Assembly (NCBI GenBank): GCA_963720265.1
Contig: CAVRET010000002.1
Location: 520,704 to 584,703, forward strand
Direction of reading: 5' to 3'
DNA length: 64,000 nt
Source of the DNA: an uncultured bacterium
GTDB lineage: Bacteria > Patescibacteriota > Saccharimonadia > UBA4664
The translations under genes and the position numbers were made by a program. Shown here piece after piece: positions 1 through 64,000 of the stretch (positions within the stretch are counted from its first letter, which is position 1; the number at the start of each line of letters is the position of its first letter). The notes beneath the pieces were generated by a model. It saw only the letters and a program-made list of their open reading frames with translations, was not told where the DNA came from and made no database searches.

Positions 1-151
1 ACCAAGCGTTCTCACTAAATTGGGGGTCTTGCAAGTCTTCCGGTACAGCCGGAATCTTCTTGCCCACTATGTACAATTCCTCTAACCGCTCGCGGTCTTC
101 CGGACTCTCGGCCTCAATATTATTTGCTAACAATGCTTGCGGCGTATCCAT
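1..151 (-). CDS. hypothetical protein, partial (runs off the window's 5' edge)
   Basis: Minus-strand open frame from ATG at 151-149 (MDTPQALLANNIEAESPEDRERLEEL...). A GAGGGGA Shine-Dalgarno-like stretch lies ~8 nt upstream. Sits downstream of nrdR on the same strand. Confidence 0.35.
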   Translation of the reverse strand, partial: MDTPQALLANNIEAESPEDRERLEELYIVGKKIPAVPEDLQDPQFSENAW

Positions 152-195
152 GCGGTTTCCCCTCATGTATTAGTTTGTTGTTTGTGGAGTGGTTT

Positions 196-651
196 TTACG
201 GCTCATCGTGGAGCAACTCCCGGACTTCGCGCTGGAACGACTCGGCATCCTCAAAGTCGCGGCAGACGCTGGCAAAGCGCAAATAGGCGACATGATCGAT
301 GCCCTTCAGCTCTTCCATGACCAGTGCGCCAATCAGCGCTGCCGGCACTTCGCGGCTCTTTTTGGCCCTTAGGCCGGCCTCGATGGCGTCAACCATGGCG
401 TCAACCTGAGCGTCAGCCACCGGCCGCTTGGCTACCGCCAGGCGGATGCCGGCCCTGAGTTTCTCGGGCTGAAAGCTTTCCTTGCGGCCGTCATGCTTTA
501 CCACCGCCATATCAAGCGGTTCAACCCGCTCGTAGGTTGTAAAGCGCTGATGGCAGCCCAAGCATTCCCGGCGCCGTCTGGTGCTGGTTGCGTCACTCTC
601 ACGCTTATCCACCACCTTTGTATCACCGTTTTCGCAAAATGGGCAAACCAT
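196..651 (-). CDS. nrdR: transcriptional repressor NrdR
   Basis: 151 aa. N-terminal zinc ribbon (CPFC...CLGC) followed by an ATP-cone. The MVCPFCENGDTKVVDKRE motif is characteristic of NrdR. Confidence 0.9.
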   Translation of the reverse strand: MVCPFCENGDTKVVDKRESDATSTRRRRECLGCHQRFTTYERVEPLDMAVVKHDGRKESFQPEKLRAGIRLAVAKRPVADAQVDAMVDAIEAGLRAKKSREVPAALIGALVMEELKGIDHVAYLRFASVCRDFEDAESFQREVRELLHDEP

Positions 652-867
652 TTGCTTTGCCTCCAGCTCACATTATCGTTAGTTGTTTTTTAGTTGCTGC
701 ACCACAACGAGTTGTGCTACATTAGCAGTATGCACCCCACATATTGTGGGCGTCAACAAGAAAAGTTACATCAAAATAGTGCTATAATTAGTACAGCAAT
801 GTGAGGTGCCAAACCTCTATTTATTTCGGCCTCAGTCGAAATTAAGCAAAGGATGAAAAGGAGAAAC

Positions 868-1188
868 ATGATCAAGACTGTTAACAAATCAACCTTCCAA
901 AATGATGTCTTAGGCGCCGACAAGCCGGTGCTCGTCGACCTCTGGGCCGAATGGTGCGCACCGTGCCGCGCTATGGAGCCGGCGATTGAAGCCGTGGCCA
1001 AGGAATTTGAAGGCCGGATTGAGGTTGCCAAACTCAACGTCGATGAAAACCCGGAAATTGCGCAGTCGCTTGGAGTCATGAGCATTCCCACCATGCTGCT
1101 ATTCAAGAATGGACAGCCGGTGAGCCGCATGGTGGGGCTCGCCACCAAAGACCGCCTTGCAGGCGCTGTAAATGCGGCTCTAGCGTGA
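868..1188 (+). CDS. trxA: thioredoxin
   Basis: Thioredoxin fold with [13 protein letters not shown] active site; note CAPC rather than CGPC. AAAAGGAG Shine-Dalgarno 5 nt upstream of ATG 868. The track ORF starts at 853. Confidence 0.85.
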
Positions 1189-2147
1189 CGGTCCGGGACG
1201 TTATCATTGTCGGCTCTGGGCCGGCCGGCTACACGGCTGCCCTGTATTCGGCGCGCGCCAGCCTAAAGCCACTCCTTATCGAGGGTGAACCAGTCGGCGC
1301 CGGCGACCAGCCCGGCGGCCAGCTCATGAATACCACCACGGTTGAAAACTATTCCGGCCGCCCCAACGTGCAGGGGCCGGAGCTCATGACGTCGATGCGC
1401 GAGCAAGCGCTCGAATTCGGTACCGAGGTTATCCCCAAGCGCGCCACCAAGGTCGACCTCAGCCAACGACCATTCAAAGTCTGGGCCGGCGATGACGAAT
1501 ATCGCGCCCACACACTCATTGTGGCAACCGGTGCATATTCCGTTATGCTTGGCCTAGATGACGAACAACGCCTGCTCGGCCGCGGTGTTTCCACCTGTGC
1601 CACCTGCGACGGCTTCTTTTTCCGTGGCCGGGATATCGCAGTAGTCGGCGGTGGTGACTCCGCCATGGAAGACGCCCTCTTCCTGACCCGGTTTGCCAAT
1701 TCTGTTACCATGATTGTCCGCCGCGACGCTTTGCGCGCCAGCCGGATCATGCAGGACCGCGCGGCAGTCGATCCCAAAATCAAGTTCCTCTGGAATACTG
1801 AAGTGGTTGGTCTAACCGGCGATGACAAACTAGAAAGCATTACTGTCCGCGATAAAGCCGCCGGTGATACCGCGGAGCTAGCTGTTAGTGGCATGTTTGT
1901 GGCGATCGGTCACAAACCCAACTCCGAGCTCTTCACCGGCCAACTTGAGCTTGATCAGCACGGCTACATTAAAACCATCGGTGTTAAAACTAGCGTCCCC
2001 GGCGTGTTTGCGGCCGGTGATGTCCAGGATCCGCGCTATCGCCAGGCCATCACCTCGGCCGGCACCGGCTGCATGGCTTCGCTCGAGGCTCAAGACTTTT
2101 TAGTCAGCCACGTCGAGCCCAAGCCTGCTAAAGCTGCAGTCAGATGA
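1185..2147 (+). CDS. trxB: thioredoxin-disulfide reductase
   Basis: FAD motif [12 protein letters not shown], redox [24 protein letters not shown] start overlaps the trxA stop (GTGA). Confidence 0.9.
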
Positions 2148-2734
2148 AAAATGCCGTCATCGTCCATGGTTGGGCGAGTAAGTCGGAATACTACAGCTCG
2201 GATTACCCGTCATTAAGCAACTCTCATTGGGAACCTTGGCTACAAAAGCAGCTGCTTCTGAATGAGATTGCTGCTCAGACTCCAGAAATCCCGCGAACCT
2301 TCGACTTCGATTACGCCACTTGGCGGCACGAGTTTGAGCGCTATGATATTACTCCGCAAACGGTTCTTGTCGGGCACAGTTGTGGTGGTGGGTTCCTGGT
2401 ACGTTGGCTAAGTGAGAACCGGACAGTGCAGGTTGGGCCGGTTGTACTCGTTGCGCCATGGTTCGGCACACCGTTTGAGGGCATTGTCAATGACCAGGAC
2501 AAGGCGGACAAATTTTTTGATGTCACAATCGATCAAGCCCTGGTTAAACGCACGGCTAAACTCGTCATTTTTAACTCGGATAATGATTCCGACTCCGTCC
2601 ACGAAAGTGTGACTATGCTAAGGTCGGCTTTGGCTGGCGCAAAATACCGTGAATTCCATAACTTCGGCCACTTCTGCTTCGAAGACATGAAAACCGACCA
2701 ATTCCCTGAACTGTTACACGAGATCTTGAGCTAG
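2144..2734 (+). CDS. alpha/beta-fold serine hydrolase (RBBP9/YdeN-like)
   Basis: GHSCGG nucleophile-elbow motif, ~196 aa. ATGA overlap with trxB. Confidence 0.55.
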   Translation: MKNAVIVHGWASKSEYYSSDYPSLSNSHWEPWLQKQLLLNEIAAQTPEIPRTFDFDYATWRHEFERYDITPQTVLVGHSCGGGFLVRWLSENRTVQVGPVVLVAPWFGTPFEGIVNDQDKADKFFDVTIDQALVKRTAKLVIFNSDNDSDSVHESVTMLRSALAGAKYREFHNFGHFCFEDMKTDQFPELLHEILS

Positions 2735-2736
2735 CC

Positions 2737-3765
2737 TTAGCGCACAAACTCCGGCTCCGGCTCCAGCGTAATCCCAAACGTCCGCTGCACCGTGCGTACT
2801 ATCAGTTCCACGAGTTTCATAAGCTGTGCAAAATCGGCTCTGTTCGAGTTGGTAATCACGAGCCAATGCTTCGGCCATAGGCTCAGGCCAAAATGTTCCT
2901 GGCCGTCGAGTCCGCAGTGCTCCACCAGCCAGCCGGCAGCAATCTTGTAGTTGCCCTCGTAGGCATACGACGGTACTCGTTCAAACTGCGCTTCCAGCTC
3001 TGCCAACTTCGCTTCATCAACAATCGGGTTCTTAAAAAACGAGCCCACATTCGGTACCACCATCGGATCCGGCAAAATCCGCGCCCGCACTGCCATCACG
3101 CCGTCTCGAATTTGCGCGAGGCTCGGGTTGCGAATGCCCTGTTCGTCTAAATAGCGCTTGAGTGACTCGTAGGTCGGCGCTTTGGGCGGTCGCTTATTAA
3201 GTTTCAGGGTAACACTGGTTATCACAAACCGTCCGGCCCACTCGCCGCGAAACTTGCTCGAACGGTAAACAAACCCACAATCCGCAGCCGGTATGGTCAC
3301 AAACTCGCGTTCATCCATGTCATAAGCCTCGAGCTCAACTAGTGTATCCGCAATTTCCTGACCATACGCCCCGGCATTTTGCACCGGCGTAGCGCCCGTT
3401 GTGCCGGGGATCATACTCATGGCTTCAACGCCGGCCAGCCCCAGCTCAACCGTCCGTGCCACCACGTCGTCCCAGTGTTCGCCGGCGCCTACGGTCAGGC
3501 GCACCGACTCGCCTTGGGTCACCGGTTCGAATCCGGTAAGCTCCACCTTCAGCACGAGCCGGTGCAACGGCCCATCGCTCACCACAATGTTCGACCCCTC
3601 GCCCAGTACAAACACCCGCACACTGTGTCCTGCCGCCCAATCACAGGCCGCTTGCACTTCCGCCCTCGTTGTCGCCACCACAAAATAATCTGCCGGCCCG
3701 CCAATCTTAAGCGTGGTGTAGCCTGCCAGTGACACCTGCTGCCGGACCTCTGTAGCCGGTCTCAC
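2737..3765 (-). CDS. murB: UDP-N-acetylenolpyruvoylglucosamine reductase
   Basis: FAD-binding MurB-type N-terminus (YTTLKIGGPADYFVV...FVLGEGSNIV) and a MurB C-terminal domain. Confidence 0.85.
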   Translation of the reverse strand: MRPATEVRQQVSLAGYTTLKIGGPADYFVVATTRAEVQAACDWAAGHSVRVFVLGEGSNIVVSDGPLHRLVLKVELTGFEPVTQGESVRLTVGAGEHWDDVVARTVELGLAGVEAMSMIPGTTGATPVQNAGAYGQEIADTLVELEAYDMDEREFVTIPAADCGFVYRSSKFRGEWAGRFVITSVTLKLNKRPPKAPTYESLKRYLDEQGIRNPSLAQIRDGVMAVRARILPDPMVVPNVGSFFKNPIVDEAKLAELEAQFERVPSYAYEGNYKIAAGWLVEHCGLDGQEHFGLSLWPKHWLVITNSNRADFAQLMKLVELIVRTVQRTFGITLEPEPEFVR

Positions 3766-4166
3766 AATGTCTGCCTGGCATTACCCAAGCCGTTGATCAG
3801 TGCAAGGACCTGCTTTGCCTCAGTCTCGGTTACGTTGTGCGTTTCATCGCCGGCCGCGGTCCCGGCCTGAGTGCCAAAAATCATCTCGTTAACATATTGC
3901 GTCAGCCGGCGGTCGCCAAACAGCTGGTACCCTATCTCGCGCACGCCGCCGTCCACCCGGTTAAATATCTGCACCTTGTAGCGTGGCACATTCGTCTCCG
4001 CCACGGTGCATTGGGTAAGGTACACGAGCACATTATCGTTGGTTAAAAACTTCTTGGTCACAATCGGCGTATGCGCGTCCTGCACTTTGTCAGCTAGAAA
4101 CCAGCTCACACTATTTTCGATCGTTGTTTTAGTAGCCTCAGTGGCGAGAGATTGCGCATCCATGCT
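3762..4166 (-). CDS. hypothetical protein
   Basis: Open frame overlapping the murB start by 4 nt. No recognisable motif. Alternative start at 4178. Confidence 0.35.
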
Positions 4167-4188
4167 CCAATGATACAATAAACTGCGC

Positions 4189-4265
4189 GCGCCCGTAGCT
4201 CAGTTGGATAGAGCGTTGGTTTCCGGTACCAAAGGTCGGGGGTTCGAATCCCTTCGGGCGTACCA
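4189..4265 (+). tRNA. tRNA-Arg (anticodon CCG)
   Basis: Cloverleaf drawn by hand. Acceptor GCGCCCG/CGGGCGT with a G1-U72 pair. D-arm GCTC-AGTTGGATA-GAGC. Anticodon stem TTGGT/ACCAA with loop TTCCGGT. T-loop TTCGAAT. Encoded CCA. Confidence 0.75.
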
Positions 4266-4357
4266 AGGAATTATTTATCAGTTAAAATTAAGCTCATAGC
4301 TTGACAGGCGCCGATATAATACTTATGCTTAACTCAACATAAGCAAGAAACAAAAAA

Positions 4358-4810
4358 ATGCCGAGAAAAACCAAGCGTAAACAAAGCTTTGGCGACCGCA
4401 TACTCCGTATCGGACATATGAACCTGGCGATAGCGGCGGTGTTTGTATTAGCGTTCGCTGGGGTCGGCACGTGGTTCGTAGCCAGATCCGAAGCCGCCGG
4501 CAGCTGCGTCCTTTACAAATTATATGAATACCGCCCCGGTTTTTATGGCAGCCAGTGCGTGAAGGATGTTCAATATGAACTTAGTCACCTTAGCTATCTG
4601 GGTTATGGAAATCTAGCCATTGATGGAATTTATGGTCCCCAAACTGAAGCCGCGGTCTCAAGATTCGGGTATGACAATGGCATTAATAACAGCGGTCAAG
4701 TTGGAAGTCGGACATGGGCAATCCTCTGCGCCGCCGGTTGGGAATTTCCTTCGGTCAGTAGCAATGAAGGCTGCGGCTATTGGCCGGCATATTCGTACGG
4801 AAACTTATAA
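4358..4810 (+). CDS. membrane-anchored protein with peptidoglycan-binding (PG_binding_1-like) domain
   Basis: N-terminal TM helix. LGYGNLAIDGIYGPQTEAAVSRFGYDNG matches the PGBD helix-pair motif. Confidence 0.55.
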   Translation: MPRKTKRKQSFGDRILRIGHMNLAIAAVFVLAFAGVGTWFVARSEAAGSCVLYKLYEYRPGFYGSQCVKDVQYELSHLSYLGYGNLAIDGIYGPQTEAAVSRFGYDNGINNSGQVGSRTWAILCAAGWEFPSVSSNEGCGYWPAYSYGNL

Positions 4811-5058
4811 TGCTAAATACTCTCATCCAACCCCTCTTGTTCCCGCCGCATCTGGGATTTCCAGCCCTTACTGGTCTAATTGCCGGCCTGCTACTCATTC
4901 TCGTGTTCGAAGTTTGGATGCTCGTGGACGTACTCACCAATAAAAAAATACCGACACAGCACAAAGTCTGGTGGGTCATCTGCATGTTCCTTATTCACCC
5001 GGTTACGGCCATTGTTTACTTCTTTGTTCGCTCGGCTTACAAGAAATCCAAGCGGTGA
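4780..5058 (+). CDS. small membrane protein, PLDc_N (phospholipase-D-nuclease N-terminal)-like
   Basis: Two TM helices. The HKVWWVICMFLIHPVTAIVYFFV motif is typical of the PLDc_N small-protein family. Confidence 0.5.
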   Translation: MAGIFVRKLIMLNTLIQPLLFPPHLGFPALTGLIAGLLLILVFEVWMLVDVLTNKKIPTQHKVWWVICMFLIHPVTAIVYFFVRSAYKKSKR

Positions 5059-5789
5059 GCGCGGGCGAGCCCGCGGTTGAAATAAAGCGGCTGGCCGTCG
5101 TGTTAAGCGGCGGCTTTGTCGCGCTCCAAGATATTTCAATGGAGCTCCCGACCGGAAGGATAATTGGTTTTATTGGGCCGTCCGGCGCCGGCAAAACCAC
5201 GCTCATCCGGGCCATCGTTGGGCGGCAGCATATTGCCAAGGGTACGCTCAAAGTGCTAGGTCTGCCGGCTGGGAGCCGAGCATTGCGTTCCAAATTGAGC
5301 TACATGACCCAGAATCTCTCAGTGTACCCCGACCTCACGGCGGCGCAGAACCTTGAATATTTTGCCATCATGATCGGCCTCTCGCGCCATGAACTGGGAG
5401 AAGTCGTAGGCGAGGCACTGCATACGGTTGACCTCATGCCACAAGCCCACCAACTGGCCGCCAGCCTGTCCGGCGGCCAAAAACAACGGCTGTCGCTCGC
5501 CATTGCCCTGCTCGGCCAACCCGAACTGCTCGTGCTCGATGAGCCCACTGTGGGCCTCGACCCAGTGTTGCGCGACTCAATTTGGGCGCTCTTCCGGCGC
5601 CTGCGAGACGCCGGCGCCACGCTCATCGTCTCAAGTCACGTCATGGACGAAGCTGCCCGGTGCGACGACCTCGTACTCATCCGCGACGGACGGCTGCTGG
5701 CTCACGACACTCCGGCCACACTCAAGCACTCGACCCACGCCACCACCGTCGAGCAAGCCTTTCTCAGACTGGTCGAGGAGGCCGCATGA
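5055..5789 (+). CDS. ABC transporter ATP-binding protein
   Basis: Walker A GPSGAGKTT, signature LSGGQKQR, Walker B LLVLDEPT. A GTG start at 5055 overlapping the upstream stop is more plausible than the track's 4971 start. Confidence 0.85.
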   Translation: MSAGEPAVEIKRLAVVLSGGFVALQDISMELPTGRIIGFIGPSGAGKTTLIRAIVGRQHIAKGTLKVLGLPAGSRALRSKLSYMTQNLSVYPDLTAAQNLEYFAIMIGLSRHELGEVVGEALHTVDLMPQAHQLAASLSGGQKQRLSLAIALLGQPELLVLDEPTVGLDPVLRDSIWALFRRLRDAGATLIVSSHVMDEAARCDDLVLIRDGRLLAHDTPATLKHSTHATTVEQAFLRLVEEAA

Positions 5790-6520
5790 GCCCGCGCAAC
5801 ACCCTCTTTACTGCCCGACGCGTACTGCAGCAGCTCTCGCACGACCATCGCACGCTGGCCCTTATATTGCTCGTGCCAAGCGTGCTGCTCATTATTTTCA
5901 AATACACCTTTGACCACGAGTCCGCCGTCTTCGATCAATTCGCCCCCATGATTTTAGGCATCTTCCCGCTTGTGATAATGTTTATTGTCACTTCCATCGC
6001 CACCCTGCGCGAACGCACTATCGGCACGCTCGACCGCTTGCTCACCATGCCCATTGCCAAGCTCGACTTCTTGCTCGGCTATGCGCTGGCCTTTGCCGTC
6101 CTGGCCTTGGCGCAAGCCGGTCTGGCTAGCGCTGTGCTGCTCGGCCTGCTAGGCGTCACGGTAGCCGGCGGCACGGCTCCGGTGCTCATCTGCGCCATGC
6201 TGGCCGGGCTTCTTGGCATGTCGCTAGGATTGTTTATGAGCGCCTTTGCCAAAAGCGAATTCCAGGCTGTGCAATTTATGCCGGCCGTTATCCTTCCGCA
6301 GCTACTTACCTGCGGCCTGTTTGTAGCCCGCGATCAAATGGCGAAACCCTTGCAGTGGTTCGCCAATGTTATGCCGCTCACCTACAGCGTCGATGCTCTC
6401 AAGCAAGTTACAATGAGTACCACCTGGACGCACACACTCACCCGCGACCTCACGGTTGTGGCAGCCTACACCGTGGCTGCACTCGTGCTTGGTGCGCTCA
6501 CGATTCGCCGCCGGGATTAA
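5786..6520 (+). CDS. ABC-2 type transporter permease
   Basis: Six predicted TM segments. ATGA overlap with the ATPase gene. The track's 5582 start (Arg-rich) lies inside the ATPase gene and is rejected. Confidence 0.8.
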   Translation: MSPRNTLFTARRVLQQLSHDHRTLALILLVPSVLLIIFKYTFDHESAVFDQFAPMILGIFPLVIMFIVTSIATLRERTIGTLDRLLTMPIAKLDFLLGYALAFAVLALAQAGLASAVLLGLLGVTVAGGTAPVLICAMLAGLLGMSLGLFMSAFAKSEFQAVQFMPAVILPQLLTCGLFVARDQMAKPLQWFANVMPLTYSVDALKQVTMSTTWTHTLTRDLTVVAAYTVAALVLGALTIRRRD

Positions 6521-6565
6521 CAAAATTGACAGCATAAGCGCTTTTGGCCGATCATAATACATGTC

Positions 6566-9094
6566 ATGACACGCCACTACCTTGAACCCTCGTCCGATCA
6601 TGTCGACCACCAGAGCACGGACCGGCTGATGCCTGCTGGCCCGCCACCGCTGCATCCCTCGCCCGAACCCGAGCTACTGCAACGCAGGGCCCGTTTTCGC
6701 GAACCCGCAGCCCTGTTTGGGGTGCTGGTCGTAGCCGTTTGTCTCAGCCTGTTCCTCCGCCACACGCATGCCGCTACTGCCACCAACATTGCCATTAGCG
6801 GCACCAGCACTGGTCAGACCTTCTATGGTGTGGGCGCCATTAGCGGCGGAGGTGGCAACTCACGTTATCTCAATGATTACCCGGCCGCTGAGCAGAACCA
6901 GATCATGAATTATCTATTCAAGCCTGATTACGGCGCCAACCTCCAAATCCTCAAAGTCGAAATTGGTGGCGACACCAACTCCACCGACGGCGCTGAATCC
7001 AGCATTGAGCACACTGATGGCACCATTAATTGCAACGCCGGCTACGAATGGCCGATCATGCAGCAGGCCAAGGCCCTCAACCCCAACCTCAAGCTCTACG
7101 GCCTGGCCTGGGGCGCGCCCGGCTGGATCAGCGGCCACACCTTTAATTCGCAAGACACCATCACCTATCTCGTGAGTTGGCTCAACTGCGCCAAGCAGCA
7201 CAATCTCACCATCAATTACCTCGGCGGCCAAAACGAAAAACCCTACTCCGACACTTGGTACGAGAACTTGCGTACGGCCCTCAATAACGCCGGTTTCACC
7301 GGCACCCAGATCGTGGCCGCCGACCAAGCCTCCGGCCCATCAACGTGGAACATAGCAAGCGATATTGCAGCTAGCCCCCAACTTAAGAGTGCTGTCGGCA
7401 TCGTCGGCACACACGACGTTTGCGATTACCCCACCGACGGCCTTCAGTGCACCAGTACCGCCACAGCCCAGAGCCTCGGCTTGCCACTGTGGATCTCAGA
7501 AGCCGGCCACATGAACGCCAACACCGGCGCCGCCGACTACGCCCGTACCATCAACCGCGGCTACCAAGATGCCAAGCTCACCGGCTATATTACCTGGCCC
7601 ATCATGGACGCCATGCCGCCGGGCTTAAGTCACGAAATGTTTGGCCTCGTTACTGCCGACGAGCCCTGGAGCGGCTACTACACTGCCAATCCGATCATCT
7701 GGGGCATTGCCCACACCACCCAGTTCACAGCGCCCGGCTGGCAATACGTTGATTCCGCCACGGGCTACTTCGGCGGCGACCGCACGAACGGCAGCTACGT
7801 CACGTACAAATCGCCCAACCAGGCCGATTGGACCATGGTGGCTGAAACCACTACTGCCACCAGCTCGCAAAGCTTCAGCGCCACGATTTCCGGCGGCCTA
7901 AGCACCGGCGCCGTCCATGTCTGGGCGAGCAATGTGAATTCCGCTAGCCCATCAAGCTGGTTCCAGCAACAAGCCGATATTATCCCTAACAACGGCCTCT
8001 TCAGCTATACCCTCCAGCCCGGCTACATCTACACCTTCACCACCACAACCGGCCAAAGCAAGGGCAGCGCCGGCACGGTGCCGACCGCCGGCACGCTCAA
8101 GCTCCCATACTCCGACACCTTTAGTACTATGGACAGCTCAAATGAGGCCACCTACTTCGCCACCATGCAAGGCGCCTTCGAAGGTCAGCCCTGCAAAGGC
8201 GGCGTTGCAGGGCTTTGTCTGCAGCAAATGACGCCGGTTGACCCAATCGAATGGGGCTCAGGCCCGGTCAATCCGTATACGCTCATCGGCGATAACAGTT
8301 GGGCCAATTACACTGTGCAATCAAGCGTGCTCTTCACCGCCGCCGGCAGTTCGGCCGGCGTCATCGGTCGCTTCGAAGACCAGGCCGGCGATGCTGCCAA
8401 CTTCAACGGCTACCTCTTCCAGGCCACCGATTCCGGCGCCTGGACCCTGTACAAAAATACCAACGCCGGCACTCACACCGCGCTCGCCTCAGGCACAGTC
8501 GCGGCCCTTGGCACAAACAAGTGGCATACGCTCTCACTGAAAATGCAGGGCTCGGCCCTGACGGCCGCAATCGATGGAAAAACCGTTGGCTCTGCCGCCG
8601 ACAGCTCATTCGCCTTCGGCCCCGCCGGCCTCGACACCGGCGCCTTCACAAATACCTGGCCAATTGTCCAATTCCGCAATTTCTCCGCCACCGGCACCAA
8701 TGCCGTAGGCTTCACCGGTCCGGTTTTCTCCGGCGTCATCGACAAATGCCTCGACGACTACCAGGGCAGCTCGGCCAACAATAACAAAATCGACCTCTAT
8801 TCCTGCAACTACTCCGGCGCCCAATACTTCAATGTTCCGGGCGACGGCACTATCCGCATTGCCGGCAAGTGCCTCGATATCTACCAACAGGGCAAATCCA
8901 ATGGCACTCCGGTCGAACTCTTCACCTGCAATGGCGGCACCAATCAGCAGTGGCAAGCCACGAACGGCACACTCGTCAATCCGGTATCCGGCAAATGTCT
9001 CGACGATCCCAGCTCCACCTCCAGCAACGGCACGCAGCTCGACATCAGCACCTGCGACGGCTCGCCCGGCCAGTATTGGACCCTCCCGCAATAA
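6566..9094 (+). CDS. secreted glycoside hydrolase family 59 (galactocerebrosidase-like) with C-terminal ricin-B lectin (CBM13) repeats
   Basis: Signal-anchor, then YGVGAISGGGGNSRYLNDYP...LKVEIGGDTNSTDG...GYEW...NPNLKLYGLAWGAPGW...ADEPWSGYYTANPIIWGIAHTTQFTAPGW, all of which parallel conserved GALC/GH59 blocks. A GALC-like beta-sandwich lectin domain follows. The tail carries three CLD/QxW repeats (KCLDDYQG...YSCNYSGAQYF; KCLDIYQQ...FTCNGGTNQQWQ; KCLDDPS...STCDGSPGQYWT). Confidence 0.8.
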   Translation: MTRHYLEPSSDHVDHQSTDRLMPAGPPPLHPSPEPELLQRRARFREPAALFGVLVVAVCLSLFLRHTHAATATNIAISGTSTGQTFYGVGAISGGGGNSRYLNDYPAAEQNQIMNYLFKPDYGANLQILKVEIGGDTNSTDGAESSIEHTDGTINCNAGYEWPIMQQAKALNPNLKLYGLAWGAPGWISGHTFNSQDTITYLVSWLNCAKQHNLTINYLGGQNEKPYSDTWYENLRTALNNAGFTGTQIVAADQASGPSTWNIASDIAASPQLKSAVGIVGTHDVCDYPTDGLQCTSTATAQSLGLPLWISEAGHMNANTGAADYARTINRGYQDAKLTGYITWPIMDAMPPGLSHEMFGLVTADEPWSGYYTANPIIWGIAHTTQFTAPGWQYVDSATGYFGGDRTNGSYVTYKSPNQADWTMVAETTTATSSQSFSATISGGLSTGAVHVWASNVNSASPSSWFQQQADIIPNNGLFSYTLQPGYIYTFTTTTGQSKGSAGTVPTAGTLKLPYSDTFSTMDSSNEATYFATMQGAFEGQPCKGGVAGLCLQQMTPVDPIEWGSGPVNPYTLIGDNSWANYTVQSSVLFTAAGSSAGVIGRFEDQAGDAANFNGYLFQATDSGAWTLYKNTNAGTHTALASGTVAALGTNKWHTLSLKMQGSALTAAIDGKTVGSAADSSFAFGPAGLDTGAFTNTWPIVQFRNFSATGTNAVGFTGPVFSGVIDKCLDDYQGSSANNNKIDLYSCNYSGAQYFNVPGDGTIRIAGKCLDIYQQGKSNGTPVELFTCNGGTNQQWQATNGTLVNPVSGKCLDDPSSTSSNGTQLDISTCDGSPGQYWTLPQ

Positions 9095-9191
9095 CCCTCG
9101 CAGTTGCCGCCCATTATGTGTTATAAAATGCTGGTCGCACGTTAACAAGGTAATCGTTGTGATATACGAACAAAAAGCGTACACTCAGTGT

Positions 9192-9530
9192 ATGCCTTAC
9201 GCAAATAGGAAAAAAGCCCGAGCAGCAATCCGGAAGCACTATCTCGAGAATATTGATTATTACGTTCAAAAATCAGCAGCTAAGCGAGAGCGCCTAAAAC
9301 ATATTGTGCAAAGTATCAAGGCAGCATCACCGTGCGCAGATTGCCGGCACAACTTTCCGTATTATGTAATGGATTTTGATCATATTGGTGCCAAACTCAT
9401 GAATGTGAGTAAAATGATTAAAAAGGGCAGCATAAAACCCGTCCTCGAGGAAATTGCCAAGTGTGAGGTCGTGTGTGCAAACTGTCATCGAGTACGCACA
9501 TTTATGCGCCTGAGAACTTCACCCAAGTAG
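9192..9530 (+). CDS. HNH endonuclease family protein
   Basis: Cys-rich with CADCRH...CANCHR HNH/zinc-finger motif, ~112 aa. The track's longer 8832 ORF overlaps the GH59 gene and is rejected. Confidence 0.6.
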   Translation: MPYANRKKARAAIRKHYLENIDYYVQKSAAKRERLKHIVQSIKAASPCADCRHNFPYYVMDFDHIGAKLMNVSKMIKKGSIKPVLEEIAKCEVVCANCHRVRTFMRLRTSPK

Positions 9531-9538
9531 CAAGGCAC

Positions 9539-9613
9539 GCCCCGGTAGCTCAGCGGATAGAGCACCTGTCTTCGGAACAGGGTGCGGGGGTTCGATTCCC
9601 TCCCGGGGCACCA
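9539..9613 (+). tRNA. tRNA-Arg (anticodon TCG)
   Basis: Acceptor GCCCCGG/CCGGGGC. D-arm GCTC-AGCGGATA-GAGC. Anticodon stem CCTGT/ACAGG with loop CTTCGGA. T-loop TTCGATT. Encoded CCA. Confidence 0.75.
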
Positions 9614-9650
9614 AATGCTATGTAATAATCTAAAACTAAAGGACTGACCG

Positions 9651-10022
9651 GTGACAGCTCTCAGCCCCGAATTCATCCAATATGCCAACAAGCTTGTAAA
9701 CGACCATCCTGACGACATCGTGGCCGTGTACAATCTCGATTCAACCTGCGCCTGGGCCTCACCCACGCATGAGACCATCCTTGGCTATTCGCAAACCGAA
9801 ATGATTGGCCTGCCTTGGACTCGCTTTGTAGCGCCCCGCGACCGTGCCCATGCCAGTCTGGCCGGCGCCGACGCCATGCTCACCGGCCGTTCGGTCGAAT
9901 TTGGTTTCAGCGCCGTCACCAAATCCGGCGATCATATTCCGGTGCGGGGCCACGCCTGGATCCGTACCGACGAGCCCACTCACAAACGTTACTTGATCTT
10001 CCAGGCCAGCCCCCGACCCTAG
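9651..10022 (+). CDS. stand-alone PAS-domain protein
   Basis: 123 aa with a PAS-fold-like layout (DDIVAVYNLDSTCAWASPTHETILGYSQTEMIGLPWTRFVAPRD...). Lies between two tRNAs. Confidence 0.5.
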   Translation: MTALSPEFIQYANKLVNDHPDDIVAVYNLDSTCAWASPTHETILGYSQTEMIGLPWTRFVAPRDRAHASLAGADAMLTGRSVEFGFSAVTKSGDHIPVRGHAWIRTDEPTHKRYLIFQASPRP

Positions 10023-10067
10023 CCAAGATCGTTCATTTGCTCTATGCTGTACAAGTTTCCGTATCAC

Positions 10068-10144
10068 GGGCCATTAGCTCAGTTGGTTAGAGCAGCTGCC
10101 TCTTAAGCAGCGTGTCCTGGGTTCGAGTCCCAGATGGCCCTCCA
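10068..10144 (+). tRNA. tRNA-Lys (anticodon CTT)
   Basis: Acceptor GGGCCAT/ATGGCCC, anticodon loop CTCTTAA, T-loop TTCGAGT, encoded CCA. Its 3' end GATGGCCCTCCA is reiterated in every array repeat. Confidence 0.85.
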
Positions 10145-10190
10145 TAGCACTTATGCTTAAACGACCGAAAGGTCGTTTTTGATATGATTA
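10133..10190 (+). repeat. array repeat R0 (native tRNA-Lys 3' end plus 3' flank: conserved box, hairpin/T-run, TGaTATGAT)
   Basis: GATGGCCCTCCA-TAGCACTTATGCTTAAA-ACGACCGAAAGGTCGTTTTT-GATATGATTA. Confidence 0.8.
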
Positions 10191-10194
10191 ACCC

Positions 10195-10716
10195 ATGCCA
10201 CTCATATACGTTACTGGCATTGCTGGTTCAGGAAAGTCTGCGGCCCAAAAAGAACTCCAGAGACGAGGGTATGAGGCCCATGATGTCGACGAGCCGGGAA
10301 TTGGCGCAGCCTATAATCTACAAACTGGTGAGATTGTTAGTATCCCTGACGCAGCAGAGCGGTCGCCGGAATGGTTTGAGGCACACACCTGGAAGATGGA
10401 CCTTGAGGCTGTTAAGGAACTCAAAGCTCGGTCGCTTCATGGCGTTATATATTTATGTGGGCGAGCGGGCAATGAAAGCGAAGCCTGGCGATTATTTGAC
10501 AAGGTTGTCTACCTCGATATAAATGACGACACACTGCGTTGGCGTCTTGCCGTGAGGGAGGACAATGACTTTGGCAAGACAGAACATGAACTCCAGCAGA
10601 TTCTTAAAAGAAATAAGCGAGCCCGCGAGGAGTTTGAGCCACTTGGCGCTGTATTTATTGATGCTTCAGAGTCACTAGATAAAGTTGTTGGTGAGATTGT
10701 GAAACAATCACAGTAG
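10195..10716 (+). CDS. P-loop NTPase / small-molecule or nucleotide kinase-like protein (cassette 1)
   Basis: Walker A GIAGSGKSAAQ at the N-terminus, 173 aa. Stop TAG 10714-10716 lies inside repeat R1 (caGTAGcaa). Confidence 0.6.
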   Translation: MPLIYVTGIAGSGKSAAQKELQRRGYEAHDVDEPGIGAAYNLQTGEIVSIPDAAERSPEWFEAHTWKMDLEAVKELKARSLHGVIYLCGRAGNESEAWRLFDKVVYLDINDDTLRWRLAVREDNDFGKTEHELQQILKRNKRAREEFEPLGAVFIDASESLDKVVGEIVKQSQ

Positions 10717-10780
10717 CAACGGTCGTCACTACGGCCATCCATAGCACTTATGCTTAAAAAGAAACCGCAAGGTTTCTTTT
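10711..10780 (+). repeat. array repeat R1
   Basis: CAGTAGCAACGGTCGTCACTACGGCCATCCATAGCACTTATGCTTAAA + hairpin GAAACCGCAAGGTTTC + TTTT. Confidence 0.8.
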
Positions 10781-10990
10781 GTGTTAGCTAGAATAGTTCA
10801 AATGAGCAAGTTACTCTCAGGTCAAACACTCGCGACGATTACTGTCATTTCAGTGCTCCTTGTTCTCTGTGCATTTACTTGGCCCGCAATCAATAAAGCC
10901 AGGGCCACTTCCCATCTCAAACGGGTATTCAGCCAAGAGGCTAGCCCGCTAATCCCGGAAGTAACCGCCCTATGGAGGGGTGCATTCTAG
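10781..10990 (+). CDS. small membrane protein, possibly the N-terminal fragment of a frameshifted cassette gene (cassette 2)
   Basis: TM helix ATITVISVLLVLCAF. Its frame matches the TAG embedded in repeat R2, but the frame closes at 10990. Confidence 0.3.
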   Translation: MLARIVQMSKLLSGQTLATITVISVLLVLCAFTWPAINKARATSHLKRVFSQEASPLIPEVTALWRGAF

Positions 10991-11440
10991 CAATAGATTG
11001 GAATGTGACGAGGTAGCGCACACCCGTACCAAATCACAACTCTACTGCAAGGATACGCAGGCGTTCAAATACAACCCGGTACCCCTTCCCGATTCATCAC
11101 GGTCTGAAATAGTTACTGAAGCTACACGCCTCGACAAGGCACTCGTTCAAAACGGTTGGGCAGTGGATAGGGCCCAAGATACAACCAAGACCATCGCGGC
11201 CAGTATACCGACGGCTCCTGTTGCAGCCTTTCACGGGGGTGGTGTGCCATTCCACAAAAACATTGGGGATATAAGCTGCAATCTTGAGGTTAGGTTCAGC
11301 GGACCTACGGACGGAGTCTCACCCGGTGTGATAACCATAAATCGATCTCGTGCCAACAAAATATTGCGTATTTTATGCTTCATGCATCGAACTATACAAA
11401 TCACGGATTTGGTGGTCAAAGCCTCGTACTTTAGTTGCTA
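10980..11440 (+). pseudogene. hypothetical ORF continuing cassette 2 in another frame (possible frameshifted gene)
   Basis: ~150-codon open frame with no stop before R2. It reads straight through the repeat into the next gene, which produces the artifactual 381-aa track ORF. Confidence 0.25.
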
Positions 11441-11508
11441 CAGCCTGTACGATGGCCCTCCAAAGAGCTTATGCTTAAAAACGACCACCAGTTCGTTTTG
11501 TTATCATG
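11431..11508 (+). repeat. array repeat R2
   Basis: TTAGTTGCTACAGCCTGTACGATGGCCCTCCAAAGAGCTTATGCTTAAAA + hairpin ACGACCACCAGTTCGTTTT + GTTATCATGG. Confidence 0.8.
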
Positions 11509-11513
11509 GGAGC

Positions 11514-12125
11514 ATGAAGCCATATATACTTGGTTTGTGCGGCGGATCGGGTTCAGGAAAATCTACACTAGCATTTGGGTTGGCCGATATGCATCCAGGT
11601 GAAGTTACAGTATTCCACTTAGATGATTACTTCCGGCCCAGAGAAGAAGTTCTCACACTACATGGTTTCGTCAATTATGATGACCCCAGAGCCCTAAACA
11701 GTGACAAGATGATAGCTGACTTAGCCACGCTTATTAGCGGCAAGCCGGTTACTATTAACACAAAAAGCCCTAGACTGAATCCCGATTATGTCAAAACCAG
11801 GCAGCGGGTACCGGTCCGATTTGAGCCAAATAAGTTAATTGTGGTTGAAGGCTTCTTGACCTTGTATTTTGAGGAACTCAGAAAGCACTTTGATTATTCG
11901 ATTTACTTGGATGCCCCTTTTGATGACAGCACAGGCAGGCGCGCAGGCGAAAAGATAAACAATTACTCCCCTGAATATTTCAAGCTCGTGCTAAAGCCAA
12001 TGAGCGAAAGATACGTATATCCAAATAAAAAATATGCTAGTCGCGTTGTGAATATTGAAGGCAAATCAAAGCAATACGTTCTGAATGAAGTTGAAGAAAT
12101 CTTAAACAGCCAGAGTGTCTTTTAA
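11514..12125 (+). CDS. uridine kinase / phosphoribulokinase-family P-loop kinase (cassette 3)
   Basis: LGLCGGSGSGKSTLA P-loop, DDYF, and a IVVEGFLTLYF...YLDAP layout typical of Udk/PRK. ATG 11514 lies just after R2. Confidence 0.7.
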   Translation: MKPYILGLCGGSGSGKSTLAFGLADMHPGEVTVFHLDDYFRPREEVLTLHGFVNYDDPRALNSDKMIADLATLISGKPVTINTKSPRLNPDYVKTRQRVPVRFEPNKLIVVEGFLTLYFEELRKHFDYSIYLDAPFDDSTGRRAGEKINNYSPEYFKLVLKPMSERYVYPNKKYASRVVNIEGKSKQYVLNEVEEILNSQSVF

Positions 12126-12147
12126 CTCCTGAACTTCGGTTCTAACA

Positions 12148-12215
12148 GAATGAACGATGGCCCTCCATAGCACTTATAATTAAATAACAGCTCTACAGAG
12201 CTGTTATTTAATTAT
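12148..12215 (+). repeat. array repeat R3 (variant downstream half)
   Basis: ACGATGGCCCTCCATAGCACTTATAATTAAATAACAGCTCTACAGAGCTGTTATTTAATTATTGG. The hairpin is AAATAACAGCTCT/AGAGCTGTTATTT. Confidence 0.7.
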
Positions 12216-12238
12216 TGGAACTCTGATAAAATACTTGC

Positions 12239-13015
12239 ATGTATATTTCGGTCGACATCGGCGGCACCAACATTCGCATCGCTGCAACCTCGAGCTTAGA
12301 AATCCCTCGATTCGAGCCTGCACCGATCCGAGCAAAAAGTACGCGCAATTACGAGCGTGACCTCAGTTTCATCATCGACGGCGCCCGCAGACTGGCCGGC
12401 AGCAAGCCGATCAGAGCAGTCGGCATCGGCATGCCCGGCAGTTTTAACGATCAAAAAACCGAGCTCGTTTCAACCAGATATACCAAGCACTGGGTTGGCC
12501 ATCCGTTTGTGGCCACGCTAAGTAATGAGCTAAACTGCCCAGTCTTTATCGAAAATGATGGCGTCGCTGCCGGCCTTGGCGAAGCCTACTACGGCAACCA
12601 CCCGAAGCAATTTTGCTATGTAGTTTGGGGCACCGGCATCGGCGGCGCGTCAATAGTGACGAATGCGGACAAAACCCAAGTTGAGGTCGCAAAGTTCGAC
12701 CACAAAACGCACTTCAAAGCCTGGGAAGACGACTGCGGCGGTCACGAACTGGAGGAGCATTATCACAAAACGCCGGCTGACCTCAGTGCCGAACAATGGC
12801 AAAAGGTGATGGGGAAGTTCGAGACTCATCTCCACATGTTCATTGAGCTTACCGGCACGAGAGCAGTGGTCTTTGGCGGCGGCATCGCCATTAGGAAGCG
12901 GCAAGAGCTTGAGGCCATGGCAACAGCTCAAACAAGTGTAACCGCCTCAAATTTTAACGAGGACAGTGGGGTATATGGCGGCCTCGGTGTAATTCGGGCT
13001 AACGTTCACTTATGA
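12239..13015 (+). CDS. ROK-family sugar kinase / transcriptional-regulator-like (BadF/BadG/BcrA/BcrD ATPase fold) (cassette 4a)
   Basis: N-terminal MYISVDIGGTNIRIA phosphate-1 motif, GIGMPG, and GTGIGG motifs of ROK/glucokinase. Confidence 0.65.
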   Translation: MYISVDIGGTNIRIAATSSLEIPRFEPAPIRAKSTRNYERDLSFIIDGARRLAGSKPIRAVGIGMPGSFNDQKTELVSTRYTKHWVGHPFVATLSNELNCPVFIENDGVAAGLGEAYYGNHPKQFCYVVWGTGIGGASIVTNADKTQVEVAKFDHKTHFKAWEDDCGGHELEEHYHKTPADLSAEQWQKVMGKFETHLHMFIELTGTRAVVFGGGIAIRKRQELEAMATAQTSVTASNFNEDSGVYGGLGVIRANVHL

Positions 13016-13620
13016 TAAACACAATGACAAAATATGTACTCAACTCAGGTGGCATCAAACACCAGCCCGAACTTAAGAAGAAGTTTCACCAGGAGCTCAT
13101 TAAAGGCTTGAGCTCCAATCCAAAATTCGTACTCTGCAATTTCGCCCAAGGCCGCGAGTATTGGGAAGTGAAATTCCAGGGCTACTCTGACACGATCACG
13201 GAAGATATGCCGGCCAACATAAAGCCCACATATGAATTAGCGCTACCAACTACGTTTACTGAGCAATGCAAAAATACTGATGTCATCTACTTCCACGGCG
13301 GTGATGACCACTTACTGCAGTTTTGGCTGAAGCAATTTGACCTAACCGAGCTATTTAAAAACAAAGTTGTCGCCACTAACTCGGCGAGCTCCGACATGCT
13401 TGCCACCCACCATTGGACATGCGATTGGCGCGCTTGCGCCGACGGACTCGCCGTACTGCCGATCAAATTCATTCCCCATTATTTATCCAATTTTGGCGAT
13501 AGCGATCCGCGCGGCCCAATAGATTGGCAAAAGGCTTATGACGAGCTAGCAGCGTACGGCGATACGTCGTTACCGATTTACGCCCTCAAAGAAGGTGAGT
13601 TTATCGTCAAGGAGCAGTAA
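13012..13620 (+). CDS. peptidase S51 (PepE)-like / class-I glutamine amidotransferase-like protein (cassette 4b)
   Basis: VIYFHGGDDHLLQFW...VVATNSASSDMLA resembles the PepE IYxxGGN...GxSAG block. ATGA overlap with the ROK gene. Confidence 0.4.
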   Translation: MINTMTKYVLNSGGIKHQPELKKKFHQELIKGLSSNPKFVLCNFAQGREYWEVKFQGYSDTITEDMPANIKPTYELALPTTFTEQCKNTDVIYFHGGDDHLLQFWLKQFDLTELFKNKVVATNSASSDMLATHHWTCDWRACADGLAVLPIKFIPHYLSNFGDSDPRGPIDWQKAYDELAAYGDTSLPIYALKEGEFIVKEQ

Positions 13621-13676
13621 TGCCTATACTTCAGCCCCGATCCGCGCAATATGTAGGTCCTGAGATCGCCTTACCT

Positions 13677-13750
13677 CAGTAGCAATAGCTTCTACGATGG
13701 CCCTCCATAGCACTTATGCTTAAAACGACTAACAAAGTCGTTTTTGTTAC
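13677..13750 (+). repeat. array repeat R4 (consensus form)
   Basis: CAGTAGCAATAGCTTCTACGATGGCCCTCCATAGCACTTATGCTTAAAACGACTAACAAAGTCGTTTTTGTTAC. Confidence 0.85.
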
Positions 13751-13783
13751 AGTAATACTTAGAACAGTATTTTATATATAACT

Positions 13784-14233
13784 TTGAGGCATATTATGGC
13801 CCACGCCGAAAGCAGCGCAGACATCAATCGAACACCCCGGGCAGTGTATGATTTTCTGGTCGATGGGCTCAATAATTCAAAATGGCGCAGTGCAGTTGTT
13901 GAAATTAGCCTAAAACACGGGTCTGTCGGTCAAGTTGGGACGGAGTATCGCCAAGTTCTCAAGGGCCCAGGCAGTCGCACCATTCATGGCGATTACCACC
14001 TGACTGCCGCCGAATCTCCATCCCGGATCGCGTTTGAAGTGACTGCGGGACCCGCCAGGCCCAGGGGCGAGTACCGGCTTGTGGCCTCTGGGGATGGTAC
14101 GAAAGTCACCTTTATTCTCGACCTTAAAACCTCTGGCTTGATGAAACTTATGGAACCAATGATTCGCCAAACCATGCAGTCAGAAGTATCAAACTTAGCT
14201 CAACTCAAGGCCATCTTAGAGCTTAGTAAATAG
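13784..14233 (+). CDS. SRPBCC (START/Bet v1/polyketide-cyclase-like) family protein (cassette 5)
   Basis: ~145 aa. A RTPRAVYDFLVDGLNNSKWRSAV N-terminus is typical of the SRPBCC ligand-binding fold. Alternative start at 13796. Confidence 0.55.
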   Translation: MRHIMAHAESSADINRTPRAVYDFLVDGLNNSKWRSAVVEISLKHGSVGQVGTEYRQVLKGPGSRTIHGDYHLTAAESPSRIAFEVTAGPARPRGEYRLVASGDGTKVTFILDLKTSGLMKLMEPMIRQTMQSEVSNLAQLKAILELSK

Positions 14234-14306
14234 CTACTGGTGGTAAAAAAGCAGTATATAAACTTTACAATGCCATGACATGAACCGTCTGCAACTGTCG
14301 TATTAT

Positions 14307-14380
14307 GGTTGCAATAGCTTCCACGATGGCCCTCCATAGCACTGATGCTTAAACGACCGACAGGTCATTTTTGTTATGAT
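14307..14380 (+). repeat. array repeat R5
   Basis: GGTTGCAATAGCTTCCACGATGGCCCTCCATAGCACTGATGCTTAAACGACCGACAGGTCATTTTTGTTATGATTGCC. Confidence 0.8.
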
Positions 14381-14386
14381 TGCCAC

Positions 14387-14794
14387 ATGCACAAAGAAGA
14401 ATTCGTCGAAGCCGTTAAAAAACTTGGCCTCAAGCCGAATGATTATATTGTTGTTGGCTCCGGTGTGTTGGTGGCTCTGGGTATCCGTACGGCCACTGAC
14501 GTTGACCTCATAGTCAGTGAGCCGATTTTTCATCAATTTGAAGAAACAGGTGAGTGGCAGCGCAAAGATTTCGATGATGGGACGCATTATCTGCTTAAAG
14601 GTAAGTATGAAATTGGCCTCGACTGGGATGGCGAGAATACTACGCCGAACCTTAAAGATTTGAAGAAGTCGGAGGTTGTAATTGATAATATTCCGTTTGT
14701 TAGTCTCGAACGCCTCCGCCACTGGAAGGCTTGGAAGAATACGCCAAAGCACCTCGCAGACATTCGTTTGATAGACGACTACCTAAGCAGGTAA
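14387..14794 (+). CDS. minimal nucleotidyltransferase (Pol-beta superfamily) domain protein (cassette 6)
   Basis: Carries the two halves of the nucleotidyltransferase signature: hG[GS] (VVGSGVLVALGIR) and DxD (TATDVDLIV). 135 aa. Confidence 0.5.
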   Translation: MHKEEFVEAVKKLGLKPNDYIVVGSGVLVALGIRTATDVDLIVSEPIFHQFEETGEWQRKDFDDGTHYLLKGKYEIGLDWDGENTTPNLKDLKKSEVVIDNIPFVSLERLRHWKAWKNTPKHLADIRLIDDYLSR

Positions 14795-14828
14795 AGCTAG
14801 CTCAACAATCAAAGGCCTTTGAGCCAAG

Positions 14829-14910
14829 ACAGTAGTTGCTACAGCCTGTACGATGGCCCTCCAGCAATAATCATTAAATAACGGCTTCACAGAGCCGTTA
14901 TTTCGTTATT
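14829..14910 (+). repeat. array repeat R6 (variant downstream half)
   Basis: CAGTAGTTGCTACAGCCTGTACGATGGCCCTCCAGCAATAATCATTAAATAACGGCTTCACAGAGCCGTTATTTCGTTATTCG. Confidence 0.75.
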
Positions 14911-15199
14911 CGTTCTTAGCCCTAACGACATGTTAGAGCTAGCTAGGTTAATGGTTATTTGAAATTACATAAGATATATGTTATAAGTGTATGTAGGCTC
15001 AACTATCCAGAGGAGTGCATGGTGCCTATTCACTCGATTGTCTTGGCTGTGAATAATCCACCCCGAGACGAGGTGGAGAGTGTCGTCAAAATGATGGCGG
15101 GCGGTGGATGGAGATCTGTGTGGTGCGCAGACCGCGCATCACTTGACCAGTTGCTGCCTCCTCCGGAGCGCCGCATTGGCTATGTGGTCGTGGGACTGT

Positions 15200-15800
15200 C
15201 TGGCTCACTCAGTGAACCACCTCGGGCTAAAGCCCGAGGCTTCCTTGGGGCGGCATGCTGGGTTTAGCTTTCCATTGATTTTCGATATACCGTTTAATCG
15301 CCTGCTCCGTGTTACGACCAACACTCTCGGCGAAGTAGCCATCCGCCCAGAAGCTATCTCCCCATAACCATTCTTCCAGTTCAGGATGCGTCTGGCGGAT
15401 AGCCCGACTTGATCCGCCCTTGAAGATTTGTACTACCTGTGACACCGAGATGCTGGGAGGTAGTTCAATAAGCATATGAATGTGGTCGGGCATCACTGCC
15501 AGCCGCTCAATCCACCAGTCGTTCATCTCTGCGCACTGAAAGAATAATCGCTTCAGGTCAGTGGCGACTTCGCCCCGCAGGATGCTTTTGCGGTACTTGG
15601 GTATCCAGACGATATGAAATTGCAGGCGATATAGCGTATGCGCACCGGAATAATATTTTTTACCTGACTTCACATACCCAGCATGCCAGACTGTCGGCGC
15701 CAGCGCCAAGGTTGACCGCCATCCGACTTAGCCTTGGTGCTACCGCCTTAAGCGGACCCATTCATCCCTGGCCTAAAGGCCCAGGGGTCTCTGGGAGGTT
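15200..15800 (-). mobile_element. IS200/IS605-family insertion sequence (tnpA only)
   Basis: Y1 HUH transposase gene flanked by two subterminal hairpins with identical loops: CCTCGGGCTAAAGCCCGAGG (15219-15239) and CCCTGGCCTAAAGGCCCAGGG (15766-15786). Boundaries are approximate. Confidence 0.7.
15227..15709 (-). CDS. tnpA: IS200/IS605 family transposase TnpA (Y1 HUH)
   Basis: HIVWIPKYRK and the HUH motif PDHIHMLIE, with the catalytic Tyr region YIENQWK. ~150 aa. Confidence 0.85.
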   Translation of the reverse strand: MALAPTVWHAGYVKSGKKYYSGAHTLYRLQFHIVWIPKYRKSILRGEVATDLKRLFFQCAEMNDWWIERLAVMPDHIHMLIELPPSISVSQVVQIFKGGSSRAIRQTHPELEEWLWGDSFWADGYFAESVGRNTEQAIKRYIENQWKAKPSMPPQGSLGL

Positions 15801-16043
15801 ACTAGAGAGGACATCGCCCCTCATATTCCAAGCGACCTACGTGACGTTGCCGCGTTTGGCCCTGGAGCGAGAAGTTTCGGAATGGTCGTCTAGCTACGAT
15901 TTTTCCGCAGATGAGAGCACTATGGTCAAAGTAATGGCTAACGACCTCGATGCCCTCTCCCGCGAGGCTCTACTCAGCCGACTCCTGAGCCCCCGAATTC
16001 ACAAATGCGCAGACCGATCGGGGTCTGCGCTCTTTCTTTCACT

Positions 16044-16130
16044 GCAGTAGCAATAGCTTCTACGATGGCCCTCCAGAGCTCTTATGCTTAAAATGACTTC
16101 CGCAAGGGAGTCATTTTGGTATCATTATCA
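16044..16130 (+). repeat. array repeat R7
   Basis: TGCAGTAGCAATAGCTTCTACGATGGCCCTCCAGAGCTCTTATGCTTAAAATGACTTCCGCAAGGGAGTCATTTTGGTATCATTATC. Confidence 0.85.
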
Positions 16131-16132
16131 AG

Positions 16133-16675
16133 ATGAATGAATTCCAAACCACCCAGCTAAATGAAATTCTGGCCCGCGACCGAGAATTGGCAAAAAAGTT
16201 CGCTGAACTTAAGGAAGTTTTTGCTCAAAAATTTGGTGAAGATAGCGACATGTACGAAAGGGCGACCGCCATCTTCCTAGCTAACGCCCTCAACGGTGCT
16301 GCAGACTATGGAATTCCGCCCCTATATTCTGTGTATTGGAAACCATATCAAACCCAGAACCTCTTGCATCACATCACTACCAAGAAAAACGTCGACTCCA
16401 TTCGCAGGCATGGTCTGGAACCACGTGACCCTTCTCCTCGTCCATGGGCCGGCATGAAGGCGGTCTATATGGCCGAACCAAATGACCCGCTTTACGATAA
16501 ATCCGAACAAGCGGTCTTGGGTCATGTGCGTAAAAAAGGCGAAAACCCTGTGTTACTACAAATCAAAACCAATAACAAACTCTACAAGTCAATTGAACCA
16601 GGCCGAACCTTCCAAGTGATTTCGGTTGACCACATCGGACCTGAGGAAATCGTTGACTACCAAGGTCCAGGCTAA
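16133..16675 (+). CDS. hypothetical protein (cassette 8)
   Basis: 180-aa ORF starting right after R7. No recognisable domain. Confidence 0.45.
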   Translation: MNEFQTTQLNEILARDRELAKKFAELKEVFAQKFGEDSDMYERATAIFLANALNGAADYGIPPLYSVYWKPYQTQNLLHHITTKKNVDSIRRHGLEPRDPSPRPWAGMKAVYMAEPNDPLYDKSEQAVLGHVRKKGENPVLLQIKTNNKLYKSIEPGRTFQVISVDHIGPEEIVDYQGPG

Positions 16676-16708
16676 TATCGTTACGTACGGCTCTTCAGCC
16701 TGACGCAG

Positions 16709-16792
16709 ACTAGTTGCGATAGCGTATACGATGGCCCTCCGTAGTACTTATGCTTTAAGACTCCATCGGGAGTCTTTTTGCTTTGCTATGAT
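16709..16792 (+). repeat. array repeat R8
   Basis: CTAGTTGCGATAGCGTATACGATGGCCCTCCGTAGTACTTATGCTTTAAGACTCCATCGGGAGTCTTTTTGCTTTGCTATGATG. Confidence 0.8.
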
Positions 16793-16794
16793 GA

Positions 16795-17448
16795 ATGCAT
16801 ATGAGCAGTCTCTCCGAATATGAGGCAAAACCCTGGCCCTATACGGTAATTGTGGGCATCATTATTTACGTTGCAATTGATATTCTCTTGGCTTTTCTAA
16901 GGCCCGATTACAGTAGCCTGCATAACGCTGAAAGCGATTATGGCAGAGGTCCCTACTCTTGGGTTATGGACATTAATTTTTTGCTACGCTGTGTGTTATC
17001 GCTAGCTTTAGTAAAAGCTATCTGGACCACCTTCCCTAAAGAAAAGCCCATTAAGAAAGCTTCTTATTGGCTCATTGCATGGGCGATTTCTTCAGGGCTG
17101 CTGGCATTCTTCGCTGACAATCCCTTCGGCTATCCCAAGCTTAAGAGTGGTTCAATACACCTACTGTTGGCTTTTGTAGTATTTATCAGTGCTTTAGTAG
17201 GAATGGTTTTGCTAACTAGACGCTTTATGATTGTCCAGGCTTGGCGCGATACCGCTGGTTTACTGGTAGGCATAACGATACTCGCAATAGTATCCCTAGT
17301 ACTAATGGGTTACGTAGGGATTAGGCCACACACATTAGGCGGCTTATATGAAAGATTTTTTCTAGGCTCGGTACTTCTATGGGAAGGGGTTGTTGCTATA
17401 AAAATTATTTCAGGTAACAATACGTCCTCTTCAGCTAGTCGCAAATAG
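16795..17448 (+). CDS. polytopic membrane protein, unknown function (cassette 9)
   Basis: ~6 predicted TM helices, 217 aa. Confidence 0.45.
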   Translation: MHMSSLSEYEAKPWPYTVIVGIIIYVAIDILLAFLRPDYSSLHNAESDYGRGPYSWVMDINFLLRCVLSLALVKAIWTTFPKEKPIKKASYWLIAWAISSGLLAFFADNPFGYPKLKSGSIHLLLAFVVFISALVGMVLLTRRFMIVQAWRDTAGLLVGITILAIVSLVLMGYVGIRPHTLGGLYERFFLGSVLLWEGVVAIKIISGNNTSSSASRK

Positions 17449-17478
17449 CAAAAAACAATCCAATTACTACCTTGTATT

Positions 17479-17512
17479 ACAGTGCGATAGCGTGCACGAT
17501 GGCACTCACACT
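17479..17512 (+). repeat. array repeat R9 (upstream half only, degenerate)
   Basis: CAGTGCGATAGCGTGCACGATGGCACTCACAC. It lacks the conserved box and hairpin. Confidence 0.5.
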
Positions 17513-17868
17513 TACCCCGCAAAAATAGTATGAAGCACCGTCATAAGTTTGGATCTTTGGCTTGGTGATATCTCGGCAATACGCTCCCTAAGCCTGGCTT
17601 TATCAACGACTCTTAGCTGGTCACAGGCGGCGCTAGACTTCCGTCCCAAAATATTCACGTCCACCCGAAAAGGCCAGCTGGTTCTGGTCGTTGTCATTGG
17701 AATGATAAGTACCGTCTTCAAGAAATCGTTCATCTCGTCCGGAGATATTACGAGGCCGGGTCTAATTTTCTGAAGCTCTGAACCTCGTGTGGGATCCGGG
17801 TCAAACCAATAAACCGAGAACCGCCTAATGTTTGTCACGTGCGAGCCATTCCTCGTAGGTCGGACCAT
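17512..17868 (-). CDS. mazF: type II toxin, MazF/PemK/Kid-family mRNA interferase
   Basis: VYWFDPDPTRGSELQKIRPGLVISPDEMN...IIPMTTT...CDQLRVVDKARL parallels MazF/Kid blocks. Start is uncertain (candidates 17835-17895). Confidence 0.65.
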   Translation of the reverse strand: MVRPTRNGSHVTNIRRFSVYWFDPDPTRGSELQKIRPGLVISPDEMNDFLKTVLIIPMTTTRTSWPFRVDVNILGRKSSAACDQLRVVDKARLRERIAEISPSQRSKLMTVLHTIFAG

Positions 17869-18142
17869 CCCAAGGCATACTGTCGAGCCCATCACTGGCT
17901 GCAGCGTCCCACGATGTCAAGTCGGTATCATCGGCCAAGGCATGGGGGTTAGACGCTAAAACTGCTTGAATTTGCTGCCTCCACCCTTGTCTTGGATTAG
18001 CCGCAGAACGAATCACTATCTCGCCTGGTCGAGCCTCCAATTCAACCGCGTCTTCCAGATTGCTCAAAGCAAGCAACGCCTTTGGCAGCCGCACTGCTTT
18101 ACTATTACCGGACGTAGTTAATCTCGTAGATATCGTTGACAT
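17825..18142 (-). CDS. mazE: type II antitoxin (AbrB/MazE-type swapped-hairpin domain)
   Basis: TTSGNSKAVRLPKALL matches the SpoVT/AbrB motif. Sits upstream of and overlaps the toxin gene. Confidence 0.6.
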   Translation of the reverse strand: MSTISTRLTTSGNSKAVRLPKALLALSNLEDAVELEARPGEIVIRSAANPRQGWRQQIQAVLASNPHALADDTDLTSWDAAASDGLDSMPWDGPTYEEWLARDKH

Positions 18143-18228
18143 ATGTACATTGTACGTACCTCACTCGATTCGTTCAATAGGGATAATGTCCGAAAGGCGC
18201 AACTTTAGGGTCGGGCTTTAGCCGGATC

Positions 18229-18312
18229 TCAGTGGCAATAGACTCCACGATGGTCCTCCATAACACTCATGCTTAAACTTCTCTACATCGAGGAGTTTTT
18301 TGTTGCTATGCT
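18229..18312 (+). repeat. array repeat R10
   Basis: CAGTGGCAATAGACTCCACGATGGTCCTCCATAACACTCATGCTTAAACTTCTCTACATCGAGGAGTTTTTTGTTGCTATGCTTTGACTATGG. Confidence 0.8.
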
Positions 18313-18897
18313 TTGACTATGGAAACCTTTAAAGACCTTCCGGTACTGCTAGCCGCTACACAATCTGACTGGAGAGCCTGGCTTGAGGAAAACCATATGC
18401 AGCTTCGGGGTATATGGCTCAAGCACGCGAAAAAGTCGTCTGGAAAGCCGTCAGTTAGCTATACGGAGGCACTGGAAGAGGCGTTGTGTTACGGCTGGAT
18501 AGATAGTCAAAAGCAAGCTTACGATGAGGACTATTTTCTGCAAAAGTTTACGCCTAGGGGCCCTAAAAGCGTGTGGTCTAAAATTAACGTTGCCAAAGCT
18601 GAAGCGCTCATTAAGTCAAGAAAAATGCAGCCAGCCGGATTGGAGACAATCAGTGCGGCCAAGCAGGATGGTAGATGGGACGCCGCCTACGACTCCTCAA
18701 GTTCGAATAAAATTCCGGAAGATTTTCAGGCGGCTTTAAATGAAAACCCTAAAGCCAAGCAGTTTTTTGAGACGCTCAATAAAGCGAACATTTACGCTTT
18801 TTCCTGGCGGATACAAACCGCTAAAAAGCCGGAAACCCGGAAAGCAAAAATCGACCAGTTTATCGAGATGCTAAATCGAGGCCAGAAACTTCATTAG
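18313..18897 (+). CDS. YdeI/OmpD-associated family (DUF1801-like) protein (cassette 11)
   Basis: 194 aa. WIDSQKQAYDEDYFLQKFTPRGPKSVWSKIN...KAKQFFETLNKANIYAFSWRIQTAKKPETR is typical of this family. Stop TAG 18895-18897 is inside repeat R11 (caTTAGcaa). Confidence 0.55.
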   Translation: MTMETFKDLPVLLAATQSDWRAWLEENHMQLRGIWLKHAKKSSGKPSVSYTEALEEALCYGWIDSQKQAYDEDYFLQKFTPRGPKSVWSKINVAKAEALIKSRKMQPAGLETISAAKQDGRWDAAYDSSSSNKIPEDFQAALNENPKAKQFFETLNKANIYAFSWRIQTAKKPETRKAKIDQFIEMLNRGQKLH

Positions 18898-18990
18898 CAA
18901 GCCCAATTTGAGTTGCGACAGCGCCTACTGTGGCCCTCCGGCAATTATCTTCAAACTAATAGCTTCCTGAAGCCATTAGTTTATTATCCA
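18893..18990 (+). repeat. array repeat R11 (variant downstream half)
   Basis: CATTAGCAAGCCCAATTTGAGTTGCGACAGCGCCTACTGTGGCCCTCCGGCAATTATCTTCAAACTAATAGCTTCCTGAAGCCATTAGTTTATTATCC. Confidence 0.7.
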
Positions 18991-19149
18991 AGCACGCCAC
19001 CCTAGTAGACGTGCAACTATCCTCGCCATATGATTATCTACATGAGCAATCGGCCTGGATTAGTAAAGCAATTCAATGAAGCTTTTTCAAAAGGCGACCG
19101 ACATCTAGCAGAGGAACTGTTGGCCCCTAACTTCACGTTCTCGGCGCCG

Positions 19150-19750
19150 CCCGATCCCTTAACCCCGCGAGGAACCCCGGAGCTTGCTCCGGGGAGGGAT
19201 AGCGCCGGCGAGCACCTGTCCGCCTCTGGTGGACACAGCAGTCTTTCATTAGCACAATGGTGGTATGGACGTTCAAATCGGTGCCCACTGTCGGTATCAG
19301 ATTCGGTACCATTTGGTATGGGGTGTCAAACTTCGACGCAAGGTACTGCTAGCCAACCGCAGCCAATACTTAAAGCGGGTGCTTGTCGAGATAGCCCAGG
19401 CTTACGACTGGGAGCTGGAAGCTGTTGGCACCGATGACGACCATGTCCATGTATTTATAGGTGCTCATCCAAAAATCGCGCCAGAGAAGTTGGTACAGAT
19501 CTTAAAAAGCAAGAGCGCACGGGCCTTGTTTGTCCAGTTTCCCGAAGTCAAACAGTTCTTGTGGGGCGGTGCGATGTGGAGTGTCGGCTATTACATTAGG
19601 ACCGTCTCTGACGGTCCGTTGGAAGGAGTTATAAAGACGTATGTTGAGCAACAAGGTAAGCACCGACCCACTCAGGCCAAATCGTACCAACTGAAGCTGG
19701 TGCCCTAAGTGACAACCACGGAGCTTGCTCCGTGGGGGTGTCTTTTTTTG
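19150..19750 (+). mobile_element. second, unrelated IS200/IS605-family insertion sequence (tnpA only)
   Basis: Subterminal hairpins CCCCGGAGCTTGCTCCGGGG (19175-19194) and CCACGGAGCTTGCTCCGTGG (19717-19736) flank a Y1 transposase gene. Boundaries are approximate. Confidence 0.7.
19265..19708 (+). CDS. tnpA: IS200/IS605 family transposase TnpA (Y1 HUH)
   Basis: YHLVWGVKLRRKVL and the HUH motif DDHVHVFIG, with a C-terminal Tyr region. Only distantly similar to the first tnpA. Confidence 0.85.
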   Translation: MDVQIGAHCRYQIRYHLVWGVKLRRKVLLANRSQYLKRVLVEIAQAYDWELEAVGTDDDHVHVFIGAHPKIAPEKLVQILKSKSARALFVQFPEVKQFLWGGAMWSVGYYIRTVSDGPLEGVIKTYVEQQGKHRPTQAKSYQLKLVP

Positions 19751-20052
19751 GACCGTGACGGGTTCTTTCAGAAATGCTGGCCTCAGGGACATAACCTTAA
19801 AAATATTGAGTATGTGCGCGTAACAGAAAATGCTGATGAAGTTATCATCACGCATGAATACGCTAAGCCAGACGGCGCCAAGGGGCGCAATACCGACGTA
19901 ATTACATTTGATGGAGATAAAATCATCCGTTTGGAAGTCTATTTTGGTTGGGACACAAAAGACTGGTAGTTGTTTTCAGAATTCCTGCCAAACAATCCTC
20001 GGAAATTTTCCCCTAAGATACGTCAGAGAACGTAAGACGCAAGGGGAACTAC

Positions 20053-20805
20053 ATGGCTAAAGAAAGCATCAACGACAAAGTAGTTATTATTACTGGGGCA
20101 ACTTCGGGTATCGGAGAGGCTACTGCTAGGCTGCTGGCGACCGAAGGTGCCATCACGGTCCTGGCGGGCAGACGAGCGGAGCGGCTGGACAGACTCCGTG
20201 GCGAAATCGAAAAAAGCGGCGGGCAGGCTATGTCCGTAGAAACGGATGTCACCAAATTCGACGACACTCGGCGGCTTATCGACACCGTGCACAAAAAATA
20301 CGGCCGCATCGACATCTTATTCAACAACGCCGGCGTTATGCTGCTCGGCCCGGTGCTAGACGCCGATGTCACCGATTGGCAGCGGATGATCGATACCAAC
20401 CTATATGGGCTCATCTGGTGCACGCACGCAGTCTTGCCGCACATGGTCAAGCAAGGGAGCGGCCACATTGTTCAAACGTCGTCGGTTGCCGGCCGCACCG
20501 CCAACTCAGGCAGCGCCGTCTACAACCTCACCAAGTGGGGGGTTAATGCCTTCACTGAGGCTCTGCGTCGGGAACTAGTGGAATCCAAAATCAGGACGAC
20601 AATCATCGAGCCCGGTCTGGTAGCCACAGAGCTGCGTGAGCACATTACGAACCGGGAGGCCAAAGACCGTGTCAACGAGTGGGCCGAATCGGTGCGTCAG
20701 CTGCAGGCGGAAGATATTGCAAATGCCGTCCTCTACGCCGTCACACAGCCCAGTCATGTAGACGTCAATGAGATCCTAATTCGCCCAACCGACCAACAGC
20801 GGTAA
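20053..20805 (+). CDS. SDR-family NAD(P)-dependent oxidoreductase
   Basis: TGATSGIGEA Rossmann motif, NNAG, and a Y..K catalytic region typical of short-chain dehydrogenases. Confidence 0.8.
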   Translation: MAKESINDKVVIITGATSGIGEATARLLATEGAITVLAGRRAERLDRLRGEIEKSGGQAMSVETDVTKFDDTRRLIDTVHKKYGRIDILFNNAGVMLLGPVLDADVTDWQRMIDTNLYGLIWCTHAVLPHMVKQGSGHIVQTSSVAGRTANSGSAVYNLTKWGVNAFTEALRRELVESKIRTTIIEPGLVATELREHITNREAKDRVNEWAESVRQLQAEDIANAVLYAVTQPSHVDVNEILIRPTDQQR

Positions 20806-20837
20806 ACCGATGAGAGAGCTCAGCCGCGCCGGTGATG

Positions 20838-21224
20838 CTATTGTCCGGCCGTCGGCTCCCACAGCTCGACCTTGTTGCCTTCCGGGTCAATCACCCAGCC
20901 AAACTTCCCATATTCTGATTCATCGACCTTGTCCAATACATTGCAGCCCTCTCCCTTAAGAGCCTCCAGCAGCGCCCGGAGGTCGGCTACCCGGTAGTTC
21001 ACCATAAAGGTAGCCGTGCTTGGCGCGAAAGAGTCATCATCGGCAGACGTGATGGACCAAGCCGTTGTGCCGCCAACAGGTTTGCCAGCTCCATCTGTCC
21101 AGTCAAAGGCGGCGCCTCCCCAGTCTTGCACGTCGATGCCAAGGTGCCGCTTGTACCAGGCCTGCATTGCCTTTGGGTCTTTGGCTTTAAAGAAGATGCC
21201 ACCAATACCAGTAACGCGGTTCAT
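20838..21224 (-). CDS. VOC-family (glyoxalase/bleomycin-resistance fold) protein
   Basis: 128 aa with the VOC beta-alpha-beta-beta-beta arrangement (GIGGIFFKAKDPKAMQAWYKRHLG...). Confidence 0.6.
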   Translation of the reverse strand: MNRVTGIGGIFFKAKDPKAMQAWYKRHLGIDVQDWGGAAFDWTDGAGKPVGGTTAWSITSADDDSFAPSTATFMVNYRVADLRALLEALKGEGCNVLDKVDESEYGKFGWVIDPEGNKVELWEPTAGQ

Positions 21225-21245
21225 ACTAAAACTATATCAAAAAGT

Positions 21246-21292
21246 ATGCGCGATCGCCCTCCAGGCATTTTGTTGTTTTCTGCTATGATGCG
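21246..21292 (+). repeat. array repeat R12 (degenerate, probable right end of array)
   Basis: GCGCGATCGCCCTCCAGGCATTTTGTTGTTTTCTGCTATGATGCG retains CCCTCCA, a T-run, and CTATGAT. Confidence 0.45.
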
Positions 21293-21295
21293 CTC

Positions 21296-21898
21296 ATGAA
21301 AAACATGGAGCGCTTCGTCAATTTCAGCGACGGGGTCATGGCTATTGCCGTAACGTTGCTGGTGCTGCCTCTGGCCGAACGCGCGTCCAACGCCCGTATC
21401 AACTCGTACCACGATTTCCAAGCCGCATTTGCGCATCAACTCGCCATTTTCTTCCTCAGCTTTGTTGTCATTTGCCGCTACTGGGAGGTCCACCACAATC
21501 TATTTAGTTCCCTCAAAACTTTTAGCGCCCTCCTATTTTGGCTCAACGCCGCCTGGCTGGCCTCCATAGTACTCGTGCCGTTTACCTCCGAAATCATCGG
21601 CAACGCGAGCGGTACAAATGCATTTACGACTGCCGTTTACATTGGCTCACTACTCATCACAAGCTACATCGGCGTGGCGATCCAATGGGTGATCGTGCAA
21701 TCGCCGCAACTGCGAAAACCCGGTGTTCTGGCGCCGTCGCGTTTGCTTTACGGAGCTACCAGCGCCGTGGCCATGACCGCGGCCTTCGTGTTGAGCGTTC
21801 TCGTGCCTAGCATCGGGCCCTGGTCGCTTTTGCTGCTCATTCCGGCCGGTTACGTGGCTAAATATTGGCCGGCACAGCTCAAGCACAACCTCTCATAA
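21296..21898 (+). CDS. DUF1211 / TMEM175-like membrane protein (putative K+ channel family)
   Basis: N-terminal signature RFVNFSDGVMAIAVTLLVLPL (compare the FSDGVFAIAITLL motif) and 6 TM helices. Confidence 0.65.
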   Translation: MKNMERFVNFSDGVMAIAVTLLVLPLAERASNARINSYHDFQAAFAHQLAIFFLSFVVICRYWEVHHNLFSSLKTFSALLFWLNAAWLASIVLVPFTSEIIGNASGTNAFTTAVYIGSLLITSYIGVAIQWVIVQSPQLRKPGVLAPSRLLYGATSAVAMTAAFVLSVLVPSIGPWSLLLLIPAGYVAKYWPAQLKHNLS

Positions 21899-22026
21899 AG
21901 CGCAGGTTAATCCCGCAGGCGCTCACCAACACACGCACCACCAATGTCCCCGCTGCCACGGCCAACAGCAGGAAGTGGAGGCAGGTCTCTTCGACAGTGT
22001 TGCTACGATTATAAGCCAAGGAAATA

Positions 22027-22659
22027 TTGTTCTGGTATGCTCATGGCATGACGACTACTCTGTCTGAGCTGATCGGCAAGATCAAGTCTCTGCGTCCCGG
22101 CCAAACCGGCCTGGTCTGCATTGGCATTTCCGGCTACGGCGGATCGGGGAAATCAACGCTAGCCGCGAGATTAGCACAGGCATTGCCCGGCTCGGTTGTG
22201 GTCTCAATTGATGATTTTATACGAAGAGCCCCTACCGACCGGTCAACCAACTGGGGTACATTCAACCGCGCACGGCTTTGCCACGACATTCTGAGCGAGG
22301 CACGGCCGGGCCAGTCAATCACCTACTTGCAGCAACAATCCGGGATTGTGGCGGATCATAAAAAAGGCACCAGGCGCACCATTACGCTGCGGAACTATCT
22401 CATCATCGAAGGCTGCAGCGTCCTTCACCCAAGGTTGATGCATTATTACGATTACTCAATCTGGATCGACTGTCCGCAACCAGTGGCCCTGGAGCGAGCT
22501 GAAGCGCGCGACCAGTCAGAAGGGCGCAGCTACAAACTTTGGGACGATGTCTGGGGTCCGGACGACCGCGACTACTTCAAACATTTCCGTCCCGATCGTT
22601 TGGCCGACGTTGAGATCAAACCAGCCGCCTTCGAGCCGTCCGGCCACGCACAACAATGA
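22027..22659 (+). CDS. uridine kinase-like P-loop kinase (second copy of this family in the window)
   Basis: GISGYGGSGKSTLA P-loop, IDDF, and LIIEG blocks. Confidence 0.6.
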   Translation: MFWYAHGMTTTLSELIGKIKSLRPGQTGLVCIGISGYGGSGKSTLAARLAQALPGSVVVSIDDFIRRAPTDRSTNWGTFNRARLCHDILSEARPGQSITYLQQQSGIVADHKKGTRRTITLRNYLIIEGCSVLHPRLMHYYDYSIWIDCPQPVALERAEARDQSEGRSYKLWDDVWGPDDRDYFKHFRPDRLADVEIKPAAFEPSGHAQQ

Positions 22660-23206
22660 TGCCCGCGATACTCGTGTTTGCAATCAGCAGATACATCGGA
22701 AACGCGTAATTGGCAAACGTCCATTGCTGGATCGTTAATATGGTCAGCAGCACACCTACCGAGCCCGCAATAAAGGCGAATGGGTGCTCGGTTTCAGGAT
22801 TTGTGAACGCTTTCGTGGCGGTTGGCAAGCAGGCCAAAAGGTCCGCGGCAATGGCAAATAAAATCGCAACATTACCCTTGCCGGTCAACCACCACAGCAC
22901 AAGAGCAAGTACCGACAGCCCGGCGCAGTACCAGTCAAACGGGCGGATTTTCCAGTATGCTTTCCGATCCACGAACGATGCGGCGAGCACCAGCATCGGC
23001 CCAAAGCCGGCCGAAAGTGTCACGAGCGACTGAAGTTTAACCCCCTGCGACAGCTCAGCCGCAAATGCCACCAGCGGCGCCAATGCCCACAGGCTCCACC
23101 CAACTCGGTTTGGCTGCGTGTTGCCCTTGAGGGTGTCCCATGCGTAAGTCACGCAACCAAAAAGACTAATGAGCGCACCGACAATCGCGAAATTGGCATT
23201 CAACAT
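22616..23206 (-). CDS. membrane protein, unknown function
   Basis: 5-6 TM helices. Convergent with, and overlapping, the 3' end of the previous gene, so the exact extent is uncertain. Confidence 0.4.
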   Translation of the reverse strand: MLNANFAIVGALISLFGCVTYAWDTLKGNTQPNRVGWSLWALAPLVAFAAELSQGVKLQSLVTLSAGFGPMLVLAASFVDRKAYWKIRPFDWYCAGLSVLALVLWWLTGKGNVAILFAIAADLLACLPTATKAFTNPETEHPFAFIAGSVGVLLTILTIQQWTFANYAFPMYLLIANTSIAGIIVVRGRTARRRLV

Positions 23207-23267
23207 AATGCTTTAGTATAGCAGGAAACACTCAGCCGACCGGCTGCCAATTTGCTATGCTCAGCAC

Positions 23268-23780
23268 ATGGCGCCAAACCCGCACGCAAGCCGCACCACA
23301 CTCCGCCAGGCCACCTCAGCGGACAAGGCTGAAATCCTGGCGCTGTCTCACAAATCGCAGGCCGCTACCGGCATGCCCGATCCTACAATTATCCCGCCCG
23401 AGCAACTCGAAAGCTGGATTTATACCCCGCGCGTGCGCGAGCGCTTTGTTGCCATCCGGTCCGGCCGCATTGTCGGCCACGCCGTCATTGAAGAACCAAA
23501 TCCCGGCGATCTTCCCATTTGGCGCCAATCTGCACCCAAAGGCGCGAAGTTACTTGAGCTGGGTGGCGCCTTCGTTGATCCCAATCTCGCGAAACAAGGA
23601 ATCTGGACCAAGCTCCTCGAGCACCGGCTGCAGCTCATTCGCGACCAGGGCGCCGTACCGGTCAGCGCCACCTGGATGCAAAACGAGCACGTCAAACGCG
23701 TGTTCAAGGCCCACGGCGGTACCGAAATAGCGGTCGCCCCGCCCGATGCACCCATCATCAGTCTCTTTATCTTTCTGTGA
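23268..23780 (+). CDS. GNAT-family N-acetyltransferase (putative)
   Basis: The GHAVIEE...LELGGAFVDPNLAKQGIWTKLLEHRL arrangement resembles GNAT motif A. Confidence 0.45.
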   Translation: MAPNPHASRTTLRQATSADKAEILALSHKSQAATGMPDPTIIPPEQLESWIYTPRVRERFVAIRSGRIVGHAVIEEPNPGDLPIWRQSAPKGAKLLELGGAFVDPNLAKQGIWTKLLEHRLQLIRDQGAVPVSATWMQNEHVKRVFKAHGGTEIAVAPPDAPIISLFIFL

Positions 23781-23883
23781 CCACAGCGCCGCTCAGTTCG
23801 GTAAACTTGCAATAGTCAGTAAAAAATGATATAAACATAAAACCTAGCCTCTGGAGCTAGGCCGACCCGACACTGGGAGCAAC

Positions 23884-24507
23884 ATGTCTGATTTCATCGC
23901 AGTAGACTTTACACAACTCGGTGGCATTGAGGCCGGCGACGACTTCCGTGTCACCGTCTTGCCGGGCGACATCGACGCGGTCAACGCCCTCATCTCCCTG
24001 AATACTCGCGGCATCATCGGGTTGTCGGGCAACGAGGTAACCTTCCTCTTGACAGTCTCTGCCACCGGCGACTGGGAAGGTGACGACAACCGCAACCTCA
24101 AGCTGGTGGCCGCGTCCAACTGGGACGCCGCCACTTTCGAACGGGAAATGGCGGGCCACCTAGAGGCACTGGCGACCGGTCGCGGCGATCGAGGCCATAC
24201 GCCGCTCAAGCTGATCAACTTCGACAACCTCAACCGGGTGCTGATGGGCGACCGGATCACCATCTGCTTCGTGCCCGTCGGCTACCAGTACCTCGGCCGG
24301 CTCTTCGAGCTGAATAACGAGGGCGTAATCCAGCTCCCTGTCGACGGCCTCACAGCCCTGAGTGTCGCCCGAGACGAGCAGCACTGGCCCAGCGACGATC
24401 CCGCCAGCCGTACGTTCACCGTCACCCTGGGCCCATGCTGGGATCCCTGGGAGCTTGAGGAGGTACTTCAAGGCTACATCGAGGTCCTCACCATAACTAT
24501 GGGCTAG
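23884..24507 (+). CDS. hypothetical protein
   Basis: 207-aa acidic ORF followed by a strong terminator. Confidence 0.45.
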   Translation: MSDFIAVDFTQLGGIEAGDDFRVTVLPGDIDAVNALISLNTRGIIGLSGNEVTFLLTVSATGDWEGDDNRNLKLVAASNWDAATFEREMAGHLEALATGRGDRGHTPLKLINFDNLNRVLMGDRITICFVPVGYQYLGRLFELNNEGVIQLPVDGLTALSVARDEQHWPSDDPASRTFTVTLGPCWDPWELEEVLQGYIEVLTITMG

Positions 24508-24555
24508 CCGGTGCGTCGCAGCTGCACCAGCCCATTCCGCCCGCTGACCACTCAC

Positions 24556-24600
24556 GCGAACGCCCCCGTCCGCCGTGTGGTCGGCGGGCGTTCGCTTTTA
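24556..24600 (+). terminator. rho-independent terminator
   Basis: GCGAACGCCCCCGTCCGCCGTGTGGTCGGCGGGCGTTCGC hairpin followed by TTTTA. Confidence 0.6.
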
Positions 24601-24674
24601 AGACCAAAAAACCGCACGGTAAGGCGAAACCAGTTCTGGTTTTAAGTCGGCGGTCGATAAACTACAATTTCCAT

Positions 24675-25283
24675 ATGGCATTGATCAACTTCGGCTTCAA
24701 ATCGCCTGAACACCGCGACGGTCACGTGCCGCCGGGGCAGTCCGTAGTCACGAGCTGGCCAGTGCTCACGTATGGTCCGACGCCGATTATCAAAACTGCC
24801 CAGTGGCAGCTTGAAATCAATGGGGAAGTCAAGAAGCCGCTCAAGCTTAACTGGAAGCAGTTTAACGCCCTGCCCAAAACTACCATGGACACCGACATCC
24901 ACTGCGTCACCCGCTGGAGCAAACTCGGCATGCACTGGGAAGGCGTATCAATCGATGAGCTCATTAGACAAGCCGGTGGTCTCACAGGTAATGCCATGCA
25001 TCTCATAGCTTCCTGCTATGGCGGCTACACCACCAACTTACCAGTTGAAGACGTTACGCGCGGCCAAGCCCTCGTCGCCACCCAGGCCGGAGGGCAGCCC
25101 CTCACTCCCGAGCACGGCGGCCCGGCCCGCTTGTTTGTGCCACATCTTTATTTCTGGAAATCGGCCAAGTATGTGAATGAACTAACATTTACCGAGCGCG
25201 ACTATCCCGGCTTTTGGGAAGTCAACGGCTACAACAATTATGGAGACCCTTGGCGTGAGCAACGTTACGACACCGACTACTAA
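24675..25283 (+). CDS. molybdopterin-dependent oxidoreductase (sulfite-oxidase-fold, YedY/MsrP-like catalytic subunit)
   Basis: Oxidored_molyb-like block ...DIHCVTRWSKLGMHWEGVSIDELI..., ~200 aa. Confidence 0.6.
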   Translation: MALINFGFKSPEHRDGHVPPGQSVVTSWPVLTYGPTPIIKTAQWQLEINGEVKKPLKLNWKQFNALPKTTMDTDIHCVTRWSKLGMHWEGVSIDELIRQAGGLTGNAMHLIASCYGGYTTNLPVEDVTRGQALVATQAGGQPLTPEHGGPARLFVPHLYFWKSAKYVNELTFTERDYPGFWEVNGYNNYGDPWREQRYDTDY

Positions 25284-26025
25284 GAAACAGCCACTGCCTA
25301 CCGACTGGCGCGTGGGCACGGTTACGCACATCCGCTCAGAAGCGCCGGGTCTGCGCAGTTACTCATTTGCGTTCGACACCCCCGTCGAGCACGAGGCCGG
25401 CCAGCATTACGAAATCCGCCTCACCGCCGAGGACGGCTATCAGGCCGCCCGCCTCTATTCCGCTGCCATGCCGGCCAACGGCAGTGGCAACACGCTCCAG
25501 CTAACCATTGCGCTCATGCCCTACGGCGAGATCTCGCCCTATCTGTTTAATCATGTGCGCTCCGGCAGCCAGCTCGAGATTCGCGGTCCCTTGGGCAAAT
25601 ATTTCACCTGGTCTGAAACCGACCCGCATCCAATCCTGCTCATCGGTGGTGGCACCGGCGTGGTGCCACTGCGTGCCATCCGCATTGCCCATCAGCAGTG
25701 CTGCTCCGACGCGCCCATCAGGCTGCTCTACAGCGTGGGCACATACCAAGACATGGCCTACAAGTATGAACTCTTCCCTGAGCACGGCGTTCCTCCGGCC
25801 GATATCACCATGACCTTCACGAGCCGCGCGCCCGCAGGCTGGCAAGGCTATACCCGGCGTATCGACAAGCGAATGATCAAAGACCTGCTCGAATCCTACA
25901 AAACACCCCCGCACGCCTACGTCTGCGGCCCAACACCCATGGTCGAAGGGGTCGCCACCATGCTTGTTGCCGCCGGGCTTGATTTCGCTACCATTAAAAC
26001 TGAACGTTTCGGTCCAACAAATTAG
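25255..26025 (+). CDS. FAD/NAD(P)-binding oxidoreductase (ferredoxin-NADP reductase-like)
   Basis: FNR-type RxYS FAD motif (AARLYSAA) and GGGTGVVP NAD motif. Start is uncertain (25240 ATG or 25255 GTG). Confidence 0.65.
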   Translation: MSNVTTPTTKKQPLPTDWRVGTVTHIRSEAPGLRSYSFAFDTPVEHEAGQHYEIRLTAEDGYQAARLYSAAMPANGSGNTLQLTIALMPYGEISPYLFNHVRSGSQLEIRGPLGKYFTWSETDPHPILLIGGGTGVVPLRAIRIAHQQCCSDAPIRLLYSVGTYQDMAYKYELFPEHGVPPADITMTFTSRAPAGWQGYTRRIDKRMIKDLLESYKTPPHAYVCGPTPMVEGVATMLVAAGLDFATIKTERFGPTN

Positions 26026-26160
26026 TTGCCGGAGTTGGCAACTGAAACAGCGGCCCAAGGGGCCGCTGTTTGCTTTAAAGGAAGGTGATTTGACCGGTCT
26101 GTAACTATCTTCACGCTTTCGTCTGATAGTTGACTTGGGTTTAACTGAGTCGAAACTGAG

Positions 26161-27093
26161 TTACTGAATTTTGATCACAACCTTCCCGCGCACCGAGCCG
26201 CTCTCACGCGCCCGCATGGCCTCTTGAATCTGCTCCAGCGGGAACACTTGGCCCACCTGGGGTGTTACCTCGCCAGACTCTACCAGCTCGCGCAAAGCGT
26301 CAAGCGCCTCCGTTGTCACCTTGGTACCCTGCGTAATAGCGGTCACGCCCAGTTCTCGCGCCCGGGCCTCGTCCGCCCTTGCAAGCATCGACACAGCCTT
26401 GCCTCCGCGCTTCAAAATACCCAGTGCTTTATTAAACTCATCACCACCAACCGTATCAAACACCGCGTCATAATCGTGGAGTACTTCGGCGAAATCCTGA
26501 GTCTGGTAATCAATCACCTCATCCGCGCCCAGCCCTCGCACATAGCCGCGGTCGAGAGCCTTGGCTGTGGTCGCCACATGGCTGCCAATGTACTTTGCGA
26601 TCTGAATCGCGATACTACCAACGCCACCGGCGCCGCCGTGAATAAACAACTTCTGGCCGGCCGCCAGCCCCAAATGCTCATTCAATCCCTGTAACGCGCT
26701 CACCCCCACCAGCGGCAGTGCTGCTGCCTGTTCGGAATCAAGCCCTTCCGGTGCCCTGGCCACCTGGCCCACGGCGGTAGCGGCAAATCCCGCCCACGCG
26801 CCGCTGTTGCCTGCCACTACGTTGGCCTGGCCATACACCCGCTCGCCGGCCGCAAGACCCCGCACGCCGGAGCCGACCTCAGTCACCACCCCGGCAATAT
26901 CGCCGCCCAGTGTCACTGGCAGCGCAGGCATCATCGCCTTCACCGTGCCGTTACGCACTGCACTGTCAAACGGGTTAACACTCGAAGCATGCACCTCAAC
27001 CAGCACCTGCCCATCCAGTACCGCTGGTTTGTCCGCCTTGTTTATGTGCACCACCCCGGCATCGCCATACTCACTAATTTGTGCCGCCTTCAT
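26161..27093 (-). CDS. zinc-binding dehydrogenase / NADPH:quinone oxidoreductase (MDR family)
   Basis: GroES-like N-terminus and Rossmann motif GGAGGVGSIAIQIAK. Confidence 0.8.
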   Translation of the reverse strand: MKAAQISEYGDAGVVHINKADKPAVLDGQVLVEVHASSVNPFDSAVRNGTVKAMMPALPVTLGGDIAGVVTEVGSGVRGLAAGERVYGQANVVAGNSGAWAGFAATAVGQVARAPEGLDSEQAAALPLVGVSALQGLNEHLGLAAGQKLFIHGGAGGVGSIAIQIAKYIGSHVATTAKALDRGYVRGLGADEVIDYQTQDFAEVLHDYDAVFDTVGGDEFNKALGILKRGGKAVSMLARADEARARELGVTAITQGTKVTTEALDALRELVESGEVTPQVGQVFPLEQIQEAMRARESGSVRGKVVIKIQ

Positions 27094-27147
27094 TGCGATC
27101 TCCGTTACTATACTTTTTACAGCATACCGCTTTGCTATAGTAACTGC

Positions 27148-27618
27148 ATGCCGGATGACCCCGACGTCTATTTATTCCAATATATCCAAAAACTTATTGT
27201 ATTAAGTCCCGATCTCACCCGTGTGTTACTCGCCAAGCGCAAGGGTGAGGTCGATTATAATGGCACCTTCACATTTATCGGCGGCAAAATGGAAACCACG
27301 GATCAAACTCTAGTTGATGGAATGAAACGAGAGAAAGACGAAGAAATAGGCGCTGATAATGTTGTGCGCGTGTTGCCGGGTCAAAGCTGCAATATTCTCT
27401 TTCGCAAAAAGGACGGCAACACCACGATTTGCCCGCACCTGGCCGCCGTTTTCAAGTCAGGGCACATTAAGCTCAGCGATGAGTACAGTGAGTACCGATG
27501 GGTGAAACTTGAAGAGTTAGCTGAGTTTGGGCCAAAAATTGACAACATCACGTGGCTCGCTCCATGGGCCGTCAAGCAAGTGACATCCGCCGACCCCACG
27601 GAATTCACCGAGATCTAG
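27148..27618 (+). CDS. NUDIX hydrolase
   Basis: NUDIX box GGKMETTDQTLVDGMKREKDEEIG. Confidence 0.75.
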   Translation: MPDDPDVYLFQYIQKLIVLSPDLTRVLLAKRKGEVDYNGTFTFIGGKMETTDQTLVDGMKREKDEEIGADNVVRVLPGQSCNILFRKKDGNTTICPHLAAVFKSGHIKLSDEYSEYRWVKLEELAEFGPKIDNITWLAPWAVKQVTSADPTEFTEI

Positions 27619-27654
27619 TCCGCCGCTAGAGAAAAACTTTGCTATGCTCCTCCT

Positions 27655-28218
27655 ATGAGACAAATGTTCGCATTTATCATGGTTAGCCTCGACGGGTATT
27701 TCGAGGGGCCAAACCACGAGATTGATTGGCACAACGTCGATGCCGAGTTTAATAACTTCGCCGCCGGCCAACTGGACGAGGCCGACACGCTCGTCTTCGG
27801 CCGCCGCACCTATGAGCTGATGGCCGGTTTCTGGCCCACCGACCACGCCCGCAGTGTCGATCCAGTGGTGGCCGAAAAAATGAATTCGCTACCCAAGGTG
27901 GTTGTTTCACGCACCCTGAAAACAGCTGACTGGACAGGCACCGCTGTTGTGGGTGGTGACTTGAGCCACGCCTTTCGCACTCGCAAAGCCGCCTCGGGCA
28001 AACAACTGGCCGTGCTTGGCAGTTCCAACCTCTGTGTAACCCTGCTCGAGCAAGGTCTCATCGACGAGGTCCGTCTCATGTACAATCCAGTCGTACTCGG
28101 AGCCGGCCACTCAGTTTTTGGCGGCTTAAAGACCCGGCTTAAATTTGAGCGTGTTGATACGCAGAGCTTTAGATCCGGTAATGTGCTGCATCGCTACCGT
28201 CCAAAGGTTACCTCATGA
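27655..28218 (+). CDS. dihydrofolate-reductase-like (RibD C-terminal domain) family protein
   Basis: MFAFIMVSLDGYFEGPNHEIDW...LVFGRRTY matches the RibD_C family signature. Confidence 0.7.
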   Translation: MRQMFAFIMVSLDGYFEGPNHEIDWHNVDAEFNNFAAGQLDEADTLVFGRRTYELMAGFWPTDHARSVDPVVAEKMNSLPKVVVSRTLKTADWTGTAVVGGDLSHAFRTRKAASGKQLAVLGSSNLCVTLLEQGLIDEVRLMYNPVVLGAGHSVFGGLKTRLKFERVDTQSFRSGNVLHRYRPKVTS

Positions 28219-28718
28219 GCGGTCCGCAGACCCCGGAAACCTACATGCGCCGCGCGATTGAAGCGGCCGAACAGGCCAAGAACGATGGCGGAGTAGCAAT
28301 TGGCGCAGTCATCGTTGATACGGCCTCGGGCCGTGTCATCGCCACGGGTGAAAGCCTAGTTGGCCCCATGCACGACCCCACCGCCCATGCCGAAGTAAAT
28401 TGCATCCGCGCCGCCGCCCAGTCCTTGGGCTCAGACGATCTATTTACCTGCACCCTCTACAGTACCCTCGAGCCCTGCCACATGTGCCTCAGCGCCGCCG
28501 CTTGGGCCAAAATTCCGCGCGTGGTCTTCGGCGCTTATCGCAAAGATGTTGATCCAACCCTTTTTGACATCAACGGCCGCTTTAGTGACGAACGCGAAGC
28601 CACGCGCATGAATCTCCGCGAACCCACCCATATGGAAGCGAAGGGCGGGATGCTTGAGCACGAGTGTGCCGCTCTCCTCGGTGCCTACCATGAGTTCGCC
28701 AAGCACCCCAGATTATGA
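28215..28718 (+). CDS. CMP/dCMP-type nucleoside/nucleotide deaminase (TadA/guanine-deaminase-like)
   Basis: Zinc motifs HAEVNCIR and LEPCHMC. Confidence 0.75.
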   Translation: MSGPQTPETYMRRAIEAAEQAKNDGGVAIGAVIVDTASGRVIATGESLVGPMHDPTAHAEVNCIRAAAQSLGSDDLFTCTLYSTLEPCHMCLSAAAWAKIPRVVFGAYRKDVDPTLFDINGRFSDEREATRMNLREPTHMEAKGGMLEHECAALLGAYHEFAKHPRL

Positions 28719-28731
28719 CAAGATCATAGCA

Positions 28732-29181
28732 ATGCCAGGCGCTAAAGCTTATTCTGAAATCCGTCTTCAACAAATCCTGTGGCCGAATACGGCCGGCGGC
28801 AAGGTGCTCGCCCTGCTCCATTATTTGTTTGTGCTGCCGGTGCTGATGTATGTGCTGATTAATGTCATCTATGCACTGCAAAGCACAAATGGCGCCGCCG
28901 CCGACGGATTACTGGCGCTCATCTGGCTGGCGCCGCCGGCCTTCATCGTACTTGCAATCGATTTTTTTAAGCTGTCATTTTCATTCCGCCGGGCGGCGCA
29001 GCACAAAATCCGCTACGCACCCTGGCAACTTGCGGTCATGGTGTTGAGCTGGTGTCTCGTGTCGTCGCTCTTAGCCTTCCCCGCCGGATCTGCCTGGTGG
29101 GGCTACGCCACCAGCTTGGCCGTGTTGCTCATGGTTCTCGTGGGCATAATGTATGCACCGGCCCGGTCTAACACTCGCTAG
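28732..29181 (+). CDS. membrane protein, unknown function
   Basis: 3-4 TM helices. Start chosen downstream of the deaminase stop. Confidence 0.4.
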   Translation: MPGAKAYSEIRLQQILWPNTAGGKVLALLHYLFVLPVLMYVLINVIYALQSTNGAAADGLLALIWLAPPAFIVLAIDFFKLSFSFRRAAQHKIRYAPWQLAVMVLSWCLVSSLLAFPAGSAWWGYATSLAVLLMVLVGIMYAPARSNTR

Positions 29182-29807
29182 TCCGCTGCCGGCAGCGGCT
29201 CGTTATGAAGGGAGCGCCACAAGTGCCAGGCCGCCACGGTGCGGTACGGCCGCCAGGCCTCGGCCACGCGTGTCAACTCATCCTTGGACGGCACTTCGCT
29301 CCAGCCATAAAGCTGCTTCATGGCTCGCTGCAGGCCGATATCATCGGGTGCAAATACATCCAACCGCACCAGGCTAAACATCAAAAACATCTGCGCCGTC
29401 CATATGCCGATGCCCTTCACGGCCGTGAGGTCGCGGATTACCTCGTCGTCGCTTAACTGCTCCAAATGCCGGTACACCTGCGGGTCGTCCCTAAACTTAG
29501 CCGCCAAATCCTGCAGATAGTGCCACTTTTGTCTTGATAGGCCCAAGGCCCGGCCCTCATCCTCGGCCAGTGCCAGCACCCGCTTTGGCTCGATCCCAGT
29601 TGCTGCGCTCAGTCGCTTAAAAATCGTATCCGACGCCTTTACCGATAGTTGCTGGCTGACAATCGATTCCGTCAGCGCCCAGAAATAATCAGTCCGCGGC
29701 TCATGAAGCACCGTACCGTTCTTTTTTATTAACTCACCCAATTTCGGATCACGCTCCGCCAAGACGTGCTCAGCCTTAGTAACGCGCCTGCGCAAATCAG
29801 CGGTCAT
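29178..29807 (-). CDS. DNA-3-methyladenine glycosylase II-like (HhH-GPD superfamily)
   Basis: HhH-GPD layout (GIGIWTAQMFLMFSL...D) with AlkA-like length and order. Confidence 0.7.
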   Translation of the reverse strand: MTADLRRRVTKAEHVLAERDPKLGELIKKNGTVLHEPRTDYFWALTESIVSQQLSVKASDTIFKRLSAATGIEPKRVLALAEDEGRALGLSRQKWHYLQDLAAKFRDDPQVYRHLEQLSDDEVIRDLTAVKGIGIWTAQMFLMFSLVRLDVFAPDDIGLQRAMKQLYGWSEVPSKDELTRVAEAWRPYRTVAAWHLWRSLHNEPLPAAD

Positions 29808-29975
29808 GCAACAATCTCCCGCTGCACACTGCTCGCCGGTCGCGTCACGGTGTAGTAGGGGAATAGGCTGTGCGGCACTGCTCCGGCGCTCAGCTCAATC
29901 CGGTTAAGCGGCTGAAACCGGTTCGGGTTCAAGCGCTTTAACGTTTGCTTTACCAGGGCACGCATCATCGTGCAA

Positions 29976-31109
29976 TTATACTCGTTTGGACTGGCGCACT
30001 GCCCGCTGGTAGAGCTTCTCCAGTTGACGACCTACGAGCTGAACATCGTATTTCTTAACGAGCCGCTGCTGGGCATCATGCAATTTGCGGCGGGCAGCCT
30101 CATCATCAATGAAATAGGCCAACTTGCGCGCGAAGGCTGCCGTATCCCTTGGGTCGAGCAGGGCAGCCGAGTGCTCGCCGAGTGCTGCCGTATAGCCCGG
30201 GTTGTCGCCGCCCAGCACGACGCCGGCCCCGGCCGCCATGGCTTCGGCCAGGATAATGCCGAAGCTCTCACCGCCGGTGGCCGGAAACACGGCAATATCA
30301 GCGCTGGCCAAAAACTTTGCCTTGCTCCGTTCCGGCACAAAGCCGGTAAATTTGATCGCCGGATTCCCGGCCGCAAGCTTTGTGGCCCGCCTTGCCAACG
30401 GCCCCCGGCCCCCGATAATAAGCCGGGCGCGCCGGGCGCTCGTGGCCGGCAGCGCCTGAAAAGCTCGGATCAGCTCAAGCGCCCCTTTGCGCCGCACCAA
30501 ACGTCCCAAAAAAACAATCCTCAACTTACCGGCCCGGGCAGCCCGGCCGGAAGCCACGTTGCCGATTCCTCCTGCGAACTCGCTCACATTTACTGGGCCC
30601 GGCACGACAACGGTCGGCCAGCCGTATACGGTTTGTGCAAACTCAGCGGCCGGTCGCGTTTCGGCCACCACCGCCTGAATGCGCCGGGCGCTCTTTCTCA
30701 ACCAGCGGGCGAGTAATCGGTTTGTAAATGCCTCCCACGGCGTCACCGGTAAAGTGTGAAACGTTCCTACCAGAGCCGTTTGCGGACCAGCCGCAGCGAT
30801 GACGCGGGCACCCAGGAACGGGCTATAGGGCAGCTGAACGTGCAGCACGTCAAAGTTAAGTTCGGTCACCAGCCTCCGGACCCGCCGCTTCCCGCCCGGC
30901 CACGGCGTTCGTACACCATTACCGTTAAAACGCAAATTCACAAACCGCCCCAAACTATGCACGTTCGGCACATCGCGCCGCGAGGTGTTGGCCACCAAAT
31001 AATGCACCTCGTGACCCTGGCCGCTCAGCCACTGGCCCAGCGTCAACACATATTGCTGCACGCCGTCGGGCCGGTCCAGCGTGTCGTCAAGCACCAGGCC
31101 GACCTTCAT
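29976..31109 (-). CDS. glycosyltransferase family 4
   Basis: GT4 C-terminal EX7E-like region (ESFGIILAEAMAAGAGVV). Confidence 0.75.
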   Translation of the reverse strand: MKVGLVLDDTLDRPDGVQQYVLTLGQWLSGQGHEVHYLVANTSRRDVPNVHSLGRFVNLRFNGNGVRTPWPGGKRRVRRLVTELNFDVLHVQLPYSPFLGARVIAAAGPQTALVGTFHTLPVTPWEAFTNRLLARWLRKSARRIQAVVAETRPAAEFAQTVYGWPTVVVPGPVNVSEFAGGIGNVASGRAARAGKLRIVFLGRLVRRKGALELIRAFQALPATSARRARLIIGGRGPLARRATKLAAGNPAIKFTGFVPERSKAKFLASADIAVFPATGGESFGIILAEAMAAGAGVVLGGDNPGYTAALGEHSAALLDPRDTAAFARKLAYFIDDEAARRKLHDAQQRLVKKYDVQLVGRQLEKLYQRAVRQSKRV

Positions 31110-32233
31110 CGGGCCGTCACCAGTTCGCGGTACAACGTTTCGTATTGGTCAACGATAGCCGCGAAATCGTATTGCGGCACCGCGTCAGCCGCCCATTCCT
31201 GCCACACTGCCCGCAATTTTTCATCTGTCATAAGCAATGCCAGCCGCCTGGCGTAGGCCGACGTGTCCTTGGGGTCTACGAGCGACAGCCGGCCGGTACT
31301 GCTGAGTACCGCCGCATACCCTGGATTGTCGCCTGCCACTGTCACTGCACCGGCGGCCATCGCCTCGAGCAGCACAACGCCAAAACTTTCGCCATACAAA
31401 GCCGGTGCGGTAAATACGCTGCAGCGCGCTAGCCAGTCCTGCTTTATGTCATCCGGTGCCTGGCCCAAAAACGTCACGTTCTGCAGTTTGAGCTGGCGCG
31501 TCCGCGTTTCGAGCATGGTCCGTTCCGGCCCGTCGCCCAGGATTACCAACTTTGCTTCCGGCAGCTCCTTCTGCAACACGGCCCATGCCTCAAGCAGATA
31601 TCGCACCCCTTTACGCTTCTCCAACCGACCCACATACAAGACTGTAGCCGGATCGCGCGCCAAGCCGACCGGCGGCCGAAATTTGGCTAACTCAATGCCG
31701 TTGGGGATAATCCTGAGACGCTCACGGTCGACATCCGTGCCGAGATAACTCGTGGCCGATGCAGCGACCGCGGTCATGGCCGACAGTCGCCGAAAAATCG
31801 AACGCTTATACGGCCCAATCGATCCCGCAATCACCTGAGCCAAAAACGTATCCGGCAGCGCAGCGTGAAAGGTGCCGACGGTTGGACATTTCATACGGCC
31901 AAGTAGCTGCATTGCGAGCATTGGGATCAGCGGCTCGTGCAGGTGCAACAGGTCAAATTGCTCACGCTCAAGTACTTGGTCAACCAGTTCAGTATTAACC
32001 ACCCCCGATACGTCGGCCGAGGTGTGCTGTGGCGTCCGGATGCGCACCGATTGCCCAATAAAAATCGTGTCCCGCGGCGGTTCTCCGGAGTAACCCTGCG
32101 GCCTCGGTGTTAATACCCTCACGTCATAACCCCGCCGCACCAGCTCGGCCGCCTGGGCCGTCACTTGGTTCTGCACCCCGCCGGACTTCATCAGACTGTA
32201 AGGACAGGTAATCCCAATCTTAAGCTTTGTCAT
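31106..32233 (-). CDS. glycosyltransferase family 4
   Basis: GT4 fold with ESFGVVLLEAMAAGAVTV. Overlaps the neighbouring GT4 gene by 4 nt. Confidence 0.75.
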   Translation of the reverse strand: MTKLKIGITCPYSLMKSGGVQNQVTAQAAELVRRGYDVRVLTPRPQGYSGEPPRDTIFIGQSVRIRTPQHTSADVSGVVNTELVDQVLEREQFDLLHLHEPLIPMLAMQLLGRMKCPTVGTFHAALPDTFLAQVIAGSIGPYKRSIFRRLSAMTAVAASATSYLGTDVDRERLRIIPNGIELAKFRPPVGLARDPATVLYVGRLEKRKGVRYLLEAWAVLQKELPEAKLVILGDGPERTMLETRTRQLKLQNVTFLGQAPDDIKQDWLARCSVFTAPALYGESFGVVLLEAMAAGAVTVAGDNPGYAAVLSSTGRLSLVDPKDTSAYARRLALLMTDEKLRAVWQEWAADAVPQYDFAAIVDQYETLYRELVTAR

Positions 32234-33192
32234 GCGCTCCCCTCCAACAACGCCTGCACACTCGGTGGAATCATGGTTTCCGGTTCGGTTTCGTCGGTGT
32301 AAGCCGTGCCACCGTGGTGCCGCAACTTCGATTGATGCACCGTCACATGCGCGTATTGCGCTTGGATGTGCCGCCTGGCCCGCTCAACATTGAGCCAGTG
32401 GTCGTTGGCTGTCTCGATATGGTCAGCGGTAAGCGGTACGCGCGGGCCGGTAGCATGCAGACGGAACAATTCTTCCAGGCAAGTACAGTATGTGCGCATA
32501 TCGTTGCATCGCCACAGATACGCTTCGAACGCAATAAATTCCGGCCGCTCTTCCGGTGTCAGCGCCAGCATTTTTGGGTGCTTGGGCCCGTACGACAAGG
32601 TCAGCAGCCAGCGCCTGGTCATGACAAATTGTACCAACCCGCTGAGCGGCCGCCGCTTTCCAAGCCAAAACATGACCACGCCCAACCGTCGCACTGCCGT
32701 AGGCATTGCCAAATCTTCGCCCAGTGCGAGCCCCACCACGCTCAAATTCAGCTTCACCCGGCTATGGAGTTCTGGATGCCGTTGCAGCATGCGGGTAATC
32801 ACTGCAAACCCATACGACAGCCCTATGAGCGTCAAGTGGCCCTCCGGCACTTCCTGGCTGATAAATTCAGCCAAATAATCTCCATACGCATCCAAACCCG
32901 GCTTCCTGCCCGCCTCATAAAACGGCTCCATACCGCCAAACCCCGGCAAATCCGGCGCAACCACCCGGCCAAACCGTGCGAAAAAGTGAATAACCCCGTA
33001 AAATCGTTCTAGGCTGGCATGAATGCCGTACACAAACACTATCGTGCGGCCTCGGCCGTCGGGCTGCCGGCTCGGGTGCACCAGCATCCGTCCGCGCAGG
33101 CCGCCGGTGGTTAAGGGCGATACCATGCCCGCGGTCAGCTGCATTAACCGATCATACATGAGCCTTATTATGCCAGAGCGCAGGTCATACAA
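32230..33192 (-). CDS. alpha/beta hydrolase fold protein
   Basis: GLSYG nucleophile-elbow-like motif in an alpha/beta-hydrolase-length protein. Overlaps the GT4 gene by 4 nt. Confidence 0.5.
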   Translation of the reverse strand: MYDLRSGIIRLMYDRLMQLTAGMVSPLTTGGLRGRMLVHPSRQPDGRGRTIVFVYGIHASLERFYGVIHFFARFGRVVAPDLPGFGGMEPFYEAGRKPGLDAYGDYLAEFISQEVPEGHLTLIGLSYGFAVITRMLQRHPELHSRVKLNLSVVGLALGEDLAMPTAVRRLGVVMFWLGKRRPLSGLVQFVMTRRWLLTLSYGPKHPKMLALTPEERPEFIAFEAYLWRCNDMRTYCTCLEELFRLHATGPRVPLTADHIETANDHWLNVERARRHIQAQYAHVTVHQSKLRHHGGTAYTDETEPETMIPPSVQALLEGSA

Positions 33193-33910
33193 TCCAATCT
33201 GGCTGCAAACCCAGCCTATTGCCCACCGCGGTTTGCACGGTCTAGACGTGCCCGAGGACAGCCTCGCGGCCTGCTTGGCGGCGGCCGATGCCGGCTATGC
33301 CATCGAGCTCGACGTCCGCCTCACGAGTGATAATCAGATCATTGTCAACCACGACACCACCACCGGCCGCTTGTCCGGCACCAACCGTAAGATAAAACAC
33401 GCCACCGCCGCCGAACTCACGGCTATGCCGTTGGCCGGGACCGGCCAGACCATTCCGCTCCTGTCCGACGTGCTGGAGGCTGTCGCCGGCCGCGTACCGA
33501 TTGACATCGAGATCAAGCATTCCATCTCGCCGCGCATCATTGGTCCAAAGTTGCTAGACCTGCTAGCAAACTATCCCGGCGAGGTTGTGGTCGACTCATT
33601 CGACCCACGTATCGTCCATTGGTTTCGGCGCCATGCGCCAAATCTTCCCTGCGGACAAATCGCAGGCAGCTTACCGGAAAAGTCTGCGCCCCGCTGGACC
33701 ACGGCCCTCTTAAGGGCCATGTTGCTCAACTTTTGGACGCGCCCGCAATTTATAAAATTCGATGTTCGCGACTACCCCAACCGCATGTTGTCATTTTGGC
33801 AACAACGCTTGCACGTGCCGGTAATACTATGGACCGTCAGGACTCCAGATCAGCTTGCACTCGCCAGACGCGATAACCATAACGTTGTTTTTGAGCATTT
33901 GCATCCATAA
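33158..33910 (+). CDS. glycerophosphodiester phosphodiesterase family protein
   Basis: IAHRGL...ENSLAA-like opening (IAHRGLHGLDVPEDSLAACLAAADAGYAIELDVRLTSDNQIIVNHD). Confidence 0.7.
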   Translation: MSLIMPERRSYNPIWLQTQPIAHRGLHGLDVPEDSLAACLAAADAGYAIELDVRLTSDNQIIVNHDTTTGRLSGTNRKIKHATAAELTAMPLAGTGQTIPLLSDVLEAVAGRVPIDIEIKHSISPRIIGPKLLDLLANYPGEVVVDSFDPRIVHWFRRHAPNLPCGQIAGSLPEKSAPRWTTALLRAMLLNFWTRPQFIKFDVRDYPNRMLSFWQQRLHVPVILWTVRTPDQLALARRDNHNVVFEHLHP

Positions 33911-33912
33911 TA

Positions 33913-34233
33913 TTGACTCAAAGCGAACTACATGTCATTGTAAGCATGCTCACACATAAGTACAACAACCGCCTACCGGAAAGGTTGGTTATGAGTCCGA
34001 TCACTGCAATGACCATCATTGTTGCCGGGAACGACGGCACGCTCGGCGACTGCGGCCCCAAGCTTGCCTTGCAGGTCAACCAGATCGTCGGAGCACTAAC
34101 GGCCGACGACTTCACTGTTGAGCAGCTTCGAGACTGGGCGCCGAGACACCTGACCGAAGAGGGAGAACTGCAAGCGTTTCTCGCTGATCTCGACGCGGCC
34201 GTAGAGGCTATGGAACCCGGCGTGGACGCCTAG
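33913..34233 (+). CDS. hypothetical protein
   Basis: ORF only; weak support. Confidence 0.25.
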   Translation: MTQSELHVIVSMLTHKYNNRLPERLVMSPITAMTIIVAGNDGTLGDCGPKLALQVNQIVGALTADDFTVEQLRDWAPRHLTEEGELQAFLADLDAAVEAMEPGVDA

Positions 34234-34354
34234 TACGTTGTCGGTCCATGCGTACGGCTCCCTGCCTGTCACCGCCTCAAGCCTCCGTACCACAAAACCA
34301 CCCCCTGGAACAGCGCTCCAGGGGTGGTTCTCTGTATACCTGTATAATGGTGGT

Positions 34355-34858
34355 ATGCCGGCCCAAGACCTCGACCGCGAACTCCACCGTATCGCCCTCA
34401 CCGCCATCATTTACAGGGACGGCAAGTTTCTCATTACCAAGCGCAGCCCGGACAAAAAGGCCTGGCCCGGGCATTGGACCGTGCCCGGCGGCGGCCTTCA
34501 CTCCGATGACTACACGAACGAGCCGCCCACCTACCCAAACCAATGGTATCAAGCGCTTGACCACTCACTCCGGCGCGAAGTCCGCGAAGAGGTTGGTCTA
34601 GAGATCGGCCGAGCCACCCTCCTGCTGGATATCGTGCTCATCCGCGCCGACGGCGTGCCCGTGCTGGTACTGAGCTACTACGCTCCCTACGTTTCTGGCG
34701 AGGTCAAGCTTGACGATGAATCGGTCGAGTTCGCCTGGGTCAGTTACGAAGAGGCGAAAACGTACGAGCTCATTCCCGGCATTTTGGGCGAGCTCGCAAT
34801 GGTTGACCAAATCTTGCGTGGCGCCGACCCGGCCACGGTCGTATACCAAGCCAAATAA
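34355..34858 (+). CDS. NUDIX hydrolase
   Basis: NUDIX box GGGLHSDDYTNEP...REVREEVGLEI. Confidence 0.7.
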   Translation: MPAQDLDRELHRIALTAIIYRDGKFLITKRSPDKKAWPGHWTVPGGGLHSDDYTNEPPTYPNQWYQALDHSLRREVREEVGLEIGRATLLLDIVLIRADGVPVLVLSYYAPYVSGEVKLDDESVEFAWVSYEEAKTYELIPGILGELAMVDQILRGADPATVVYQAK

Positions 34859-34876
34859 GCTGTTACAATAAGCGAT

Positions 34877-35731
34877 ATGACACCGGAAGCTGCCCTCGAA
34901 TACATCAATGCCGCCAAATCTTCGAGCTATGCTGTAACCGGACAATTTTCAGGCGGCGATGAACAAGGCGCCTATGGTGTAGCTACACCAGACGGCCAAG
35001 CCGCGGTGCTCAAGCTCAGCCGCAATCCCAGATGGCGCAGTCAAATCGAGCGCGCCAAGGCCGCCACCGACCACCTACGCGCCCTCGGCTACCCGGTTCC
35101 CACCTACCTCTATATCGACGCCACTGATACCGGCACATTTTGGCTCGAAAGCATGCTGCCTGGACTACCAGTAAGCCAACCCACGCCGGCGCATGTCACC
35201 GAGCTGCTACGCCTCATTGAGCTCCAAAAAGATCAAACCATCTCAGACGTCCAGGGCCAGGATTGGGGCTGGTATGTGATGAGTGTAGTCTTCCGCGGTG
35301 AATCCGGCTTGGTGCGCGCACTGATGCAATATTCGGTTGGCAGTTCGGCACTGGCGGCCGACATTGAAGGCTTGGTGCGCGGCCTCGACGCCCAAACACT
35401 CCGCAATTCCGATCTTGTTCACGGCGATTTCACCATCGGCCAAGTCCTAACGACCAGCGACCAAGTCACCGGCGTTATCGACTGGGATCAAGTGGGTTAC
35501 GGCGATCGCGCCCTCGATCTAGTAAGTTTATGGTATTCAATCGTTGGTCAGCCGGCGGCCGACGAGGTTATGGAACATGCTCTGCGGGCTACCACCCCGA
35601 GTGTGGTAAAAATTCTAGCCGCCTACAAAATGCTCGCGATTCTCGCCTGGCATATCAACAAGGTCGGCGGCGACGTCGACACCGTCTCGGCCCAAGCCAA
35701 GACGGCGCTTGAGACGCTCCGCCATCTCTAG
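34877..35731 (+). CDS. phosphotransferase enzyme family protein (APH/choline-kinase-like kinase)
   Basis: Brenner-type catalytic motif LVHGDFTIGQVL and a IDWDQVGYGD region. Confidence 0.65.
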   Translation: MTPEAALEYINAAKSSSYAVTGQFSGGDEQGAYGVATPDGQAAVLKLSRNPRWRSQIERAKAATDHLRALGYPVPTYLYIDATDTGTFWLESMLPGLPVSQPTPAHVTELLRLIELQKDQTISDVQGQDWGWYVMSVVFRGESGLVRALMQYSVGSSALAADIEGLVRGLDAQTLRNSDLVHGDFTIGQVLTTSDQVTGVIDWDQVGYGDRALDLVSLWYSIVGQPAADEVMEHALRATTPSVVKILAAYKMLAILAWHINKVGGDVDTVSAQAKTALETLRHL

Positions 35732-35850
35732 ACCGCTCGCTTGTGCTACCATAAGAGGTAAGAACAAGACTAACCTCGGGTGGAAGTGGCGGTAAAGCGC
35801 TGGCAATTTGGTCTCATGTTTGTGTCTGTGGCCGCTTCGGGGTCGCAGTC

Positions 35851-36720
35851 ATGAAAGCTGTCCGCATTTGTGCCACTGGCCTCATCATCGTTGCCATTCT
35901 GGCAGTGGCCACTGCCTACCTCCGCCTACATGTGCCGGCCGTGCTGGCTCCCCGCGGCCCAATTGCACTGCAGGAGCGCAACCTCATGCTGTTTGCCTTC
36001 GCGCTCATGATGATTGTGGTCATCCCGGTCTATGTACTCACTATTACATTCGCCGTCCGATACCGAGCCGGTAACCATAAAGCCAAATACAGCCCGCACC
36101 TGGCCGGTTCGCGCGTGGTTGAAACAATCTGGTGGCTTATTCCGACCGCCCTTATAGTAGTGCTGGGAACGCTCGCCTGGACGTCAAGTCATGAGCTCGA
36201 TCCATACCGCCCAATCGCGTCCACTACCCCGACGATGACTATTCAGGTGGTGGCACTCGACTGGAAATGGCTCTTCATTTATCCGCAGCAAGGCATTGCT
36301 ACAGTCGGTTATGTGGAATTCCCGCAAAATACCCCGATCAACTTCGAAATCACTTCCGACGCTCCCATGAACTCGTTCTGGATTCCGCAACTGGCCGGCC
36401 AAATCTACGCCATGCCCGGCATGTCGACCGAGCTCCATCTTATGGCCTCCAAGTCTGGTTCCTATTACGGTGAATCGGCCAATATCTCTGGTGTCGGTTT
36501 CGCCGGCATGCATTTTGCTGCCAACGCCACCACCACCGCTGATTTCAATCAGTGGGTAATGCAGGCTCAGCATGCACCCCGGCGCCTGACCTCCATTACA
36601 TATGCGGCCTTGGCCAAACCAAGTCAAAACAACCCATCTGCAACCTATGCACTGGCCGACCCCAGCCTCTATAACACCATCATAATGAAATATATGATGC
36701 CGGGAGTAAGCCTGCCATAA
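35851..36720 (+). CDS. cyoA: cytochrome o ubiquinol oxidase subunit II
   Basis: Two N-terminal TM helices plus a cupredoxin-like domain. First gene of the cyoABCDE-like operon. Confidence 0.8.
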   Translation: MKAVRICATGLIIVAILAVATAYLRLHVPAVLAPRGPIALQERNLMLFAFALMMIVVIPVYVLTITFAVRYRAGNHKAKYSPHLAGSRVVETIWWLIPTALIVVLGTLAWTSSHELDPYRPIASTTPTMTIQVVALDWKWLFIYPQQGIATVGYVEFPQNTPINFEITSDAPMNSFWIPQLAGQIYAMPGMSTELHLMASKSGSYYGESANISGVGFAGMHFAANATTTADFNQWVMQAQHAPRRLTSITYAALAKPSQNNPSATYALADPSLYNTIIMKYMMPGVSLP

Positions 36721-38714
36721 TGGGATCTATGACTGCATTCTGGAGTGACGTGTTCGGCCGCCTGACGCTGCATTCGTTCCCCACCAGCCCCATTACCGCC
36801 GGCGCGGCTGTGGGTATGGTGCTGGCGGTAATCGCACTGGCTGCCTTTGCCACCTATAAACACGCCTGGGGCTGGCTGTGGCGCGATTGGTTCACCACCG
36901 TCGACCCCAAGCGCATTGGCACCATGTATCTCATTGTCGCGCTCATCATGCTGCTGCGCGGCATCTCTGATGTAATCATGATCCGCGCCCAGCAGGCCGT
37001 TTCGGTCGGCTCAAACCACGGCTTTCTCAGCTCAAGCACGTTCCAGCAAATCTTTTCCGCCCACGGCACCATCATGATTTTCTTCGTCGCCATGGGGCTC
37101 ATGTTTGGTTTCTTCAACCTCATCGTACCCTTGCAAATTGGCGCCCGCGATGTTGCCTTCCCGTTCTTAAATGCCACCAGCTTCTGGCTCTATGTGGCCG
37201 GTGCAATTCTCATCAATATGTCGCTCGTGGTAGGCGAATTCTCGGCGGCCGGCTGGCTAGCCTACCCGCCGTTGTCCGAGATTCAATACTCGCCCGGCAC
37301 CGGGGTCGATTATTGGATATGGAGCCTCCAAATCGCCGGCATCGGCAGTTTGCTATCAGGTGTCAATTTCCTCGTCACGATTCTGCGCCTGCGTGCCCCG
37401 GGCATGAACATGATGCGCCTGCCGATGTTTTGCTGGAGTGCGCTCGGTTCGCTCGCTCTCATCGTGTTTGCATTCCCCATTCTGACCGTTACGCTTACGC
37501 TGTTGGCCCTCGACCGCACGCTCGGCTTCCACTTCTTTACCGCCGGCGCCGGCGGTAACGCTATGATGTACGTCAATCTCATTTGGGCCTGGGGGCATCC
37601 GGAGGTATACATTCTCATTCTGCCCGCCTTCGGCATTTTCTCTGAAGTCGTGCCGGTATTTTCGCGCAAACCACTCTTTGGTTACACCTCCATGGTGTGG
37701 GCGATTTGGGCCATCGTGTTTCTGTCGTTCACCGTCTGGCTGCACCACTTCTTCACCATGGGCGCCGGTGCCGACATTAACGCTTTTTTCGGCATCATGA
37801 CCATGATTATCGCCATTCCCACCGGCGTTAAAATCTTCAATTGGCTCGCCACCATGTACCGTGGCCGCATTACCTTCGCCACGCCCATGTTGTGGTTCCT
37901 GGGTTTTGTGGCTACCTTCACCATGGGGGGTGTGGCCGGCGTTTTGATGGCGCTTCCCCCGGTTGATTTTCAGCTCCACAACTCGCTCTTCCTGGTTGCA
38001 CACTTCCATACCATGATCGTCGGCGGAGTCGTGTTTGGCTTCTTCGCCGGCCTGACCTACTGGATGCCCAAATTCCTGGGCTTCAAGTTTAACGAGCGCC
38101 TCGGCCGCTATGCCTTTTGGGGTTGGTTCATCGGCTTCCTCGGCGCCTTCATTCCGCTCTACATTCTTGGCATCATGGGCGCCACCCGCCGTCTCGACCA
38201 CTATGAACCGAGCCAGGGCTGGCAGCCACTTTTCATCGTGGCAGCGATTGGTGTGGCCATCGTCTGCCTTGGAATTGGCTTCCAGATATTACAACTCGGC
38301 TACAGCATTTGGAAACGTAAAGAAAATCAGGCCGGTGCTGACCCTTGGGATGCGCGCACGCTCGAATGGTCAACGCCCACGCCGGTACCGTTCTACAACT
38401 TCACCAGCATCCCGCACATTACCAGTCGTGACCAACTATGGGCTGATAAAGAGGCTGGGAAACGGCCCGCCGCACCCAGATACGAAGATATTGAACTGCC
38501 AAACAATACCCCCATGGGTCTATTTATCGGCCTGACGGCCTTGGTCACCGGCTTTGCCATTATTTGGCACATCTGGTGGTTGGCAATTCTTGGCCTGCTC
38601 ACCATCATTACGCTTATGGTTATTCGTCTCAGCGCTGATGACGAAGCCGTCGTGACCAACCTCACCGCCGCTGAAGTCAAGAAGCTGGCCGCCGGAACGG
38701 AGCAGGCGTCATGA
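36720..38714 (+). CDS. cyoB: cytochrome o ubiquinol oxidase subunit I (haem-copper oxidase)
   Basis: 664 aa with conserved HCO histidines (WAWGHPEVY, ...HHFFTMG..., HFHTMIVGG). Confidence 0.9.
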   Translation: MGSMTAFWSDVFGRLTLHSFPTSPITAGAAVGMVLAVIALAAFATYKHAWGWLWRDWFTTVDPKRIGTMYLIVALIMLLRGISDVIMIRAQQAVSVGSNHGFLSSSTFQQIFSAHGTIMIFFVAMGLMFGFFNLIVPLQIGARDVAFPFLNATSFWLYVAGAILINMSLVVGEFSAAGWLAYPPLSEIQYSPGTGVDYWIWSLQIAGIGSLLSGVNFLVTILRLRAPGMNMMRLPMFCWSALGSLALIVFAFPILTVTLTLLALDRTLGFHFFTAGAGGNAMMYVNLIWAWGHPEVYILILPAFGIFSEVVPVFSRKPLFGYTSMVWAIWAIVFLSFTVWLHHFFTMGAGADINAFFGIMTMIIAIPTGVKIFNWLATMYRGRITFATPMLWFLGFVATFTMGGVAGVLMALPPVDFQLHNSLFLVAHFHTMIVGGVVFGFFAGLTYWMPKFLGFKFNERLGRYAFWGWFIGFLGAFIPLYILGIMGATRRLDHYEPSQGWQPLFIVAAIGVAIVCLGIGFQILQLGYSIWKRKENQAGADPWDARTLEWSTPTPVPFYNFTSIPHITSRDQLWADKEAGKRPAAPRYEDIELPNNTPMGLFIGLTALVTGFAIIWHIWWLAILGLLTIITLMVIRLSADDEAVVTNLTAAEVKKLAAGTEQAS

Positions 38715-39310
38715 GCCGCCCAGCCGAAAGTGTCGCGGCCGAAACTTCGGTCACCACCAAAGTCACCTTCGGTTTTTGGGTTTATCTCATGACCGACTGC
38801 GTACTGTTTGCCAGCCTCTTTGCTACGTTCGCGGTACTGCGAAACAACACCTTCGGCGGCCCTCCCGGGAGCGTGCTGTTTAGCCTGCCCTATGTACTTA
38901 CTGAAACGCTTATCCTACTCACCTCAAGCTTCACGTGTGGTCTTGGCTTGCTGGCCGGCTACCGCCAGGCTAAAAACCAGGTAATCGCCTGGTTTGGCGT
39001 GACCTTTTTGCTTGGGCTGTCATTCCTTGTGCTCGAGATCTCTGAATTCACCCGCCTCATCAAAGACGGCAACGGCCCTCAGCGCTCCGGCTTCCTCTCA
39101 TCTTTCTTTACCCTGGTGGGCACGCACGGGCTGCACATTACTGCTGGGCTCATTTGGATGCTTGTGCTCATTACGCAAATTGCCGTTCGTGGCTTCTCGC
39201 CCGCCAGATTGCGCCGCCTGACATTGTTCAGTCTGTTTTGGCACTTTCTTGACATCATCTGGATCTTCATCTTTACCATCGTGTATCTTATGGGAACGAT
39301 ACCGCAATGA
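38711..39310 (+). CDS. cyoC: cytochrome o ubiquinol oxidase subunit III
   Basis: 5-TM subunit-III pattern. ATGA overlap with cyoB. Confidence 0.8.
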   Translation: MSRPAESVAAETSVTTKVTFGFWVYLMTDCVLFASLFATFAVLRNNTFGGPPGSVLFSLPYVLTETLILLTSSFTCGLGLLAGYRQAKNQVIAWFGVTFLLGLSFLVLEISEFTRLIKDGNGPQRSGFLSSFFTLVGTHGLHITAGLIWMLVLITQIAVRGFSPARLRRLTLFSLFWHFLDIIWIFIFTIVYLMGTIPQ

Positions 39311-39660
39311 ACCAGCCGACCTCTGAGCGCAGCACCCTGGGCGCCTATCTTACCGGTTTTGCCTTCTCAATTATTCTCACACTTACGGCCTACTTTATGG
39401 TGGTAGACGTTGCCTATCACGGCAATGCACTGCGGCTGATCATTTGCGCCCTCGCTCTGGGCCAATTTGTCACCCAAATGGTCTTTTTCCTGCATCTCGG
39501 CCGCGAACGCAAGCCCCGCTGGAAATTGCTGGTGTTTGGCGGGATGGTAACCGTGGTACTCATTCTCGTTGGCGGCTCGCTGTGGATTATGCAAAATCTC
39601 AATTACCGCATGACGCCGGCCCAGGTTGACCAATACATGAACAGCCAAGATGGGTTTTAG
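39307..39660 (+). CDS. cyoD: cytochrome o ubiquinol oxidase subunit IV
   Basis: Small 3-TM protein in the expected operon position. ATGA overlap with cyoC. Confidence 0.7.
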   Translation: MNQPTSERSTLGAYLTGFAFSIILTLTAYFMVVDVAYHGNALRLIICALALGQFVTQMVFFLHLGRERKPRWKLLVFGGMVTVVLILVGGSLWIMQNLNYRMTPAQVDQYMNSQDGF

Positions 39661-39666
39661 CCGGGG

Positions 39667-40524
39667 TTGGGGGAGCGGCTTACAGCATATTACTGGCTGA
39701 CAAAGCCGGGAATTGTCTACGGCAACCTGTTGCCGGCCGCAGCTGGGTTTTTTCTGGCTTCGCGCTGGGAGGTTAACTGGCTCAGGCTTGCCGCCATGCT
39801 GGTAGGCCTGGGCCTCGTCATTGCCTCGGCCTGTGTGTTCAATAACATGCTCGACCGTAACCTCGATGCCAAGATGGCCCGCACCCGCCGCAGAGCGCTT
39901 GTTACGGGCCGGATATCACTCACCGCGGCCCTCATCTATGCCGCAGCGCTCGGGCTCATCGGCACTACCTTGCTCGCTGCCTGCACTACCGGGCTCGCTC
40001 TCGCCTGTGCCCTGGCCGGCCTCGTGGGCTATGTAGTGGTCTACGGCGTGGCCAAGCGCCGCACCACTGCCGGCACCATTGTTGGCAGCCTACCAGGCGC
40101 CGTCCCACCGGTTGTGGGCTACACCGCAGTAACCGGTCATTTCGACCTCGCCGCCGCTCTGCTCTTCGCCACGCTTGCCGTCTGGCAAATGCCGCACTTT
40201 TACGCCATCGCGCTCTTCCGCGTTCACGACTACACGACAGCAAACCTACCCGTTTTACCCGTAAAGCACGGTGCCGCAGTCACCAAGCGCCACATTCTCG
40301 CCTATATTGTTGCATTCACCGTTATCTCACCGTTGTTAACGGTGTTTGGCTACACGGCCTGGCCTTATCTCGTGGCCATGATTGCGCTCGGCCTCGCTTG
40401 GCTAGTCCTTGGCATACGTCGTTTCCGCACCGAAAACAACGCGGCTTGGGGTCGCATAATGTTTCGCTTTTCATTGATCGTGTTGCTTGCGTTCAGCCTG
40501 CTTGTTAGCCTTACGCCAACCTAA
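39667..40524 (+). CDS. cyoE: protoheme IX farnesyltransferase (haem O synthase)
   Basis: UbiA-family polyprenyltransferase with NMLDRNLDAKMARTRRRAL motif. TTG start per the track. Confidence 0.8.
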   Translation: MGERLTAYYWLTKPGIVYGNLLPAAAGFFLASRWEVNWLRLAAMLVGLGLVIASACVFNNMLDRNLDAKMARTRRRALVTGRISLTAALIYAAALGLIGTTLLAACTTGLALACALAGLVGYVVVYGVAKRRTTAGTIVGSLPGAVPPVVGYTAVTGHFDLAAALLFATLAVWQMPHFYAIALFRVHDYTTANLPVLPVKHGAAVTKRHILAYIVAFTVISPLLTVFGYTAWPYLVAMIALGLAWLVLGIRRFRTENNAAWGRIMFRFSLIVLLAFSLLVSLTPT

Positions 40525-40532
40525 ACGGCTAG

Positions 40533-40814
40533 CTACTTGTAGTACCGCTTACGTGCCAGCCGGCGGTTGAGTCTCATCGCGATCGTGCCGCCGCCATATC
40601 GGTACATAACGACAAAATATACAATCGTTAACAGTGGCGGCGCTGTCGCAGCCGCGCCATAGATCGAAACGCCATTCGATATCGACTTGCCGAATAACAT
40701 TCCCGTTAGCACTGTGAGTACAAAAAAAACGAGTATGGCTTCAAAGATCGAGTCGAGAATCAATATAAACTGAAGGATCCAGGTCGGGAACAGTACATAT
40801 TGCTTTGCTTTCAT
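40533..40814 (-). CDS. small membrane protein, unknown function
   Basis: 2-3 TM helices, 93 aa. Confidence 0.35.
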   Translation of the reverse strand: MKAKQYVLFPTWILQFILILDSIFEAILVFFVLTVLTGMLFGKSISNGVSIYGAAATAPPLLTIVYFVVMYRYGGGTIAMRLNRRLARKRYYK

Positions 40815-40921
40815 AAAGGCCCTGCTTTGTGGATATTGTGGTGCGCGGGCGTCAATTATGTCAACTGCACGAAGACCAGGCTTGCGCCCAGATACCCAAT
40901 CCGCTTATGATTGTAACTGAT

Positions 40922-42166
40922 ATGGCCACACAACAATCTCAAACCAAGGTCGTAATCGTTGGCGGCGGCTTTGCCGGCGTGCGGGCGGCGCGCAAATTAG
41001 CGCCTCACCGCGAGCTTGCCGTCACGCTGATTTCGGCCGAGCCCACGTTTTCGTATTACCCACAGCTCTACCACTCGGCCACCGGCGGCTCACGTTCCGA
41101 ATCGGCCCTACCGCTCAACGAGTTGTTGGCCGGACTACCGGTGAGCCTAGTACACGACACTGTCGCCACCATCGATCCCGCCGCCCGCATCGTTGCTTCC
41201 GCCGGCACTAGCTATACCTACGACCAGCTCGTTCTCGCCCTGGGATCTGTCACTAACTATTTCGGTATCCAGGGTCTGCCCGAATTCAGCTACGACATCA
41301 AATCTCCGAGCGGCGCTGAGCGGTTCAAGCGCCATCTCCACAAACAGCTCGTTGACGACAAAAAGCCGGACCTCAACTACGTTGTCGTCGGCGGCGGTCC
41401 CACCGGTGTTGAGCTAGCGGCCGCGCTCGGCAGTTACCTCCGCTACGTCACCAAAAAGCATGGTATGAGCGCGCCCAAGTATTCGATTGATCTGGTGGAA
41501 GCCGCTCCGCGCCTATTGCCTCGTTCAAGTGAGGCCACCAGCGCCAAAGTTACCAGCCAACTCCAGCACCTAGGCGTGAATGTCATGACGGCTCAAACCG
41601 TCCAGGCTGAAACTGCCGACGCCCTCCAGCTGGCCGGCCAATCACTTGCTACCAAAACTGTCGTCTGGACCGCCGGTGTCGCCAACAATCCGTTCTTTAA
41701 AACCAACGCCGCCCACTTCACCCTGTCCAAAAACGGCCACGTCGAGGTTGACGAACATCTTCAAGCCGGGCCGAATGTTTATGTACTCGGCGACAATGCC
41801 GTGACCCAATATGCCGGCATGGCTCAAACCGCTATTGATAACGCCGATTTTGCCGCCGCCGACCTCCTGCGGGTAGTGCACAGCCAACCCAGGTCGGCCT
41901 ACAAGCCGGCCGCGCCTGCCAGCGTTATCCCGGTGGGTGAGCACTGGGCGGTAGCCGACTGGGGCGTACTGCACCTAAACGGTTTTGCCGGCTTTATGCT
42001 CCGCCGTGCCGCTGATCTTATTGGATATGCCGATGTCGAATCCTGGTCCAAAGCGCTGGGAGTTTGGCTGGCCGACGGCCGCCGCGAAGACGACTGCCCT
42101 ATTTGCCAGCCGGGCACGCCCCAGGCTACCACTCCGCCCGAAGTTCAACCCGAAACCGAAGCCTAA
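40922..42166 (+). CDS. ndh: type II NADH:quinone oxidoreductase (NDH-2)
   Basis: Two dinucleotide-binding motifs: VVIVGGGFAGVRAARKL and VVVGGGPTGVELAAAL. Start chosen at ATG 40922. Confidence 0.8.
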   Translation: MATQQSQTKVVIVGGGFAGVRAARKLAPHRELAVTLISAEPTFSYYPQLYHSATGGSRSESALPLNELLAGLPVSLVHDTVATIDPAARIVASAGTSYTYDQLVLALGSVTNYFGIQGLPEFSYDIKSPSGAERFKRHLHKQLVDDKKPDLNYVVVGGGPTGVELAAALGSYLRYVTKKHGMSAPKYSIDLVEAAPRLLPRSSEATSAKVTSQLQHLGVNVMTAQTVQAETADALQLAGQSLATKTVVWTAGVANNPFFKTNAAHFTLSKNGHVEVDEHLQAGPNVYVLGDNAVTQYAGMAQTAIDNADFAAADLLRVVHSQPRSAYKPAAPASVIPVGEHWAVADWGVLHLNGFAGFMLRRAADLIGYADVESWSKALGVWLADGRREDDCPICQPGTPQATTPPEVQPETEA

Positions 42167-42183
42167 CGCGTTAATAAAGACCT

Positions 42184-42215
42184 GCGGACCCCACCGGTGG
42201 GTGGGGTCCGCTTGA
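42184..42215 (+). terminator. bidirectional rho-independent terminator between convergent genes
   Basis: GCGGACCCCACCGGTGGGTGGGGTCCGC perfect hairpin. Confidence 0.55.
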
Positions 42216-42230
42216 AAATCTGCACGGATT

Positions 42231-42608
42231 TCAGATTGGTGTGGGGAACAGCGACACGATCACGAACAGGGCCAGGAAGAGAACGGCCGCCACCACCACC
42301 GCCCGCCTCCTCCTCACGCCAAATCGACGGATGAAGAAGTAGATCGCGCCGAACGCGAATAGAGTTGCGATCGACAGGCCCACGTTGCCGACCACGACTT
42401 TGTGGCCCAGGCTGAGATGCCGATCCGCCCCCGAGTAGACAACCGTAGTAATGGTGGTAAGCGCGGCCAGCACCATCAGGCTCAGGGCCAACTGGCCGGC
42501 ATGGCGTGGCGCTGACGACCGCTGGGCAGGGGTCCGGCTTGACCCGGCAGGCGACACATCACTCAAGGTTCTGCTCCTTTGCCGAAACTTTGGGCCGAAT
42601 TGGCCCAA
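42231..42608 (-). CDS. membrane protein, unknown function
   Basis: Arg/Ser-rich N-terminus followed by 3 TM helices. Start is uncertain. Confidence 0.35.
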   Translation of the reverse strand: MGQFGPKFRQRSRTLSDVSPAGSSRTPAQRSSAPRHAGQLALSLMVLAALTTITTVVYSGADRHLSLGHKVVVGNVGLSIATLFAFGAIYFFIRRFGVRRRRAVVVAAVLFLALFVIVSLFPTPI

Positions 42609-42673
42609 ATGCCACCCAATTATTAAACAAGATCACGCCAAAGGCAACGTACGGGGTAGTGTACACTAACGGC

Positions 42674-43468
42674 ATGACCACTGGACCCAAACTCCTCGAC
42701 GGCAACGCTCCGGCCGACTTTTTGCAGATGCGACACGCTCAAATTGTGGCCAGTCTAAGCCAAAAACCGCGCCTGGCCATTATTCGCTCAGCCGACAATC
42801 CGGCCGCCGACCGCTACCTAAAATTAAAGCGCGCCTACGGCGAGGCTATCGGCGCACCGGTCGACCTCTATGTCGAAGATGCGCCCACCCTCATGGAACG
42901 CATCGAGGCGCTTAACGCCGACCCCGGCGTTACCGGCATTATCATTCAACTACCGGTCGCCGGCCCAGACCTTACCGGCAAGGCGCTGGCCGCAGTGGCA
43001 CCGGCCAAAGACGTCGACGGGCTTGGTCCAAACAGTCCGTTTGAACCCGGCACCGTGAAGGCTGTGCTGTGGCTGCTGGCCGCCCACAACATAGATCTTT
43101 CCGGTCGCAGCGTAATTGTAGGCCAGGGCCGGCTGGTCGGCCGCCCACTCGCCTCGCGCCTCGAGGCTGCTGGTCACGAAGTTGTTACCGCCGACATCCA
43201 TACCGCCGATCTCGGCGCCGTTACCCGCACCGCCGATTTCCTGTTTACCGGCACGGGCCGCGCCGGCCTTATTCGTGCCGACATGGTAAAGCCCGGCGCC
43301 GTTGTGGTCGATACCGGTGCGCCCTCATCCGAGCTCGACCCAGCGCTCTACCAGCGCACCGACCTGCGTGCCATCACTCCTAATCCCGGCGGCGTCGGTC
43401 CCATGACCGTCGCCTGTCTGTTCGACAACCTGTTAATTGCCGCCACCACGCCACAGACTGCCTCATGA
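42674..43468 (+). CDS. folD: bifunctional methylenetetrahydrofolate dehydrogenase / methenyltetrahydrofolate cyclohydrolase
   Basis: LNADPGVTGIIIQLP, DVDG, and PNPGGVGPMTVA blocks align with FolD. True start is ATG 42674, not the track's 42506. Confidence 0.85.
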   Translation: MTTGPKLLDGNAPADFLQMRHAQIVASLSQKPRLAIIRSADNPAADRYLKLKRAYGEAIGAPVDLYVEDAPTLMERIEALNADPGVTGIIIQLPVAGPDLTGKALAAVAPAKDVDGLGPNSPFEPGTVKAVLWLLAAHNIDLSGRSVIVGQGRLVGRPLASRLEAAGHEVVTADIHTADLGAVTRTADFLFTGTGRAGLIRADMVKPGAVVVDTGAPSSELDPALYQRTDLRAITPNPGGVGPMTVACLFDNLLIAATTPQTAS

Positions 43469-44160
43469 ATGATAATGATCTCAGTCCCATTAAATTTGCC
43501 CTGTTTGATATGGACGGCGTGCTGTACGACCCCGGCTACCTCGAGCACGGTGCTAAAGTTGGCGTGAGCACCTGGCGGGCAATGTTTGACAGCCTTGGCA
43601 TTACGGACGAACATGCTAGGCTCAGGCGAGCGTTCATTAACGGCCACTTCCCGAGCTATATGGAATGGACTGACGAGGCCTGCCGCCTGCTCCAGCAACA
43701 TGGCCTCACCGAGAGCATATTTACGGGCGTGCTGAGCGGGCTCGTGCCCATGCCCGGCGCCTCCGAAGCTTTCGCAGAGCTAAGACATCGCGGCTACCGC
43801 ACCGCCATCATTACCGGCAGCTTCAAATATCTAGCCGACCGGGCGCAGCGCGAGCTCGGCATCGATCACGTGGTAGCCCACTGCGACCTTAGTTTCGATC
43901 CCAGCGGGCACCTCGACGGCTGGTACCTCACTCCCTGCGATTACGAGGGCAAATCCGATTACTTCCATCGTTTAACCCAGGCCGAGGGGCTGACCCCACA
44001 GCAATGCGCCTACATTGGCGACGGCGTCAACGACATCACGCTCTTTGCCGAAACCGGCTTAAGCATCGCTTTCAATTCTCACCGGCCAACCGTCCAAGCC
44101 GCCGCCGGCGTGGTAGTTGATAAGCCGGACCTGCGCGCCATTCTCAAGCACTTGCCCTAA
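43465..44160 (+). CDS. HAD-superfamily hydrolase (phosphoserine-phosphatase-like, subfamily IB)
   Basis: Motif I FDMDGVL and motif IV GDGVNDI. ATGA overlap with folD. Confidence 0.7.
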   Translation: MNDNDLSPIKFALFDMDGVLYDPGYLEHGAKVGVSTWRAMFDSLGITDEHARLRRAFINGHFPSYMEWTDEACRLLQQHGLTESIFTGVLSGLVPMPGASEAFAELRHRGYRTAIITGSFKYLADRAQRELGIDHVVAHCDLSFDPSGHLDGWYLTPCDYEGKSDYFHRLTQAEGLTPQQCAYIGDGVNDITLFAETGLSIAFNSHRPTVQAAAGVVVDKPDLRAILKHLP

Positions 44161-44279
44161 ACCAAAATAAAAAGCAGCCCCGCTAAAAGGGCTGCCGGAA
44201 ATAATTGCATTTCTAACAAGTAAGAGAGCCGGATACGGCGCCGGGAGCTTCAGCAGCTCCCGGCGCCGCGATCGGTTGT

Positions 44280-44516
44280 TCAGACACAGGCCAGTGCGGA
44301 GCACCTCGCCGGAGGAGACCTCCCTGAGGGCCACGGCCACTTGAGCACGCGGCTCATGACCCCCCGTTCTAGGGGTCGGGCTCGTCGCACAGGCCTTACC
44401 ACCCAGTCGCATTCCCACAACTGCGGCGCCTGGTGGTGCCCCGTCGGAGCACCCCATGACACGCCGCAGAACGGCAGGCTGGCGACAATAAACAGAACCA
44501 ACAGAAGCAGATCCAT
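44280..44516 (-). CDS. small secreted Cys/Trp-containing protein (putative), in a high-GC island
   Basis: AGGAAAGGA Shine-Dalgarno 6 nt upstream of ATG. N-terminal signal peptide MDLLLLVLFIVASLPFCGVSWG. 78 aa. Speculative. Confidence 0.25.
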   Translation of the reverse strand: MDLLLLVLFIVASLPFCGVSWGAPTGHHQAPQLWECDWVVRPVRRARPLERGVMSRVLKWPWPSGRSPPARCSALACV

Positions 44517-44610
44517 CGGGATCCTTTCCTGATGACTGTCATAGGTGACAGCGACGACCATCTCGGGAACCATGTCCCCTAGTCAATCGCCGCAGCCGCG
44601 CCGGAGCCGG

Positions 44611-44733
44611 TCAGGAGATGGTCGCGCTGCCGCCGGTGGCGGTCAGCTCGTCGACCTCGTACGCGCCGAAGCTGCTACTGAAAGAGTTGATGGTGGTCAG
44701 CTCCGCGGGGCTGGCCCTGGTCTGTCCGTGCAT
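44611..44733 (-). CDS. 40-aa peptide ORF (possible precursor-type peptide), in a high-GC island
   Basis: GAGGAGGA Shine-Dalgarno 3-4 nt before ATG. MHGQTRASPAELTTINSFSSSFGAYEVDELTATGGSATIS carries a Ser/Thr/Gly-rich tail. Not in the track (<60 aa). Speculative. Confidence 0.2.
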   Translation of the reverse strand: MHGQTRASPAELTTINSFSSSFGAYEVDELTATGGSATIS

Positions 44734-45000
44734 TTGTCCTCCTCGGGCTTGCGCCGTTACCAGTTGGACGTGCAGTGACGTACCTGCGTACGGGGGAAAG
44801 CCAACAAACCAATCCGTGGCATGCCTAGGATTCGCCTAGTTTCAGTCCGTGTGCTTACCTGAGTCCCGCGTTCGGCCATCAAAACATTGATAACCCGACG
44901 CGAGACTCAGAAAGCTCTCTTACTTGTTAAGGCCTACTTGCAAATTCACAAGCAGAATGCAAAAAATCTTAGAACAAAATGTAAAAAATGTCAAGGACAT

Positions 45001-45028
45001 TTGAATTAATAACAATTAATTGTATAAT
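45001..45028 (+). promoter_or_regulatory. near-consensus sigma-70 promoter
   Basis: TTGAAT-16 nt-TATAAT in an AT-rich gap ~50 nt upstream of ATG 45079. Confidence 0.5.
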
Positions 45029-45078
45029 ATACAAACAGCGCAACTCACCAACCCACACGAGAGCAAGAGGGAGCCCTT

Positions 45079-45483
45079 ATGAAGAGGGTCAACGTGTACG
45101 TGCAGGGCGCGACCATCACAGCGGTGCTGGCGTTCATTTGCGGAATCCTCGCAGGGATTCTCGGCAGCGCCCGAATTGGCGCTGCGGTCGCACTCGGCAT
45201 CCTGCTTATCGGTCTCGGGTTCATCACCTACCGAGTATCGCAGGGGCTGCCGCCACACCATCTGTTCGTGCGGTACGGCCTGCTGGTGATCGTGTGCGCC
45301 GGCCCCATGGTCGGAAGTATCGCTGGTCGTGACGTCGCGGGCTCGGTGGTCGGGGCCGGCTGCATACTGGTCATCCTGGCCGTGCCGGTTTGGGCACTCG
45401 TGCCCGGGGCTTGCCGGATCAGCCCGGCCAATCCTGCAGCCGGCCAGCAGCCCACGTACACCACTACCAGCCGGCAGGCCTAA
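45079..45483 (+). CDS. membrane protein, unknown function (high-GC island)
   Basis: 4 TM helices. GAGGGAG Shine-Dalgarno upstream. Confidence 0.45.
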   Translation: MKRVNVYVQGATITAVLAFICGILAGILGSARIGAAVALGILLIGLGFITYRVSQGLPPHHLFVRYGLLVIVCAGPMVGSIAGRDVAGSVVGAGCILVILAVPVWALVPGACRISPANPAAGQQPTYTTTSRQA

Positions 45484-45556
45484 TCAACCTGGAGCTACCG
45501 CCGGACCGTCACGTCGAGCCGGCCCTGGACACACCCCGGGGCCGGCTCATCGCATG

Positions 45557-45935
45557 TTATTGTTTGGCCAGCAGTGTCTTGACCCGCTCAGCTACCTGCT
45601 TCGGGGTCATCTCGGCTTTCACAATGTAATCATCAGCCGTCAGTTTATATACGCGCGTGGCCGTCTCGGTATCGCCCATGTTGGTCAGCACAACCACCTT
45701 AGCATCCCGGCCGCCCGGCTGCGCCCGCAGTTTCGACAGCATATCAAGCCCATTCATGTTGGGCATCATCAAATCCAGCAAAATAATGTCGGGCTTAAAG
45801 CTCTCAATGAGCTCAAGCCCTGATGTGCCGTCCGGCGCCGTGGCTACCTCGTAGCCTTCGGCCTCAAACTTGGTCCGGTACATCTGCACAATCGCCATAT
45901 CATCCTCGATAATGGCAACTCTGATCTTGGCGCTC
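45557..45935 (-). CDS. stand-alone response-regulator receiver (CheY-like)
   Basis: VAIIEDD...ILLDLMMPNMNGLDM...VVVLTN... receiver-domain motifs with conserved Asp. Confidence 0.8.
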
Positions 45936-45949
45936 ATGGCCAAAGTATA

Positions 45950-46618
45950 CTACCGCACCGGCACGTCGTATATACGATCCAGGATTTCCTGAGCCGTCAG
46001 GTGAGTGCCGTCAAACGGCTTGCCAATGCCAATCCGAAACCGCCTCCCCAGCCGCGTTTTCTGCCACTCAATGTGAGCTGGCACCACCATCGCCTGGTGC
46101 GAGTGCGCCAGCACCTCCACACCGCTCCGCGTGCGCGCCTGCCCGCGAATCGTCCGCCGGCCCTCGGGGAAAATAAATACTGTCCGCCCCATTTTAAGCT
46201 GCTTCAGGCCATATTCCAGACCACTCGGCCACTTAGGCGTTGTGCGTGCCGGGAAGCACCCCAGCGCCATAATAAGCGTGCGCAGCCCTGGCACCATCAG
46301 TCCGTTTGCTGCAAAATAGCGCAGTGTGCCCATATGCTGCCACACTCCAAACGGAAACTGTGAGCAAACAATGAATGTGTCCGCAATTGACTGGTGATTA
46401 GACGCAATAATGTAACGCGAACCATGCACTACATCGGTGGTCTCAATCTGAATCCGCCGAGACCGTCGCATGGGGACTGCCAGGACCTTACAGAGCCAAT
46501 ATGCCGCTCGCACGTTAAAATGGATAAGCCGCTCGCCCGCAGGAGTCTCGAGCAGCCAAACCCTACGCCTCTCCCGCGTCTTTTCAGGAACTCGTCCAAA
46601 ATGTTCTACTGTAAGCAC
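45950..46618 (-). CDS. plsC: 1-acyl-sn-glycerol-3-phosphate acyltransferase
   Basis: NHQSIADTF (HX4D) and FPEGRRT motifs. Confidence 0.8.
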   Translation of the reverse strand: MLTVEHFGRVPEKTRERRRVWLLETPAGERLIHFNVRAAYWLCKVLAVPMRRSRRIQIETTDVVHGSRYIIASNHQSIADTFIVCSQFPFGVWQHMGTLRYFAANGLMVPGLRTLIMALGCFPARTTPKWPSGLEYGLKQLKMGRTVFIFPEGRRTIRGQARTRSGVEVLAHSHQAMVVPAHIEWQKTRLGRRFRIGIGKPFDGTHLTAQEILDRIYDVPVR

Positions 46619-46681
46619 GTGTGTCAGCCGTTACAGAAAAATCTTGCATAAATGATACCATAATGATATAAAGAAGTCAAC

Positions 46682-47419
46682 ATGAATCTGACGATAAAAG
46701 AGCTCTCCAAAGCTGTATCCTACGCAGCGATGTTACAAAAGAACCGGGCTGACGTTCGCTCCGGCATTGTTACCGAAGCACAAGCCCTGAAAAAAGCCAA
46801 GCAACTTCATGCAAAGGTTTTTCTCTCACGCGGGTATATCACTGATGCAGATTTAACGACCGAAGGGACCATTGACACAAATGAAGACCCGTATCAGGAG
46901 CACTCGGAGTATTTTGTAGTTGAACGACTGATTGATAGTGAGTGGCGTATCCAGGCTGTCGCCCGACTCATTCATTTCCATCCTGAAAAACAAGACAGCT
47001 CGTTCCAGACGCTAGTGCACCAGGATGTGAACAAAGAAAGCCGTGAGTTAATTCAGCTTGTTGGGCTTGAAAATTGTTTTGAAGTTTCCGGGCTTGTTAA
47101 GGAAACAGGAGAGAGTACGTTAGCGGTCATGTTTCTATATCGAGAAATGTGGCAATATGCCCTCATGAATGGACAAAAATTATGGCTCATGTCATGTGAC
47201 GCTGGGCTGTACAAACGGCTAAGTTTTCTATTCGGAAATGCCTTTCAGCAAATCGGCAAAAAGTCCTTCTTTAAAGGGCACGATGTCATACCTGCGCTAC
47301 TCGACATCAGAGGCTCGATCAGCGTGTTCACTGGCAAAACCAAAAGCCGAAATCCTGCAACAAAGTTGCTGCAACACCGGCTTGCAAATTTTTTCCTTAG
47401 CGGCCTGCCAACAGAATAA
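46682..47419 (+). CDS. GNAT-fold N-acyltransferase resembling LuxI autoinducer synthases / N-acyl amino acid synthases (putative)
   Basis: Conserved-block order AKVFLSRGY...D.NED.Y...EYFVVER...IQAVARLI is similar to the LuxI/FeeM layout. By-eye call only. Confidence 0.3.
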   Translation: MNLTIKELSKAVSYAAMLQKNRADVRSGIVTEAQALKKAKQLHAKVFLSRGYITDADLTTEGTIDTNEDPYQEHSEYFVVERLIDSEWRIQAVARLIHFHPEKQDSSFQTLVHQDVNKESRELIQLVGLENCFEVSGLVKETGESTLAVMFLYREMWQYALMNGQKLWLMSCDAGLYKRLSFLFGNAFQQIGKKSFFKGHDVIPALLDIRGSISVFTGKTKSRNPATKLLQHRLANFFLSGLPTE

Positions 47420-47453
47420 GCCGACCGCTGATTAATCATGCTAGCATTAGCTT

Positions 47454-49628
47454 ATGTTAAGCATAAGGTTTATAGGGCTGACCCTTGTTGCGATCGTGTC
47501 AGTCATGATCGGCGCTATTACCCTTATAAGCAATAAAAAAGCCTACTCAAGCAGAGTGTTTGCCGCTCTCAGCAGTATTAGCGGCACCTATGTACTCGTT
47601 AATTACCTGGCTGATCACGATCAAGCTCGCGGACTATTTTGGGTACGAGGCACTTTTTTCCTAGCAACGTTTATGGTGCTTTTCTTGACACTGTTCCTAA
47701 ATCGGTTCCCGAGACGCAAGCTCCCAAGGCGCTGGGATGTCTGGCTGAGCTCAGTGGCGGTAATGATGGCCGTCTTATCGATATTGCCGGTATTTGTGCC
47801 TCGGGTAGTGCTTACGCCTGGAAGAACAAACGTTGTGCACGGTCCTCTGTATTCAGTTTTCCTTGTATTCCTTGCAGTTTACCTGGGAATAGCGATTTAC
47901 TGTGGCATTCGAGGTTTTCGAGAAGCTGAGCGTCTCGATCGTTTGCGGCTTAGATATGTGATCTTTGGCATATTCATAACGGCTTTTCTACTCATTCTGA
48001 CAAACGTTGTTCTGCCACTAATTCAGGGGCATGACACATATGCAGACCTGGGGTCATACTTTATCTTGATCTACGCCAGTTTCACCGCATACGCCATCAT
48101 CCGTCACCGCCTCTTCGATATCCGCACCGTCGTTGCTCGTTCGGTAGCCTACACCCTACTGCTCGCCACACTGGCCGCCTTCTACGTCGCCGCTGGGTTT
48201 GCCTTCACGAGCATATTTTCACCTAGCGACACGGCTTCAAAGACCCAACTCGTGCTCAATACCGCGCTCGCCCTCATTTTGGCATTTACCTTCCAGCCGC
48301 TGCGGCGGTTCTTTGAGCGGGTTACCGACCGCGTGTTTTATCGCGACCGCTACGACTCCCAAGTAGTCTTAAGCAGCTTCTCCAAAATCCTTGTCTCCGA
48401 ACTGGATCTCGACCGCATCTTAAAGCGCGCGCTGCAAGAATTATGCGAATCAGTGCACATCGAATTCGGCCAGCTTATCATCTTTAACCACGACCGTGTC
48501 TATCGTGTCGAGCACTACGGCCCGCTGCCCAAACGCCTCATGGTTGCCCCCGAGCTGGCGCGCCTGGGCCATGTCATGCTGGTGGCCGACGAGCTCGAGG
48601 GCGGCGAGCGTAAGACCCTGCTCGACCGCCACGGCATCCGGGTGGCGCTCAGCCTGCGCACCCGCGAAGAATTCGTCGGTTACCTCCTCTTGGGTGACAA
48701 ACTGTCCGGCGACATTTACTCCGGCCAGGACCTCAGGCTCCTCGAGATTATCGACAAAGAGCTCGCCGTGGCCATTCAAAACGCCAAGTCCTACGCCGAA
48801 ATCCGCGAATTTAACGTCACACTGCAAGCTCGCATTGAGCATGCCACCAACCGCCTGCGCGTCGCCAACCGTCACTTAAAGGAGCTCGACCGCGCCAAAG
48901 ACGAGTTCATTTCCATGGCCTCGCACCAGCTGCGAACCCCGCTCACTACCATCAAAGGCTACCTCTCAATGATGCTCGAAGGCGACGCCGGCCGCCTCAC
49001 CAAGCAGCAAAAGGAATTCGTGGATTACGCTTTTGGCGCCTCCGAACGTATGGTCAACCTGATTTCCGACCTGCTCAATGTTTCGCGCCTCAGCGCCGGA
49101 CGCTTCCTTATCCAAACCAAGCCCACCGATATGGTGGGGATGATCGACGAGGAAGTACACCAGCTTAAGCAGCACGCTGCCGCCAAGGGCCTCAAGCTTA
49201 TCTTCGAGCGTCCATCGCACCCTTTACCCCCGGCCCAAATCGACGACAACAAGACCCGCCAGGTCGTCATGAACTTCATCGACAACGCCATTTACTACAC
49301 CCAAACCGGCGAAGTGCGCGTTATCCTCACGCAGGACAGCGACCACGTGCGGCTCGAAGTGCACGACACCGGCATCGGTGTACCCGAAGCGGCTCGCAAA
49401 AAACTGTTCACCAAGTTTTTCCGTGCCGGCAACGCCCAGGACATCCGGCCCGACGGCACGGGCCTAGGCCTCTATCTTGCGAAACGCGTCATTCAAGACC
49501 AGGGTGGTACAATTATATTCAGTAGCGTGGAGGGTAAAGGATCGACCTTTGGGTTCGAACTACCCTTCAAGCCCCAACCTGTAATCCACAAGGACGAGCA
49601 TGACAGAGTCCACGCCCACACCCGGTAA
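47454..49628 (+). CDS. sensor histidine kinase with ~7-TM N-terminal domain, GAF-like region, HisKA and HATPase_c
   Basis: About seven hydrophobic helices in the first 270 aa. H-box MASHQLRTPLTTIKGY. N, G1 (DTGIGV), and G2 (GTGLGLYLAKR) boxes. Confidence 0.85.
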   Translation: MLSIRFIGLTLVAIVSVMIGAITLISNKKAYSSRVFAALSSISGTYVLVNYLADHDQARGLFWVRGTFFLATFMVLFLTLFLNRFPRRKLPRRWDVWLSSVAVMMAVLSILPVFVPRVVLTPGRTNVVHGPLYSVFLVFLAVYLGIAIYCGIRGFREAERLDRLRLRYVIFGIFITAFLLILTNVVLPLIQGHDTYADLGSYFILIYASFTAYAIIRHRLFDIRTVVARSVAYTLLLATLAAFYVAAGFAFTSIFSPSDTASKTQLVLNTALALILAFTFQPLRRFFERVTDRVFYRDRYDSQVVLSSFSKILVSELDLDRILKRALQELCESVHIEFGQLIIFNHDRVYRVEHYGPLPKRLMVAPELARLGHVMLVADELEGGERKTLLDRHGIRVALSLRTREEFVGYLLLGDKLSGDIYSGQDLRLLEIIDKELAVAIQNAKSYAEIREFNVTLQARIEHATNRLRVANRHLKELDRAKDEFISMASHQLRTPLTTIKGYLSMMLEGDAGRLTKQQKEFVDYAFGASERMVNLISDLLNVSRLSAGRFLIQTKPTDMVGMIDEEVHQLKQHAAAKGLKLIFERPSHPLPPAQIDDNKTRQVVMNFIDNAIYYTQTGEVRVILTQDSDHVRLEVHDTGIGVPEAARKKLFTKFFRAGNAQDIRPDGTGLGLYLAKRVIQDQGGTIIFSSVEGKGSTFGFELPFKPQPVIHKDEHDRVHAHTR

Positions 49629-50001
49629 AACCATCCTGATCGCCGAAGATGATCCGTTCATTTCGCGTATGTATCAAATCAAGCTGGAAGGCGCCGGCCT
49701 GCGCGTGATCGTGAAAAACAACGGTCGCGACGCTTATGAGGCCATCAAGGCTGAGCACCCGAACCTGGTCATGCTTGATATTAATATGCCCGAACTTTCC
49801 GGCCTCGAGGTACTGTCGGCTTTGCAAAGCGACGGCTACGACCTCGGTGCCATGCCCGTGATTGTACTCACCAATTCATCTGATATGGCCGACCGTAAAC
49901 GAGCCCAAGAGCTCGGCGCGGAATACGTGGTAAAGGCCGACCTTACGCCCCGCCAAGTGCTTGATATGATTAGCTCCAAACTCGGCGATGCTCCGGCTTG
50001 A
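49600..50001 (+). CDS. stand-alone response-regulator receiver (CheY-like)
   Basis: ILIAEDD...VMLDINMPELSGLEV...VIVLTN. Overlaps the kinase 3' end by 29 nt. Confidence 0.8.
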   Translation: MTESTPTPGKTILIAEDDPFISRMYQIKLEGAGLRVIVKNNGRDAYEAIKAEHPNLVMLDINMPELSGLEVLSALQSDGYDLGAMPVIVLTNSSDMADRKRAQELGAEYVVKADLTPRQVLDMISSKLGDAPA

Positions 50002-50169
50002 GCCCCTGATTGCTGCCGTCCTCGCGTTTGTAGCTGTATTCGTGGTTTTGCGTGCGGCCGAGTGGCTCTACCACCGCCTCCGTCACACCAAAGACTGGTC
50101 TCCGCACTGGGGATCGTGGTTGTTTGCGCTGCTGGCTGCGGCCTTTATGCTCATTAATGAGCTCGGCCG

Positions 50170-50670
50170 CTAGGACGACAAGTCGGCCTGCGCCTTAACT
50201 TCGCGCCGGTGCCGCTGCCATTCCATATACGTCAGCGTGGTTACAAGCAGGTCGAACAGCGTCAGCCCCACCAACAGCATCGAATGGTTAGCGGCGATCA
50301 AATAGCTCTGGTACACGATGAATACCACCAAAAATGCCATCGCATAGGGATAGGCGCGATAGTATCGCTTCAGCAGTGCGACGGCGAGCGCGATCTTGAT
50401 ACAGCCGTGTGCCAGTAAGTATATGGCCGCAAATAGTGCCACATGTACGTCCACTTTCTGGTCAAGCGTTAGCACAAAATGAGCAATAAAGGCGTGCTTG
50501 TCCTCCTGGATCTCATTCGTGGCCAAGGTCGCGATCACGCCCTTGATTTGCGTGGCTGGCACTACGAGCAAAATCAGGCCGGAAAGCGTCTCCACGATCC
50601 CATCAAGCCCCTTAATGGCCGCAGCCACCCGAAACCAACGGTCGAGGCGTGTGGGCGAAGGAGAACTCAT
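50170..50670 (-). CDS. DUF2127-family membrane protein
   Basis: 4 TM helices. The RWFRVAAAIKGLDGIVETLSGLILL N-terminal motif is characteristic of DUF2127. Confidence 0.5.
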   Translation of the reverse strand: MSSPSPTRLDRWFRVAAAIKGLDGIVETLSGLILLVVPATQIKGVIATLATNEIQEDKHAFIAHFVLTLDQKVDVHVALFAAIYLLAHGCIKIALAVALLKRYYRAYPYAMAFLVVFIVYQSYLIAANHSMLLVGLTLFDLLVTTLTYMEWQRHRREVKAQADLSS

Positions 50671-50803
50671 ACTATTATTATGCCGGAATTTACAGTCGCT
50701 CGCGACCGCGCCAGGCATCGCCGCCGAGTATCCCCACTGACTAGGGAAAAGAGGGGATAAACCTCAGGGAAAAATCACCAAAATGTGCTAATGTCTGGAT
50801 ATC

Positions 50804-52132
50804 ATGCCCTTGCCCCAACGTCGCCAGGCCGTTCCACCTGATCCTCTGGCACAGTATCAATCAAGCATCAATCGCGCCGCCGTGGCTGCAGGCCCGTCTC
50901 GGGCCAGGTGGTCGCGTAACGGTGGTACCGTCCATCACCAGCCGGCCAAGCCCATGCGCCCGCCACGCAATCGCGGCCGCATCATCCGCCGCAGCCTGCT
51001 TGGCCTATTTGGACTTATTATCATAAGCGGCGTCATTTTTATCTTTACCGCCGGCCACGGCAAATTCAGCCTGGCCAGCCTGCTCGGATCAGCCGCCGAG
51101 ACCTTTTTGGGGCATGGTCCGGCCATTGCCGGCCAAACCACCGGCCGTACCAATTTCCTCATCTATGGCATGACCGAGGACGGCCTGCGCACCGATTCCA
51201 TCATGCTGGTCTCGTATTACTGGCAACAGAAAAAAATCGTTACCCTCAACATTCCCCGCGACCTCTACGTTTACGACGGCTATGAGAACGACAAAATGGG
51301 CGAAGTTTACGCCTATGCCAAGGCCCGCGAACCCAAAAATCCAAGTTACCCGGACCAATACGTAGCCCAGGTTATTTCGAAGGAGTACAACATCCCCATC
51401 AATTACTGGGTTCAATTCAACATGCAAGGCGAAGTGGATTTCGTAAACGCCCTCGGTGGCATTAACATCGACGTGCCTGATTCATTCACCGACTGCGAGT
51501 ATCCCACCTGGGATTACTCCGGCTATGTGCGGCCGTGCCCCAGCTTTACCGCCGGTGAGCAACACATGAACGGCGCAACCACCCTCATTTACTCCCGTAG
51601 CCGGCACGCTACGCAAAATGGCGAAGGCTCGGATTTTGCCCGCTCCAAGCGCCAACAGCTCGTCATCGAAGCGGTTATGGTAAAGCTCAAGAGCATGGGG
51701 GTGGTCGGCAACCTAACCGAAGTTTCGCACTATCTCAATATTTTGGGCGACAATCTCACTACCAATATGTCCACGTCCGAGATGGTGAGTTTTGCGACCG
51801 AGCTTAAAAATATTAGCCCGCAAACCGACTACGTCCGGGCGGCCTGGGAGACGGGCAACGGCTTCTTGTGCGACAGCTCAACCACCAGCGGCGAATACAT
51901 TACCCTCTACGGTCTCAGCGACACGTGTACACTCGGCACGAGCGGTATCGGCGCCGGTGGCTACCATGATTCCGAAGCCCGCGAGCTGGCGATCTACTTC
52001 GTCCAGCACCTGCTCTCAAGCGGACCCATGACGCCGGTCAATTTTGTCACCACGGCCGAAACCGCGCTTGGCTACACGCAGAACGCATCATCTTCGTCAT
52101 CCGCAACATCCACCTCCTCGGGCACGCAATAA
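50804..52132 (+). CDS. LCP family (LytR-CpsA-Psr) cell-envelope phosphotransferase
   Basis: TM anchor followed by NFLIYGMTEDGLRTDSIMLVSYY...LNIPRDLYV, which matches the LCP core. Confidence 0.8.
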   Translation: MPLPQRRQAVPPDPLAQYQSSINRAAVAAGPSRARWSRNGGTVHHQPAKPMRPPRNRGRIIRRSLLGLFGLIIISGVIFIFTAGHGKFSLASLLGSAAETFLGHGPAIAGQTTGRTNFLIYGMTEDGLRTDSIMLVSYYWQQKKIVTLNIPRDLYVYDGYENDKMGEVYAYAKAREPKNPSYPDQYVAQVISKEYNIPINYWVQFNMQGEVDFVNALGGINIDVPDSFTDCEYPTWDYSGYVRPCPSFTAGEQHMNGATTLIYSRSRHATQNGEGSDFARSKRQQLVIEAVMVKLKSMGVVGNLTEVSHYLNILGDNLTTNMSTSEMVSFATELKNISPQTDYVRAAWETGNGFLCDSSTTSGEYITLYGLSDTCTLGTSGIGAGGYHDSEARELAIYFVQHLLSSGPMTPVNFVTTAETALGYTQNASSSSSATSTSSGTQ

Positions 52133-52169
52133 ACCCGTATACTGAGAATCAAACGAGGAGGGCTCAAGT

Positions 52170-52592
52170 ATGCACAAGATAATTGCAGTTGCCGTTATCA
52201 TTTTGGCTTTTTGTGTGGCCGCGGCTGGTGGCCTATACATCTTTACGCACAAGGCCGCCGGGCCCGTCGCTACGCCCAGGCCAAGCATGAATATGCCGAC
52301 ACCATCGGGCCAAAGCAGCTCAAGTACGCCGGTTGCCACATCGAGCGTAAGTATTCAAAATTATGCCTTCAGCCCGGCCGCTGTTACGGTCAAGAAGGGC
52401 GCCACCGTAACCTGGACCAACAAAGACACGGTCGGCCACACAGTGACCGAATCCGACGGTCAGTCGGGCCCGTCCAGCAGCACGCTTAACCAAGGCCAAA
52501 GCTATAGCTATACCTTTGGCACCGCCGGCACATTTCATTACAAATGCACCATCCACCCCTACATGACCGGCACGGTCACTGTTACGGACTAG
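52170..52592 (+). CDS. cupredoxin (blue copper protein, plastocyanin/amicyanin-like), membrane-anchored
   Basis: N-terminal TM. Type-1 Cu ligands in ...GHTVTE... and YKCTIHPYMTGTV (Cys-x2-His-x2-Met). Confidence 0.7.
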   Translation: MHKIIAVAVIILAFCVAAAGGLYIFTHKAAGPVATPRPSMNMPTPSGQSSSSTPVATSSVSIQNYAFSPAAVTVKKGATVTWTNKDTVGHTVTESDGQSGPSSSTLNQGQSYSYTFGTAGTFHYKCTIHPYMTGTVTVTD

Positions 52593-52978
52593 GACAGAAC
52601 GGCCAGCGCAGCCGCCGCGAACAAAATTGCCACATCCCGAAAAACAATGTCCAGCGCTGACAGATTTGTGAGCATAATGCCAAGCACAGTCACGCCCATC
52701 AGCGCTGCCGCGTACCGTCCGAGTCGCCCGGTCAGAATCCACAGCGCCAACACGAGCTGGTAAAAGGCAAAAAACTTAAGCGCAAGCGTCGCCGGCACTA
52801 CGCGCGTCACGGCGGCCGGCACGTAGCCGGCCCAATGGTCTGGTTGCAAGGTCGAACCAATCGTTGCATACAGCAACACCAAAGCCAAGCCAATTCTCAG
52901 CAACCACACAGCCCAGACTATTCTCTTCGTGCTTACGCTTGCCATTACTCGCAAGTATAGCGCAACCGGTGATACCAT
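52589..52978 (-). CDS. DoxX-family membrane protein
   Basis: 4 TM helices with a DoxX-like length and pattern. Start chosen to avoid overlapping the divergent gene. Confidence 0.45.
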   Translation of the reverse strand: MVSPVALYLRVMASVSTKRIVWAVWLLRIGLALVLLYATIGSTLQPDHWAGYVPAAVTRVVPATLALKFFAFYQLVLALWILTGRLGRYAAALMGVTVLGIMLTNLSALDIVFRDVAILFAAAALAVLS

Positions 52979-52985
52979 AAATGAT

Positions 52986-54830
52986 ATGTCCAAATCAAAA
53001 TCAGCTGTCACGATAAGGCCTCTGCGCCTAGCCGACGTTGGTGCGCTGCACCGGTTATTCAATACCGCACTCGACACCGACTTCCAATACTTTCCAGCCT
53101 CGCACATTGGCAAGATCAGACGCCAAAATAGTCCATTGCACCTTGCCATAGCCAGGCTGCGCCACCACCGCCAGATCCTGGTCGCAGTGAAACGCCACGA
53201 CATTGTGGGATTCGCCTTTGCCAGTACTCAGGCGGAAGGCGTCGGCCACCTCTATTGGCTCTACGTTTCGCCTGACCTGCGCGGCCAAAAGCTCGGCGAC
53301 CGCCTAATGCAGGCCACGCTCGACGCGCTGAAACGCCGTGGGATGCACGCTGTTGAGCTTGTGACCTATAATTTTGATGGGTACTACCGCCGGCTTGGCT
53401 TTTGGGATCGTGGCACCACCAGTCAAGAGGGGATTGAACTGCACGTGATGCAGCATGACTTTCCGCCGCGAACCAAAGGAGCCGTCATTAAACGTAAAAC
53501 TCGCCGCACCCATGCCCATACTCGCCGCCGGAGTCTGATCCGCTTGCCGTTCTGGATTGGCCTGCTCGTGGCAGTAACCACGGCTGGGGTAGTGCAGAGT
53601 TACTATCCGGCCGACACGCCGTTTCAGGTCATCCCAGTGCCCGCGAGCAAAAAGCCAAAAGTTGTAGCCACGGTGCCAACTCAGGCACCCGGCGGCATCG
53701 TGCAAGTGGTGAGTGACCAAACCTACACGCCGGAACAAGTCACAGACTTTGCCAGGCAAAATTACGGCCCCACCTTTGCTGCCAGCAAGTATGCCGTTAC
53801 CTACGAACTTATTCGCTACCTCTCGACTGACCAAAACGGAAATCTCATCACTGATTACGCCGGCGTCTATGTTCCGCAAGGGGTCACCAACGCTTCAGTG
53901 TTCGCTATGGCGCCCGGCACCACCGGCGACTCGCCGACCTGTGCCGTGAGTCTCGAACAGCCGCAGGTGCGCAACTGGGCCAACTACCGCAGTTACATGA
54001 TGAGTTACGCCGCCAAGGGCTACGTCGGCGTCATCACAGATTACGACAACATGCGCGGCACCGACGGGCCGCAGCCCTATATGGTGGCCGAGGCCGAGGG
54101 CCGGGCTGTGCTCGACAGTATTCGGGCACTCAGGCACTTGCCGCTGGCAGTTCAGGCCAGTAACATGCACCGCGTATTTGTGGCCGGCTATTCACAGGGC
54201 GGACACGCCGCGTTAGCCGCCGACAGCATAGCGGCCACCTATGCGCCCGATGTCAGTATCGCCGGTGTCGTCGGCTGGGGGCCAGTTATTAATGTTGAGA
54301 CTACCTGGGCCGGCATAGGCCGCGGGTCCACGCTGGAATGGTTTGGCCCCTCTATCCTCGTCGGCTATGAGAATTATTATGGTCATCACTACCCAATTGA
54401 AAACATTTTGCAGCCGCAGTACGTTGGATCACTGACCACCGATGTTATGTCGCATTGTGTCGATAGTGTTATCCCGTTTTGGGGCACGCACCCGGAAAAA
54501 GTCTACACTGCCCAATTTCTGACTGATCTCAAGGCCGGTAACCTGCCCGAAGCACTTTACGGTGACCTCCAGGCTGACCTTGATGCCAACGATGTCGTCG
54601 ACACCTCGGATACGCCCAAGCTCTTGAACCAGGGTGCGCTCGATAACGTCGTGCTAGCCGACCAGCAACCCGCCGCGGTCAAGGCCATGTGCCATGACAC
54701 CACGCCGGTTGATCTCGCCATCTATCCCAAAGATACGCACTACGACCTCATGGTCGCCAGTTTCAACAATGTCCTCACCTGGATGCAAAACGTGCTCGCT
54801 CATAAGCCGCTGCCTACTACCTGTCCCTGA
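52986..54830 (+). CDS. fusion protein: N-terminal GNAT acetyltransferase, TM helix, C-terminal secretory-lipase-like (LIP family) alpha/beta hydrolase
   Basis: GNAT motif A (LYVSPDLRGQKLGDRLMQA), a TM segment (LPFWIGLLVAVTTAGVV), then a lipase nucleophile elbow GYSQGG and a C-terminal Cys pair. Confidence 0.6.
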   Translation: MSKSKSAVTIRPLRLADVGALHRLFNTALDTDFQYFPASHIGKIRRQNSPLHLAIARLRHHRQILVAVKRHDIVGFAFASTQAEGVGHLYWLYVSPDLRGQKLGDRLMQATLDALKRRGMHAVELVTYNFDGYYRRLGFWDRGTTSQEGIELHVMQHDFPPRTKGAVIKRKTRRTHAHTRRRSLIRLPFWIGLLVAVTTAGVVQSYYPADTPFQVIPVPASKKPKVVATVPTQAPGGIVQVVSDQTYTPEQVTDFARQNYGPTFAASKYAVTYELIRYLSTDQNGNLITDYAGVYVPQGVTNASVFAMAPGTTGDSPTCAVSLEQPQVRNWANYRSYMMSYAAKGYVGVITDYDNMRGTDGPQPYMVAEAEGRAVLDSIRALRHLPLAVQASNMHRVFVAGYSQGGHAALAADSIAATYAPDVSIAGVVGWGPVINVETTWAGIGRGSTLEWFGPSILVGYENYYGHHYPIENILQPQYVGSLTTDVMSHCVDSVIPFWGTHPEKVYTAQFLTDLKAGNLPEALYGDLQADLDANDVVDTSDTPKLLNQGALDNVVLADQQPAAVKAMCHDTTPVDLAIYPKDTHYDLMVASFNNVLTWMQNVLAHKPLPTTCP

Positions 54831-54847
54831 GGCCGAGGCATGCTAGT

Positions 54848-56044
54848 ATGGGTCGTATGGCAAGACGGCGCTTATCCGAATATCGCGCCAAGCAGCTTCT
54901 CGCAAGCGCCCTGGGGCAGCTCTATGCCGGGCTCGAACTCGACGCCGAAACCGATTGGCGAGCAGTACTCGCGGACTTACGTAGCCCACAGCATTACGTG
55001 ATAAAGGTTGACCAGGCTGTAAAGGGCCGCTTCAAGCAAGGACTGGTCCTACTCAATGTACCGGCCGCACAGACGCCCGCGGCCGCCCAGACATTATTTG
55101 ACCGGGGGTTTCGATACCTGCTGGTGGAAACCTACACGCCTCACGACCGTGTAGCTGAGTGCTATCTGGCGATCAGGCGCGGACGCGGAGCCGACGCTGT
55201 ACTGTTCTCGGCCAGCGGCGGGGTCGATGTGAACGAACATGCCGATGCGGTTACCGGCGCCGAATTCTCACCAGCCTCGGCCGGCGACGCCGAATCTGCG
55301 CTTGGCCTGACCACGGGCACATTGGAGCGCTTGCATGAGCTGTTTAATGCTGTCCATATGACCCTTCTCGAACTCAACCCACTCCTGGTTGTGGAGCATG
55401 AGCTCGTAGCACTCGATGTGGCGGCCGAGGTTGATGCCGCGGCCGAGCACCTCGTGGCCGGCCGGTGGACCGCCGGTGATCTGCGCCGGGCTGCCTTGTT
55501 GCCCGAGGAGGCCGCGGTTGAACAGCTTGGCGCCCACAGTCCGGCTTCATTTAGCCTCAAGCCGCTCAATCCGGACGGTGCCGTCTTCGTACTTTTGTCC
55601 GGCGGCGGCGCCAGCCTTGTGGTGACCGATGAATTTTGCCACCAAGGTTTTGGCCCACAGTTGGCCAATTACGGCGAATATTCCGGCGACCCCAGCGAAT
55701 CCGAAGTAGCCGATTATGTAAGGCAGGTGCTCTCGTTGCTCAAAAAATCCCAAGCTAAGGCCAAAGTGCTTGTCATCGGCGGCGGCGTGGCCAACTTCAC
55801 GGACGTGCGCACCACGTTCAAAGGCATTATTCGGGCACTGAACGAAGCGCAACCATGGCTACGTGAACACGACGTAAAAGTGTACGTTAGGCGCGGCGGC
55901 CCGCACGCGGCCGAAGGCCTCGCGCTCATGCGCGAGTTTCTGGATCAGGCGGGACTACTTGGCCTTGTGGCCGGCCCGGAACTCGGCTTGCCCGAGCTCG
56001 TTACGGCCGCTACCGCACGCCTTGGAACCAAGGCCGCAGCATGA
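54848..56044 (+). CDS. aclB: ATP-citrate lyase beta-like subunit (ATP-grasp, succinyl-CoA-synthetase-beta fold)
   Basis: 398 aa. Blocks NYGEYSGDPS, VIGGGVANFTDVRTTFKGII, and VYVRRGGPHAAEGLALM parallel bacterial AclB. Confidence 0.7.
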   Translation: MGRMARRRLSEYRAKQLLASALGQLYAGLELDAETDWRAVLADLRSPQHYVIKVDQAVKGRFKQGLVLLNVPAAQTPAAAQTLFDRGFRYLLVETYTPHDRVAECYLAIRRGRGADAVLFSASGGVDVNEHADAVTGAEFSPASAGDAESALGLTTGTLERLHELFNAVHMTLLELNPLLVVEHELVALDVAAEVDAAAEHLVAGRWTAGDLRRAALLPEEAAVEQLGAHSPASFSLKPLNPDGAVFVLLSGGGASLVVTDEFCHQGFGPQLANYGEYSGDPSESEVADYVRQVLSLLKKSQAKAKVLVIGGGVANFTDVRTTFKGIIRALNEAQPWLREHDVKVYVRRGGPHAAEGLALMREFLDQAGLLGLVAGPELGLPELVTAATARLGTKAAA

Positions 56045-57855
56045 GCATTATTCCCGACATTGAGCGCTTGCGCAGGCAGGATCCACGCATAATTGTTCTA
56101 GGCTCCCACCCGGCCGCTGTGCAAAGCATCCTCGACTTCGACGCCCTGGCAGGCCGGACCGCAGCCTCGGTTATGGCCATAATCGCCGCCGGCCGAAGAT
56201 CTGAGCGCTACTACTTTGGCCGCCGTGAGCTTATCCTGCCGGTCTATCCAGATATCACTGCCGTGCCGAAAAGGCTTCGTGTCGAGGCCGGCCTGTTTTT
56301 AAACGTGCTCTCCGGCCGCCGCGTCGCTCCTGCCACGCTCGCGGCGCTCGAACAGCTACCAAATCTCGTGGGTGGCGTAATTTTTGCCGAACGGCTGCCT
56401 GAGCTATCCTCGCTTGAGCTCGCTCGCGCCGCCACCAGCCGCAGCATATGGATCATCGGCGGCGCTAGCACCGGCCTACTCATTCCCGGCGCGCTCAAGC
56501 TTGGTCCCATTGGCGGCGTAACGCCTGAGCAGCTTATTGCAGCGCCCATTCACGCACCGGGCAACGTCGCGGTTGTGGCTGTTTCCGGCGGTATTACAAA
56601 CGAACTCATTCATCTCGTTACCTCAAGCGGCCATCTGGTGTCATTTGGCGCCAGCGTCGGTGGCGAACGTTACCCTTCGGCTGAGCCGGCCGACCTCCTG
56701 CTGGCAGCCGAATCCGATCCAGCTACCACGCACATCGTCTATTTTGGTGAACTCGGCGGCACGGACGAATACAAAATTGCCGAACTCATGCAAACCGGCC
56801 GGCTCACCAAGCCGCTGTACGCCTACATTGCCGGCCGCAGTGCCGAGCTGTTTCCCGAACCGCCCCAGTTTGGCCATGCCGGGGCACTCGCAAACAGTCC
56901 GGCCGAGTCGGCTGCTGCTAAATCTGCCGCCCTTACCGCCGCCGGCGCTCACGTTGCGCCCACTTTTGCTAACCTAACCGAGGACATTATGAATTTACCC
57001 AAATCAACCACTCAAACGTCCGCGCCCGCGGCCGCTGAAGCCATCACGGGTCGTCCGCCGGCCCGCTTGTTCGCCAGCACTATCTCCCGCGACCGCGACG
57101 ACGGCACAGTTGAAGTACTTGGCCAAACCTTGCTCGATTTCTCAAAATCCCATTCCTTTGCCGGGCTTGTAGCGGCACTCTGGCTCGGCCAGAACAAAAT
57201 TTCACCAGAACTCGAGGCTGCTGTCGATTTCATTCTGCGTGTCTCAGTCGAGCATGGTCCTTACCAAGCCGCTGCCATCAATACCGTCACATCTGCCCGG
57301 GCCGGTGTTGGCCTCACCCAGGCACTCACCGCAGGCCTGCTGACCATTGGCCCGCGCTTCGGCGGCGCCGTCAATCAATCGGCCGCCATTTGGCTGTCAG
57401 GCGTCAAAAATCATACGTCGGCCGCCGAGCTTGTCGAAAACTTGGCAGCCCACGGCGACACTATTGCCGGCATCGGCCACCGCAAGTATTCCCGTCACCA
57501 GCCCGATCCGCGCGTCGCCGAAATCCTCGCTTTTACCAAAACCCTAAAATCCCACCCATTCACCGACCTGGCGCTTGAAGTTGAGGCCATTACCACTATC
57601 AAAAAATCCATCCTCATCTTAAACGTCGACGGCGCCATCGCCGCCGTCCTGCTCGACCTCCTCCACGGCCCGCAGGGCTACGACTTTGTTGAGCTCCAAC
57701 GCCTGGTTGACGTTGAATTCTTCAACGCTTTCTTCATCCTCAGCCGCTCAGTCGGCCTCATGGCCCACTATTTCGACCAACTCCGCCTAGGCGAAGGCCT
57801 CTTGCGCCTCAGCCCCGACGACGTCGCCTTTGTCGAACAGCCAAATTCCAAATAA
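56041..57855 (+). CDS. aclA: ATP-citrate lyase alpha-like subunit (CoA-ligase domain with phospho-His loop plus citrate-synthase-like domain)
   Basis: Phosphohistidine loop FGHAGALAN. C-terminal LLTIGPRFGGAVNQSA resembles the ACL/citrate-synthase GxRFGGA block. ATGA overlap with aclB. Confidence 0.65.
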   Translation: MSIIPDIERLRRQDPRIIVLGSHPAAVQSILDFDALAGRTAASVMAIIAAGRRSERYYFGRRELILPVYPDITAVPKRLRVEAGLFLNVLSGRRVAPATLAALEQLPNLVGGVIFAERLPELSSLELARAATSRSIWIIGGASTGLLIPGALKLGPIGGVTPEQLIAAPIHAPGNVAVVAVSGGITNELIHLVTSSGHLVSFGASVGGERYPSAEPADLLLAAESDPATTHIVYFGELGGTDEYKIAELMQTGRLTKPLYAYIAGRSAELFPEPPQFGHAGALANSPAESAAAKSAALTAAGAHVAPTFANLTEDIMNLPKSTTQTSAPAAAEAITGRPPARLFASTISRDRDDGTVEVLGQTLLDFSKSHSFAGLVAALWLGQNKISPELEAAVDFILRVSVEHGPYQAAAINTVTSARAGVGLTQALTAGLLTIGPRFGGAVNQSAAIWLSGVKNHTSAAELVENLAAHGDTIAGIGHRKYSRHQPDPRVAEILAFTKTLKSHPFTDLALEVEAITTIKKSILILNVDGAIAAVLLDLLHGPQGYDFVELQRLVDVEFFNAFFILSRSVGLMAHYFDQLRLGEGLLRLSPDDVAFVEQPNSK

Positions 57856-57940
57856 ATCCTCTAAAAACAGGAGGACCCCACGAGCACGACGGCCCTCGTG
57901 GGGTTCCTGTCGCGCCCGCAGGGCATGATTGTGGTGGACG

Positions 57941-58561
57941 CTACCACCGGTTCGCCTGGCGCGTAACTACCAGGTCGCCGTGGCGTCGGTTGTGATCAGC
58001 GTGCATCTGGCCGCGTCGCACTACTGGCACACCGCGGTCCTGGGCGTCGTTAATGCGGCCCGAGATGAACTGGGCGATCGATGAGGCGGCTGCGACGTTT
58101 CCGGCGTCACCCAACCCACAGACCGCGACCAAGACCAGGGTATTGCCACGGCCGGCCATTTCACAGCTGGGCTCCGCAGGGAATCCCCAGCGGGTGTCGC
58201 TTGCCGGCACTTCGCGGCTCGGCCTCCTCATCATGACGCTGATGTACATCATCTGCAACGCCCAGGCCGTAGCCCTGACATCGCCGAATCGACAGCCAGC
58301 CAGTTCAAGCGGGTCGCCGATTGCGTGCTCGTAGCAACCGAGGTGGTTTGTGAGGTTGGCGATAACTCCGCCTGACTCGCCATCTGCAAGCAGAGACAGT
58401 CCGTCGACCGGCTGTCCGCGAAGGCCCAGCATGTTCGCATGGACCAAGTTGGCAATCGCGGCGCAGTCAACGGTCTCCTCCCACATCAAACTCGTCGGAA
58501 TCCGCTGGACTATATCACCCGTGACAATGAACTTATCCACGCACGAACCCTTCCATGTCAA
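57941..58561 (-). CDS. hypothetical protein (high-GC island)
   Basis: 206-aa ORF in a markedly GC-rich segment. Confidence 0.3.
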   Translation of the reverse strand: MTWKGSCVDKFIVTGDIVQRIPTSLMWEETVDCAAIANLVHANMLGLRGQPVDGLSLLADGESGGVIANLTNHLGCYEHAIGDPLELAGCRFGDVRATAWALQMMYISVMMRRPSREVPASDTRWGFPAEPSCEMAGRGNTLVLVAVCGLGDAGNVAAASSIAQFISGRINDAQDRGVPVVRRGQMHADHNRRHGDLVVTRQANRW

Positions 58562-58756
58562 ATCCGCGACTCGGCTACCGCGGATTGCGTTACCTTATAA
58601 TGGCACAAAATTGAAATAATTCAATACTATAAACCAGAAGCACTCCACGGAGTGGGCCGTGCCGTGAGGCACCTCTGGCCCACTCCGTGGAGTGTGGATG
58701 CGGGCGAATGGTCGCGTCGCCCGCGGCGGATGTGTTATGCGAAGTGCGGCCGGTCG

Positions 58757-59464
58757 TCAGCCCGTGGTGACCGCATCGTCCGCGGTCGCGTACTCGACCT
58801 GCAGGTTGACCAGGTGCGCGTACGGGCTCTCACCCGGCGGCGTGTTGCGGTAGATCAGACTGCCAACGAACATGGCGGCGGCGACCCCCAGAGTCGGATC
58901 CTCTATCTGGCTCGCGGCGCTGAATCCGCCGAGTCCCCACAGGTGCCCGATCTGGAACAGCTCCACACCACCGAACGGGAAGACGCCCATAGTAAAACGG
59001 CCCTGGTCGTCGACCGACGGGACCACGCACGGGAACCCGTACTCGTCGAGCACGAGCTCGAATGTGCCCTTGTAGTCGTTCTGCTCGAGGGCCGCCTGGA
59101 GCCAGCCCAGGGCCTTGCGGAAGACATTTGCCTGGTAGCGCGGCATCTCCACCGTCCCCGAGCCCCAGGCGACCGCCGCCAGCACACCGTACGGGTTCTC
59201 GGCCGCCGCCCGGACGAGGTCGTACGGGTCGCGGTACAGCCTTGAGACCAGGCCGCCGAAGTGCTGCGGCGCCTTCATGGTGAGCAGGGTGGCGCTGGTC
59301 GCGCCGTCCACGCGGACGATCCGATTCCTGGCGCCAGCCGCGATCAGGGGCTCCATGAAGGCCGAGGTCGAGGCGCCGAGGTCGACGCCGCGGTACACGG
59401 TCCTGATCGGGAAACGCAGCGTGTCGACGAAGCCGCCGTCCTGGAGGATCTGGAGCAGTTCCAC
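58757..59464 (-). CDS. hypothetical protein (high-GC island)
   Basis: 235-aa ORF, same orientation as its neighbour. No recognised motif. Confidence 0.35.
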   Translation of the reverse strand: MELLQILQDGGFVDTLRFPIRTVYRGVDLGASTSAFMEPLIAAGARNRIVRVDGATSATLLTMKAPQHFGGLVSRLYRDPYDLVRAAAENPYGVLAAVAWGSGTVEMPRYQANVFRKALGWLQAALEQNDYKGTFELVLDEYGFPCVVPSVDDQGRFTMGVFPFGGVELFQIGHLWGLGGFSAASQIEDPTLGVAAAMFVGSLIYRNTPPGESPYAHLVNLQVEYATADDAVTTG

Positions 59465-59609
59465 CTTCGATTCACATCCTTGTTGTCACTGCCGCGCCCC
59501 TCATGGACGCGATCATACACAGCTACCAATAATAGCATAAAAATAAAATTAGTCAATAATTCATGGCTAGGCCAAGCCGTAAGAACCGTCTATAATAACC
59601 ACGATCACC

Positions 59610-60473
59610 ATGACCTACCTCCAAGCCATCATCATGGGCCTGCTCCAGGGCGTGAGCGAGCTTTTCCCCATCTCAAGCCTTGGCCACAGCGTGCTCTTGC
59701 CCGCGCTTTTGGGCTGGCACAACCTCGTGGCCGCCCAAGACGCCAGCGAGTCATTCTTCCTGGCTTTTCTCGTCGGCCTGCACGTCGCCACCGCCCTTGC
59801 ATTACTCGTGTTCTACTGGCAAACCTGGCTCAAAATCATCAAAGGCTTCTTTCACACCGTCAGTACCCGCAAAATCAAAACCCCCAATGAGCGCCTCGCC
59901 TGGCTGCTCATTGTAGCCACCATTCCGGCCGCCCTCACCGGCGTCTTATTCGAACACGTCTTTCGGGTTATTTTTGCCAGACCCCTCTATGCCGCCATCT
60001 TCCTCACTATCAACGGCCTCATTCTGTTTACCGGCGAATACTTTCGCCGCCGCTCGGTCGAGCGCGCCAAAGCCGGTCGCACCCCCGCGCGCCGGCTCGA
60101 GAACCTAAGCTTTGGCGAGGCCGGCATCATTGGCGTGGCCCAAATCTTCGCCCTGCTCGCCGGCATCAGCCGCTCCGGTATTACCATGGTGGCAGGTCTT
60201 GCGCGCGGGCTCGACCACGAAGATGCCGCCAATTTCTCATTCTTACTCGCCACGCCCGTCATTCTGGCCGCCGGCGTCTACAAGCTGCCCGACCTACTCG
60301 GCTCCAACGGTAACGGTGTGCGCCCACAAATTCTCGTCGGCTCCATCGCCGCTTTCATTGCGGCCTACCTCTCGGTCCGCTTCCTCACCAAATACTTCCG
60401 GACCAAAACACTCACTCCCTTTGCCTGGTACTCACTAATCGTCGGTTTGCTGATGATCTTGCGCTTCGCCTAA
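59610..60473 (+). CDS. uppP: undecaprenyl-diphosphate phosphatase
   Basis: LLQGVSELFPISSLGHSV, SRSGITM, and ~8 TM helices: the BacA/UppP signature. Confidence 0.85.
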   Translation: MTYLQAIIMGLLQGVSELFPISSLGHSVLLPALLGWHNLVAAQDASESFFLAFLVGLHVATALALLVFYWQTWLKIIKGFFHTVSTRKIKTPNERLAWLLIVATIPAALTGVLFEHVFRVIFARPLYAAIFLTINGLILFTGEYFRRRSVERAKAGRTPARRLENLSFGEAGIIGVAQIFALLAGISRSGITMVAGLARGLDHEDAANFSFLLATPVILAAGVYKLPDLLGSNGNGVRPQILVGSIAAFIAAYLSVRFLTKYFRTKTLTPFAWYSLIVGLLMILRFA

Positions 60474-60479
60474 GCTATC

Positions 60480-60902
60480 ATGCCTACCAGTAATAAGGAG
60501 CCCGCCATGTTTGAACACACCCCCGCTATGAGCGGTTTTTCGGTCAAAAACATTGATGAAGCCAAGAAATTCTATGGCAATACGCTTGGCCTCAAAACAT
60601 CCGACGGTGAAATGGGCACACTCGCGCTCCATTTTGAAAACATCGGCCTGGTCATGATATATCCCAAAGACGACCACGAACCAGCCACCTATACAGTGCT
60701 CAACTTCCTGGTCGATGACATTGATAAGGCCGTTGACGAGCTAGCGGGCAAGGGCGTTGAAATGGAGCGCTACGGCTCGGACTTTCACCAGGACGAAAAG
60801 GGGATCGCTCGCGGCAAAAAGCACAACATGGGCCCGGACATCGCGTGGTTTAAAGATCCTTCCGGCAATGTCCTGGCCGTGATCGAAAACGATAAAAAAT
60901 AA
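60480..60902 (+). CDS. VOC-family (glyoxalase-like) protein
   Basis: VOC-fold length and pattern (FSVKNIDEAKKFYGNTLGL...). Confidence 0.55.
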   Translation: MPTSNKEPAMFEHTPAMSGFSVKNIDEAKKFYGNTLGLKTSDGEMGTLALHFENIGLVMIYPKDDHEPATYTVLNFLVDDIDKAVDELAGKGVEMERYGSDFHQDEKGIARGKKHNMGPDIAWFKDPSGNVLAVIENDKK

Positions 60903-60903
60903 G

Positions 60904-60956
60904 TCCAAAACGCAATCGAGCCGCGGGCCGGGAAAACTTTCCCGAGCCCGCAGCTC
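60904..60956. terminator. GC hairpin repeat copy A (degenerate stem)
   Basis: TCCAAAACGCAATCGAGCCGCGGGCCGGGAAAACTTTCCCGAGCCCGCAGCTC shares 30 nt with copy B. Confidence 0.4.
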
Positions 60957-61062
60957 GCGTCTACCACTCGAGAAGCACCGTCTCGCCGTGCCGCCCAGTA
61001 CATAGCTGTGTCACCAGCCAAAAAACTTCTTGGCGGCTGCGCCCTCCGCCCCTTTTCTGCAA

Positions 61063-61455
61063 TCACCGTCGCCTCCGCCAAGGCCGCGGCATCCGGCTCA
61101 CCCAATCCCTGACCGCGTCAACAGCCTCAGCGGCGATATCAAGCCCAGACCTAACCAAATCGGCAAGATCGCCCTCGATCTCGATCTTGAAATAGGCGGT
61201 TCCCGACTGGACGACGAGGGCCTGGGAGGCTAGCGCCCTCGCCTCGTCGTACTCCTTACGCCGCTTCTCGTCACTCAGCACCGAGTAGGCCTCGGAAATT
61301 TCCTTGAACCGTTCCTCAGCGGTCGCATCGCCCTCGTTCGCGTCAGGATGGTACTTCCGCGCGAGCTTTCGGTACGCAGTCTTAATCTCTGCCAGCTTGG
61401 CGGTCTTGCCCACGCCTAGTGCCTTATAATAGTCTTTATCCGCAAGTGAGCTCAC
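61063..61455 (-). CDS. J-domain (DnaJ-like) protein
   Basis: DYYKALGV...[13 protein letters not shown] with the HPD motif. Confidence 0.75.
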
Positions 61456-61529
61456 AAGCTCCTCCTAGGGGAATCGACTCCAACAAATTACGTCAGCCTT
61501 ATCCAGCTGGAGGCCGCTATTATAGCACC

Positions 61530-61582
61530 TCCAAAACGCAATCGAGCCGCGGGCCGGGAGAATTTCCCCGGGCCCGCGGCTC
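61530..61582. terminator. GC hairpin repeat copy B (near-perfect 16-bp stem)
   Basis: TCCAAAACGCAATCGAGCCGCGGGCCGGGAGAATTTCCCCGGGCCCGCGGCTC. Confidence 0.5.
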
Positions 61583-61616
61583 ATGAGCCCGCACGTCGGT
61601 CGTTTCGAGCACGACG

Positions 61617-61985
61617 CTACTGATACAACTTGCGCAGGACCGCGCTCACGAGCTTGCCACGCGCGAACGCGAGCAGAGTCTGGATTCGGCCGTATGAAAG
61701 CGTCATCTCCGACTCCATTTCTCCGCGAATTTGCCGCGCAGCTCGCTGCTCGCCCAGCGCGAAGCGCAGGCGAACCGCCTCAAGCTGGCGCGGTGAGAGT
61801 TTGGCAAGCCTGAGCAGATCGTTGAGCTGTTCGAGGTCTGGCGCGAGCCGGTCGACCAGAGCGTCCCGGTGAACCGGGTTGTCCCAGTTGGTTAGCATCC
61901 AGTTAAACAGTTCGCGGACGTTGTCCTGCCGGTAGATCGAACCCGGTATGGGCGTGTCCGTGGGAGGGACACCAGGGTCGGGCAT
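61617..61985 (-). CDS. sigma-70 region-4-like HTH protein (putative regulator)
   Basis: LSPRQLEAVRLRFALGEQ...TLSYGRIQTLLAFARGKL resembles sigma-70 region 4. Confidence 0.4.
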   Translation of the reverse strand: MPDPGVPPTDTPIPGSIYRQDNVRELFNWMLTNWDNPVHRDALVDRLAPDLEQLNDLLRLAKLSPRQLEAVRLRFALGEQRAARQIRGEMESEMTLSYGRIQTLLAFARGKLVSAVLRKLYQ

Positions 61986-62068
61986 GACTCTCCTTTACAC
62001 AGACGAATCAAACATTGAACAAGGTAGAATAATAACACAAAAACATACAAAAATCAATCGCAGCTAGT

Positions 62069-63424
62069 CTAGCTCTTGGCGTCCACTAGTTTGCCCCGAA
62101 TCCCCACGGCCGAAATCAGCCCTCCGAGCACGAGTAGCACTACCATTACCACCACTCCGCGCCGAAAACCAGCCAAATCAAGCGAGCCCACTACCACGCC
62201 AATCGCCGCCACAGCCACCAGCCCGGCAATGCGCGCGATGGCATTGTTCACGGCCGAGCCGATCCCGGCGTGCTCCGGCTTAATGCTGCCCAGCACCGCC
62301 GAGGTCAACGGCGCCACGGTCATCGAGAGCCCCAGGCCGAATAACAACACGCCCGGCAGCAGCTGGGTCCAATAAATGACCTTTGCGTTCACATTCAGCA
62401 TAAGTAAAAATCCCATCGCCGCCACGATTGGTCCAAACGTCATAAACCACCTCGGCCCAAACCGCCCGGCAAGCGCCCCAAACCTAGGCGACAGCACAAA
62501 CATAATGAGCGTCACCGGCAGCAGGCTCAAGCCGGCCTCAAACGCCGAGTAGTGCCCAAATTGCTGTACAAACACCACCACCACAAACGTCGCCACAGAC
62601 AGTGCTCCATAAATTGCCGTGGTCGCCAAATTGCCAAACGTAAAATTCCGCACCTTAAAGAGTTCCAGTGGCAGCATCGGATCACGCGCCTTGTCCTCGT
62701 ACCAAATAAACCCTGCCAGCAGTCCGACCCCGAGCACTAGCGGCACCCAAATGAGTGGGCTAGTCCAGCCAAACTTCGGCTGTTCAATCAGCGCAAACAC
62801 GGTGCCGCCCAGACCCAAGGCACACAGCCACGCGCCCAGCCAGTCGATGCGCGTGTTTTTGCGCTCGTCACCCGCCAGCTTTACCCGTTGTAGCAGCCAC
62901 AGCGTAATCGCAATAATTGGCACATTGATCGCAAACACCCATCGCCACGAACCCGCATCCACGAGTGCACCGCCCACCAGCGGGCCGATAATAAACGAAA
63001 TCCCGGTCCAGGCCGTCCATGTGCCAATGGCTTTGCTCTGCGCCTCGCCACTAAAGCTCGCGATGATAATCGCCAGCGAGCTCGGCACCAACAGCGCGCC
63101 GGCCGCCCCCTGCACTGCCCGTGCGCCAATCAAAAACCCGGCGCTAGGTGCTAATGCGCATGCTACCGATGCGATCCCAAAACCGGCCAGCCCCAAAGCC
63201 AAAATCCGTTTGCGCCCCACAATATCCGACAAACTCCCGGCAATCAAAATCAGCGAACCAAGCGTCAGCAGATAGGCATCAACCACCCATTGTTGTAGCG
63301 TGAGGCCGCCGCCCAGGTTTTTCGCCATGGCCGGCAACGCCACGTTCACCACCGAGCCGTCCAAAAACGCCACCAAAGACGCCAAGATACTCACGACCAG
63401 CACTAACCGCTGCTTGCTGTTCAT
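62069..63424 (-). CDS. MFS transporter, DHA2 (14-TMS drug:H+ antiporter)-like
   Basis: 14 predicted TM helices, GxLaDrxGrR-like motif (DIVGRKRIL). Start chosen at MNSKQRL; the track ORF extends to 63562. Confidence 0.75.
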   Translation of the reverse strand: MNSKQRLVLVVSILASLVAFLDGSVVNVALPAMAKNLGGGLTLQQWVVDAYLLTLGSLILIAGSLSDIVGRKRILALGLAGFGIASVACALAPSAGFLIGARAVQGAAGALLVPSSLAIIIASFSGEAQSKAIGTWTAWTGISFIIGPLVGGALVDAGSWRWVFAINVPIIAITLWLLQRVKLAGDERKNTRIDWLGAWLCALGLGGTVFALIEQPKFGWTSPLIWVPLVLGVGLLAGFIWYEDKARDPMLPLELFKVRNFTFGNLATTAIYGALSVATFVVVVFVQQFGHYSAFEAGLSLLPVTLIMFVLSPRFGALAGRFGPRWFMTFGPIVAAMGFLLMLNVNAKVIYWTQLLPGVLLFGLGLSMTVAPLTSAVLGSIKPEHAGIGSAVNNAIARIAGLVAVAAIGVVVGSLDLAGFRRGVVVMVVLLVLGGLISAVGIRGKLVDAKS

Positions 63425-63559
63425 ATTGCAACCGCTTTCATGGCTAAAGCATAACCTCTTCATCCACTGGGCGCCATTGTTATATCTGAACGCATGCGTT
63501 ATGAATGGTATAGCCAAAATCAGCCCCCGCTTGTAAAGCGGCCGCCCGAAGGAGCACAA

Positions 63560-64000
63560 CATGACAGATGCGCGACTGCCACGGTTTATCAGCGAACTAA
63601 CGCTGGACCGGTGGGGCGCCTTCGTCCGCGGCGCAGCCCCGGACGGAGCCCGCGGTAGCAGTATCGATGGGAGGCCGGCCGTCGCCGCGCTAGCGGGCGC
63701 CAGGCTCCTGCGCCTCGGCGATCCCGTGGCTAACGCCTACCTTACGGCTTTGTATCGAGTCTGGTTCGAAGCGTGGACCCAGGACAATCGCTGGTTCATT
63801 CTGGCGCTCCTCATGCGCGAGCCGGGCCGGGAGCCAAAGCGGCTGTACATGCCCGGCAGGGGCGACTACGATAATCAGTTCGTGAGCCTGCTTGATACAA
63901 TCGCGCTCAACGACTCGCTCCGGCCGGTGTTCGAAAGCGCAGTCGAGCGCGATCGCGCCGCCCGGGAGCGCGTGGCGGGAAGTCAACCGCATTCGCTCGA
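63560..64000 (+). CDS. hypothetical protein, partial (runs off the window's 3' edge)
   Basis: AAGGAG Shine-Dalgarno 6 nt before ATG 63560, with an open frame to the window end. Absent from the track because it has no stop in the window. Confidence 0.4.

Follow-up and report, generated by a model that had tools for sequence, protein, structure and literature searches.

The six genes between positions 10195 and 14794 make up the cargo carried by units 1–6 of a cassette array anchored at a tRNA-Lys gene, and the kinases among them are most likely salvage-type enzymes and not dedicated antibiotic kinases; we hold this reading with moderate confidence. The array comprises 12 units extending from 10145 to about 20000 of the window, i.e., the whole 64,000-nucleotide stretch analyzed here, and is located on the approximately 1.1 Mb chromosome of a member of the Saccharimonadia (CPR). 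Besides three small-molecule kinases, these units encode a peptidase-like and a ligand-binding protein as well as a mini nucleotidyltransferase; all of them look like exchangeable metabolic accessories and not like proven antibiotic-resistance genes. The cassette platform behind tRNA-Lys appears to be undescribed so far; the cargo itself is ordinary.

Architecture of the array behind tRNA-Lys

Every unit closes with a 48-nt junction of the consensus TAGTTGCAATAGCnnnnACGATGGCCCTCCAnnnnnCTTATGCTTAAA (Table 1). Its rightmost 29 nt correspond to the last 12 nt of tRNA-Lys(CTT), GATGGCCCTCCA, which are present again at each junction, and to the 17-nt trailer. The best-conserved segment is TTATGCTTAAA, and the conserved cassette-side arm AGTTGCAAYAGC and the conserved tRNA trailer form further parts of the site. 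The tRNA end and trailer of junction 0 are conserved in five Saccharimonadia/Patescibacteria genomes. Nine copies with at most three mismatches were found compared to zero expected, and a profile search of the window with nhmmer resulted in 12, which bears out the consecutive placement of the cassettes proposed in a preliminary description of this DNA. Around junction 5, 71 nt (14320–14390) show 87% identity to 10128–10198. The units are about 0.5–1 kb in size, mostly contain one ORF and are mostly co-oriented, and the GC content of the array (0.47–0.50) is about nine points lower than that of the flanks (0.56–0.60), with the host level regained at approximately 20 kb.

Table 1. Features of the array and of its surroundings in the window (+, forward; -, reverse strand).
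Feature	Position	Strand	Evidence
tRNA-Lys(CTT), array anchor	10068..10144	+	ARAGORN; Rfam tRNA 69.6 bits
Junction 0: tRNA 3' end + 17-nt trailer TAGCACTTATGCTTAAA, proposed attachment core	10133..10161	+	profile positions 20-48 only, E 3.4e-7
Cassette 1: 173-aa P-loop small-molecule kinase (AAA_18)	10195..10716	+	Pfam AAA_18 3e-8
Junction 1	10712..10758	+	nhmmer E 7.6e-8
Cassette 2: 62-aa hydrophobic ORF	10802..10990	+	gene call on Logan contig L001; no Pfam match
Junction 2	11432..11479	+	nhmmer E 1.1e-14
Cassette 3: 203-aa Udk/NRK/PRK-family nucleoside kinase	11514..12125	+	Pfam PRK 2.4e-10
Junction 3	12139..12184	+	nhmmer E 2.6e-8
Cassette 4, gene 1: 258-aa ROK sugar kinase, short PPGK-like architecture	12239..13015	+	Pfam ROK 4.3e-19
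Cassette 4, gene 2: 202-aa Peptidase_S51/PepE-like protein	13012..13620	+	Pfam S51 8.3e-4
Junction 4	13678..13724	+	nhmmer E 4.3e-14
Cassette 5: 145-aa SRPBCC (Polyketide_cyc2) ligand-binding protein	13796..14233	+	Pfam 3.3e-14
Junction 5	14307..14353	+	nhmmer E 2.1e-13
Cassette 6: 135-aa stand-alone Pol-beta-fold nucleotidyltransferase, unnamed family	14387..14794	+	GSG...DVD motif, model fold
Junction 6	14833..14876	+	nhmmer E 6.8e-9
Cassette 7: IS200-type Y1 transposase inside	15227..15709	-	Pfam Y1_Tnp 6.6e-41
Junction 7	16046..16092	+	nhmmer E 7.8e-13
Cassette 8: 180-aa protein, unassigned family	16133..16675	+	no Pfam match
Junction 8	16711..16755	+	nhmmer E 3e-11
Cassette 9: DUF998 membrane protein	16795..17448	+	Pfam 1.6e-23
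Junction 9, left part only	17483..17507	+	nhmmer E 1.1e-3, profile positions 5-29
Cassette 10: MazF/PemK toxin (17512-17895), MazE-like antitoxin (17825-18142)	17512..18142	-	Pfam PemK_toxin 1.5e-23, MazE_antitoxin 7.5e-5
Junction 10	18231..18277	+	nhmmer E 8.2e-11
Cassette 11: YdeI/OmdA-like protein	18319..18897	+	Pfam OmdA 1.4e-22
Junction 11, last detectable copy	18911..18948	+	nhmmer E 2.9e-5
Cassette 12: small ORF split by IS200-type element (TnpA 19265-19708)	19030..19969	+	Y1_Tnp 6.5e-33
Second Udk-like P-loop protein (Udk2), outside array	22027..22659	+	AAA_18 5.3e-9, PRK 8.5e-5
APH-family phosphotransferase, ordinary chromosomal position	34877..35731	+	Pfam APH 6e-21

Beyond the window, this junction was detected in five Saccharimonadia genomes and at least 120 metagenome contigs, and relatives contain the same locus (MurB, tRNA-Arg, tRNA-Lys) with additional junction copies. 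The metagenome set holds 304 junctions and 181 cassettes (median 683 bp); 124 of the latter contain one ORF and 190 of 218 ORFs are co-oriented. The cargo is hyperdiverse, the 218 proteins representing 192 families, and arrays share almost none of them. It is highly improbable that ordinary fixed housekeeping genes (Udk, glucokinase, NMP kinase) merely lie between dispersed intergenic repeats and are not mobile. It is true that ROK kinases and Udk are typical salvage/glycolysis genes and that more distant Udk-like homologues reside in conserved core neighborhoods. However, the repeat is restricted to arrays adjoining tRNA-Lys and occurs in constant orientation, the GC content drops within the array, and relatives with the same flanks hold different cassettes, e.g., the relative L126, which has one cassette and the VOC flank in common with the window while the rest differs. 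Moreover, when the retrieved loci were searched by tblastn with the ROK, Udk-like, SRPBCC and S51-like proteins, a single match was obtained, that of the S51-like protein to an S51 gene in locus L131 (29% identity), close Udk-like homologues are found in other cassette arrays, and none of the six proteins at 10195–14794 reached an NCBIfam equivalog cut-off.

Units would be inserted and removed through recombination in the 29-nt core common to the tRNA locus, probably by a recombinase encoded elsewhere and acting in trans. As no recombinase was found for the array and no integrase in any unit or flank, we infer mobility only from the architecture and the differences between arrays. The 5' end of a unit carries a terminator-like hairpin with a T-run, usually followed by an extended -10 box (TGnTAnnnT). 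This combination of T-run and TGnTAnnnT is present at 67 of 115 cassette 5' ends compared to 2.5 in shuffled sequences, and in 52 of 65 cases the ATG follows the -10 box at a distance of 6–7 nt; in cassette 1, TGATATGAT lies 6 nt upstream of the ATG at 10195. Judged from this spacing, leaderless mRNAs are implied, and each unit would be transcribed separately as such.

Cargo of the first six units

All family assignments of the preliminary description were confirmed by Pfam, PDB and, for the nucleotidyltransferase, by a structure model. The family profile of the P-loop kinase of cassette 1 matches gluconate, deoxyguanosine, dephospho-CoA and shikimate kinases (1e-5 to 1e-6). Approximately 53 homologues of this kinase were found, for which the sources give conflicting function names, the sole taxon-bearing source name being Candidatus Saccharibacteria. 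Cassette 2 contains, after its 62-aa ORF, about 440 nt without convincing gene. The cassette 3 protein, which shows a P-loop and a DDYF-type motif, is similar over its full length to members of the PRK family, i.e., Thermus uridine kinase (1.6e-18) and human NRK1 (2.7e-14) in the PDB. However, it scores 95 bits against the NCBIfam Udk cut-off of 180, and its subfamily, which is specific to the CPR, shares only about 30% identity with bona fide bacterial Udk. The ROK kinase carries DIGGT and ENDG motifs and matches polyP/ATP-glucomannokinase (1woq) and the NCBIfam polyphosphate-glucose phosphotransferase model over the full length, the latter with 49.5 bits compared to a cut-off of 250.

The Udk-like family is distributed CPR-wide. 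The nearest homologues (82 and 68% identity), found via the protein database only, are cassette-borne, one close homologue being followed by a cytidine-deaminase cassette, whereas copies of 44–53% identity in two genomes share the chromosomal neighborhood MFS-Udk-TrmD-KhpA-S16-RNase III-NUDIX-NusB. The presence of these syntenic chromosomal copies in relatives favors salvage. For the kinases, the salvage alternative of the preliminary description is better supported than its resistance-like reading, which did not go beyond resemblance in fold and family. The three enzymes, one of Udk/NRK type, one P-loop kinase similar to those acting on gluconate, shikimate and deoxynucleosides, and one ROK kinase of PPGK-like type, would most likely phosphorylate nucleosides, nucleotides and sugars, supplementing an auxotrophic epibiont.

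In cassette 4, the start of the S51-like gene overlaps the ROK stop codon (4 nt); its product stays below the Pfam cut-off (19.5 vs. 23.9 bits), and S51 proteins are encoded in at least three other cassettes. For the SRPBCC protein, ATG 13796 with GAGG upstream is the likelier start compared to TTG 13784. The nucleotidyltransferase has no sequence match in Pfam, NCBIfam or PDB, while its structure model (pLDDT 96.8) displays a Pol-beta nucleotidyltransferase fold. Its family comprises 788 representative clusters, in which D38, K114 and D125 are invariant and R34, D40, K121 and D122 nearly invariant; a few members weakly match DUF6036 and NTP_transf_5. The fold matches among solved structures are TM1012 (Foldseek E 3e-4), ANT(2'')-Ia, JHP933 and MenT1 (TMq 0.64). 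With ANT(2'')-Ia (aadB) and TM1012-type enzymes it shares a small single-domain Pol-beta fold and the GS...DxD motif, but the identity is 15–19% and no sequence model matches; moreover, it has 135 aa compared to 174–176 residues in ANT(2'')-Ia chains.

In the main reading of the preliminary description, antibiotics or toxic metabolites would be inactivated by the cassette enzymes through O-phosphorylation and O-nucleotidylylation. Such enzymes might protect an epibiont on antibiotic-producing hosts. We regard this as unlikely. The nucleotidyltransferase fold does match ANT(2'')-Ia (Foldseek E ~1e-3, TMq 0.55, 15–17% identity) and, weakly, LinB, and this neighbor counts against the salvage-type explanation. 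However, it is a distant one: uncharacterized jumbo-phage proteins are the best fold matches and rank far ahead (E 3e-9), and these, TM1012 and MenT1 fit the model equally well or better. Some members of the nucleotidyltransferase family are fused to, or run on into, a kinase similar to shikimate kinase and a glyoxalase/bleomycin-resistance domain, and homologues of the P-loop kinase adjoin small enzymes of the APH, dCMP/blasticidin-type deaminase, NUDIX and GNAT-like kinds. Against this, ten proteins (the six at 10195–14794, three later cassette proteins and Udk2) gave no match at E ≤ 0.1 to the resistance models of NCBIfam, a library which contains APH, Mph and Vph models; no chloramphenicol-phosphotransferase structure was present among the best 60 of 80 PDB matches of the P-loop kinase profile; no Udk/PRK-family resistance enzyme was found in the NCBIfam or PDB searches; and the Udk-like gene has the syntenic orthologues described above. 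Furthermore, the proposed enrichment of kinases is statistically weak and was not confirmed: three of 14 array ORFs encode kinases compared to two of 45 elsewhere in the window (Fisher p = 0.08) and, in the wider pool of cassettes, at least eight of 194 (p = 0.03), with categories picked post hoc, after the data were seen.

Later units, flanks and the wider cassette pool

For the cassette 8 protein, NCBIfam yields only RNA 2'-phosphotransferase at 0.056. The YdeI-like protein proposed as a later cassette was retrieved as cassette 11 and is 78% identical to a cassette protein of L114. Cassette 12 is uninterrupted in L126, where window positions 18976–19160 and 19745–19953 are contiguous; its small ORF may be SnoaL/NTF2-like, as read from the translation. 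In contrast, the SDR (20053) and VOC (20838) genes, also proposed as cassettes, lie outside the detectable array since the profile search detected no junction copy beyond 18948, the GC content is back at host level at about 20 kb and the VOC gene is the flank conserved in L126. The second Udk-like gene was correctly placed outside the array; its product, a weak PRK/AAA_18 protein, is 29% identical to the cassette 3 protein, and no counterpart was found in L126. The APH-type phosphotransferase noted at 34877 is genuine at the family level and reaches 39.5 bits with a resistance-type APH(3') model compared to a cut-off of 205.

The P-loop kinase and YdeI cassettes are present again in other arrays. 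A Pfam census of the wider pool, covering the 25 commonest families per batch, identified NUDIX (at least five), His_Phos_1 (at least four) and HAD (at least four) proteins, and other cassettes encode threonine synthase and DAHP synthase; these families agree with the salvage reading. The APH family recurs in at least three of 194 proteins, and modifying enzymes are therefore part of the pool, which also includes VanY, glyoxalase, SDR and methyltransferases. The presence of these modifying and related enzymes is in line with the resistance reading, and the APH, VanY, glyoxalase and deaminase families in the pool or in neighborhoods, which include resistance enzymes, count against a salvage-type explanation. 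In functional terms, the cargo of this array is best seen as a sample taken from a hyperdiverse pool of small, soluble enzymes without a common theme.

The MazEF cassette of this array and the HicAB, YoeB/Phd and ParE toxin-antitoxin cassettes of others raise the question of whether the cargo represents conflict systems, i.e., toxins, toxin-antitoxin remnants and anti-phage effectors, with the nucleotidyltransferase as MenT-like tRNA-modifying toxin, the P-loop kinases as zeta-like and the SRPBCC protein as Rv0910-like. The MenT1 fold match, the frequency of similar nucleotidyltransferase folds in jumbo phages and a weak match of the SRPBCC protein to the Rv0910 toxin model (28.7 bits, cut-off 100) agree with this. 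Nevertheless, we consider it improbable: searched with the PADLOC defense models, no cassette protein gave a match below E = 0.024 (DndF once, 11.5 bits), the nucleotidyltransferase, kinases and SRPBCC protein are encoded by single genes without partner antitoxin in the unit, and the kinases resemble metabolic kinases across their full length.

Relation to known cassette and island systems

Sedentary chromosomal integrons are IntI/attI/attC cassette arrays, in which the promoterless cassettes rely on Pc. They share with the array described here the long succession of mostly single-ORF, co-oriented units of about 0.5–1 kb, the conserved recombination-site-like repeat bounding each unit, at which assemblies fragment, and a hyperdiverse, mostly uncharacterized cargo with interspersed toxin-antitoxin modules. 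However, there is no intI near the array and no attC: the number of RYYYAAC...GTTRRRY pairs is zero, and a long imperfect hairpin is likewise absent. The integron label of the preliminary description was rejected because both integrase and attC signatures are absent. Furthermore, the insertion point here is a tRNA gene 3' end, and most units, which appear to be leaderless, have a terminator and an extended -10 box of their own.

Islands such as the tRNA-flanked islands of Prochlorococcus and tycheposons are built by tandem integration at tRNA genes. Here as there, the tRNA remains intact, and the successive insertions behind it are separated by direct repeats of its 3' end. In contrast to these multi-kb elements, a unit of the present array consists of a single gene and measures about 0.7 kb, no integrase is present in unit or flank, and the site includes the cassette-side arm and the conserved tRNA trailer.

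Xer-dependent modules, i.e., the pdif modules of Acinetobacter plasmids and IMEX elements, likewise consist of small gene modules with short conserved sites and no dedicated recombinase nearby. Unlike in these, all sites here are in direct orientation and include the tRNA end, and the putative XerC-side arm of the junction differs from known dif arms. The 64-kb window holds neither the host dif site nor Xer genes. The best-conserved junction segment resembles the XerD arm of dif, TTATGTTAAAT, and Xer-dependence of the junctions may serve as a lead.

Array layout and the tRNA-Lys anchor

Between ~10 and 20 kb the GC content is 0.47–0.50 compared to 0.56–0.60 in the surrounding window, and in this region a repeat search, with the copies aligned on GATGG, revealed an intergenic repeat family between the cassette genes. 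This 48-nt repeat, referred to as the junction, ends each unit and is composed of a cassette-side arm AGT(T/A)GCnA(T/C)AGC-nnnn-AC, the segment GATGGCCCTCCA, identical to the 3′-terminal 12 nt of tRNA-Lys (acceptor strand and CCA), and TAGCACTTATGCTTAAA, which is the same as the 17 nt directly 3′ of the tRNA-Lys gene; a hairpin of variable sequence and a T-run follow. The core junction pattern is present in nine copies at ≤3 mismatches in the window compared to zero expected, and a junction profile detects 12 copies in the window, all on the plus strand, so that 12 units can be delimited from 10145 to ~20000, the flagged interval 10195–14794 comprising units 1 to 6 (Table). The tRNA-Lys locus fits profile positions 20–48 only. 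The tRNA 3′ end (GATGGCCCTCCA and trailer) thus recurs in direct orientation at the junctions while the tRNA gene itself is intact, a hallmark of tRNA-targeting elements. The most conserved junction segment is TTATGCTTAAA, with 1.3–1.8 bits per position.

For the whole window, Rfam reports three tRNAs only, and the junction is covered by none of its RNA families. In eight junctions folded as single strands, the terminator-like hairpin alone was robust. A T-arm-like 4-bp stem 5′ of GATGG, which shows some covariation (GTAG/CTAC, GTTC/GAAC, GTGG/CCAC, GTGC/GCAC), was rejected as it is broken in four copies.

Features of the array and of the remaining window
Feature	Unit	Position (strand)	Remark
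HNH-like ORF		9192–9530	CxxC...DH...CxxCH, no Pfam match
tRNA-Arg(TCG)		9539–9613	flanked by HNH-like and PAS-only ORFs
PAS-only ORF		9651–10022	123 aa
tRNA-Lys(CTT)		10068–10144	intact
AAA_18 P-loop kinase	1	10195–10716	
Cassette 2	2	10759–11479	single 62-aa hydrophobic ORF, then ~440 nt without convincing gene
PRK/Udk-family kinase (Udk-like)	3	11514–12125	frame open upstream through junction 2 (ORF 10980–12125)
ROK kinase		12239–13015	
S51-like ORF		13012–13620	4-nt overlap with ROK gene
SRPBCC protein		13796–14233	
Nucleotidyltransferase (NTase)	6	14387–14794	135 aa; no Pfam, NCBIfam or PDB sequence match
IS200-type TnpA insertion	7	15227–15709 (−)	Y1 transposase
Unknown protein	8	16133–16675	180 aa
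DUF998 membrane protein	9		
MazEF	10	17483–18277 (opposite strand)	preceding junction reduced to left arm
YdeI/OmdA	11		
Small ORF	12		split by second IS200-type element
Second IS200-type element	12	19161–19744	TnpA 19265–19708; bordered by GGAGCTTGCTCC hairpins, 19173–19197 and 19714–19738
Hairpin/T-run/−10 leaders		10162–10194, 11480–11513, 12185–12238, 14354–14386, 16093–16132, 18278–18318	
Second Udk-like gene		22027	absent in L126
Membrane ORF		22616–23206	absent in L126
GNAT		23268–23780	absent in L126
ORF		23884–24507	absent in L126
ORF pair		24675–26019	conserved in L126
Quinone-oxidoreductase-like ORF		26161–27093	family by translation only; absent in L126
NUDIX		26989–27618	ordinary chromosomal; absent in L126
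APH		34877	chromosomal
Cytochrome-oxidase-like cluster and NDH-2-like ORF		35851–42166	subunit II-, I-, III-like, heme O synthase-like; labels from reading translations
Second low-GC patch		46001–48000	GC 0.49
Family-less ORF		46682–47419	245 aa; in low-GC patch, beside histidine kinase

The ORFs named in the preliminary description exist and their family labels hold, the S51 label with a Pfam score below the cut-off. However, the SDR and VOC genes, which had been counted among the later cassettes, are excluded because they lack a junction, have a host-like GC content and, for VOC, belong to a conserved flank. The small ORF of unit 12, which by reading of its translation we take to be SnoaL/NTF2-like, is intact in L126, a relative sharing the flanks of the array. 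For the unit 8 protein, the sole hint is an NCBIfam match (0.056) of residues 70–98 (LLHHITTKKNVDSIRRHGLEP) to RNA 2′-phosphotransferase. Upstream of the array, the HNH-like ORF and the PAS fragment were considered as array-associated genes and rejected, being absent from all other loci compared. The oxidase-like cluster with the NDH-2-like ORF is noteworthy for a genome of ~1.1 Mb.

Distribution of the units and their putative expression signals

All genomes recovered by the junction-motif search belong to Saccharimonadia or Patescibacteria, and the source names of homologues are Candidatus Saccharibacteria or Saccharimonadales, which places the window in a Saccharimonadia (Patescibacteria/CPR) chromosome. 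The tRNA end and trailer beside tRNA-Lys(CTT) are kept in five genomes, three of which carry extra junction copies downstream, and the usual upstream neighbour of the locus is MurB. The cassette-side junction occurs in at least 120 metagenome contigs. Among the contigs listed, the profile search yielded 304 junctions and 181 complete units with a median length of 683 bp (interquartile range 499–975), the largest array having 13 junctions. In 124 of the 181 units there is a single ORF (≥60 aa), 190 of 218 ORFs run in the direction of the junction, and the 218 cassette proteins fall into 192 BLAST families. L126 has the uninterrupted unit-12 cassette and the VOC and RibD_C flanks in common with the window (71–84% nucleotide identity); its remaining cassettes are unlike those of the window, and it has no counterpart of the SDR gene, of TMEM175 or of the second Udk-like gene. 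Between 20000 and 28300, VOC, the ORF pair and RibD_C are conserved beyond the array (Table). Individual cassettes have relatives elsewhere, i.e., the YdeI cassette in L114 (78% identity) and the P-loop kinase in a cassette of L020 and in L128. In the latter (208–1079), the homologue follows tRNA-Lys(TTT) and an incomplete tRNA 3′ end, has the same layout of hairpin, −10 box and ATG and terminates in a CTT-type junction arm, which suggests that cassettes move between both tRNA-Lys loci.

Several further loci resemble the array in part. L127, which keeps the synteny of MurB, tRNA-Arg and tRNA-Lys, has two tandem partial copies of the tRNA-Lys 3′ half, each with a hairpin, behind tRNA-Lys (5616–6066); an NTase homologue is encoded 2.4 kb downstream of this tRNA, and no recognisable junctions were found there. 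Junction-free compact runs with overlapping stops and starts are present in L129 (2397–9413), L130 (175–6738) and L131 (5818–9738, beginning directly past tRNA-Gln). These encode the same small-enzyme families, namely SET, glyoxalase, AAA_33/AAA_18 kinases, serine hydrolase, dCMP deaminase, GDSL, cupin, HAD, Exo_endo_phos, NUDIX, S51, RibD_C, APH and Maf proteins and may be fossilised arrays. Moreover, the chromosomal NUDIX gene of the window resembles, by eye, a NUDIX gene between junction copies in L003 (5709–6170), which a tblastn search with a shorter query (27150–27618) did not recover; if the likeness is real, a gene that is fixed here would be cassette cargo in a second genome.

Putative expression signals of their own are present in most units. 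Of 115 distinct unit 5′ ends drawn from loci L002–L126, 67 show, in their first 60 nt, a T-run with TGnTAnnnT no more than 8 nt behind it; shuffled ends gave 2.5 on average and at most 10. This position-specific test took the place of a generic sigma-70 promoter and terminator scan, which gave no excess over shuffles for 10–20 kb. The first open ATG lies 6–7 nt past the −10 hexamer in 52 of 65 cases, a spacing that fits the starts at 10195, 10802, 11514, 12239, 14387, 16133 and 18319 in the window and, because of this, favours the NTase start at 14387 of the preliminary description over a longer ORF from 14345. From the spacing we infer that the mRNAs are leaderless and that each cassette has its own promoter, and the leading hairpin of each unit would terminate the transcript of the upstream unit.

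Cassette cargo and the resistance reading

The preliminary description regarded the cargo as enriched for small-molecule kinases and a nucleotidyltransferase, reminiscent of cassettes for modifying enzymes. The enrichment is weak: kinases account for 3 of 14 array ORFs, which is above their ~4% share of the cassette pool (nominal p = 0.03) but does not differ detectably from the remaining window (p = 0.08), and in both tests the categories had been picked beforehand from seen data. When 194 cassette proteins from outside the window were assigned to Pfam families, counting the 25 commonest per batch, the pool comprised NUDIX (5), His_Phos_1, HAD and PadR (4 each), APH and Peptidase_S51 (3 each) and AAA_33/AAA_18 kinases (2, and ~2 further ones judged by family or Walker-A motif). 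Methyltransferases, SET, SnoaL_2, DUF1801, VanY, LD-carboxypeptidase, amino-acid kinase, inositol monophosphatase, SDR, OmdA, DAHP synthase, threonine synthase, CMAS and MFS proteins also occur, as do HicAB and YoeB/Phd, which together with ParE recur as toxin-antitoxin cassettes in other arrays. The pool is rich in enzymes adding phosphate to or removing it from small molecules, and anabolic patches are present as well.

The P-loop kinase has ~53 homologues with contradictory function names, the sole taxon-bearing source name being Candidatus Saccharibacteria. Its profile matches gluconate and shikimate kinases over the full length and deoxyguanosine, dephospho-CoA and thymidylate kinases partially (PDB, all 1e-5 to 1e-6), and chloramphenicol phosphotransferase (CPT) was not found among the 60 of 80 PDB matches listed. 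The Udk-like kinase matches Thermus Udk (1.6e-18) and NRK1 (2.7e-14), belongs to Pfam PRK (41 bits vs. 22) and scores under the NCBIfam Udk cut-offs (95.1 vs. 180 bits for NF004018; 81.4 vs. 220.3 for TIGR00235); its subfamily is CPR-wide. A protein database search returned no 100%-identical 203-aa protein, perhaps because the frame stays open through junction 2. The preliminary description had named housekeeping enzymes with syntenic orthologues as the finding that would speak against it. This applies to the Udk-like kinase in so far as homologues with 44–53% identity share the neighbourhood MFS-Udk-TrmD-KhpA-S16-RNase III-NUDIX-NusB in two genomes. Its nearest homologues (82% and 68%) are located in cassettes whose junctions can be recognised; downstream lies a cytidine-deaminase cassette in one case and genes for ParE and SnoaL_2 in the other. 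The ROK kinase (Pfam 69.6 bits vs. gathering 22.9) has the DIGGT and ENDG ATP-binding motifs, is below every NCBIfam glucokinase/PPGK equivalog cut-off and, short in architecture, has polyphosphate/ATP gluco(manno)kinases as its only full-length matches. The S51-like protein (Peptidase_S51 19.5 bits vs. 23.9) is 29% identical to a gene of L131 labelled S51 by Pfam, and the SRPBCC protein matches Polyketide_cyc2 (53.8 bits vs. 27.4).

Distant resemblance in fold and family makes it possible that cassettes are resistance genes, and nothing beyond this resemblance supports such a role. In ten proteins scanned with NCBIfam, i.e., the six of 10195–14794, three later cassette proteins and the second Udk-like protein, no resistance family was matched at E ≤ 0.1, although NCBIfam includes APH, Mph and Vph resistance models, and for the three cassette kinases there was no match to APH, Mph, CPT or Vph (NCBIfam E ≤ 0.1; Pfam E ≤ 0.01). 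The chromosomal APH reaches 39.5 bits compared to an APH(3′) cut-off of 205, and the best match of the cassette proteins to PADLOC defence models is one to DndF (E = 0.024, 11.5 bits).

The NTase carries the Pol-beta superfamily hallmark GSG...DVD at residues 24–40 and belongs to a family of ~135-aa proteins with 788 representative clusters in an exhaustive search, in which D38, K114 and D125 are invariant and R34, D40, K121 and D122 nearly so (80 homologues). No sequence model in Pfam, NCBIfam or PDB, including ANT/Lnu, matches it, and a few family members weakly match DUF6036 and NTP_transf_5. A structure model from three sequences (pLDDT 65) had no significant fold match; with 80 sequences (pLDDT 96.8), nearly all top PDB matches of the predicted fold are NTases, namely TM1012 (E 3e-4, TMq 0.67), ANT(2′′)-Ia (E about 1e-3, TMq 0.55), JHP933 and MenT1 (0.64) and, more weakly, LinB (E 0.06). 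Uncharacterised jumbo-phage proteins surpass all of these as matches to the model (E 3e-9, TMq 0.73). Among family members of greater length, additional shikimate-kinase-like, glyoxalase, Maf, cupin or PLD domains occur, the same small-enzyme kinds that adjoin each other in the L129–L131 runs. The label of a resistance locus is premature, and the cargo consists of ordinary enzyme families. That it serves salvage and accessory metabolism has about an even chance of being right, and this explanation fits the kinases better than the resistance reading.

A candidate gene-capture platform and known mobile systems

The platform outranks its cargo in interest, being integron-like, present in many contigs, anchored at tRNA-Lys and composed mostly of units with a promoter-like signal of their own. 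Read jointly, these features might represent a novel gene-capture platform of Saccharimonadia analogous to integrons, a reading for which we regard the case as evenly balanced. Its attachment site would be the tRNA-Lys 3′ end with the trailer, and the site borne by the cassette would be the 48-nt junction, acting as a double-stranded-type site and not as a folded attC. Units would insert repeatedly at the tRNA 3′ end, probably by crossover within the 29-nt core common to tRNA locus and unit. A terminator and an extended −10 promoter that yields a leaderless mRNA would come with each cassette, and a recombinase would act in trans, possibly the host Xer system. Known Xer/dif modules (pdif/IMEX) use a 28-bp site in which a 6-nt spacer separates the XerC and XerD arms, the same as host dif. 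TTATGCTTAAA bears a partial resemblance to the XerD arm of dif, which offers a lead toward a possible Xer link.

Saccharibacteria and other CPR bacteria have genomes of ~1 Mb and depend on hosts that supply nucleotides, sugars and amino acids; to our knowledge, the acquisition and shuffling of accessory functions in CPR is poorly understood, and no description of such a cassette platform was found in the literature searched on Saccharibacteria, Patescibacteria or CPR. The shared pool would be the main route of these epibionts for swapping small-molecule-modifying enzymes and metabolic patches, i.e., nucleoside and sugar kinases, NUDIX and HAD enzymes and even threonine and DAHP synthases. Should the platform prove active in gene capture, it would extend the integron concept past IntI and attC and account for metagenome assemblies breaking at these regions. 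Moreover, the 48-nt junction would then be a PCR-addressable window on the mobile genes circulating in an uncultivated phylum, including any real antibiotic-modifying genes present.

The platform is not an integron. No integrase-like ORF was found among the translations of the 64-kb window read by eye, no tyrosine- or serine-recombinase motif in 824 ORFs of at least 150 aa from 127 loci by a crude motif test, and no recombinase by Pfam among the 10 longest cassette proteins. An integron attC consists of inverted core sites on an imperfect hairpin of 55–140 nt. In contrast, RYYYAAC...GTTRRRY core pairs number zero on both strands of 10145–20000 compared to 2.0 in shuffles, GTTRRRY is missing in 10 of 11 junction intervals, and single-strand folding gave no attC-type bulged hairpin, only the short terminator-like one. 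Furthermore, integron cassettes are promoterless and served by a common Pc, whereas here 67 of 115 units have their own T-run and putative extended −10. From tRNA-targeting integrative elements the platform differs in that no element-encoded integrase was found beside the att site in the same window, loci and proteins. It shares with these elements and islands the direct repeats of a tRNA 3′ end with the tRNA gene left whole, and with integrons the short, mostly single-ORF and co-oriented cassettes.

Follow-up and report, generated by a model that had tools for sequence, protein, structure and literature searches.

Cis-mobilizable elements (CIMEs) beside ICEs reportedly occur, for example, at the tRNA-Lys(CTT) gene of Streptococcus agalactiae; these recombinase-less elements, each bounded by directly repeated copies of a tRNA 3' end, pile up in tandem after a tRNA gene that stays intact, and the recombinase is supplied by another element. 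They are few, measure from kilobases up to tens of kilobases and derive by decay from an ICE that is still recognisable and has the same att site. Tyrosine integrases are said to use class III (3'-terminal, asymmetric) tRNA sites, in which the identity segment comprises only the 3' acceptor strand and CCA and the tRNA is regenerated intact; at such sites the integrating element brings its own integrase gene, which adjoins the att site. The tycheposons of Prochlorococcus carry their own tyrosine or serine recombinase, often replication genes, and cargo of up to at least 10 kb (Hackl et al., bioRxiv 10.1101/2020.12.28.424599). In these islands of a streamlined host genome, flexible genes accumulate beside particular tRNA genes with partial tRNA scars, and successive integrations displace older material deeper into the island. 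Sedentary chromosomal integrons and CALINs form long arrays of small (about 750 bp median), mostly single-gene, co-oriented cassettes of miscellaneous functions, with toxin-antitoxin pairs, IS insertions, some ORFs ending in the repeat, a short conserved recombination-type repeat at each boundary, a lineage-specific flavour in some hosts and one set point of entry in the chromosome. The cassettes of integrons have been described as lacking promoters (PMC5027507), and their expression generally depends on Pc.

The array described here, found in a window of 64 kb (the whole stretch of DNA that was analysed), shares with CIMEs the tandem units between tRNA 3'-end repeats and, as proposed below, the reliance on a recombinase from elsewhere, with tycheposons the tRNA-side position, scars, displacement and streamlined host genome, with class III sites the extent of the identity segment and the intact tRNA, and with sedentary integrons all of the array traits listed above. 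However, CIMEs have no counterpart to its one-gene units, which number up to at least 12 and each possess a dedicated arm that is conserved and, at the 5' end, a module for expression, and no parent element using the same att site was found for the array in IMG/VR or in 131 array loci. In contrast to tycheposons, the units measure 0.2-3.6 kb, carry one or two ORFs and no recombinase, and meet at a stereotyped arm-core-box-terminator-promoter junction; unlike tRNA-targeted integrative elements, the cassettes have no integrase next to the att site, as judged by Pfam and phmmer. Compared to integrons, the array lacks IntI and an attI beside an integrase, its entry point is the 3' end of tRNA-Lys, its repeats hold a 10-16-nt copy of the tRNA end and form no attC-like ssDNA hairpin, its cassettes carry their own putative terminator and leaderless promoter in place of Pc dependence, and the host is a CPR bacterium. 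The array is not a true integron, as it lacks IntI and an attC-like fold and its cassettes have predicted promoters of their own. A literature search on Saccharibacteria and Patescibacteria in combination with cassettes, integrons, tRNA-Lys and genomic islands found no description of this arrangement.

The cassette array behind tRNA-Lys(CTT)

The array is anchored at a tRNA gene and is interrupted by one insertion sequence that bears on later sections:

10068-10144, + strand: tRNA-Lys(CTT) gene, anchor of the array (ARAGORN; 69.6 bits with the Rfam tRNA model)
10145-21263, + strand: cassette array, about 12 cassettes of 0.5-2.4 kb (composition, ORFs, Pfam, core positions)
19161-19744, + strand: IS200-type insertion (Y1_Tnp) that splits the SnoaL-like cassette (repeat family D9, Pfam, comparison with a relative)

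The terminal 12 nt of the tRNA gene (10133-10144) are the repeated core GATGGCCCTCCA, which recurs 12 times after tRNA-Lys, as far as 21252, and marks the boundaries of about 12 low-GC cassettes (47-50% G + C, against 56-60% in the flanks). The 87 bases at 16044-16130, quoted exactly in the preliminary description of this DNA and referred to below as the focus copy, are one of 12 junctions of the small gene cassettes stacked behind tRNA-Lys. Most of the array genes lie on the + strand, and their products include an AAA_18 kinase, a PRK-like kinase, ROK and an S51-like protein, an SDR, a glyoxalase, Polyketide_cyc2, DUF998, MazEF (- strand), YdeI/OmdA and a SnoaL-like protein. Two Y1_Tnp genes were detected in the array by Pfam; the IS200-type insertion at 19161-19744, with terminal hairpins at 19173-19197 and 19714-19738, is a passenger outside the repeat anatomy. 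Exact look-up of four cassette proteins returned only the source genome and a short-read assembly (run ERR11523669) with identical gene order. Rfam searches of the window at gathering thresholds, and of 9900-21500 in E-value mode, found tRNAs only and no known RNA family that fits the repeats. Fossil cassettes were also observed past the last junction.

Each junction consists of four parts: a 19-nt arm (consensus yAGTTGCrAyAGCnTCTAC), the tRNA-derived core, a box (TAGCACTTATGCTTAAA, 12-17 nt long and directly after the core), and a hairpin of variable sequence and T-run followed by TGnTAnnAT. The last 12 nt of tRNA-Lys occur in seven exact and three one-mismatch copies, all on the + strand between 10133 and 21252; with two copies at three mismatches (10730 and 18929) and a degenerate one (17498), these make up the 13 copies counted earlier. 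At two mismatches or fewer, the core has 15 matches across the whole window, against 5.9 expected, a number reached in none of 100 shuffles. The box CTTATGCTTAAA has 10 matches in the window (0.24 expected) and the arm AGTTGCRAYAGC has eight (1.3 expected), with only one arm match and two box matches outside the array. The repeat is real and highly non-random. Arm and box keep to the array, which led us to reject a function as a DNA-uptake sequence, and target-site duplication or a CRISPR-like repeat duplication was rejected because the genuine tRNA copy lacks the arm.

Distribution and relatives

The same tRNA-Lys, box, hairpin and TGnTATGAT, with the same arm-core junctions, were found in GTDB MAGs named Saccharibacteria, Saccharimonadia and Patescibacteria. 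The flanks (TrxB-MurB-133 aa-tRNA) are syntenic with relatives L005, L089 and L090, at 56-86% protein identity, and the host sequence is identified as a chromosome of Saccharimonadia (Patescibacteria/CPR). The architecture is present in at least 120 metagenome contigs from soils, peat and freshwater. The family set used below comprises 235 non-redundant junctions and 22 tRNA ends, taken from among the matches listed, and junctions outside the search pattern yield the same logo. Across 152 cassettes the median length is 752 bp and 81% are co-oriented with the tRNA; units in the family range from 0.2 to 3.6 kb. In a separate observation, locus L031 contains a structured 160-nt unit ending in a tRNA-like core.

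Anatomy of the junctions

The junctions of the window, with the parts of the focus copy given separately, are as follows:

10145-10194, + strand: 5' module of cassette 1, abutting the genuine tRNA; box TAGCACTTATGCTTAAA, hairpin CGACCGAAAGGTCG with T5, TGATATGAT-N6-ATG (ATG 10195)
10711-10801, + strand: junction 1; arm CAGTAGCAACGGTCGTCAC, decayed core TACGGCCATCCA, box, hairpin with T-run, TAGAAT
11432-11513, + strand: junction 2; arm, core, box, hairpin, TGTTATCAT-N6-ATG (ATG 11514)
12137-12238, + strand: junction 3, downstream variant 2; long hairpin AAATAACAGCTCTACAGAGCTGTTATTT (z = -5.6), TGATAAAAT-N6-ATG (ATG 12239)
13677-13783, + strand: junction 4; arm CAGTAGCAATAGCTTCTAC, the same as the arm at 16045, core, box, hairpin
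14306-14386, + strand: junction 5; arm, core, box, hairpin, TGTTATGAT-N6-ATG (ATG 14387)
14833-14910, + strand: junction 6, downstream variant 2; hairpin AAATAACGGCTTCACAGAGCCGTTATTT at 14876-14903
16045-16063, + strand: focus copy, 19-nt arm, the 3' end of cassette 7 (sequence, ORFs, family logo)
16064-16075, + strand: focus copy, 12-nt core, the tRNA-Lys 3' end including CCA (sequence identity)
16076-16092, + strand: focus copy, 17-nt box GAGCTCTTATGCTTAAA, whose last As are the terminator A-tract
16090-16117, + strand: focus copy, terminator-like hairpin AAAATGACTTCC/GCAA/GGGAGTCATTTT (MFE -22.1 kcal/mol, z = -3.2)
16117-16132, + strand: focus copy, extended -10 TGGTATCAT and 7-nt spacer, followed by ATG 16133
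16711-16794, + strand: junction 8; arm, core (one mismatch), box, hairpin, TGCTATGAT, ATG 16795 (DUF998)
17479-17509, + strand: junction 9, decayed; arm and GATGGCACTCAC, without box or hairpin, followed by the MazEF cassette (- strand)
18230-18318, + strand: junction 10; arm, core (one mismatch), box, hairpin, TGCTATGCT-N6-ATG (ATG 18319, YdeI/OmdA)
18910-18990, + strand: junction 11, variant 2, decayed; arm GAGTTGCGACAGCGCCTAC, core TGTGGCCCTCCG, hairpin at 18953-18982
21252-21295, + strand: probable terminal scar; GATCGCCCTCCA without arm or box, T-run, TGCTATGAT-N6-ATG (ATG 21296)

The copy at 21252 coincides with a rise in G + C and with the end of homology to relative L090. It is probably a terminal scar, although as the weakest copy it could also be a chance 12-mer with one mismatch. 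The YdeI/OmdA cassette behind junction 10 has a counterpart in L081 with 79% protein identity, and the hairpin sequence of junction 6 (AAATAACGGCTTCACAGAGCCGTTATTT) recurs in L003, L011, L052, L068, L071 and L082. ATG 16133 opens cassette 8, which encodes 180 aa without a Pfam match and whose start appears to be leaderless.

Several readings of the arm in the preliminary description needed revision. It had taken the upstream half to alternate with its reverse complement; GTAGCAAy and GTTGCTAC are instead one-base variants of the near-palindrome GTTGCAAC, and the AGC...AC that follows is inverted in no copy. The GTAG...CTAC inverted repeat is likewise confined to two window copies and missing from the family consensus. 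Stop codons had been placed inside the arm at three sites. Two of these stand, the TAG of cassette 1 (10714-10716) in the arm of junction 1 and that of ORF 15712-16050 (16048-16050) in the focus arm, while the stop at 18895 sits 13 nt upstream of its arm; across the family, the arm contains the stop codon of a minority of the ORFs (31 of 171). The more general view of the repeats as att-like, recombination-type junctions with a tRNA-derived core in a cassette array is supported, and the second downstream variant (12156, 14852, 18929) is real, its hairpin AATAACGGCT...AGCCGTTATT recurring in other genomes.

In the window, cores are seen to decay the farther they lie from the tRNA, but across eight arrays this trend was not significant (rho = 0.24, p = 0.064). 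Homogenisation of arms within genomes is not general (0.598 within loci against 0.586 between loci), and boxes are more alike within loci (0.449) than between them (0.342). Across distant genomes, conservation of the arm in the family logo falls at specific positions.

The likeness to integron attC sites suggested earlier found no support in the fold of the repeat. As single-stranded DNA, the arm-core-box of four copies folded on either strand at -2.3 to -6.7 kcal/mol (z -1.9 to +1.0) without a hairpin, and among the 235 junctions from the matches listed no mutual information was found between arm and box positions, only within each half. A genuine integron or CALIN without its integrase, with attC sites that contain a tRNA-like segment by chance, would fit the small, mostly one-gene, co-oriented cassettes, the toxin-antitoxin pair, the IS insertions and the minority of ORFs that stop within the repeat. 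Nevertheless, we give this explanation almost no credence: besides the lack of an ssDNA hairpin and of arm-box covariation, every cassette has its own predicted promoter, the core of the repeat matches the end of the neighbouring tRNA exactly, and searches of the 64-kb window and of about 750 kb from related loci brought up no tyrosine recombinase of the IntI kind.

Predicted terminator and promoter modules

An A-tract/stem/T-run hairpin, with stem sequences that differ from copy to copy, lies about 15 nt past CCA in 11 of the 13 window copies; the earlier statement that every copy has one therefore fails at 17498 and 21252. Among the matches listed, terminator-like hairpins were found at 129 of 257 sites family-wide, compared to 31 in shuffles and 19 of 231 in the upstream control. 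They lie on one side only and comprise 126 distinct sequences in the 129 sites, which agrees with the previous description of a hairpin that keeps its form and not its sequence. With a GC-containing stem-loop followed by a T-run, the downstream half has the sequence characters of a putative intrinsic (Rho-independent) terminator.

The TGnTATGAT-like elements reported earlier (TGATATGAT, TGTTATCAT, TGTTATGAT and TGCTATGAT) are present after the hairpin. In the family, an extended -10 element of the TGnTAnnAT type is located exactly 6 nt before the ATG at 83 of 174 sites and 7 nt before it at a further 22; TAnnnT thus stands at -12 or -13 from the ATG at 105 of 174 sites, 68 of them with TGn at -12, and SD-like motifs occur at just 16 of 174. 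A generic sigma-70 scan was not enriched (13 promoter-like sites against 13.9 expected); since it demands a -35 element, it is unsuited to extended -10 promoters. Because the -10 element is position-locked 6 nt before the ATG, its spacing implies that the cassette mRNAs would be leaderless. Housekeeping genes of this genome use the same -10/leaderless arrangement; hence this promoter type is genome-wide and no speciality of the cassettes. The promoter and terminator evidence is in silico throughout; termination would occur at the hairpin, and transcripts would start at the A of the ATG.

When L081 and L131 are compared, homology begins at the core and continues through box, hairpin and promoter into the gene, supporting the proposal that each cassette brings its own terminator and promoter and that these travel with the downstream gene. 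One 5' module can also precede unrelated genes, which weighs against a simple insertion model: that of cassette 1 is 87% identical to the module at 14337-14390 (repeat family D5), which precedes an unrelated gene, and a further comparison gave the same picture.

Nothing in the repeat is better supported than its terminator and promoter functions, and this would also be expected if the repeats were expression or processing punctuation, that is, a tRNA-like tag with a terminator-promoter module duplicated within the cluster, or if they were non-autonomous IS200/IS605-type ends moved by Y1. The two Y1_Tnp genes in the array and the L031 unit with its tRNA-like core end point the same way. This explanation appears very improbable, however, as near-identical strains differ by cassettes bounded by cores, the cassettes are unrelated genes of foreign GC content, and the 126 distinct hairpins are unlike IS200/IS605 ends. 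In addition, the family logo shows no sequence upstream of the arm that could pair with the core as a mimic acceptor stem. A Y1 (IS200) transposase was rejected as the mobiliser: Y1_Tnp is absent from the other array loci, and at 19161-19744 the window has no more than a simple insertion within a cassette.

Cassette mobility and the position of the joint

Strain pairs whose flanks are at least 98.9% identical differ by whole cassettes, a sign of recent mobility. L017 and L030 differ by one 351-nt GIY-YIG-like cassette at tRNA-Lys(TTT), flanked by the 16-nt tRNA-end repeat CCCACTGGGCCCTCCA; L060 and L065 have one and three cassettes, respectively, adjoining the tRNA; in L054/L099 and L081/L119 the breakpoints lie within the arm or core. 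Presence/absence polymorphism is bounded by repeats in L017/L030, L060/L065 and L081/L119. As expected of a tRNA-targeted insert, the window array starts at an intact tRNA whose 3' end is directly repeated at its far side; L030 versus L017 is a clean case of this with a single cassette.

Where the same cassette occurs in two genomes, core, box, hairpin, promoter and gene are common to both and the flanking arms are not. In addition, a resident tRNA that ends in CCTGGCCCTCCA does not alter the cores at the junctions of its array, which retain GATGG... and the reading GATGGCCCTCCA. Because arm and box assort independently, the joint (crossover) would lie within the core segment TGGCCCTCCA. Arms are not strictly inherited with the cassette: a cassette 90% identical between L081 and L131 nevertheless has a 3' arm that matches at just 10 of 17 positions, so a simple model requires additional gene conversion or lineage-specific genesis of cassettes. 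In the L065/L131 lineage, nearly the same arm (GCAACAGCATGCAC) is found on unrelated cassettes.

Some of these observations could reflect portable homology instead of sites for a dedicated recombinase: once DNA had entered by uptake or conjugation, RecA-dependent recombination or repeat slippage over the 30-60-bp arm-core-box would add, remove and exchange cassettes. A block of several cassettes in L054/L099 was replaced between flanks of 99.3-99.7% identity and the shared cassette inside is only 92.6% identical, resembling allelic replacement from another strain. The breakpoints fall at differing places in arm and core, the lineage-specific arms and boxes of some lineages are consistent with gene conversion, and a T4SS/ICE-like element is present in these bacteria, which are naturally competent according to a published source (PMC10187176). 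Nonetheless, such recombination can neither make the first duplication of the tRNA 3' end nor explain units that end exactly in the 10-16-nt segment. The minimal processing segments for RecA are usually longer than 10-12 nt, and the core is thus below them. The single-cassette difference between L017 and L030 is bounded precisely by the 16-nt repeat, and the arm is kept across distant genomes at specific positions, as in a protein-binding site. We therefore regard portable homology as an unlikely source of the array as a whole.

Search for the recombinase

Pfam searches of about 50 window ORFs found neither Phage_integrase nor IntI. Among 919 ORFs from about 750 kb of array loci, phmmer with approximate XerD and Hin queries gave nothing below E = 0.79, and E. 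coli XerD gave a best E of 3.5; the sensitivity of the XerD/Hin searches is limited, as they missed the divergent large serine recombinase of L051, which was found by inspection. No other recombinase family was seen in the array loci, and this one was seen in one of 131. Two scans of the IMG/VR viral collection with core+box and arm+core patterns gave no hits, junction BLAST against phage and plasmid collections gave chance-level matches only (E 0.3-0.9), and no circular contigs were detected via terminal repeats. Neither an excised cassette circle nor an autonomous parent element with the same att site was found among IMG/VR, phages, plasmids and the 131 array loci. A Xer/dif-like reading of core and box (11-6-11) was rejected on inspection, as the XerC-side arm would be the tRNA end, which has no dyad symmetry to TTATGCTTAAA.

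The serine recombinase could in principle act in trans: the enzyme of the ICE-like element at tRNA-Gln, or a paralogue, would use the weakly dyad-symmetric arm-core-box of about 40 bp as a serine-integrase att site. In L051, an arm+core junction lies inside the element carrying the gene, and conservation in the family is high (1577 proteins at E <= 1e-20, with 56-85% identity), its named members being Saccharimonadales or Saccharibacteria. Dyad symmetry in the junction is best centred on GG|CC, from which the outer motifs AGCAATAG / CTTATGCT are each 12 nt away by inspection, but this centre scores scarcely above others. Moreover, the 3' end of the recombinase gene abuts a convergent tRNA-Gln in L051, L135 and L138, evidently the element's own attachment site; the acceptor ends of tRNA-Gln and tRNA-Lys differ, and no tRNA-Lys-type cores were found in L133, L135 or L138. 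Given also its presence in a single array locus, the large serine recombinase was set aside as the array enzyme, as part of an ICE-like element that attaches at tRNA-Gln and not of the arrays, and its action in trans seems to us quite improbable.

Proposed mechanism

The explanation that we consider probable is that the array arose by repeated site-specific insertion of small, circular, recombinase-less cassettes at the 3' end of tRNA-Lys(CTT), with the recombinase acting in trans. Self-expressed cassettes would enter one after another, each junction becoming an attP-like composite of the upstream cassette's 19-nt 3' arm, the 12-nt tRNA-end copy and the downstream cassette's 5' module, with strand exchange inside the tRNA-end copy, within TGGCCCTCCA. 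In the 5' module, the box (12-17 nt) would be followed by an intrinsic terminator and then by an extended -10 promoter at a distance of 6 nt from the ATG; this terminator may shield the cassette from read-through of the tRNA or the preceding cassette, and the promoter spacing would lead to transcription of the cassette gene as a leaderless mRNA. The tRNA would be left intact, in the role that attI has in an integron. The recombinase would be encoded neither in nor beside the arrays; we infer circular intermediates, and our guess is that the enzyme is of the tyrosine type because the identity segment is 10-16 nt. Homologous recombination between arrays and IS200 insertions would add further variation. 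What the analysis shows directly is the anatomy, the broad distribution, the gain or loss of cassettes between near-identical strains, the independent assortment of arm and box, and the lack of a linked recombinase in the loci searched. Counting against the model are the failure to find a recombinase, circle or parent element, the imperfect inheritance of arms, the 5' modules in front of unrelated genes, the non-significant trend in core decay and the marginal dyad symmetry.

A broader and more tentative proposal, which we put forward as possible rather than probable, is that Saccharibacteria (Saccharimonadia) possess an undescribed, independently evolved form of integron-like gene capture, with tRNA-Lys as a permanent dock, self-contained cassettes of one gene with an insulating terminator and a leaderless promoter, a dedicated 19-nt arm with a 10-12-nt tRNA mimic at the end of each, and an unlinked recombinase that would shuffle them.

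Implications for Saccharibacteria

In the CPR/Patescibacteria, which combine tiny genomes with an obligately epibiotic life, the acquisition and turnover of accessory genes are poorly understood. If the proposal is true, much of the flux of accessory genes in these epibionts with reduced genomes would pass through the cassette system, which would also supply the stable chromosome with genes, as suggested by the fossil cassettes past the last junction. A stereotyped, lineage-wide cassette platform at tRNA-Lys would represent a defined locus for genes of strain-level adaptation, and it gives a concrete target, namely the recombinase that recognises the arm-core-box. Its built-in terminator and promoter may make it usable as a natural landing pad for genetics in cultivable, naturally competent Saccharibacteria, and the position-locked TGnTAnnnT-N6-ATG provides a practical rule for gene-start calling in these genomes. 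More generally, an independent example of integron-like architecture would bear on the origin of cassette systems.

A repeat family with a core derived from the tRNA-Lys end

The sequence at 16044-16130 agrees exactly with its quotation in the preliminary description. It belongs to a repeat family that is limited to 10.1-21.3 kb of the window and whose core copies the end of the following gene:

10068-10144, tRNA-Lys(CTT) gene (ARAGORN, Rfam)

The core, GATGGCCCTCCA, represents the final 12 nt of this tRNA, and all of its recurrences lie on the tRNA's strand, with exact copies at 11451, 12156, 13696, 14325, 14852 and 16064, copies with one mismatch at 16730, 18249 and 21252, and copies with three mismatches at 10730, 17498 and 18929. 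With up to two mismatches, it was matched 15 times in the whole window against 5.9 expected, a number reached in none of 100 shuffles. Four elements are common to the aligned copies: a 19-nt arm upstream of the core (yAGTwGCrAyAGCnnnyAC), the core itself, a 17-nt box directly after it (TAGCACTTATGCTTAAA), and a hairpin plus T-run, after which comes a TGnTATGAT-like element. Both the box (10 matches, 0.24 expected) and the arm (8 matches, 1.3 expected) are strongly over-represented in the window and essentially confined to the array. One copy of a 12-mer shared with the box, ACTTATGCTTAA, lies outside the array at 4310-4345, 57 nt downstream of tRNA-Arg(CCG), as part of an inverted repeat (CTTATG...CATAAG) immediately after TATAAT.

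The alternation previously described between the upstream half and its reverse complement does not involve inversion: GTAGCAAy and GTTGCTAC each differ by one base from the near-palindrome GTTGCAAC, and the remainder of the arm is inverted in no copy. A small GTAG...CTAC inverted repeat, also proposed for this half, did not hold up, being found in just two window copies. Among the ORF stops placed within this half, those at 10714 and 16048 do lie there, but that at 18895 sits 13 nt upstream of the arm; family-wide, ORFs mostly end 0-40 nt ahead of the arm, and within it in 31 of 171 cases.

Related arrays in other genomes

When a genome collection was scanned with the core and box, matches were found in MAGs named Saccharibacteria, Saccharimonadia or Patescibacteria, in which the same box, a hairpin and TGnTATGAT come after tRNA-Lys, and arm-core junctions (CAGTTGCAACAGCnnGCAC-GATGGCCCTCCA) are spaced 0.4-1.5 kb apart. 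Synteny links the window flanks to these MAGs and to two metagenome contigs, L089 and L090 (protein identity 56-86%), through the shared gene order TrxB, MurB, 133-aa protein, tRNAs. This places the window almost certainly in Saccharimonadia. An arm and core scan of metagenomes gave more than 120 contigs among the matches listed, from which at least 235 junctions and at least 22 genuine tRNA-Lys ends were obtained after orientation and de-duplication. Junctions outside the search pattern yielded an identical logo: aAttttaGTTGCrAyAGCnTctAC, GATGGCCCTCCA, AtacgCTTATGCTTAAA. The median length of the non-redundant cassettes (n = 152, among the matches listed) is 752 bp (IQR 539-1222), and 81% of them have their longest ORF in the same orientation as the tRNA.

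One comparison contig, L031, carries three copies (138-298, 718-880 and 1526-1689) of a structured unit of ~160 nt with no Rfam match, flanked by an arm-type junction plus terminator and by a second core with 8 extra nt of tRNA-Lys (AAGTCCCGGCTGGCCCTCCA). RNAalifold gave a multi-branch fold, closed by a helix between the 5' end and the tRNA-derived 3' end, with compensatory changes in 18 of 64 pairs, from three copies only.

Cassette content and surroundings

The G + C content of the array region is 47-50%, versus 56-60% in the flanks. The array comprises ~12 units of 0.5-2.4 kb with small, functionally unrelated genes, mostly on the + strand, encoding an AAA_18 kinase, a PRK-like kinase, a ROK plus an S51-like protein, Polyketide_cyc2, DUF998, MazEF, YdeI/OmdA, a SnoaL-like protein (interrupted by IS200), an SDR and a glyoxalase. 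In cassette 2 (10742-11462), the sole ORF (62 aa, 10802-10990) is followed by ~440 nt without a convincing ORF. A 381-aa ORF at 10980-12125 was rejected as an artefact that crosses junction 2, the true gene start being 11514. Two transposase genes were found:

15227-15709(-), IS200-type Y1 transposase gene
19161-19744, IS200-type Y1 transposase gene; complete IS with terminal hairpins, inserted into the SnoaL-like cassette

The SnoaL-like cassette is uninterrupted in L090 and split by the second of these in the window. No Y1 transposase family was found in the other arrays; the two copies are passengers.

Beyond the last recognisable junction, 21296-28218 holds small genes (TMEM175-like, AAA kinase, GNAT, NUDIX, RibD_C) whose homologues are bounded cassettes in L003 and L005. 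The block 21240-24600 is missing from L090, and near 22000 a sequence, GTGTTGCTACGAT, may be what is left of an arm. The genes look like fossil cassettes with decayed junctions. On the other side, tRNA-Arg(TCG) and tRNA-Lys are split by a 454-nt insert (9614-10067) with a 123-aa PAS-domain ORF (9651-10022), versus a spacing of only 3-9 nt in L035 and L089. Just upstream of the tRNA cluster, 6566-9094 encodes an 842-aa GH59 (galactocerebrosidase-like) glycoside hydrolase with ricin-type lectin domains, an enzyme unexpected in a reduced-genome epibiont.

Predicted terminators and promoters

The hairpin, previously said always to occupy the downstream half, is present in 11 of 13 window copies, at the same offset and with differing stems, and is lacking in the decayed copies at 17498 and 21252. 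A second downstream variant was likewise recovered at 12156, 14852 and 18929, and its stem shows compensatory changes (CGGCT/AGCCG versus CAGCT/AGCTG). Family-wide, a perfectly paired stem of 5 bp or more, followed by a T-run, occurs within 75 nt past CCA at 129 of 257 sites, compared with 31 in shuffles and 19 of 231 in an upstream control. It starts mostly 10-19 nt past CCA and has 126 distinct sequences, bearing out the view that form is kept while sequence varies.

The -10 elements listed earlier are all present as described. Among 174 sites with a nearby + strand ATG-ORF, TAnnnT starts exactly 12 nt upstream of the ATG in 83 and 13 nt in 22; 68 sites have a TGn extension with TAnnnT at -12, and only 16 have Shine-Dalgarno-like motifs. 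Because TAnnnT is fixed in position before the ATG and Shine-Dalgarno-like motifs are few, the cassette genes are predicted to be leaderless. In the window, TGnTAnnnT-N6-ATG is also seen at the starts of housekeeping genes, among them folD (42674), a sensor kinase gene (47454) and those at 24675 and 27148, and is thus the ordinary promoter type of the organism and no cassette invention. Many housekeeping genes have such leaderless-type promoters, with further examples at 4163(-), 27655 and 33144(-). Judged from promoter sequence, wide use of leaderless mRNAs appears likely in this genome.

Position of the joint

Across 235 junctions, mutual information is high inside the downstream half and inside the arm, with none between arm and box, which indicates that the halves assort independently and join in the core. 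A YdeI-type cassette is 90% identical between L081 and L131. Homology begins at the core, spans the box, hairpin and promoter, continues into the gene and ends just past the stop codon; the arms at both sides differ. Box, terminator and promoter thus form the 5' end of the downstream cassette. Each cassette had been thought to bring its own terminator and promoter; both indeed travel with the downstream gene, but the promoter type is not cassette-specific. The putative terminator may shield the downstream cassette from upstream transcription. The same 5' module can also stand before unrelated genes, as in repeat family D5, whose copy at 10145-10194 is 87% identical to that at 14337-14390.

In lineages whose tRNA ends in CCTGGCCCTCCA, junction cores are nevertheless GATGGCCCTCCA; the first two core positions are therefore cassette-borne, and the exchange must fall within TGGCCCTCCA. 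Dyad symmetry around GG|CC is weak. The arms do not always stay with their cassettes in inheritance, and in one lineage they are almost uniform.

Mobility between near-identical strains

Whole cassettes distinguish contig pairs whose flanks are at least 98.9% identical (99.2% or more in most pairs). Compared with L017, L030 has one additional 351-nt unit, which codes for a small GIY-YIG-like protein and has its boundaries at a 16-nt direct repeat of the tRNA-Lys(TTT) end. Directly after the tRNA, L060 has one cassette and L065 has three, and in the pairs L081/L119 and L054/L099 the sequences part at the core or arm. The L054/L099 replacement contains a common cassette just 92.6% identical and resembles the exchange of an allelic block through homologous recombination; thus, site-specific integration and homologous recombination are probably both at work.

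Search for a recombinase

Pfam analysis of ~50 ORFs revealed no recombinase in the window, and phmmer searches of 919 ORFs (~750 kb of array loci), using XerD and Hin as queries, gave no hit. Inspection of long ORFs identified one large serine recombinase, in L051, of a family very conserved in Saccharibacteria:

L051, 3274-7250, region with the large serine recombinase
L133, L135 and L138, around 10001-11800, large serine recombinase

The family (556-612 aa) shows 56-85% identity across 1577 database proteins, the named ones being Saccharimonadales or Saccharibacteria. The gene marks one end of an ICE-like element that includes a T4SS coupling protein, restriction-modification cargo and Replic_Relax. 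It is always accompanied by Replic_Relax, by small ORFs and by cargo that varies (restriction-modification or other genes); in L133 and L138, a T4SS coupling protein is also close by. In L051, L135 and L138, a convergent tRNA-Gln overlaps the 3' end of the gene, and the three long contigs examined (L133, L135 and L138) contain no tRNA-Lys-type cores. The enzyme is thus the ICE-like element's own integrase; this element attaches at tRNA-Gln. One arm and core junction lies inside the element of L051.

Relation to known systems

The observations are best explained by a model in which cassettes without a recombinase integrate site-specifically and in tandem at the 3' end of tRNA-Lys. The tRNA would act like attI, and each junction would then be an attP-like composite. 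The integron likeness proposed earlier stands insofar as the cassette array works similarly, but the array does not qualify as an integron: it has no IntI, no ssDNA fold of arm-core-box was found on either strand, and its cassettes bear their own promoters. Tycheposons carry their own recombinase (bioRxiv 10.1101/2020.12.28.424599), unlike the cassettes here. The array is set apart from CIME-type accretion because it consists of stereotyped one-gene units and because viral-collection, phage and plasmid searches turned up no parent element. Neither keyword searches of PMC and bioRxiv nor targeted checks of papers yielded a published account of these arrays for Saccharibacteria or other CPR bacteria, although absence is not provable by keyword. 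We regard the arrays as tRNA-targeted tandem integration, which is a known kind of system, combined here with an integron-like cassette architecture; there is a substantial chance that they represent a gene-capture system that is independent and has an enzyme of its own.
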